A stretch of DNA of 20,000 nt. Origin: an uncultured virus (IMG/VR IMGVR_UViG_3300027842_000121). Taxonomy: Duplodnaviria; Heunggongvirae; Uroviricota; Caudoviricetes. This document shows positions 1-20,000 of this stretch, in pieces (positions within the stretch are counted from its first letter, which is position 1; every line of letters begins with the position of its first letter). The stretch lies in IMG/VR virus record IMGVR_UViG_3300027842_000121; one strand, given 5' to 3'. The position numbers and the translations under genes are program-made. The notes below the pieces were generated by a model, which was given only the letters and a program-made list of their open reading frames with translations, was not told the origin of the DNA and made no database searches.

Positions 1-36
1 CTCATGCGCTTCGGTCAGTCGATAATGCTTCTTCAT
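1..36 (-). CDS. 5' end of a gene running off the window edge (MKKHYRLTEAHE...)
   Basis: ATG at 36-34 overlaps the TGA (35-33) of the preceding gene (ATGA coupling); the frame is open to the window edge. Confidence 0.5.
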   Translation of the reverse strand, partial: MKKHYRLTEAHE

Positions 37-386
37 CCTGTCCTCTCGCGCATCTCCTCGCCGTAAGATTCATCTTCCATCTCGGTCGCCTCGTTCTCGA
101 CGGCAAGATTGGTGATAACCAGCTCGATCCGGCAAGTGCGACCATTCTCGCCGGCATTGATCGAAACGCTGGTCACCCTCGCAAACGCGCGCAGGTCGAT
201 CATGTCGCCGACTTCGCAATCGTCGTCGAGTTCCAGCTTTTCAAGGATCTCCTGATCGAAACACAGGCACAGCCCGGAGGGATAGTCGCCGACGCAATCG
301 ATCGGATCAAAGCCCTCTGGCGGGGCAATGATTTCCTCTTTTTCCTCGCGAGTGCGCCGCATATCGACCATCGAAGACCACGCCAT
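33..386 (-). CDS. capsid staple/cement protein, epsilon15 gp10-like
   Basis: The motif order VDM...YPxGL.L..D.E.LEKL.L....VGD.I...A.A.VTSVS......IEL.IT matches my recollection of the epsilon15 gp10 family. The ATG at 386 overlaps the upstream stop, and the gene lies in the head module. Confidence 0.7.
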   Translation of the reverse strand: MAWSSMVDMRRTREEKEEIIAPPEGFDPIDCVGDYPSGLCLCFDQEILEKLELDDDCEVGDMIDLRAFARVTSVSINAGENGRTCRIELVITNLAVENEATEMEDESYGEEMRERTG

Positions 387-973
387 CAAGCCGCCTCCCG
401 CTCCGTACGGCCGCCTTCGCGCACATCCTCGCTCTCGCCGCGGCTCATCTCGCCCTCACCGGGCGTCTCGTGGCCCTCGTGCCTGGCGTGCATCTGCATG
501 CGCTCGTGCTCGTGCCTGACTCGCATCTGATGATGATCGGTGTGGTGGCGATCGTGCATCTGGTGCGTCTCGTGCTCCTGGCGCCGATGCAGATGCACCA
601 AATCCCCTTCAGCGGCCGCCTGATGCTCGCGTTCGTGGCGGTCTTCCATCTGCCGGTGCTCTTTGCGATGCCCCATATGCTGCTCGCGCCGCTCGTTCTC
701 ATGCCGGGCCGACATTTCCATACGCTCGCGCGCCTTCTCGTCACCGCCCTCATGCTCTTCGGCGCGTTCCTCGCTGGGATTGTCGTTCTTTTCGGTACGT
801 TCCTCGCGTGCCTCGCTCCCGGGATTGCCGCGCTCGCGCGCCTCACGGCGGGGCGACTCGCCCTCGCTGCGGTCGCGCCGCGAAGTCGGCCCGCTGTCGC
901 TGCGCTCGGGCTCGGAAGATCCGGGATTATCGCCGTATCGGGTACGGGCACGGTCGCGGGAACTCTCGGCCAT
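386..973 (-). CDS. His/Glu/Arg-rich protein with 11-residue repeats and an N-terminal RYG motif
   Basis: 195 aa, abutting both neighbours. Repeats of the form MxxRHExExxQ (MEDRHEREHQA, MHDRHHTDHHQ, MRVRHEHERMQ). The N-terminus reads SRDRARTRYG. Confidence 0.75.
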   Translation of the reverse strand: MAESSRDRARTRYGDNPGSSEPERSDSGPTSRRDRSEGESPRREARERGNPGSEAREERTEKNDNPSEERAEEHEGGDEKARERMEMSARHENERREQHMGHRKEHRQMEDRHEREHQAAAEGDLVHLHRRQEHETHQMHDRHHTDHHQMRVRHEHERMQMHARHEGHETPGEGEMSRGESEDVREGGRTEREAA

Positions 974-1204
974 CTATCGACCTTTCGGCTTACGAGGATT
1001 GGAATAGCGCTTCTCGGCGCGCGAGCCGCCGTGATGCATGCCTTGCAAGGTCAACGCCAGCCGCGCGCGCTTGCCGGTCGTACCGCTATCGTGCTGATGC
1101 TCGCGGGCAAATTCCATCGGGCTCTCGCCGGCACGCTTCGCCTGCGCGGTGAGACTTCCGGGATTCTTGATCGCCCCCTTGATCCATTTCTTCTTGCCCG
1201 CCAT
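974..1204 (-). CDS. small basic phage protein (KKWIKGAIKNPG...GKRARLALTL) with C-terminal SRAEKRY
   Basis: Start moved to ATG 1204, which has a GAGGAG RBS upstream. The WI..AIK.PG.L / G.RARLA.TL pattern is one I recall from phage head-region proteins. Confidence 0.7.
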   Translation of the reverse strand: MAGKKKWIKGAIKNPGSLTAQAKRAGESPMEFAREHQHDSGTTGKRARLALTLQGMHHGGSRAEKRYSNPRKPKGR

Positions 1205-1208
1205 CCCA

Positions 1209-1442
1209 TTACTCCTCGTCGCCATATCGATCAGGGACAGGGTCGCCATATCGCACCAGCCTCTTCAGTCGCGCAGCATGTTCGCGTTCGTCGGCGCGAT
1301 TGTGCTCGAACGCCTCCTTGGCCGCAGGTGACTTTGCCGCCGCAGCCCGCTTGCCGTAGTCGCGTACCGCCTTGCGCTCCTCAGCGAGCGACTTCCTGAT
1401 CATCGCCTGCGTGCCGCCGTAGCGGCGGTCAGCCGCTGCCAT
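1209..1442 (-). CDS. encapsulated-ferritin (EncFtn/Flp)-like half-ferritin
   Basis: SLAEERKAVRDY...P......HNRADEREHAA gives the EExxAxxxY...HNRxxExEH pattern of the two-helix ferritin-like family. A GGAG RBS precedes ATG 1442. Confidence 0.7.
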   Translation of the reverse strand: MAAADRRYGGTQAMIRKSLAEERKAVRDYGKRAAAAKSPAAKEAFEHNRADEREHAARLKRLVRYGDPVPDRYGDEE

Positions 1443-1617
1443 AGCGTTTCTCCGCCCGGCTCATCGCCCGAAACCTGTTGCACCAATCCTCCGGCTCGAT
1501 CCTGCCGGCGACAACCTCGCAATCGTGCGGCCGCTCGAAATGGCGGCAAATGCCACAATGGTTGGGTCCAGAGGCGGGATGCTCATAATCGACCGAGGCC
1601 TTAGTCGCCTTCGCCAT
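1429..1617 (-). CDS. HiPIP-like 4Fe-4S protein without a Tat signal
   Basis: K..V.Y...P....C-x2-C-x8-C-x12-C with C.VV.G.I.P..WC, the HiPIP signature. Start taken as ATG 1617 (MAKATK). Confidence 0.7.
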   Translation of the reverse strand: MAKATKASVDYEHPASGPNHCGICRHFERPHDCEVVAGRIEPEDWCNRFRAMSRAEKRYGSG

Positions 1618-1789
1618 ACCGCCGCGCCGATCGAGATTTGTTGGCATGCTTGTTCGCCGTGGCGATAGCTTCGCCCTCGGGAACCCGGGCGTTGATCATC
1701 GCCGTCGCCTGCTTTGCCGCCTTCCCGGCCTCGGCAGTCGAGAGCTTCTTATCATGGCGTTCTTTGTACTGGCGGGCCGTCCACGGCAT
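1601..1789 (-). CDS. small protein, possibly ChaB/DUF2188-N-like, with C-terminal SRSARRYG
   Basis: MPWT...L....KA...A.A......EG.AIA.A pattern. The start overlaps the stop of the ligase gene at 1789. Confidence 0.6.
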   Translation of the reverse strand: MPWTARQYKERHDKKLSTAEAGKAAKQATAMINARVPEGEAIATANKHANKSRSARRYGEGD

Positions 1790-1979
1790 CAGGCTTCTCC
1801 AGATCCGCCAATTCCCGCTTCAACAATGCCACATAGCGGCGCAGATGCGGGTCGAACGGGTAAACCGAAACCGCCCGATCGGCTATCTTCTCGATCTCTC
1901 CTTGTGAAAACGGCCGGCCAAAAATCCCATCGATCCGCCACTCGGCGAGGCTCGAGCTTGCCGCGAAGACGCAGCCCAT
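1752..1979 (-). CDS. possible overlapping gene, or alternative-frame C-terminal domain of the ligase
   Basis: This frame reads like real protein (GEIEKIADRAVSVYPFDPHLRRYVALLKRELADLE), whereas the ligase tail over the same bases looks like shadow-frame sequence. The start is uncertain (ATG 1979 or slightly upstream). Confidence 0.4.
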   Translation of the reverse strand: MGCVFAASSSLAEWRIDGIFGRPFSQGEIEKIADRAVSVYPFDPHLRRYVALLKRELADLEKPDAVDGPPVQRTP

Positions 1980-2958
1980 TACGAGCCAGCCGGCTCGCCA
2001 GCACCGCAAACACAAACCCCGATGCAGGGAGTTCGAGCGGAAACGAGAAGACGGCGCAGACGAGTGCTGCGGCAAGCGCACCATTTGTTGCCCCATCCGA
2101 GGCTGGCGTCACGCGTACCCATCGCCGCCATAGCATCGCGCAAATGCCGGCCGCCAGCAGCAACGGAACGGCGCCGATTTCGACCGCCGCCTGCAAAAGA
2201 TCGCTGTGCGCGTATTCCCAACGCGGATAGGTCGCGCCAAACCACCCCAAGCCATGCCCGAAAGGTGCGATCGAGAGTGCGGCAGCCTGCCAGATTTCGA
2301 TGCGGTCGAGGGCGGTAGTGAACTTTTCCGGGCCGAACAGCAGGATGCTCGCCGTCGCAAAGATCCCGGCCAGCACCGCACCTAAAAACTTTGTCATCGG
2401 CGGTGCGCGCCACACCACCAGAAGACCGACCAGAACGGCGAAAAGGGCGACGCGCGACTGGCACAACAACAGGGGGACAGACAGGACCGGAGCCAAGAAC
2501 CAGTCACGGCGCGCCGCCGCCCATAGAAACACCGGGGCGGCGGTTTCGGCCAGCACGTCGCGATTGAAAAACAATCCGGCCGGCACCGAGAATTGCGGAA
2601 TTGCCCCCCAGCCCAGCATCTGCGGCACTACCAGAGCCGCCGAAACGGCAAGACCGGCGGCAATCCAGGTCATAACCACATCAATCGAGGCAAGCTGCGC
2701 TGCCGCAAGAACAGCGAGCGCCAGGATGACGAGGTGAAAGAGCTGGTTGGCGCCCCCGAGCGGGTCGGAAGACCAAACGAGAGTTAGGCCGGCATATCCG
2801 AGAAGAGCGATCGAAGAGCAGAAAAGCGGGATGCCGACCGCGCGCGGATCAAGCCGCGACACAAGCGGGATGCCGAGCGCGAGCAAAGCCCAGCGCGGCA
2901 TCTCCGCATTGATCGTCGGCCAGAAGGCGAGCATTACGAGACATCCGAGAGCAGGCAA
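1789..2958 (-). CDS. O-antigen ligase / O-oligosaccharyltransferase family membrane protein (Wzy_C domain)
   Basis: About 10 or more hydrophobic segments, plus the motifs GLFFNRD, QSRVA, RIEIWQAA, PFGHGLGWF and YAHSDLLQAAVEIG typical of Wzy_C/WaaL/PglL. Confidence 0.8.
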   Translation of the reverse strand: MPALGCLVMLAFWPTINAEMPRWALLALGIPLVSRLDPRAVGIPLFCSSIALLGYAGLTLVWSSDPLGGANQLFHLVILALAVLAAAQLASIDVVMTWIAAGLAVSAALVVPQMLGWGAIPQFSVPAGLFFNRDVLAETAAPVFLWAAARRDWFLAPVLSVPLLLCQSRVALFAVLVGLLVVWRAPPMTKFLGAVLAGIFATASILLFGPEKFTTALDRIEIWQAAALSIAPFGHGLGWFGATYPRWEYAHSDLLQAAVEIGAVPLLLAAGICAMLWRRWVRVTPASDGATNGALAAALVCAVFSFPLELPASGFVFAVLASRLARNGLRLRGKLEPRRVADRWDFWPAVFTRRDREDSRSGGFGLPVRPASAPLCGIVEAGIGGSGEA

Positions 2959-2959
2959 C

Positions 2960-3373
2960 TCAGTGCGAGCGCCACACGCCGCCGGGCGAAACCTTGGTAC
3001 AAAGATACTCGGTCACCGCCTGCGCCGCTTGCGAAACACCCGTAGACCCCGCCGTCGTGTCGATCGTGTCGGTGCCTTGTGCATAGACCTGCACCGCGTT
3101 CGCGGCCGACGTGTCGACAACGGTAATACGGCGCGGCGCCCTCGTGCAAAGCGGCAGCGATACCGCATCCGCCGCATTCGCCGGGCTCACCGGGTTGATC
3201 GTTCCCTGCAGGATCGTAGCCGCGGCTTGGGTATGTGTCGTCGATGGCGTTGCCGGGATCTGCGTATCCAGCTGATCCGGTACCGGGCCGCCCGAAAGTG
3301 GGGGCACCTGAGCAAAGGCAGCGCCCGACAGCAGCAGGACCGAGATGGTGCCGGCAATTACTGATTTACGCAC
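2960..3373 (-). CDS. putative secreted Thr/Ala-rich protein (possible virion decoration protein)
   Basis: GTG start at 3373 gives a classic signal peptide, MRKSVIAGTISVLLLSGAAFA|Q. The mature part is beta-strand-like with two Cys. Confidence 0.65.
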   Translation of the reverse strand: MRKSVIAGTISVLLLSGAAFAQVPPLSGGPVPDQLDTQIPATPSTTHTQAAATILQGTINPVSPANAADAVSLPLCTRAPRRITVVDTSAANAVQVYAQGTDTIDTTAGSTGVSQAAQAVTEYLCTKVSPGGVWRSH

Positions 3374-3585
3374 AAGGCACCTCCGGTCGTCATCGTCAAC
3401 GGCGCCTGGCCGCCCGCTGAATAGCTCCACCCCGTACCGGAACCAACCGTAGGCGGCGTGCCGCAGCTCGTCACCACCCAAGCAGTCGTAAAGGGCGTCG
3501 TCGTTTTCTGCGACCAGCCCTCGCGCGCCAGGATCGCCAAGGCCAGCATGGCGGCCGCAATTACGACGGCGCGCGGCATCGTCAT
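3358..3585 (-). CDS. small putative secreted Thr/Gly-rich protein with a Cys pair
   Basis: Hydrophobic N-terminus (RAVVIAAAMLALAILA), followed by VVTSCG...TMTTGGALCVN. The start overlaps the upstream stop. Confidence 0.65.
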   Translation of the reverse strand: MTMPRAVVIAAAMLALAILAREGWSQKTTTPFTTAWVVTSCGTPPTVGSGTGWSYSAGGQAPLTMTTGGALCVNQ

Positions 3586-4427
3586 CAGAACTGCCCCGGC
3601 GTCTCGGGCTGTACCGTGCCCATGATCCGGTTCGGCCCGACATACCGGCCAGCCGGGCGCTCGACCACTTCAACCGACGCGTTGCGCAATGTGCGCGGCG
3701 TCCCCATGATCGGCGCCTCGACTGGCCGCCCCTGAATCTCGGCGTGTCGCGGGCGGTTCAGATAAGCCTCGTAGCTCTGCGTCGCGAGGTCAGGCGTGCC
3801 GCCGCCAATCGACTCGAGAAAGAGATCCATCGCCGCTTGAGCAGTCCGATTCAAGGGGCGCATCCCCTCGTTCGGCACACCGCGATAGGTGATCACTTCG
3901 CCGGTCGGGATCAGCACGTCGTCGATGAAAAAGCCGCCAGGTGCGGGCGTGATAATCTCGTATTGCGGCCGCTCGCCATTCTGCTCGTACTGATCGAGCA
4001 GTTCAAAAAGGTCGTTGCGCGCCTTGTTGCGCTTGGCTGCCAGCGCCGGAGGGATCGGCTTTGGACCAAACTGCGTCGGAGCCGGCATCGCATTGCTGAT
4101 CCCGGCGGCAAGTGCCGAGCCCAGGATGCGCGCAAATTCGGTGTTAGCGGAAAGCCCGCCGAGCGCCGCATCATAATCGACGCCGGGATCGGCCGGCTTG
4201 GAATAGCCGTAAGGGTTTGGCGGCAGACCGCCGTCCTGTTGTGGCGCCGCCTCGGCTTCCTGGCGCGCCGCCACCCTCTCCTTCAGACGCGCCCGCTGCT
4301 CACCAAACTTCGCGCGCCGCTCCGCCTGCCGCGCCTCGCGGCCGGCGCGCAACTTCTCCAGATGCTCCGGCGAAAGTTTCTTGCGCCTCAGCATCGGGCG
4401 CGCGGGAACCTCATGCTCTTCACTCAT
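3585..4427 (-). CDS. hypothetical phage head-region protein
   Basis: 280 aa, tightly packed downstream of the cement gene, with protein-like composition. Confidence 0.7.
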   Translation of the reverse strand: MSEEHEVPARPMLRRKKLSPEHLEKLRAGREARQAERRAKFGEQRARLKERVAARQEAEAAPQQDGGLPPNPYGYSKPADPGVDYDAALGGLSANTEFARILGSALAAGISNAMPAPTQFGPKPIPPALAAKRNKARNDLFELLDQYEQNGERPQYEIITPAPGGFFIDDVLIPTGEVITYRGVPNEGMRPLNRTAQAAMDLFLESIGGGTPDLATQSYEAYLNRPRHAEIQGRPVEAPIMGTPRTLRNASVEVVERPAGRYVGPNRIMGTVQPETPGQF

Positions 4428-4433
4428 GATGTC

Positions 4434-4991
4434 TCACGCGACGATGTAATTCGCGGCATAAGCGGCTGCCGCCCAGTCGTCGCGAGCCAAGACGATCGCC
4501 GCCGCCACCGCACCTGCCGAGAAGGTGCTGGTGCCGACGACATAATTGAGCCGGATAAAGCGCGGCATTGCCGCAAGAATGGCGCGATGCGGCCACGCAA
4601 ACCCGATTTTGCCGTATTCCGGCGCTGTCGTCGTCAAGGTCAATTGCGCCACCGTCAGCGCGTCGGTCTCGATATAGGTCGTATAGCCGGCCGCCGTGTT
4701 GCTGCCGCTATCGATCGAGCCCTGGAACTGCACCTGCATCGTGGCCCCACCCGCCGACACGAAGGATGAGGTGATCCACACGCCGACGCGGGGGATGTTG
4801 ACGCCGTCGCCAATACCGAGATCCTCGCCAAAGACGCTGGCGTTCCCGATTCGGTTCAGCGGCGCACTGCCAACGCCGGCCCCCGTCAAATCGATGACGT
4901 TGGTCGATGCGGCAGTCGAGGTGATCGCCTGCCCGGTTGCCGGCGATGCGCCGGGATTCCCCGAGAAAACGAGGTTTTGGTCCATAATCAT
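4434..4991 (-). CDS. Bbp16-family capsid cement protein
   Basis: MIMD..L.FS...QAIT.TA.STNVIDL ... F...G.AT.QV...S ... RFIRLNYVVG..TF.AG.V.A.IV, located immediately downstream of the major capsid gene. Confidence 0.8.
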   Translation of the reverse strand: MIMDQNLVFSGNPGASPATGQAITSTAASTNVIDLTGAGVGSAPLNRIGNASVFGEDLGIGDGVNIPRVGVWITSSFVSAGGATMQVQFQGSIDSGSNTAAGYTTYIETDALTVAQLTLTTTAPEYGKIGFAWPHRAILAAMPRFIRLNYVVGTSTFSAGAVAAAIVLARDDWAAAAYAANYIVA

Positions 4992-5004
4992 CGGAGATCG
5001 CCTC

Positions 5005-6054
5005 TCAGGTCACGCGGGTCTCGGTATTGAGCAAAACATCGCAAACGCGGATCGGAATGCCGCGGAAGCTGGTCACCGGCTCGCCCGCGTAGTCGCGCGG
5101 CCCGAGCAGCACGTTGCGATCACGGATGGCCTGAATGTCCATGTATTCGCGCCCGGTACGGTTGACGTAAATCGCCGGACGGATACCGGGTGCGGGCTCA
5201 TCCGGGGCATCGGTCTTGACGATGCCGGATTGGTTGCGCGCCATTTTCGGCAGGCGGACCACCGCCTTCGAGAGCAGCGCAAAGAGGTCGGGCGCATTCG
5301 AGCCGCCAAGGCCGGCAGAGGTCGTGTCGAGGTTGGCAATCCGCACGACATAACGCCAGTCGCGCACGCATAGCCCGGCCTCGTGCCGGAACCATGACGT
5401 GTAGGCTTCGAAGCGGTTGCCGCTCGAATCGTAGCCGGGAACGATATCGCCCTTGTCCTCAAAGACTATGCCGGCCTTGGACCCCTTCGGAAACAACCCG
5501 AAACAGGTTTCCTCGCCCCAGCCGATAAGCCAAAGCGAGGTATTGGAACTGCCGGTCCCGCCGCCGTCGAGGACGTTCTGCGCGTTCTGGGCGTTCGAGG
5601 ATGTGACCGTATTGAAAAGCGGGGCAAAACCGGTAAATTGCGACGGACTGACGGTCGAATTCCCGTAGAAAATCGTCGTCGCCATCTGCTGCGAGAGGCC
5701 TTCCAAAAAGGCGTTGTCCTCGCTGTAGCGGAATTTCGCGACGTTGCCCGACATCTCGGCAAGCTTGCGATCAATCTGGCTGTAAGCTTCGAGCATGCCG
5801 GTGCCGACGGTAACCTGCGCAGTCGTCGATTTGCCGTAGGGGACGCCCTGATAGAGCAATCGCCAGGTGCCGGAAGGGAGCGAGGTGCGCAGGGTCGTCT
5901 TGTGACCCGTCGGCAGGATGCCCTCGATCCAGATCATGTCGTCGTAAATTTCGTTCGCCTGAGAGAGCATCTCGGCGATGTCGTCGATCTGGCCCTGCGG
6001 GTCCATGCGCCGCGCCCAGTCGGCAAGCGTCAGGTACTGTGCGTTAGTGGGCAT
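5005..6054 (-). CDS. major capsid protein, BPP-1 Bbp17 / epsilon15 gp7 type (HK97 fold)
   Basis: 349 aa with LTLADWARRMDP, EMLSQ.NEI, RT.LP..TWR, F.E.LSQ.MA.T.FYG, GL.VRDWRYVVRIAN.D and FRGIPIR..D.LLNTE..V. Confidence 0.92.
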   Translation of the reverse strand: MPTNAQYLTLADWARRMDPQGQIDDIAEMLSQANEIYDDMIWIEGILPTGHKTTLRTSLPSGTWRLLYQGVPYGKSTTAQVTVGTGMLEAYSQIDRKLAEMSGNVAKFRYSEDNAFLEGLSQQMATTIFYGNSTVSPSQFTGFAPLFNTVTSSNAQNAQNVLDGGGTGSSNTSLWLIGWGEETCFGLFPKGSKAGIVFEDKGDIVPGYDSSGNRFEAYTSWFRHEAGLCVRDWRYVVRIANLDTTSAGLGGSNAPDLFALLSKAVVRLPKMARNQSGIVKTDAPDEPAPGIRPAIYVNRTGREYMDIQAIRDRNVLLGPRDYAGEPVTSFRGIPIRVCDVLLNTETRVT

Positions 6055-6877
6055 TGCCGTTCATTCCTTGGGTGTTGATGTAGCGGCGCTCGATACGCGA
6101 GCCGGACTGAGCGCCCGAAATCTGAGGCTGTACACCGTTGACGGGCGGCTGGACGGGGCGCGGCCTGCCTTCCGACAACGCCGCACCGATATTCGACAGA
6201 AAGCGAATGAAGGCAGGATGATCGCCCATCCCGGTATAGTTCAGGGCATCAAGCAGTTCCTGGCGCTGCTGTTGCGCGCGGGCAGGCGGCACGCCTGGAA
6301 TACTGGCAAAACGATCGCGTACCGCAGCGCACAACCGCAAGGTCGTGTCGCGCCGGTTGCCGCCGATGTCGGGATCACTCTCGAAATTCTCGCGCCAGTT
6401 CTCGCGAGTGCGATCGAACGCCTGCTGCTGATGCTGCGTCATGCGCTCGCGCAGCTCGGTCAGGTTGGCGATGTAAAGATCGAGCAGCGCCTGGCCGCGC
6501 TCCTGCGGCGTCATCTCGGGATTGCCGAGAATGCCGGTAAAGGATTCCATCCCGGCGGCGTCAATTTCGACACCATTGGGTAGAGTAAACGGCTCAAATG
6601 CGATCGGAGCAGGAGCTGGGGCCTCTCCCGCGTCGCCGCTTTCAGGCGCTGCCTCACTGACCAGCGATGGCTTTGGCCCCTCGACTGCGGGCGCCTCGGT
6701 AGCCGCCGCTTCTACCGGGGCCTCGGCCGCAACAGGCGCCGCCGGTTCGGCTGGCGTCGGCTCAACCACCGCTACAGGAGGTGGAGCTGCAGGAGCCGGC
6801 GCCGTCACCTCCGCCGGAGCCGACGCAGGCGGAGGAGCCTCGGCGGCAACCGTTACCGGGGCCGTTTCTTCAGCCAT
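6044..6877 (-). CDS. capsid scaffolding protein
   Basis: Ala/Pro/Glu-rich disordered N-terminus, then F.LP.G.E.D, a helical core (W......DPDIGG) and LN.TGMGDHP..IRF...IG..L.EG. It lies immediately upstream of the capsid gene. Confidence 0.8.
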   Translation of the reverse strand: MAEETAPVTVAAEAPPPASAPAEVTAPAPAAPPPVAVVEPTPAEPAAPVAAEAPVEAAATEAPAVEGPKPSLVSEAAPESGDAGEAPAPAPIAFEPFTLPNGVEIDAAGMESFTGILGNPEMTPQERGQALLDLYIANLTELRERMTQHQQQAFDRTRENWRENFESDPDIGGNRRDTTLRLCAAVRDRFASIPGVPPARAQQQRQELLDALNYTGMGDHPAFIRFLSNIGAALSEGRPRPVQPPVNGVQPQISGAQSGSRIERRYINTQGMNGNAH

Positions 6878-7166
6878 TCAATTCTCTCAGGATAAGCGCC
6901 AGCCCCTCGGGCGACGCTTGCGCCAAGGTGCCCATAAGGCGGATGCCGATATCGCGCTGGCCGTCGTAAAAGTCTGATTCCCGGTCGATCCCGAAGCGTT
7001 TGACAAAGACGCCGCAATCGGCAAGGAAGCCGGCAAACCACATGCGCCCCCCTTCGGAGCGCATCGCGCCGATCAGAAAATCGTCTTTTTGCGATTGGCG
7101 CAGCGCCGCATCGCGCTGGGCGCGTTCTACATCGGCAGGATCTGAAGCATCATATCGCTCAACCAC
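6870..7166 (-). CDS. Bbp19-like phage protein
   Basis: M.S..GR.W...L..CGVF......F..G.R.IG..L.......PE pattern, in its usual position upstream of the scaffold gene. Confidence 0.7.
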   Translation of the reverse strand: MVERYDASDPADVERAQRDAALRQSQKDDFLIGAMRSEGGRMWFAGFLADCGVFVKRFGIDRESDFYDGQRDIGIRLMGTLAQASPEGLALILRELNG

Positions 7167-7203
7167 GCGCTCGCGATGCGACGCTCACAGAAGAAAGGCA
7201 ATG

Positions 7204-7233
7204 CTTTACATATCTCTAGTCAGCGCGCTATAT
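7204..7233 (+). promoter_or_regulatory. candidate sigma70-type promoter for the RHH gene
   Basis: CTTTAC-N18-CTATAT resembles the rhizobial CTTGAC-N17-CTATAT consensus and lies 40 bp upstream of ATG 7273. Confidence 0.4.
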
Positions 7234-7272
7234 CCGCCGCATGCTTGTCGCTACGCCGTGGGGTCATCTCTG

Positions 7273-7485
7273 ATGTCAGAACGACAGTACACTAATGTCA
7301 GGGGCGAATACGCCTACACACCGGGGCCGCGCGCGCGGCTCATCCTGTCCGTCACACCAAAGCAAGCCATTTTTGTAAAGACCGCCGCCCAGAAACGCGA
7401 CGTTACGATCTCGGAATATATGCGCTCGGCAATCGACGCGCTGGAGCGGATGGAGATGAGAAAAACCAAGAATACAATGGATTAA
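7273..7485 (+). CDS. small ribbon-helix-helix-like DNA-binding protein
   Basis: RLILSVTPKQAIFVKTAAQKRDVTISEYMRSAID fits the strand-helix-helix (CopG/Arc-like) pattern. This is the only credible plus-strand gene in the window. Confidence 0.55.
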   Translation: MSERQYTNVRGEYAYTPGPRARLILSVTPKQAIFVKTAAQKRDVTISEYMRSAIDALERMEMRKTKNTMD

Positions 7486-7487
7486 AC

Positions 7488-7670
7488 CTATGGACACCCA
7501 GACTTTAACCAGCAGCTGATCGCAGCAACCACCGGCCCTGGGATCGGCAGTTGCCCCCTGACATAACGATAAACAGTCGTGCGCTCGATCCCCAAATGAA
7601 AAGCGAGACTGGATACCCAGCCTCGCTCGCCAAACAATAGAATGGCCGCACTCTTGAATTCGTCAGCGGC
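7488..7670 (-). pseudogene. Cro/XRE-like HTH gene lacking a start codon
   Basis: ADEFKSAAILLFGERGWVSSLAFHLGIERTTVYRYVRGQLPIPGPV is HTH-like. Its expected 5' end is replaced by TROVE-coding DNA in another frame. Confidence 0.55.
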
Positions 7671-8079
7671 GCGCCGGAATCTCCGCGATTGCTTCGACCA
7701 GCGCCTGATCAATTGCCGGCTCGAACTGGGGTGCCGCCCGTGCCGCAGCAATGTAGCGGAACGGCAATACCCGGCGCGCGCCCTTGCGGGAAACAATCGC
7801 TTCAGAGACCAACCCTGGATCAACACCGGCCTGCACCATGTTGCGCAGGTTGCGCAGGAGAGCCAGATAGCCAAGCTGCCTCTCGCGGATCAGCCGCTCG
7901 AAAGTCTCCTTCTTGTCGGCGCCACCCGAGAGCGCGACTTCCCATGTATCGGGCGTCGCCAACGCGCGATCCTTGACGCGCCGCCACAATACCGATTGCG
8001 CCTCGTCCCGCGGTTTCGGCCGCACCATGCGCAGCACGTCACGCAGCTTGACCGCTTTTTCACGGTCGTACTTCGCCAG
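7663..8079 (-). pseudogene. internal fragment of a TROVE-domain (Ro60/Rsr-like) gene
   Basis: LAKYDREKAVKLRDVLRMVRPKP...TPDTWEVALS...LGYLALLRNLRNM...RVLPFRYIAA matches bacterial TROVE motifs. The N-terminal part and the vWA domain are missing. A 124-aa product could be made from GTG 8037. Confidence 0.75.
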
Positions 8080-8137
8080 ATTGAGCGATGAACTCCGATA
8101 ATCTCCCCGTGCGGATCGCCTCCGCCAGAGTAAGCAT
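8060..8137 (-). pseudogene. 25-aa ORF (MLTLAEAIRTGRLSEFIAQ...), probably a 3'-truncated small gene
   Basis: The ATG overlaps the upstream TGA. The protein-like sequence ends at about 8080, exactly where TROVE similarity begins in another frame. Confidence 0.45.
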
Positions 8138-8910
8138 CACGCCGCCTCTAAAAGCTGAATGAAGGTCCGATCTGGCGCGGTCATCGGCACAAGCTTAGTG
8201 GCGGAACTGGAAACTAGACTATAGAAATCTCCCAAATCCTCACGAGACTTGATGACACCAAATCTATCGGGAGGCGACTCCACCATTGCAAAATCGCTAA
8301 ACTTTGCGTAGGCGCCAACTGCGCTGATGTAGACACCTGAAATCGGCTCGAAGAATGCAGGCCGATGCACTTTGTCAAGCACCGCAACGGAAACACGCCA
8401 TTTGTGGCGCGCCCCCGAAAACTCGGGGTCTTTCTGGACGTCTCGCGTCTTATACAGAGCCGATAACCGCTGATATAGGTCGTCCCTTGCGTCCCGATCG
8501 GACCGTTCGGCCAAGCGCAACGCGGCAGCATGGGTTGCTCTGGCTGAGCAATTGGCTACGGTCACCATCGCGCCTCGGACGCGCTCTATCGGCACTTCGG
8601 CGATAAATATGTCGCGGCCATCAAACCGGATGGCCGCGAGTTCAGCAATCCGCTGGGCCTCCGCTCGGTAATAGCGAAGCGCTCCGAACAGCTCCGCTTC
8701 TTGATACCCGCCCCCGCGGTCGGAGACGAAACAGCGCGCCCTTCGCGCCACCACTTCTAGCACGACGCTCGCGCCGCTCGGGTAAATCACTGGCAGCCTG
8801 ACAATCGATCCGGCCTGAAAATGATCAACCTGCGTCATTCGACGCACGGCGTCATCTAGGCTGCGCCGCAGCGCTTCGCTGGGTGGTGCCTGGCTTAGGA
8901 GGCTAAGCAT
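8137..8910 (-). CDS. DUF1828-like protein with a possible C-terminal nuclease-like (DUF1829-like) region
   Basis: P..YPSG..V...V......VSD.G.G..E N-terminal pattern and F.GA.HKW C-terminal pattern. Codon usage is lower in GC than the phage core genes. Confidence 0.55.
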   Translation of the reverse strand: MLSLLSQAPPSEALRRSLDDAVRRMTQVDHFQAGSIVRLPVIYPSGASVVLEVVARRARCFVSDRGGGYQEAELFGALRYYRAEAQRIAELAAIRFDGRDIFIAEVPIERVRGAMVTVANCSARATHAAALRLAERSDRDARDDLYQRLSALYKTRDVQKDPEFSGARHKWRVSVAVLDKVHRPAFFEPISGVYISAVGAYAKFSDFAMVESPPDRFGVIKSREDLGDFYSLVSSSATKLVPMTAPDRTFIQLLEAA

Positions 8911-9055
8911 TAGCTGTCCAAAACAAATCAGGCGTTACGGCCGGCAGGCGAATACGATTTATGTCGTTGATTCTAAACCTCCGACCACACAACGCAAGGA
9001 AATCGGAAAGCGTCGCTGGCTCGGGCTCCAACGGACACGCCGCAGGCAAATTTCC
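8903..9055 (-). pseudogene. C-terminal remnant of the gene normally upstream of DUF1828-type genes
   Basis: 50 codons (GNLPAACPLEPEPATLSDFLALCGRRFRINDINRIRLPAVTPDLFWTANA*). The stop overlaps the DUF1828 start, and an in-frame TGA (9058-9056) lies directly upstream with no ATG. Confidence 0.5.
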
Positions 9056-9060
9056 TCAAT

Positions 9061-9267
9061 TTAGTGACTGACAATCCGAAACTGCGGACGAGACAGACCG
9101 CCCGGCTGCTGCGCCAGAACCAGGATTTTTTTCTGCTGGTCGGCATAGACCGCCGCCACCCGCAGCCATTTAGGGTCGCCGCGCCAGTGAGCCATCTGGC
9201 GGCAACAGCCCTCGGCCTCTTTCAAGCACTCCTGCAACTTCTGCATGATCTCGAATTCGGTCAGCAT
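9061..9267 (-). CDS. hypothetical phage protein
   Basis: 68 aa, helical, with AGGAG immediately upstream; packed 3 bp after the previous stop. Confidence 0.65.
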   Translation of the reverse strand: MLTEFEIMQKLQECLKEAEGCCRQMAHWRGDPKWLRVAAVYADQQKKILVLAQQPGGLSRPQFRIVSH

Positions 9268-9270
9268 CTC

Positions 9271-9558
9271 CTACCTGACCCTCTTCTTGATACCCTGAAT
9301 CTCGTCCTCATGCGCATGCTGCGCCGAGCGCAGCTCGGTAATCGCCTTCTCGTGCGCCGCCTGCTGCACCCTCATATCGTCTAGCTCTGCCTGTAGCCGG
9401 GCATTCATAGTCTGCAATTCCATGACCGCCCCCGAGAGCGGTGGCACCTGAGACATCTGCGGGCCGCTGGCGCCCGAGCTCTGCGCCCACGCTCCGAAAG
9501 GCAATAAAGTCGCCAAGCCAAAAGTCGCCAAAGTGCACAAAGTCGCTGCGCCTTTCAT
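9271..9558 (-). CDS. putative secreted coiled-coil protein
   Basis: ATG 9558 with a GGAGG RBS; signal peptide ending AWA|Q; heptad-like C-terminal half. Confidence 0.65.
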   Translation of the reverse strand: MKGAATLCTLATFGLATLLPFGAWAQSSGASGPQMSQVPPLSGAVMELQTMNARLQAELDDMRVQQAAHEKAITELRSAQHAHEDEIQGIKKRVR

Positions 9559-9617
9559 CCTATCCCTCCAAAAGCCAACAAAATCAATATGGCAAAAGTG
9601 AATTTCGTGCCCCTCAC
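9555..9617 (-). CDS. candidate 20-aa hydrophobic micro-ORF (MRGTKFTFAILILLAFGGIG)
   Basis: GTGA overlap with the upstream stop and ATGA overlap with the downstream start; it fills the gap exactly. Confidence 0.35.
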   Translation of the reverse strand: MRGTKFTFAILILLAFGGIG

Positions 9618-12157
9618 TTCGCCGCAGAAACCTTATAGGCAACCGAGTTTGGTGCGGCTCCGGAAAGTGCGCAAGCCTGCACCGTCGCAATTCCAGCACC
9701 CGGCGACGACATGAACGCTGCGGGCGCCATGACGCCCGTTCCGGGGTTGGCAAGCGGCACGGCCGTCGCATTGGTCAGATTGCTCGCACCGGGGATCGTC
9801 ACCGTCGTCGTGGCGCACGATCCGGCAGTCGGAGCTATCGCCGGGGAGACGGCCGAAAGCGGCCAGGTGACGGTAATCCCCGGATCGTTGCCGACCAGCA
9901 GCGGCGTCGTGTACCCGCCGACACTATTGGTGCCGATCGTCATCGTCGGCGCATCGGCACCCGATCCAAACGAATCATAGCCAATTGCCGCCAGAGTGCC
10001 GATCGGTGCGGCGGCGTTCACGTAATTGCCCGAGATAAGCCCGCCGCCAACCCCGGTCGTCGATACGTTGTGGGAAAGCCCGTAATTCGCCGAGCCCGCC
10101 GGCTGCATGCAGCGGTCGCCGATCTCCACCAGATTGATGATGTTCAGCGTGGAAACGCAGGCGCTCGCGGTGGTGCCAGCCCCGGAAATCTGATTGGAAA
10201 CCAAGGTCAATCCGTTGACCGACGGGCTCGCCTCGATGCCGTTGAACTGTCCGGGCTTGAGATTGTAGCCGTCGATAACGCAGCCCTGCACCGTGACGTT
10301 GCTGCCCCCGCCGCCGATATTGACCCCGTAGCCCTGGGCGTTCTTGATGTCGCAGGCCGAGATGACCCCGGTCGTTATCGGCGAAAGAACGCTGATCGCG
10401 CCATCGGCCCCGGTTCCGGCCCCCCTCACCGTGGCGTTTCCGATCGTCAAATCTGCTACCGCGTCCTGAATGATTATCCCCGCATAGGCGCCAGCCGTGC
10501 CGTATCCGTCGCAATTGAAGCCCAGAATCTTCAGCGACGCCATACCACCGGTAACACCGCCGCCAAGGCTCATACAGTTGTTGGCAACATCGACAACATT
10601 GTTGCCGGACATCACCGTATCTACAAAATCGCCTCCCGTAATACCATTACCGCTGGTGAATTGTCCGTTCAAATTGTTATTGCTGATGGTGGCATTTCTT
10701 ATAAGCGGACTGAATCTCATCGCATCGTAGAGCGAGCCCCACAAAGTAATATTGTTTCCGCTCGCAGAAAACTGGCCCGGAACCACAGCTGTTGTCGAAG
10801 TAAAGAGGATACCGTTCTGCCCGCAGTTCTTCAGGCGATTGCCGTCAAGAACGAGACTGGTATAGCCTCCCGTACCACCAACAACCGGACCCTGTACAAC
10901 AATACAATGCTGACCGGTTCCGGTCGCATCTGAGTTGACAACCTTGAAATACCCAGACAGAGGAGACGGCCACGTTACCTCGTCCGCATAACAGATTTGC
11001 GCATACCAGCAATGACTGTTGATGATCTCAATATCAAAGATCGCGGCCCCGATACAATGGTTGACACCTCCGCCGGACACCTGGAACACACAAGTTATAT
11101 TGTTAAAAACGATATCCTGGCCCTGATAATGCGTGCCCCAACCGCCGCGATTGATCCCGGTCGGATTGTAAGACGCGCCATCGACAAACTTGATGTGCCG
11201 AGTAGTGCCTGGATTGATATCGGAATCTTCGAGCGTCCCGCACGGGCCGCTCTGCCAGCATTGATTGCCGGTCACCAACCCGAATTCCGAGGCGTCCTGA
11301 ACGGTCACACAGTAGCCGTCGGCCAGCGCCGCCTCGGTCACGCCGACACAGGAAATGTGGCTCGTCTCGAAATGGATGTCGTCGTTGATGATCAGGTTGC
11401 CTTCGCCGTTGAACCCGGAGAAGACAGTGTTGGCAAAGGTGCAGCGGTAACAGCCCTGCACCTCCAGAGCCATGTTCACATTATCGACCGCCGGCCCGAC
11501 AAACTGGCCGCCGCGGATGGTCAAATCCGACAGTAGTGCGGTCGGCGTTGCAATGGCGCTGTCGCTGACCAGATAGCCGTCCTCGAGCGGCTCGAACAGG
11601 GTAAGGGTATTACCTGAAATCGAGCGGATCAGGTGGATCTCGCCGGCATGGTGATCGAGCCCGGAGCCGGGCGGCGAGGTGGTAAAGTTGGACGACACCT
11701 TGACTGCACAGGCCGGGTTCGGAATGCCGGTGTTGCTGGCGCAAAACCCCGCCGTACTCGCGACCTGGAGGCTCATCTGGTTGAAGGTGCCGTCCGCGGT
11801 CAGCGCCGAAGACGCGCCAAGGGTATCCGACATCGTCATCAACGGCACGGCCGCATCAGGCCCGCGCGCGTCGACGAATTGCGCGTTTGAAGCCATATCC
11901 AGCGAGACGGCGCATTTCGGGTCCGCGGGGGCCGTCACAAACTTGTAGACCCCAGCCGGCACGGTGGCCGTCTTGCCGCACAGCGCCGGCATGAAACGGG
12001 TAAAGATCGGACCGTTGTCGACCGTCCCGGTGCCGTCGGCGCCGTAATCGAGGACATTGGGATTGACGGGCGCCACACTCGTCGCCGCCACAAACATCAG
12101 GGCGCAGGCAGCCAACGTCACACCGGCGCAGCGTACCAGCCGCCGGCCAAAACTCAT
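9614..12157 (-). CDS. right-handed beta-helix (pectate-lyase-like) tailspike/depolymerase-like protein with a signal-peptide-like N-terminus
   Basis: NVLDYGADGTG..DN and VPAGVY (pectate lyase 3-like N-terminal motifs), then many Gly/Asn/Ile beta-helix turns (I.GN.I). ATG 12157 overlaps the upstream TGA. Confidence 0.8.
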   Translation of the reverse strand: MSFGRRLVRCAGVTLAACALMFVAATSVAPVNPNVLDYGADGTGTVDNGPIFTRFMPALCGKTATVPAGVYKFVTAPADPKCAVSLDMASNAQFVDARGPDAAVPLMTMSDTLGASSALTADGTFNQMSLQVASTAGFCASNTGIPNPACAVKVSSNFTTSPPGSGLDHHAGEIHLIRSISGNTLTLFEPLEDGYLVSDSAIATPTALLSDLTIRGGQFVGPAVDNVNMALEVQGCYRCTFANTVFSGFNGEGNLIINDDIHFETSHISCVGVTEAALADGYCVTVQDASEFGLVTGNQCWQSGPCGTLEDSDINPGTTRHIKFVDGASYNPTGINRGGWGTHYQGQDIVFNNITCVFQVSGGGVNHCIGAAIFDIEIINSHCWYAQICYADEVTWPSPLSGYFKVVNSDATGTGQHCIVVQGPVVGGTGGYTSLVLDGNRLKNCGQNGILFTSTTAVVPGQFSASGNNITLWGSLYDAMRFSPLIRNATISNNNLNGQFTSGNGITGGDFVDTVMSGNNVVDVANNCMSLGGGVTGGMASLKILGFNCDGYGTAGAYAGIIIQDAVADLTIGNATVRGAGTGADGAISVLSPITTGVISACDIKNAQGYGVNIGGGGSNVTVQGCVIDGYNLKPGQFNGIEASPSVNGLTLVSNQISGAGTTASACVSTLNIINLVEIGDRCMQPAGSANYGLSHNVSTTGVGGGLISGNYVNAAAPIGTLAAIGYDSFGSGADAPTMTIGTNSVGGYTTPLLVGNDPGITVTWPLSAVSPAIAPTAGSCATTTVTIPGASNLTNATAVPLANPGTGVMAPAAFMSSPGAGIATVQACALSGAAPNSVAYKVSAAK

Positions 12158-12762
12158 GGGAGAATCCAACGTCCCAGCCCCAGATAGCCGTTCGGAATGA
12201 TCACCCCGCCGCCATCGTCCGGGCGTGCGTCGGTGGTACTCCAGACATAAGTGACAGGCGGCTTGTCCCCCGGCTCATAGTACCCCAGCACCATCACCGG
12301 CATCGGCCCCGGAGGAGCCGGCAATGCCCGCAAAGTCGCAATATTCGGCACCCAGCCGAGATTGACCAGCCCGAGCAGCCCGAAGCCCTGCAGTTTGTAG
12401 CGGTGGCCAAGGAGGTCGACGACGCAGGTCAGGCCATTATCGGGCGATGTCGTATCGGTCGGATCCCACTCCCAGAACCCGGCCCCCACCCCGATCGGCG
12501 TACCCCCGACCCCGGTGCCGAACACACCGCCGGTACCGGTGCCGAATACCCCGCCTTCGCCGCTGCCGAACACGCCAGAAGGCGCTATCGAGGGATCGAA
12601 TTGCGGGTCGTAGTAGGCCTCGACGTAGAACACCCGCGTTACGGTCTTGCTGTAATAATACTGGAAAAAGGTCTGGTTGGTGCGCAGCGCATCGAGCGAG
12701 GGCAGAATCGGGATGATCAGCTCGTCCTGCAGCGAGCCGTTGAGGTTGCGCAGGCCGCTCAT
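12154..12762 (-). CDS. protein with two tandem tailspike N-terminal (TSP1/Gp66-N-like) domains
   Basis: Two copies of ..LR......V..YY...........W...D...D.G..(V/I)......R(Y/W). The start overlaps the portal stop. Confidence 0.6.
   Translation of the reverse strand: MSGLRNLNGSLQDELIIPILPSLDALRTNQTFFQYYYSKTVTRVFYVEAYYDPQFDPSIAPSGVFGSGEGGVFGTGTGGVFGTGVGGTPIGVGAGFWEWDPTDTTSPDNGLTCVVDLLGHRYKLQGFGLLGLVNLGWVPNIATLRALPAPPGPMPVMVLGYYEPGDKPPVTYVWSTTDARPDDGGGVIIPNGYLGLGRWILP
12505..12576 (-). repeat. 3 x 24-nt coding tandem repeat (GVFGSGEG GVFGTGTG GVFGTGVG)
   Basis: Directly visible in the translation of 12154..12762. Confidence 0.85.
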
Positions 12763-14624
12763 CGCGGCGCTCCGGGCGCCGGCCCGGGAGCTGCCGGGCC
12801 GGCGCCGCCGCCACCGGTGCCCAGCACCTGGTCGAGTGCGGTGTTGCCGCCGCCGACCGGCGTCTGGCTCAAGGTCTGGGCGCCCTGGATCGCCGCACCC
12901 GCGGCTGCCGTCAACGCCTGCTGCTGCTGCGCCTGCGCCCGGTTGGCGCGCAACTTCCGCACCTCTTCAGGTGAATTGAGAATGTCCACCGGCACGTTGA
13001 GCAGGCTCGCATAGTGCCGCCCGGTTCGGTCGGGGTTGATCAGATCACGCGCTTCCGGGTAGACCGCCCCGAGATTGCCGCCGATCGTCGCCACAAACCG
13101 CTCGATCGAACCCGTCGCAGCCGCCCGCTGCGCCATCGCCATCTCGGAAATGTAATCGATCTGCAGCGGCAGCCGCGCCAAACTCTCCGGCATCGGCGGA
13201 AACATCCCGCGGCGCCGCATGATCTCGAAAATCCGCACTACCGCAGGCGAGCCGCCCTCGCTCTGAAACGCCTCGATGACCGGCCCCAGCACCTGAATCT
13301 TCTCGCCCTTGCGCTCGTAAATCTCCAACTCGTTGCGCGGCTGAATCCCTTCCATCTGACTGATCATCAGAAAGATGTCGGTGAAAAAGGCGCGATTGAT
13401 CCGGTCCTGGCACTCCTTGATGTCGGCCAGCATCCCGGCCAGATCAGGCGCCACCTCGTAGATCGGCCGCATCCCTTTCCCGGCATCGACCTGGCTCACA
13501 TAGGTAATATGCCCCGGCAGGATCGAAGACGGCTGGTTCTTCAACTCGGCATGCGCCAGGAGCGGCGGGCGCACCTGCTTCTCGATCGCCTCGGCCTTGC
13601 GCTTCTGCTCGGTCTGCAACTGCATGATGTCGGGCAGCGCGTCCATCCCCGGCGAACGCCCATAAGCGTCGTTCGAAACCGTCTGCCAGCGCGCCGCGAT
13701 AAACGGCCTCTCATAAAACCCGCGCTTCGACAGGGGCCGCTCGTTCTGCTGCCCCCAAACCCAGTACACCTCGCGCCAGGTGTATTCCTCTCCCACCAGA
13801 CGCACGCTCGATCCCGGATAGCGCCCGCGGATCGCAAAATTGGGCTCGATCGCGTGCGCAATCACCCGCTCGGTTTCGAGTGCGGCACCCTTCGTCGCCC
13901 ACAGCTGCTGAATGTCGGCCGGGCAATTCTCGACCCCGAACATGTCGATAATCTGGGCCACCGTGAGAGTGAATTGCCGGTAAAGCGTATTATCTTCAAA
14001 TTGCGACGAAGCGCCCAAATAATACTCGCCGGCGCACGGATTATACCCGCGCACTACATTTTCTTCGTCCTCGTAAAAGATGATGACGCCAGTGCCGAAG
14101 ACAGTCATGTCCTCGAACATCTGACCCATGCACTTATAAAAATTCGACTCTGCCATCACCGCATACATGCGGTTTTCAACTTCCTCCAGCCACGCCGCAG
14201 CCTCGGCGTCGATCTCCAGGTTGCGGTCGATCCCGGCCTTCAGCTTGAACCAGGGATGTGTGGCGCTGCACAACCCCGAGGTCATCCCCGAAGCGCAGGT
14301 GCGCATCGCCAAGGTGCCGGTCGAGTCCACGATCTCCTGGTTGATCGGAAACCCGCGCACCATCGTATTCGCGGTGATCAGCCAATGGTAACGCCGCGGC
14401 AGGATGAACCTTGCCAGAAGCGACCAATGCTCCCACCACGACAAACGCCAGTTGCGCAGCATCGCCAACCGCGCTTCGAGATGCGTCCAGAGATCTCCCC
14501 AATCGGGATCGTAGAAATGCTCAATGTCGGGAGGACTTGCCGGCTGTGCGGCAAGCAGCGTCGGCGACGACCGCTCGTAATGCGGCGCCTCCTCGACCAG
14601 CGCCAGCGCCGTCGAGCGCGCCAC
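12759..14624 (-). CDS. portal (head-to-tail connector), T7 gp8 / BPP-1 Bbp21 type
   Basis: 621 aa with I.DST...A....ASG..SG......WF.L, D..VFGT, RW......YGRSPGM.AL.DI..LQ, I..AFF.D.F, E..ER..EK...LGPV and YIS.MA.AQR. Confidence 0.92.
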   Translation of the reverse strand: MARSTALALVEEAPHYERSSPTLLAAQPASPPDIEHFYDPDWGDLWTHLEARLAMLRNWRLSWWEHWSLLARFILPRRYHWLITANTMVRGFPINQEIVDSTGTLAMRTCASGMTSGLCSATHPWFKLKAGIDRNLEIDAEAAAWLEEVENRMYAVMAESNFYKCMGQMFEDMTVFGTGVIIFYEDEENVVRGYNPCAGEYYLGASSQFEDNTLYRQFTLTVAQIIDMFGVENCPADIQQLWATKGAALETERVIAHAIEPNFAIRGRYPGSSVRLVGEEYTWREVYWVWGQQNERPLSKRGFYERPFIAARWQTVSNDAYGRSPGMDALPDIMQLQTEQKRKAEAIEKQVRPPLLAHAELKNQPSSILPGHITYVSQVDAGKGMRPIYEVAPDLAGMLADIKECQDRINRAFFTDIFLMISQMEGIQPRNELEIYERKGEKIQVLGPVIEAFQSEGGSPAVVRIFEIMRRRGMFPPMPESLARLPLQIDYISEMAMAQRAAATGSIERFVATIGGNLGAVYPEARDLINPDRTGRHYASLLNVPVDILNSPEEVRKLRANRAQAQQQQALTAAAGAAIQGAQTLSQTPVGGGNTALDQVLGTGGGGAGPAAPGPAPGAPR

Positions 14625-14735
14625 TTATCGCCCCACGCCAATCATTACGACCGACGTGTATGCCTATTTTACAAGAAGATTGAACGTCCTATCGCCGCCG
14701 AGAGAGCAGCACTACAGCAGCAGTCACCTATCGCG

Positions 14736-15194
14736 TCAGGCCTGCGCCGTCGCAACATCCTCTTTCGGGCTGCGCCCGGCACGCTCGTTCCAGCCCGCCA
14801 TCCAGCCCTGCTGCCACTCCTCACGCTCCACAGTCGTTGGCACATAGGGGTTGCTCGACGCCGGATCGCCATTCATCGCCGCTCGATGCCCGGCATCATA
14901 TTCCAGGCGGGCGGACGGCTTGCGCTTCTTCGGAAGCTTCATCCGCAGCATCGCCGCCTCACCCAAGGGCGTGTCGGCCAGCATCCCAAGCTCTCGCCGG
15001 TAGCCGTCCATGGCCGCCTCTTCTGCAGCCACCGTGTCCACATCCCGCTTGCGCTCGCGGATCAGCCGGCGCAGCAGCTTCGGGTCGAAGCCGTAGGCCT
15101 TCGCCTCGATGTAAACTTCCTTGATGTCTTCGACGATCCCGGCCCGATCGCCCTCCAACAGCTCGATGCGATCGACGATCGCTTTCAGATCCAT
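14736..15194 (-). CDS. GapR (DUF2312) DNA-binding domain fused to an Rmf/CrpP-like C-terminal domain
   Basis: LKAIVDRIELLE.....I.EDIKEVY.EAK..GFDPK.LR.LIR.RK........E.....Y...LGM is the DUF2312 pattern. The tail YDAGH.A...G.....NPY.......W..GW resembles Rmf. Confidence 0.8.
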   Translation of the reverse strand: MDLKAIVDRIELLEGDRAGIVEDIKEVYIEAKAYGFDPKLLRRLIRERKRDVDTVAAEEAAMDGYRRELGMLADTPLGEAAMLRMKLPKKRKPSARLEYDAGHRAAMNGDPASSNPYVPTTVEREEWQQGWMAGWNERAGRSPKEDVATAQA

Positions 15195-15469
15195 CACCGC
15201 CCCCTAAACTCTTCGGCATGAGCCGAACAATAGGGACGGCTGCCGATGAATACGGTCGGCCGTTCCTGACAATCCCCACGCGCACAAATAAGCTGCATCG
15301 ACGATGGTGTGTACCTGAAGCCACCTATAACACCTTTGGACGGCCTATCTTTACTTATCGCATCTACAGACAGTGGCGGACGCGCCATCTTCGCCAGATA
15401 TTCGCCTATTTTACTCAACTTCTCGTCAATTCCGCGCAAAACCATCAGGATTTCGTCGGTTTTGTCCAT
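15194..15469 (-). CDS. hypothetical protein with a C-terminal Cys/His cluster
   Basis: ATG 15469 with a GGGAGG RBS; contains CARGDC...YCSAH, a possible zinc site. Confidence 0.6.
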   Translation of the reverse strand: MDKTDEILMVLRGIDEKLSKIGEYLAKMARPPLSVDAISKDRPSKGVIGGFRYTPSSMQLICARGDCQERPTVFIGSRPYCSAHAEEFRGR

Positions 15470-15470
15470 T

Positions 15471-15947
15471 TCAGTGAAGTTCCTCCCAATACCGAGAGCT
15501 TCTCTGCATGTCAGAAGTTTGCTGGGCCGCTTCCGAAGCTTGGCGCAGCCCGGACAGATAGGCGTTGCCCTCTGCCTCTTCGGCCGCCAAATCGCGCGCC
15601 TCCTGCCGATCCAGCGCCGACTGACAGCCCGGATCAGCCGCGTAATCGCAAGCCTGCGTCGGCGCCGCAAGCAAAACGGCAAAACACAGAACCGCCGCTC
15701 CCAGTAGCGTCTTCGCCGCCGTCGCCGGCGCCCCCGTTCCCTGCGGCGACGATTCGACCGTCCCGGCAAAGCCCGAGGCCGCAGCCCCCGCAACCGCCGC
15801 CCGCTGGGCCGCGGCCGAGGCAGAACCGGCCAGCTGCACGCTCGGCGTCGAGATCGAAGGCGGCGGCGGGGGCGGAGGCGGCGGAGGCGGCGGCGCCGCT
15901 ACGGCCGGCGCCGCACCGCCGCCAAACAGATGCCCAAGAAAGCTCAT
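15471..15947 (-). CDS. Pro-rich pre-portal protein (..KTLLG type) with a C-terminal extension
   Basis: ATG 15947 with GGAG. Poly-Pro followed by G..GT...S.QG.......KTLLG, as I recall for small genes upstream of this portal type. Confidence 0.65.
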   Translation of the reverse strand: MSFLGHLFGGGAAPAVAAPPPPPPPPPPPPSISTPSVQLAGSASAAAQRAAVAGAAASGFAGTVESSPQGTGAPATAAKTLLGAAVLCFAVLLAAPTQACDYAADPGCQSALDRQEARDLAAEEAEGNAYLSGLRQASEAAQQTSDMQRSSRYWEELH

Positions 15948-16040
15948 CACTCGATCTCCGGCCAAACAACATCGATCCAATTATGCGTCATCGGACAATC
16001 CTCAAATCCCCCAGCAGAAACCCCAGCACAAAGGCAGCGA

Positions 16041-16325
16041 TCAAGGCGCACGCCACTGCGATCCAGGAGAGTAATCCAAGGGGGACTTGGCGCAATGCTT
16101 GTCGATCACTCGCGGAAGCTGCGACAAGATCGTCGCTTCTACCATCGCGCGCTGCGCCCGGAGTTCGGTCTGCCCGACCAGCACCGCAATCATCTCGCAC
16201 AATATATCCACAATCATCAGCGGCGGCAGCCCGGCCCCCAGAAGCCGGTTCACCTGCATCTCGATGATCCCCGCCCCGTCGCGTACCGAAAGATTGGTGC
16301 CGTTCGCCCGCAGCAGGCCGCTCAT
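16041..16325 (-). CDS. hypothetical protein
   Basis: GGAGG RBS; helical, protein-like composition. Confidence 0.55.
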   Translation of the reverse strand: MSGLLRANGTNLSVRDGAGIIEMQVNRLLGAGLPPLMIVDILCEMIAVLVGQTELRAQRAMVEATILSQLPRVIDKHCAKSPLDYSPGSQWRAP

Positions 16326-16355
16326 GCCCCCTCCACCCGATCAGCCCCAAAAGAT

Positions 16356-16574
16356 TCAGTTCCGGCTTCCTTGTCCACGGCGCCATGAACGGATACGGCC
16401 TATCTGCCTCTTCCACCACGCCCAGCTCCACCGCCGCATCGACACCTTATATACAGGCGCCACACCCTGCACAGCCACACCACGCGCCGCCAGATCCCGC
16501 GCCCACCCGTGCGCCTCTTTCCACGAGGCCGGCGTGCGCTTCCACTCGGTCAGCACGATAGGCGGCTCGCTCAT
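16356..16574 (-). CDS. hypothetical Trp/Arg-rich protein
   Basis: GGAG RBS before ATG 16574; co-directional with the operon. Confidence 0.45.
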   Translation of the reverse strand: MSEPPIVLTEWKRTPASWKEAHGWARDLAARGVAVQGVAPVYKVSMRRWSWAWWKRQIGRIRSWRRGQGSRN

Positions 16575-16700
16575 ATCGCGCTCCGGTAAAATTCATAGTA
16601 TAAGATAGCCATCCCGCCCCTCGGCGTCAGGGGATCGAGGTCGCGCCTCGGTTGTCGTGTAACGTTCCGGCAAGGAGTTGGGGGTAGCACCCCCTGCCTA

Positions 16701-16946
16701 TCATCCACCAGCCAGCAACCCGTCAATCATCACAATCCAGTCATTACGCGCATACTCGCGCCACTGCCCACCATCAACACCGACAGGAACCTCCAAAGAG
16801 TCCAGCATCTCCTCGGTCGGCACCCGAAGCGTCCCTATCGCGACACGCGCCTGCCCGATCCAAAATTCCGCCTCAGCCTGAGGCTCGCGCACCGTGGCAT
16901 TAGCCCATAGCGCGCGAGCCACCCGCTCAATCACTGCGTTCGCCAT
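16701..16946 (-). CDS. conserved alphaproteobacterial phage hypothetical protein
   Basis: IERVARAL...AR.AI..LR.PTEEM......W..MID..L, a pattern I recall as recurrent in phages; ATG at 16946. Confidence 0.65.
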   Translation of the reverse strand: MANAVIERVARALWANATVREPQAEAEFWIGQARVAIGTLRVPTEEMLDSLEVPVGVDGGQWREYARNDWIVMIDGLLAGG

Positions 16947-17100
16947 CCTTCCGCTCCCAAGGCTCTTTCCACGCCTCGATCGCCGCCTCGGTCGCGGTGA
17001 TGCGGGCAATCAACCCGTCCCGCATCAAGCTTGCCCTCGGCAACAACGCCAGTTGAGCCCGCATGATCGCGATCTGGTTTTCGAGCAGCAGGCGGTTCAC
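16927..17100 (-). CDS. small hypothetical protein
   Basis: GTG 17100 overlaps the upstream TGA; GGAG RBS; helical sequence LLLENQIAIMRAQ. Confidence 0.5.
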   Translation of the reverse strand: MNRLLLENQIAIMRAQLALLPRASLMRDGLIARITATEAAIEAWKEPWERKDGERSD

Positions 17101-17294
17101 GCCGCACTCCTCGGCCCGCCACGCTCCGGCGGAGGGTTGTGCAGCTTCTCCTTGATCTTCAGCACCACCAGCCGCGCCAGGGCCTCGGTCCTCATGTACA
17201 GCCCGGCACGCCGCCTGCCCTCCAGGTCGCGCGTCTCTTCTACCTCCGCGAGACTGCGGTGATCGCGGCTCGGCCAGGGGAGATGGTCGGTCAT
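17097..17294 (-). CDS. small hypothetical protein
   Basis: ATG 17294 overlaps the terL stop; GGAGG RBS. Confidence 0.5.
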   Translation of the reverse strand: MTDHLPWPSRDHRSLAEVEETRDLEGRRRAGLYMRTEALARLVVLKIKEKLHNPPPERGGPRSAA

Positions 17295-18739
17295 CACCTC
17301 CACCCCCCAGACCTCGGCACCGGAGCCCGGTACAACTCCGCATACGGCTCATACTCGATCTGATGCCGCGGCCGCTCCGGGAACCCGTAATCAGCCGAAC
17401 GCGCCGCAACCGGCGCGGCAAACGTCAAACACAACCCATCAGCCTCGTCCGGGCTGAACCCCAACCGCGCCTTCAACTCATCCTTAGGCTCAATCATCAT
17501 CTGATCCCCCTTGAACGTGTACTCGATCGCCGGCAACGTCCGCCGCAACTCCGCCGAGGGCGGCAACGCTCCCCCCTCCTTCACCCACTCCGCCATCTTG
17601 AAATGCATCTCCGCCCGCCGGTTCGCATACCGCGGATCAAGCGCCTTCCCGGCAAAATGTACCCCCACCGGAGACCGCCCCAACTGCCGCATCGCATCGA
17701 TCCACCCAGCCCCATACCCCCCCGTCTCATCCACAAAACACCCGTCAGCCTTCCACTCCTCCCACTGCCGCGCCACCAGCGCCGCCCCCTGCATCGAATC
17801 CAGGCTCCGATACACCTTGGGCTCGAACGCCACCAACCCCTGCCGTGGGAAAATAACCGACTTGTCGTCACCAAACCGCGCAACATCAACCCCCAATATC
17901 CTCGGCGCGTGCCCGTACTGCCCCACATTATAATGCCGCGACATCGCCGCCTCGACATCCTCCGGCCCCAACAGCGCATTGATGCTCGACGGCGGAAACT
18001 GCCCAAAAACATTGACCAACACCCACGGGTCATGCCTCCCGTAAGTCTCGATCATCTGCCGCGCCCACTCGACCGAAATCCGCGACGCCCGCTTCGGATC
18101 GTCCGGGTCCCCCGTAATGTAAAAAACCAGCCAGTTCTTGTCCCGCGTCGCCCGGTACAACGGCCCCGACAAATGCGTCGGGTTCCCCGCCTGCACAATA
18201 TGCCCCTCGATGCAGCTCGCCAGCGTCGCCTCCGCCGCAACCATCACCGCATCCGGTATCCCCCCACTCTCATCCAAAAAAAATGCAATGTAATCCGCAT
18301 GCAGACCAGCCAAAGTCTCCGCCTGCGCCTGCGGATCGGCATCCTTCGGCCAGGTCCGCGCCGACATGAACCATGTCTCCGGCGCCTGCTTGCAAAATAT
18401 CCGGCTCCCCGTCCACTCGAAATACGCCTGCAAAAACTCGCTGCGCTGCTGCCACTTCGACATCTCAGCCCAGAGATTGTCCCGCAGATTCGCCCCCGTA
18501 ATGCTCGTCGCCCCAACCTTCGACTGCGGACGCGTCGCCAGCATGTTCCACGCCAGCCACGCCTCCAACGCCGTCTTCCCAGGCCCCTTCGCCGCACAAA
18601 GCGCTATCCGCGGCGCACCAGGAAACGCCACCAACACCTCGTCCTGCCACGGGTCCGGCTCAACCCCAAAACACTCGCGCACAAATACCCGCGGGTCCAA
18701 CCGCCAGCGCGCAAACGTCTCGACTACACGGTCAGGCAT
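17294..18739 (-). CDS. terL: terminase large subunit
   Basis: Q motif (PDPWQ), Walker A (AKGPGKT), Walker B (FFLDES), coupling motif GNP, and nuclease motifs GVDVARFGDD and SPDEADG. Confidence 0.93.
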   Translation of the reverse strand: MPDRVVETFARWRLDPRVFVRECFGVEPDPWQDEVLVAFPGAPRIALCAAKGPGKTALEAWLAWNMLATRPQSKVGATSITGANLRDNLWAEMSKWQQRSEFLQAYFEWTGSRIFCKQAPETWFMSARTWPKDADPQAQAETLAGLHADYIAFFLDESGGIPDAVMVAAEATLASCIEGHIVQAGNPTHLSGPLYRATRDKNWLVFYITGDPDDPKRASRISVEWARQMIETYGRHDPWVLVNVFGQFPPSSINALLGPEDVEAAMSRHYNVGQYGHAPRILGVDVARFGDDKSVIFPRQGLVAFEPKVYRSLDSMQGAALVARQWEEWKADGCFVDETGGYGAGWIDAMRQLGRSPVGVHFAGKALDPRYANRRAEMHFKMAEWVKEGGALPPSAELRRTLPAIEYTFKGDQMMIEPKDELKARLGFSPDEADGLCLTFAAPVAARSADYGFPERPRHQIEYEPYAELYRAPVPRSGGWR

Positions 18740-18971
18740 CGTCCAATTCAGATGCAGCTACGATCACAACTTCCGATGGCACAATCTCCGCTATCACCTC
18801 GTTAATAATGACGTGACAGTCACCAGCGGTAGCGGCCATAAAATTATGGACCGCCTGCGTCATCGCCTCAGCCCTTGTCGAACATACCAAAAATCCCAGA
18901 AACTGATGCGTTTGGTTGTGCACCCTGCACACACCACGCGCAGACGCTACCCACGCCATCTTCATCGCCAC
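18732..18971 (-). CDS. hypothetical protein between terS and terL
   Basis: GGGAG RBS; the stop overlaps the terL start. Confidence 0.45.
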   Translation of the reverse strand: MAMKMAWVASARGVCRVHNQTHQFLGFLVCSTRAEAMTQAVHNFMAATAGDCHVIINEVIAEIVPSEVVIVAASELDDA

Positions 18972-19016
18972 GTCACTCCCGCATCACCGTCGCTTACCTT
19001 ATACCCCAGAACCGTA

Positions 19017-19049
19017 AAATTTTCCCGGAAATTTTGGGGCTGAAATTTT
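19017..19049. repeat. three AAATTTT tracts (19017, 19029, 19043)
   Basis: Directly visible and conspicuous in a high-GC sequence. Confidence 0.7.
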
Positions 19050-19198
19050 CGGGCGATTCGTGAAGGGGTGTATAGCATTCGCGGGCACCCGGTATGCCCC
19101 CCAAGTCGGTTTGCCGAGGCGCCGTCTCGGCATCGGCCGCCAACAACCAGCGATCACAACCTTAACTTGTGTTCCTATAACGTTCGTTGTGCGATGCA

Positions 19199-19226
19199 AC
19201 TTTCCATAATAAGCCTTATACGACAT
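19199..19226 (-). other. dif-like XerC/XerD recombination site
   Basis: The minus strand reads ATGTCGTATAA-GGCTTA-TTATGGAAAGT: an 11-6-11 architecture with the inner ATAA/TTAT inverted repeat. The TTATGGAA arm resembles rhizobial dif sites as I recall them. Confidence 0.6.
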
Positions 19227-19282
19227 CAGCTGTTGTTGATATAATTAGGATATTTGGTTTGGCGTCAGGTTGTGGGGCGGTT

Positions 19283-19759
19283 TCAGCCGGTTGAATCAAC
19301 ATCTGGTATGTGCTGTATCAATGGCGGATCAGCTTTGCTTACCTCGATCGCCTTGCCGAGCACCGCCTCGAGCGACAGTGTACCGTTCAGCGTGACGTTG
19401 GAATTATCGCGAAACTTTTCCGGTCTGCGACCCTTTAGAGTAAACATCAGCAGGTTGTCGGAGTAGCGGGTAATATGGCCGCAGACATTGCCCTTATAGA
19501 AGACCGGCTCATCTACGCCGCGACGCGCCCTTCGCACCGCTTCATCTTCGAGCGACTCTGTTCCGAGATCATATGCCTTTTCCCATGCCACGCGGAAATC
19601 TTCATCATCTCCCTTCCATTCATATGCAGTCTTCCGTCCAATACCAACCCGATTGCAGGCCTCCGACACCGAGCCGGTGTTCGCAAGCTCAGCCAGAAAC
19701 GCCTCTCGAATTTCCGGGGTGCGAACTGTGTGGATCACGCCACCACGCCTAAAAGCCAT
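19283..19759 (-). CDS. terS: terminase small subunit
   Basis: N-terminal HTH (FL..LA.TG.VS.AC..VGI.R.TAY.W), then LEDEA.RRA..GV..PVFYKG and YSD.LL.F.LK.RRPEKFRD; upstream of terL. Confidence 0.8.
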   Translation of the reverse strand: MAFRRGGVIHTVRTPEIREAFLAELANTGSVSEACNRVGIGRKTAYEWKGDDEDFRVAWEKAYDLGTESLEDEAVRRARRGVDEPVFYKGNVCGHITRYSDNLLMFTLKGRRPEKFRDNSNVTLNGTLSLEAVLGKAIEVSKADPPLIQHIPDVDSTG

Positions 19760-19923
19760 TATCCAACAATCACTTAATGATCGTAACCCAACCCAATCCC
19801 CTCCTCCACGCGCGCGCGTTTGTCAAGTGAAATCTTAGACCGCCGGAAGATGTGCCCGCTAAGCGCTCCACTCTCGCTAAAGATAGGTCAGCACATGCAC
19901 CCAACATTTTTGCGGGAAATGTG

Positions 19924-19952
19924 TTGACAGCCAGCGAACGGCCGACTACATT
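19924..19952 (+). promoter_or_regulatory. sigma70-type promoter facing out of the window
   Basis: TTGACA-N17-TACATT, a near-perfect consensus, divergent from terS. Confidence 0.7.
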
Positions 19953-20000
19953 GCATCTGCAGCCGGGCGATGGGCTCGGCGAAACGGGCAGAGGGTCCGA

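Follow-up and report, generated by a model that had tools for sequence, protein, structure and literature searches.

A scaffold-tail peptide on small proteins of an epsilon15/BPP-1-type podophage: a probable capsid-docking tag

Introduction

Why should a run of consecutive small phage genes, otherwise unrelated, begin or end with the peptide found near the end of the phage's own scaffolding protein? The question is raised by a 20,000-nucleotide stretch of DNA from an uncultured virus (IMG/VR record IMGVR_UViG_3300027842_000121), the whole of which is referred to here as the window. A preliminary description of the window had read the peptide as a scaffold-mimic tag by which an encapsulin-like iron/redox cargo system is loaded into the capsid of a true phage. 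Here, we ask what the peptide is, which proteins carry it, whether it follows the scaffold from one phage to the next, and how it compares with known systems.

Results

The head genes of the window lie in one operon, in which the capsid protein (MCP) is accompanied by a Bbp16-like cement protein, a Gp10-like protein, a T7-type portal (PF12236) and an Sf6-type TerS. By tblastn the MCP is 38-48% identical to those of 103 phage records, epsilon15, phiV10 and BPP-1 among them, and both the GP7 match of the MCP and the composition of the operon identify the window as an epsilon15/BPP-1-type podophage head module (Table 1). The scaffold, which has relatives in 41 loci, carries the Tyr of its tail motif 11 residues from its end. 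Its relatives are labelled 'protease' in PHROGs and GenBank records; the scaffold (Pfam) and the rest of the module yielded no protease domain.

Table 1 Features of the window and positions of the shared peptide
Feature	Position	Strand	Remarks
Scaffolding protein (inferred), 277 aa	6044..6877	-	ORF directly upstream of MCP; matches phrog_458
SRIERRY	6080-6100	-	within the scaffold's final 20 residues (6047-6106)
MCP, epsilon15/BPP-1 type, 349 aa	5005..6054	-	PF20911 GP7, E 1.5e-118
Bbp16-like cement (decoration) protein, 185 aa	4434..4991	-	PF21190, E 5.5e-11; relatives in 36 loci; no tag
p62 family protein, 62 aa	1601..1789	-	alignment A2
SRSARRYG	1613-1636	-	p62 family protein, C-terminal
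PioC/Iro-type HiPIP-like protein, 62 aa from ATG 1617	1429..1617	-	tag beyond domain
SRAEKRYG	1438-1461	-	HiPIP-like protein, C-terminal
EncFtn-like ferritin-like protein, 77 aa	1209..1442	-	PF22277, E 1.1e-8, 35.2 bits (cut-off 27)
AAADRRYG	1416-1439	-	EncFtn-like protein, N-terminal
VRYG; DRYG	1245-1256; 1221-1232	-	EncFtn-like protein, C-terminal
p76 family protein (long form), 91 aa	974..1249	-	phrog_20603
SRAEKRYS	1001-1024	-	p76 family protein, C-terminal
His/Met/Glu/Arg-rich family A protein, 195 aa	386..973	-	
SRDRARTRYG	932-961	-	family A protein, N-terminal
Gp10-like protein, 118 aa	33..389	-	PF21628, E 4e-10

Translation of the minus strand recovered every peptide that the preliminary description had quoted. 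In the tag a basic or polar run is followed by a single variable residue, then by an invariant aromatic (Tyr or, rarely, Phe) and in most cases by Gly; the tag lies 2-16 residues from the protein end, at either terminus. Of the 27 minus-strand ORFs taken as genes, 4 contain the pattern [RK]RY[GS], and these four are the consecutive small genes at 974-1789. A longer pattern, SR..[KR]RY, has four matches in the 39,996 residues obtained by translating the window in all six frames, and every one falls in the final 20 residues of a protein (the scaffold and the p62 family, HiPIP-like and 91-aa proteins). When 20-residue tails were drawn at random from each protein's own composition, this pattern, which was picked post hoc, had no match in 1998 of 2000 trials and a single match in the other two.

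Gene boundaries could in principle generate such a motif as a by-product of overlapping starts, ribosome-binding sequences, boundary repeats or composition, with no function for the peptide itself. At two junctions (1617 and 1442) the ATG of the next gene indeed sits within the TATGG of 'YG', so that two of the tags overlap a start codon, and a GGAG-like sequence lies before one; the DNA of the C-terminal VRYG and DRYG of the EncFtn-like protein also codes, in another frame, for the N-terminal part of the following gene's product, which is conserved. The scaffold motif, the N-terminal tags of the EncFtn-like and 195-aa proteins and the C-terminal tag of the 91-aa protein, however, overlap no start, and VRYG is kept in the closest homologue of the EncFtn-like protein (P0002) despite the two-frame overlap. 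The motif is confined to the coding frame, all four six-frame matches lying at protein ends, and the two codings of SRAEKRY differ at 6 of 21 bases, all of them synonymous, which bears out the earlier claim that conservation is at the level of the peptide. The residue before the Tyr also co-varies with the scaffold across genomes, at either terminus. Coding-frame restriction, synonymous codons and co-variation together contradict DNA-level constraint as a general explanation, and we give it hardly any credence. The evidence instead strongly supports a tag that is the scaffold's own tail motif, conserved as a peptide.

The carriers had been called otherwise unrelated, and with tags masked before clustering the 195-aa, 91-aa and 62-aa (p62) proteins, the only tagged proteins of the window to enter multi-member families, do fall into three different families. 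For the HiPIP-like gene the most likely start is 1617, not 1647. The gene product aligns with PioC (PDB 6xyv, E 6.7e-6) with all four Cys matched at the family spacing; it scores below the cut-off of the NF041615 iron oxidase model (E 1.5e-13, 50.8 bits against 100) and has no Pfam match at E<0.01. The label 'HiPIP' can accordingly be retained as PioC/Iro-like, short of the family cut-off. The PioC alignment covers residues 3-50 of 62, placing the tag outside the domain, and a tagged homologue is present in a second locus (L048).

For the EncFtn-like protein the PDB matches are NE0167, EncB and EncFtn. NE0167, the closest solved relative, is a short FLP lacking a targeting peptide according to passages of PMC11202242. 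The NCBIfam encapsulin-cargo models EncB_fam and TIGR04535 match at about 1e-12, below their cut-offs. In an ungapped alignment (query 18-67, 5da5 28-77) E22, Y29, E52 and H55 fall on Glu32, Tyr39, Glu62 and His65 (ExxH) of Rru-EncFtn, given as its ferroxidase-centre residues in the same source (PMC11202242, in part). With all four kept, the description 'ferritin-like' is well founded, and the protein is a candidate ferroxidase of the EncFtn-like type. The EncFtn domain spans residues ~13-67, and the tag occurs in only 1 of the 14 homologues fetched, P0002, which retains an N-terminal QRYG and a C-terminal MRYG. At the N-terminus of the p76 family protein (1205-1249), the end opposite its tag, there is a resemblance to the N-terminal arm of the MCP. 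The window's Gp10-like protein has an acidic C-terminus with a degenerate tag only (..SYG.., at about 36-83), and most members of its family carry a tag after an acidic linker (alignment A3). As judged from sequence, the tags are add-ons outside the folded domains.

If the peptide is the scaffold's own, it should follow the scaffold, and the proposal that cargo tags be compared with the scaffold C-terminus in related phages gave a clearly positive answer in at least five protein families. A Tyr was present within the last 22 residues of all 36 scaffold tails read (35 of 37 IMG/VR loci and the window). The residue before it, R in 16 tails, L/M in 11, W in 8 and F in 1, gives the basic-x-Tyr tail four variants (R-Y, L/M-Y, W-Y and F-Y) among these 36 related capsid modules. 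Terminal xY[GSNAP] motifs were then counted in non-scaffold ORFs, with proteins de-duplicated. R-class loci had 35 R, 9 L/M and 1 W tags, L/M-class loci 3, 10 and 0, and W-class loci 3, 4 and 11 (chi-square 53.7, p = 6e-11, uncorrected for relatedness). WY in W-class loci was terminal in 11 cases and internal in none; terminal enrichment in the L/M class was not significant (odds ratio 1.9, p = 0.11).

Concordance also holds within families whose homologues were retrieved without reference to the tag: 7/7 for p62, whose members from R-class and W-class loci match their own scaffolds (alignment A2), 8/8 for p76 (eight loci of the R, F and W classes) and 5/5 for its L/M-class form, and 11/12 for family B, while the N-terminal tag of family A matches the scaffold class exactly in 15 of 17 readable cases. 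Scaffold and Gp10-like tails are paired in six of seven named relatives (epsilon15, phiV10, BPP-1, KL4, CP2 and SR18), for instance as ..FYP in epsilon15, ..LYG in phiV10 and ..RLY[AG]AS in BPP-1. In an independent set of seven MAG loci, five of the six with genes downstream of the MCP were concordant (L050, L051, L052, L055 and L056). Exceptions exist: L054 combines a ..KRY scaffold with ..KMY small-protein tags, L010, an R-class locus, has a Gp10-like protein with ..RLY, Gp10-like proteins of the W class have F-Y instead of W-Y, the family A tag of L024 is D-Y, and 5 of 10 R-class Gp10-like proteins, the window's among them, have no clear tag. The tag is found on at least five families, most without assigned function, and, throughout the epsilon15/BPP-1 capsid lineage, on the Gp10-like protein. 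Allowing for these exceptions, the peptide equals the terminal motif of its cognate scaffold and changes with it.

On the MCP tree an L/M clade and L034 are nested in an R grade, and the class must therefore have changed several times. The four classes require 6 changes against a shuffled mean of 15.5; the starred branches force only one change for R, and as classes largely follow clades there are few independent events. Of the 18 loci with R-class scaffolds, 17 have N or D at column 114, against 0 of the 22 others, and it alone among 373 MCP columns separates the classes. The window has Asn114 there (codon 5713-5715); the position belongs to the long spine helix, inside a helix predicted at 105-130 (AF2 model). 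With 373 columns compared, one that discriminates could turn up by chance on such a tree.

The tracking of capsid lineage and of one MCP column by the tag class also bears on the idea that the peptide is a processing or turnover signal, read by a phage or host protease or chaperone, for example for post-assembly clearance. Degrons are typically terminal and occur at either end, and the 'protease' annotation of scaffold relatives would suit such a role. That tracking nevertheless speaks against it, as does the lack of a protease domain in the scaffold and the rest of the module, and BPP-1 capsid proteins are reported as uncleaved in passages of PMC3863775. We regard a turnover signal as improbable.

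Discussion

We favour the explanation that the phage has copied the tail of its own scaffold to make a capsid-docking tag, whose most likely role is to recruit proteins into the forming capsid; this is probably, though by no means certainly, correct. The scaffold tail would dock on the inner face of the MCP during procapsid assembly, proteins with the same peptide at either terminus would occupy the same site and so be enclosed, and some of them may remain in the virion and reach the next cell. In the window this set would have five members, namely the putative EncFtn-like ferroxidase, the HiPIP of PioC/Iro type, the His/Met-rich protein and two small proteins without assigned function. Capsid-protein binding and encapsidation are inferences from sequence, as is any chemistry of iron within the head.

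The tag may alternatively bind an assembly partner to modulate assembly instead of loading cargo, either by competing with the scaffold or by binding scaffold, portal or cement and leaving before or during DNA packaging. CpmB competes with the 80alpha scaffold for the capsid-protein site (Dearborn et al. 2017, PMC5644958), and the N-terminal peptide of the BPP-1 MCP binds the cement protein (PMC3863775, in part). The p76 family protein, with a copy of the MCP N-terminal arm opposite its tag, would fit the part of an adaptor or a decoy. A purely architectural role is, however, hard to fit to at least five unrelated tagged families that include EncFtn-like and HiPIP-like enzymes, and epsilon15 gp10 (111 aa) stays in virions, where it was detected by proteomics (passages of PMC9207676). 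Assembly modulation seems to us unlikely. The virion detection of gp10, which is tagged, is also the one experimental result that supports docking, and it does so indirectly. In the same source a 2022 re-analysis gives the outer 'staple' density of epsilon15 to a 130-aa protein, leaving gp10 without a known place and disputing the assignment on which the Pfam name 'major coat protein-like' rests; its passages on gp10 make no mention of a link between tag and scaffold. For BPP-1, the gel bands put through mass spectrometry were those of the two major proteins alone (passages of PMC3863775), so that Bbp20 is neither seen nor excluded.

As to docking of iron cargo in particular, the labels of the cargo and the phage portal and terminase stand as first described. 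The tag itself is not peculiar to the iron proteins, at least five families carrying it. That a tailed phage loads encapsulin-style iron-oxidising cargo (EncFtn-like protein, Iro/PioC HiPIP and His/Met-rich metal binder) through copies of its scaffold tail is conceivable but rather doubtful. It is difficult to imagine an encapsulin-like mineral store in a DNA-filled T=7 head, where little room is to spare. Were the iron reading true, the phage would be a living intermediate, showing that the scaffold tail of a phage and the loading peptide of an encapsulin are one device, and such phages could have an inbuilt means of shielding their packaged DNA from iron chemistry or of supplying the host with redox proteins. 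With its copies of the MCP N-terminal arm and of the scaffold tail, p76 might then be the adaptor of this cargo system.

Should the tag act as a capsid-docking peptide, sequence could reveal which proteins are carried by an entire podophage lineage, one that includes the model phages epsilon15, phiV10 and BPP-1, and epsilon15 gp10, a virion protein displaced from its 'staple' assignment, might find a place. The tag would be a short natural one, usable at either terminus and with class variants (R-Y, L/M-Y, W-Y and F-Y), for loading HK97-fold shells. Kinship of scaffold tails and encapsulin peptides would become directly testable in a real phage through its scaffold-tagged EncFtn-like and HiPIP proteins.

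Several known systems invite comparison. The internal proteins of T4 are unrelated small proteins taken into the prohead by a short terminal capsid-targeting sequence and later injected; that sequence sits at the N-terminus, and the prohead protease cuts it off. The window's tags occur at either end, equal the scaffold tail and are accompanied by no protease that we found, and so do not conform to the T4 type. The C-terminal signal of the HK97 maturation protease serves, to our knowledge, one protein and one purpose, with no cargo family reported. By itself it is said, in work by Duda et al. in 2013, to suffice for entry into an HK97-fold procapsid; C-terminal peptides are likewise found here, but on several families.

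An encapsulin nanocompartment is rejected for the window: the shell is a GP7-family phage capsid whose MCP lies in an operon with portal and terminase, and the peptide differs from an encapsulin targeting peptide in being of the scaffold type, with a basic-x-Tyr-Gly motif. An iron-sulfur protein is co-cargo in the IMEF encapsulin system. Likenesses to encapsulin cargo are the HK97-fold shell, a two-helix ferritin-like protein with an ExxH di-iron site and a short disordered terminal peptide (passages of PMC11202242). The epsilon15 gp10 family (PF21628, 'Gp10-like') has a member in the window, and most of its relatives are tagged. In the pairing of the 80alpha scaffold with SaPI1 CpmB, as described in PMC5644958, a second protein likewise has the scaffold's capsid-binding end and uses its site on an HK97-fold capsid; CpmB is a single hijacker that changes capsid size, whereas here the phage itself, as far as its genes tell, tags at least five unrelated families at either terminus.

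The late operon and its shared peptide

All genes of interest are encoded on the minus strand and together make up a tailed-phage late operon, with a capsid module of the epsilon15/BPP-1 type. The 277 residue protein, whose ORF lies directly upstream of the capsid gene, was taken as the scaffold. Following the cement gene are two proteins without assigned function, then a weakly Wzy_C-like membrane protein and the five small genes. A tblastn search with the major capsid protein (MCP) matched 103 phage records, every one at less than 50% identity, and a search for phage DNA near-identical to the window found none.

Features of the window and of compared loci
Feature	Position	Strand	Remarks
Small terminase	19283-19759	-	First in the listed operon order
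153-aa protein	14736-15197	-	Adjoins the portal gene; GapR-like DNA-binding domain (E 2e-20) and ribosome modulation factor domain (E 4e-7)
T7-type portal	12759-14624	-	PF12236
124-aa ORF	7663-8037	-	Matches the middle part of the TROVE (Ro60-like) domain
277-aa putative scaffold	6044-6877	-	phrog_458; without Pfam domain
MCP	5005-6054	-	PF20911 GP7, E 1.5e-118
Bbp16-like cement protein	4434-4991	-	Follows the MCP
389-aa multi-pass membrane protein	1789-2958	-	Inside the head operon; weak O-antigen ligase/polymerase (Wzy_C) match
Five small tagged genes		-	Between the Wzy_C-like and Gp10-like genes
'YG' codons of two tags	1615-1617, 1440-1442	-	TAT-GGC, holding the next gene's ATG
MCP-arm-like N-terminus of p76	1205-1249	-	Weaker version
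195-aa protein	386-973	-	Low-complexity His/Met/Glu/Arg-rich run after the N-terminal tag
Gp10-like protein	33-389	-	PF21628
L030, MCP-arm-like N-terminus of p76	15094-15141
L001, MCP-arm-like N-terminus of p76	11324-11365
L047, unrelated phage contig	1469-10146		HiPIP-like domain
L054, locus from a metagenome-assembled genome (MAG)	8110-11618		Sole discordant locus of the MAG set

The membrane protein has relatives in three related loci (L027, L016 and L029) and may be a serotype-conversion gene. The TROVE-like ORF looks like a fragment or short derivative; it lies between the scaffold region and the genes further upstream, where GC content is lower.

The preliminary description had quoted short peptides shared by the scaffold tail and the termini of the small proteins, and each of these was located exactly where it had been reported. 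The motif scan covered the 20-kb window and the related loci. Within the window, [RK]RY[GS] occurs in 4 of the 27 ORFs, which are the four consecutive small genes, while the six-frame translation (39,996 residues) contains 4 matches to SR..[KR]RY, all within 20 residues of a C-terminus (the scaffold, the 62 residue p62, the HiPIP-like protein and the 91 residue p76). In 2000 trials with random tails of matched composition, the maximum was one such match. At two sites the 'YG' codons hold the ATG of the next gene, so that tag and translational coupling use the same bases; this accounts for part of the local DNA, though not for the tags that overlap no start. A DNA-level by-product as explanation of the tag is contradicted by synonymous codon differences, the two identical SRAEKRY heptapeptides differing by 6 synonymous changes in 21 bases, by frame specificity and by the co-variation with the scaffold described below. 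The 3' end of the EncFtn-like gene overlaps the conserved N-terminal coding region of the next gene by 41 nt, in another frame.

Co-variation of tags with the scaffold

An IMG/VR scan with the MCP gave 37 loci of 54-84% identity. The scaffold tail, taken as the C-terminus of the ORF preceding the MCP, was readable in 35 of these and in the window, and all 36 tails contain a Tyr within the last 22 residues. The preceding residue, which defines the class of a locus, is R in 16 tails, that of the window among them, L or M in 11, W in 8 and F in 1.

It had been proposed that cargo tags should co-vary with the scaffold C-terminus, and this is borne out in the related loci, where terminal tags of small ORFs downstream of the MCP match the class of their own scaffold. 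When terminal xY[GSNAP] is counted over every ORF other than the scaffold, after de-duplication of proteins, R-class loci carry 35 R, 9 L/M and 1 W tags, L/M-class loci 3, 10 and 0, and W-class loci 3, 4 and 11, respectively (chi-square 53.7, p = 6e-11, uncorrected for relatedness). In W-class loci there are 11 terminal WY and no internal one, and in R-class loci RY[GSNAP] is 3.2-fold enriched at termini; terminal enrichment in the L/M class was not significant (p = 0.11).

Because a few families could drive the pooled count, tagged proteins were clustered with their tags masked, and each family was then retrieved irrespective of tag. Concordance with scaffold class is 7/7 for p62 (R-Y and one R-F in R loci, W-Y in W loci) and 8/8 for p76, which spans R, F and W, with an L/M-class form adding 5/5. 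Family A, which is tagged at the N-terminus and includes the 195 residue protein, is concordant in 15 of 17 readable members (mismatches one F-for-W and one D-Y), and family B (MPxVSxAQ) in 11 of 12, the remaining one being without a tag. The Gp10-like family is less tidy than these four: R loci have 4 concordant members, 1 L-Y and 5 untagged (that of the window among them), L/M loci have 4 concordant and 1 F-Y, and those of W loci are all F-Y. An independent set, examined after the rule was formed, comprised seven loci from alpha- and betaproteobacterial MAGs; five of the six that have downstream genes are concordant. In the exception, L054, the scaffold ends ..KRY and the small-protein tags read ..KMY.

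W-class loci form a single clade in the MCP tree. R-class loci make up a grade that contains the L/M clade and locus L034, and the outgroup consists of the named phages. The four classes require 6 changes, compared with a shuffled mean of 15.5, and well-supported branches alone are compatible with a single origin of R. As class changes are so few, the signal consists of a handful of events, each repeated over several unrelated proteins of the same genome. That the peptide is a shared processing or turnover signal is quite improbable, since tag class tracks the capsid lineage and no protease domain was found. We think it probable, from the sequence patterns, that the tag is a docking peptide for the capsid-protein site used by the scaffold, in which case tagged proteins would occupy that site and become enclosed in the procapsid.

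A candidate contact and a second mimicry

A search of the MCP alignment for columns in which R-class loci and all others have non-overlapping residues returned 1 of 373, position 114: all 14 R-class loci have N or D there, and the remaining loci M, V, F, R or K. The MAG set has N here in its three R-class loci, V in two further loci, and Q in both L054 and the L-class locus L056. Overall, N or D is found in 17/18 loci with an R-class scaffold and 0/22 others. Residue 114 lies within a long helix (105-130) of the AF2 model of the MCP (pLDDT 72). One passage of the BPP-1 paper (PMC3863775) raised the doubt that residue 114 might lie outside the spine helix; this was set aside, as the paper's text and the AF2 model put the spine helix in the N-terminal element. 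Position 114 is a candidate contact for the residue preceding the tag Tyr, and the pairing would be chemically sensible (polar with Arg, hydrophobic with Leu/Met/Trp), but it stays a lead and not proof, since chance alone could yield a single column of this kind on such a tree.

The N-terminus of the long form of p76 resembles the N-terminal arm of the same phage's MCP. In L030, L031 and L033 the two are identical at 13/16 residues with many synonymous DNA differences, and in L001 both depart from the consensus in the same way. Gp10-like N-termini resemble a weaker version of the MCP-arm peptide. In BPP-1 the N-terminal peptide of the MCP is described as reaching outward to augment a cement-protein sheet (PMC3863775). 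With a copy of the MCP arm at one end and of the scaffold tail at the other, a p76-type protein could be an adaptor, which lends some weight to the idea that tagged proteins are assembly modulators or adaptors by analogy with CpmB (PMC5644958); as a general account of the tags we consider it unlikely.

Named phages and virion evidence

Seven named relatives were fetched, and in six of them the scaffold shares its type of C-terminal ending with the Gp10-like protein, these endings differing among phages: ..FYP in both for epsilon15, ..LYG for phiV10, ..RLY[AG]AS for BPP-1 (Bbp18 and Bbp20), ..AAKLY and ..AAKFY for KL4, ..RMY for CP2, and ..SLY and ..KLY for SR18. The seventh, Ab31, has the scaffold motif, and no Gp10-like gene was seen in the stretch fetched. 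The Gp10-like proteins of epsilon15, phiV10, BPP-1 and the Caulobacter phage SR18 are gp10, p13, Bbp20 and gp054c, respectively. According to PMC9207676, the 111 residue gp10 was identified by proteomics in infectious epsilon15 particles and had been placed at the outer 'staple' density, whereas in a re-analysis based on AlphaFold this density was fitted by a 130 residue protein and not by gp10. The GenBank record identifies the 130 residue protein as gp8, the Bbp16 homologue. A tagged Gp10-family protein is therefore present in virions without a place in the staple density, which would agree with an internal position lacking icosahedral order. The AF2 model of the window's Gp10-like protein (pLDDT 72) has a long β-hairpin (residues 65-98) with disordered or helical flanks, and a Foldseek search of it against the PDB gave no significant match (best E 0.59).

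Iron-related tagged proteins

The ferritin-like and HiPIP labels of the preliminary description both stand. The 77 residue protein matches PF22277 above cut-off, the solved EncFtn-type proteins NE0167, EncB, EncC and EncFtn, and NCBIfam encapsulin-cargo models (about 1e-12). Ungapped alignment to Rru-EncFtn places its E22, Y29, E52 and H55 at Glu32, Tyr39, Glu62 and His65, which are given as ferroxidase-centre residues in a review (PMC11202242). A word-index search returned only the protein itself, and a full HMMER search gave 46 matches at E<=1e-3. Among 14 homologues fetched, one is tagged, P0002 (66% identity; N-terminal ..QRYG, C-terminal ..MRYG), the closest among 1.84 billion representatives; the tag is absent from the 13 more distant. 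The P0002 cluster was located on a 4.3-kb contig, and a search for its locus in viral contigs did not find it. Three metagenome-scan matches for P0002 were bacterial ferritin-like fusions, of no use here. An IMG/VR scan for homologues of the EncFtn-like protein gave L045 and L046, each a 14-residue match and neither a relative.

The HiPIP-like protein (62 residues) matches PioC (6xyv, E 6.7e-6) with all four cysteines aligned, and the Iro 'iron oxidase' model below that model's cut-off; its tag lies beyond the end of the aligned domain. In the 195 residue protein many HxxH/MxH-like spacings suggest metal binding, and a search for a family match found none. A related phage fragment, L048, encodes p62, a HiPIP-like protein and a family-A protein, all tagged ..RRY. 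EncFtn-like, HiPIP-like and His-rich proteins are encoded by none of L001-L044; the iron-related cargo has therefore been acquired locally, on top of a tagging system that is general. Ferritin-like proteins in heads have precedent, as one was identified by proteomics in phage G virions (PMC12484599).

On L047, the HiPIP-like domain forms the C-terminal end of a 279 residue ORF. An ..IHLHIH.. run recurs at three protein termini, and ..[AD]FW[SD]K.. lies near three C-termini, one belonging to a scaffold-like ORF upstream of a putative capsid gene; these shared motifs may be another tag system.

Comparison with known systems

No description of this tag was found in a literature search that left subscription journals outside its scope, the epsilon15 genome and proteome papers among them. 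Capsid-targeting peptides are known for T4 internal proteins and for the HK97 protease. Scaffold mimicry is known from 80alpha/SaPI1 (PMC5644958). The novelty here lies in the peptide motif, in its distribution across the epsilon15/BPP-1 capsid lineage, and in the fact that a true phage carries it on an EncFtn-like protein and on a HiPIP.

Follow-up and report, generated by a model that had tools for sequence, protein, structure and literature searches.

An EncFtn-like half-ferritin bearing a scaffold-type tyrosine motif in the head operon of an epsilon15/BPP-1-like phage: a possible case of cargo loading

What is a ferritin of the kind enclosed by encapsulins doing among the head genes of a phage? 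The question is raised by a 20,000-nucleotide stretch of DNA (here called the window) from an uncultured virus (IMG/VR record IMGVR_UViG_3300027842_000121), in which a preliminary description, made from the sequence alone, had pointed out a small ORF resembling encapsulated ferritin (EncFtn) and carrying R-Y-G tags at both ends. Encapsulins are thought to descend from phage capsids, and the preliminary description saw in the locus a possible evolutionary link between the two. Is the ORF a true member of the EncFtn-like family? If so, is it an encapsulin cargo? And what might a short tyrosine motif be doing on it and on its neighbors?

An EncFtn-like half-ferritin and its relatives

1209..1442, minus strand: EncFtn-like half-ferritin ORF, 77 aa, ATG start, helices predicted at residues 3-35 and 39-65

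The ATG of this ORF has a ribosome-binding site, GGAG, 8-11 nt on its 5' side, and its GC3 of 0.72 compares with 0.68-0.79 in neighboring genes. The 40-residue stretch originally recognized as an EncFtn core corresponds to residues 18-57, and the gap-free alignment claimed for it can be carried further: residues 18-68 align without gaps, at 41% identity (BLASTP, E 8e-11), to the EncFtn of a classical encapsulin operon (L064). A comparison of EncFtn with rubrerythrin-type profiles, which the preliminary description had proposed as a check, came out in favor of the former: the Pfam EncFtn-like profile PF22277 matches with 35.2 bits (cut-off 27, E 1.1e-8), above its gathering score, while the Rubrerythrin and Ferritin profiles also match but more weakly. 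The NCBIfam profiles EncB_fam and TIGR04535 match at E values of about 1e-12, with scores under their respective cut-offs (48.1 bits vs 90, and 47.7 vs 125). Among PDB sequences the best match is NE0167 of Nitrosomonas europaea (3k6c, E 2.2e-6), with EncB and EncFtn entries after it; NE0167, a structural genomics entry that is best by fold as well as by sequence, is uncharacterized, and no phage context or tag is known for it.

An AlphaFold2 model built on a 22-row alignment is a two-helix hairpin (pLDDT 86) with loose ends. All Foldseek matches listed for it are chains of the EncFtn family, with TM scores of 0.70-0.74 and E values of only about 1e-2, weak because the fold is so small. Residues were mapped to R. 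rubrum Rru_A0973 by an offset of +10, together with the titles of PDB variants (E31A/E32A/E34A/E62A/H65A), giving the equivalences E21=E31, E22=E32, K24=E34, Y29=Y39, E52=E62 and H55=H65. Following the EncFtn literature, we take Glu32, Glu62 and His65 to be the ferroxidase ligands, with Tyr39 nearby, and Glu34 and Trp38 to form the entry site. E22, Y29, E52 and H55 are invariant across 22 aligned relatives, bearing out the earlier remark that the ferroxidase Glu, the Tyr and the ExxH are retained. The entry-site positions of Glu34 and Trp38 are occupied by K24 and D28, the first of these being the Lys that had been noticed in place of one entry-site Glu. The 77-aa ORF is a real two-helix half-ferritin of the EncFtn-like family with its ferroxidase ligands kept. 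We infer ferroxidase activity and oligomer state from the sequence: two chains would pair, forming a di-iron ferroxidase center from E22, E52 and H55 with Y29 beside it.

The EncFtn proteins of Family 1 encapsulins (R. rubrum Rru_A0973, 5da5; H. ochraceum, 5n5f; M. xanthus EncB/EncC, 7s5c/7s8t) have the same two-helix fold, and about 50 residues align to them ungapped, with the Glu and Glu-x-x-His ligands and the Tyr kept. The differences lie in profile score (35 bits vs 132 for the L064 protein on PF22277), in the Lys and Asp that replace Glu34 and Trp38, and in setting: the half-ferritin belongs to a phage late operon, without Linocin_M18 or a tail of the L064 type. No Linocin_M18 encapsulin gene was found among the 32 window proteins scanned, whereas in L064, which served as the control, the EncFtn gene is followed by a Linocin_M18 gene (E 1.1e-57). 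Compared by eye, the half-ferritin tail, R-Y-G-D-P-V-P-D-R-Y-G-D-E-E, lacks an encapsulin targeting peptide of the L064 type, in which the EncFtn ends in a G-I-G-S-L-R-type tail.

Close relatives are few. HMMER over 1.84 billion representatives returned 46 half-ferritin matches at E<=1e-3, the sole close homologue among them being P0002 (66% identity, 76 aa), for which no locus was found in IMG/VR. A word-index protein search with the half-ferritin returned nothing but itself, and tblastn of GenBank phages gave no match for it or for the neighboring HiPIP-like protein described below; of two contig scans, one was empty and the other found only the classical encapsulin operon L064, which was taken as a contrast. 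In a protein atlas, the nearest cluster is most often assigned to Uroviricota, among its few members of known phylum, and short half-ferritins also occur in phage contexts at L006, L007 and L017. Other candidates fell away: L002 and L003 were dropped, the tail having matched an SbcD-like protein by chance, and L011-L021 were set aside as full-length bacterial ferritin-domain proteins (L012, L020 and L021 were scanned; the others are of similar length).

A tree built from 43 domain rows (49 columns), of limited resolution and with P0018, P0029, P0030 and P0034 dropped, unites six classical-type EncFtn rows and one other in a clade (support 96/88), and pairs the half-ferritin with P0002 in the other group, across a branch supported at 93/84. 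The phylogeny that had been suggested as a check thus places it outside the clade of classical EncFtn, on a branch, separate from the classical cargo of encapsulins, whose half-ferritins are short and either stand alone or are fused. Because there is no encapsulin gene and no targeting peptide, the scores are below the NCBIfam cut-offs and the tree branch is a separate one, the half-ferritin is not a classical encapsulin cargo.

In P0004, P0009, P0011, P0020, P0037 and P0047, all from other genomes, the half-ferritin domain is joined to small modules, including an S-x-A-Q-R-type N-module and E-R-x-E-H-rich tails, that are separate tagged proteins here or in relatives; the fusions suggest that these modules work together.

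The late operon and its variable slot

The first 15,875 bases of the window are identical to a virus record of 34,979 bases, the protein cluster of the half-ferritin lists a contig of 65,351 bases, and related IMG/VR contigs measure 62-64 kb; the source is an epsilon15/BPP-1-like phage of about 65 kb. The genes run, all on the minus strand, in the order small and large terminase, a GapR-RMF fusion, T7-type portal, an 851-aa protein, the scaffold-position protein, GP7-type capsid, a Bbp16-like protein, two unknowns, a Wzy_C-like membrane protein, five small ORFs and a gp10 homologue. The half-ferritin is one of the five small ORFs before the gp10 homologue, and its placement inside a terminase/portal/capsid operon, asserted at the outset, is confirmed by this gene order. 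The features that matter for the argument are these:

18999..19226, minus strand: ORF between the two terminase genes, 75 aa, C-terminal K-F-Y-G (-S-G-V end) at 19011-19019
6044..6877, minus strand: scaffold-position protein, 277 aa, tail E-R-R-Y-I at 6077-6091, just upstream of the capsid gene
5005..6054, minus strand: major capsid protein of epsilon15 gp7 / BPP-1 type, putative docking partner of the tag
4434..4991, minus strand: Bbp16-like cement protein, upstream edge of the variable small-gene slot
1601..1789, minus strand: small protein, 62 aa, C-terminal R-R-Y-G at 1613-1621, tblastn homologues in 7 related loci
1429..1647, minus strand: HiPIP-like protein of PioC/Iro type, 72 aa, C-terminal K-R-Y-G at 1438-1446, alternative start at 1617
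974..1249, minus strand: small protein phrog_20603, 91 aa, C-terminal K-R-Y-S variant at 1001-1009
386..973, minus strand: His/Glu/Arg-rich protein, 195 aa, N-terminal T-R-Y-G at 932-940
33..389, minus strand: epsilon15 gp10 homologue (Pfam PF21628; 3j40_N), weak S-Y-G in the tail at 60-68

Directly upstream of the half-ferritin gene, and overlapping it, is the gene of the HiPIP-like protein, in which four cluster-binding Cys are spaced C-x2-C-x8-C-x12-C. It matches PioC (6xyv) in the PDB at E 9.3e-6 with all four Cys aligned, and the NCBIfam Iro profile NF041615 at E 1.3e-13 (51 bits vs an equivalog cut-off of 100). PioC and Iro are small HiPIPs linked to Fe(II) oxidation; the phage protein shares all four Cys but falls below the equivalog cut-off, has no evident export signal and carries the phage tag. 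Two further HiPIP-like ORFs were recognized by profile, in L058 and L051. A search of the literature on HiPIPs and bacteriophages listed no title on a phage-encoded HiPIP.

The 195-aa protein has repeated M-H-x-R-H-like motifs and may bind metal; shorter counterparts with these motifs and an N-terminal tag can be seen by eye at the equivalent place in many relatives, none of them found by tblastn. At 14736-15197 (minus strand), just upstream of the portal gene, a GapR-like DNA-binding domain and a ribosome modulation factor domain are fused in one ORF. At 1789-2958 (minus strand), a 389-aa multi-pass membrane protein stands within the structural operon; it has a sub-threshold match to Wzy_C (O-antigen ligase/polymerase), occurs in only 3 related loci, and may be a surface-conversion gene.

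The small genes overlap or abut. On the coding strand no promoter-like site was found, no terminator-like site separates one small gene from the next, and GC content does not break anywhere in the cluster; a classical moron signature, with its own promoter, terminator or GC shift, was rejected. Relatives were compared by tblastn across 38 loci, L023-L060 (the capsid protein had led to 37 of them, and L023 was added). The capsid protein was detected in 37 of these, the scaffold-position protein in 35, Bbp16 in 34 and a gp10-like protein in 26; the 91-aa protein was detected in 10, the 62-aa protein in 7 and the HiPIP in one, and the half-ferritin in none of the 37 related phage loci. Different small proteins fill the slot between the cement and gp10 genes in related phages. 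These patchy counts mark the slot as hypervariable and the half-ferritin within it as an accessory gene.

A terminal tyrosine motif

In the half-ferritin itself, the R-Y-G tags noticed at both ends prove to be three:

1416..1424, minus strand: N-terminal R7-Y8-G9, Q-R-Y-G in P0002
1245..1253, minus strand: first C-terminal R64-Y65-G66, where TATGGC contains the ATG of the next gene
1221..1229, minus strand: second C-terminal R72-Y73-G74, in the second copy of a 12-nt repeat

They are not alone. Each of six consecutive small proteins has a terminal [R/K]-x-R-Y-G-type motif or a close variant, and the six terminal [RWFL]YG occurrences in these proteins compare with 0.09 expected (Poisson P ~7e-10). 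In the window and 38 loci together, [RWFL]YG occurs within the last 15 residues of 34 out of 414 distinct small plus-strand ORFs; about 2.6 would be expected from a background of 53 in 109,332 interior positions. The motif is non-random and tag-like, as first supposed. It occurs at either end of a protein and at varying distance from the terminus; the portal in this window has no tag. The 18999..19226 ORF, outside the main cluster, is possibly a further bearer, judging by its C-terminal K-F-Y-G.

Could the motif be a by-product of gene junctions? Three R-Y-G codon sets in the window contain the ATG of the next gene, and the tail of the half-ferritin is itself affected: the last 13 of its residues overlap the N-terminus of the 91-aa gene, a 41-nt dual-coding stretch (1209-1249) that encodes the tail in one frame and a conserved N-terminus in another, and an exact 12-nt direct repeat occupies 1218-1229 and 1242-1253. 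R64-Y65-G66, moreover, aligns with the R-R-H of the 'RRHDP' segment of classical EncFtn. Part of the half-ferritin tail could be a by-product of overlapping genes. As a general explanation, however, a junction artifact was rejected, because relatives start the next gene elsewhere, low-GC phages keep the peptide and scaffold tails lie far from any start; the caveat is kept for those last 13 residues. The low-GC relatives retain the peptide as K-L-Y-G, so it is a feature of the peptide and not of the DNA.

The bearer that may explain the others is the 277-aa protein. Its model starts with a disordered, Ala/Pro-rich segment, continues as a core that is helical throughout and closes with a short helix in the tail; it has no significant fold match and no protease fold. 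Its homologues are labelled 'protease' in PHROGs, RefSeq and GenBank, an identity that neither Pfam, which found no protease family among the window proteins, nor the fold supports. From its position and its all-helical model, it is probably the scaffold. Only 7 columns are invariant in 21 scaffold homologues, whose columns average 31% identity, and Tyr266 is one of them; the Tyr motif ends all 36 scaffold-position proteins listed, each directly upstream of its own capsid gene.

By the residue that precedes the Tyr, the tails can be sorted into three classes (R, L/M and W/F), and the class of the scaffold is that of the small proteins in 23 of the 24 loci that have both (the exception is L059; 14 rows are without one or the other), or in 17 of 18 when identical scaffolds are counted once. 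The HiPIP-like proteins follow suit, with K-R-Y-G here, D-W-Y-G in L058 and G-W-Y-G in L051, each fitting the scaffold class of its own phage. The classes follow three phage clades, and therefore at most about three independent changes lie behind this co-variation. Capsid residues that track the flavor of the tag were sought as well: 4 columns split off the R class and 50 of 358 the W class, which reflects clade divergence and is no contact map. A complex prediction for the capsid protein (25-row alignment) and the half-ferritin, run without controls, scored 0.00 and counts neither way.

In the cultured phage phiV10 (L061/L063) the terminal motif is found in only 2 of 54 CDS, the scaffold-position protein (5553-6248) and the gp10 homologue (8135-8458), whose tails agree in 7 of 8 residues, and in Caulobacter phage SR18 (L062) the tails of the same two proteins are paired as in phiV10. 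The gp10-like protein of the present window has only S-Y-G in its tail; in relatives the tail has R-F-Y-G, K-L-Y or Q-R-Y. The 111-aa gp10 of epsilon15 was detected by virion proteomics (PMC9207676, section 11) and misfits the outer-shell density once assigned to it, a 130-aa protein fitting better (PMC9207676); it is thus a virion protein that has been displaced from its former place.

In a different phage, L023, at 5598-6627, a HiPIP-like protein and two small neighbors are encoded upstream of the portal gene, and their tails are of an A-x-A-F-basic type without the Tyr; these may be another flavor of tag, or chance.

Cargo loading and the alternatives

A peptide common to the scaffold, to a virion protein and to a changing set of small proteins is most simply accounted for by a single docking site on the capsid protein. 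On this reading the tag would be an address label: the peptide (a basic residue followed by R, L/M or W, a Y and usually a G) would dock on the capsid protein or the interior of the procapsid, and the tagged small proteins, by mimicking the scaffold tail, would be co-assembled into the head. We give an even chance of being right to the proposal that the half-ferritin, the HiPIP and the His-rich protein are loaded into the head in this way. Together the half-ferritin, the PioC/Iro-like HiPIP and the His-rich protein could form an iron-oxidizing and iron-binding cargo, which might shield the DNA inside the head against Fe(II)/peroxide chemistry or pass into the host. The domain identity, the conserved ligands, the shared and co-varying motif and the setting within the operon are observed; the binding of tag to capsid, the packaging and the physiological role are surmised. 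More tentative is the wider generalization that the epsilon15/BPP-1 group has a natural cargo-loading system, in which the scaffold's Tyr tail, placed on any small protein, would have it built into the head, here with a ferroxidase/HiPIP/His-rich set, the capsid being a working counterpart of a ferritin-loaded encapsulin. Several observations count against loading of cargo: the occurrence of the half-ferritin in 0 of 37 loci and its single close homologue, P0002; the R-Y-G that lies in overlapping genes and the one at the R-R-H position; the S-Y-G of the gp10 tail and the tagless portal; K24 and D28 at the entry site; and the 'protease' labels of the scaffold homologues.

What else could the genes and the motif be for? 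The half-ferritin, the HiPIP and their neighbors might be soluble accessory proteins that deal with iron or oxidative stress in the infected or lysogenic cell and never enter the particle, the motif serving some other end. The hypervariable slot, from which the half-ferritin is missing in all 37 related loci, would suit such a role, as would the Wzy_C-like membrane protein, typical of conversion genes, in the same slot; phages are also known to carry stress enzymes of the ferritin superfamily, Dps-like proteins and Mn-catalases (bioRxiv 10.1101/2020.10.07.330464). Against this account, the genes are coupled within the late operon and have no promoter, terminator or GC break of their own, and the account leaves unexplained why unrelated small proteins share the invariant tail motif of the scaffold and follow its flavor; we consider it unlikely. 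An assembly-control or processing signal is a further candidate: the motif could be a head-protease site, or the small proteins could time the release of the scaffold by competing with its tail, and stay outside the finished head. The annotation of scaffold-position homologues as proteases is in keeping with the former, and the motif shared by scaffold and gp10 homologue, which could compete for one site, with the latter. Against both stand the all-helical 277-aa model with no protease fold match, the lack of a protease family in the window, and the placement of the motif at either end and at variable distance from the terminus, and this explanation appears improbable.

Descent was the reading offered initially: that the locus stands midway in evolution between phage capsids and encapsulins loaded with ferritin. 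An EncFtn-like domain does lie beside an HK97-fold capsid gene, and published models discuss exchange between procapsids and encapsulins (PMC13669383). The capsid protein, however, is of the epsilon15 gp7/BPP-1 type, the half-ferritin gene is sporadic among relatives and falls outside the classical EncFtn clade, and the tag resembles the scaffold tail and not the targeting peptide of L064. The proposed link by descent was not upheld and is very improbable; the likeness to encapsulins is best read, from these comparisons, as a functional analogy and not as an evolutionary intermediate. That the ORF is a decayed or chance reading frame without function is scarcely credible: it is short, it overlaps both neighbors, and in this GC-rich DNA the antisense frames are open too, but its family match is above threshold, its catalytic residues are invariant, P0002 is a 66%-identical homologue of like length, and its ribosome-binding site and codon-position GC are like those of its neighbors.

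Loading of cargo by a terminal peptide would have parallels. The targeting sequence of the T4 internal proteins, the C-terminal tail of the HK97 protease and the C-terminus of the P22 scaffold are phage capsid-targeting peptides. As there, a short terminal peptide is found here on unrelated head-module proteins and on a probable internal assembly protein, and the bearers are hypervariable. The peptide here differs in sequence and belongs to another phage group; it is mostly C-terminal but also N-terminal, with no cleavage indicated, its bearers include redox and iron proteins, and packaging is in this case a prediction. The cargo-loading peptides of encapsulins are the same in concept, labels at one end of an enzyme that dock it within a shell of the HK97 fold (as the phage tag presumably would). 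They have no likeness to the phage tag in sequence, and in the phage the shell is a capsid that packages a genome, with its portal, terminase and scaffold.

Ferritin-superfamily genes of phages are already in print, in the form of Dps-like proteins and Mn-catalases in 'Gratiaviridae' and Lactobacillus phages, and a ferritin-like protein has been detected in particles of phage G. Like the half-ferritin these are phage-borne di-iron-carboxylate proteins, and phage G shows that presence in the particle is possible; unlike it, they belong to full four-helix-bundle families, with no address tag and no EncFtn half-ferritin type described in the accessible parts of those reports. Nothing found in the literature searched describes a phage head module with an EncFtn-type protein. 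A 2026 paper speculates that viral procapsids might co-assemble cargo-like proteins and, in the part available, gives no example (PMC13669383); another concerns a prophage capsid protein and, in its accessible part, has no bearing on the half-ferritin (PMC11518796).

The locus offers a concrete, testable case, in which an encapsulin-type enzyme, a simple peptide label and a scaffold tail with the same label occur together. If the label works, it would explain why a widespread group of phages has a hypervariable block of small genes, would give the displaced gp10 of epsilon15 a location, and would provide a short natural tag with which proteins could be loaded into phage heads.

The Tyr tail may not be the only capsid-related motif among the small proteins. 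At its N-terminus the 91-aa family is similar to the capsid N-arm of the same phage, and changes with it (L024, L053, L054): in L053 the 91-aa protein has L-T-L-A-D-M-A-R-R-M-V-P and the capsid protein T-L-A-D-V-G-R-R-M-D-P, and in L024 the corresponding sequences are T-L-T-D-L-A-S-R-T and T-L-V-D-L-A-R-R-T. This likeness may be a second capsid-related motif.
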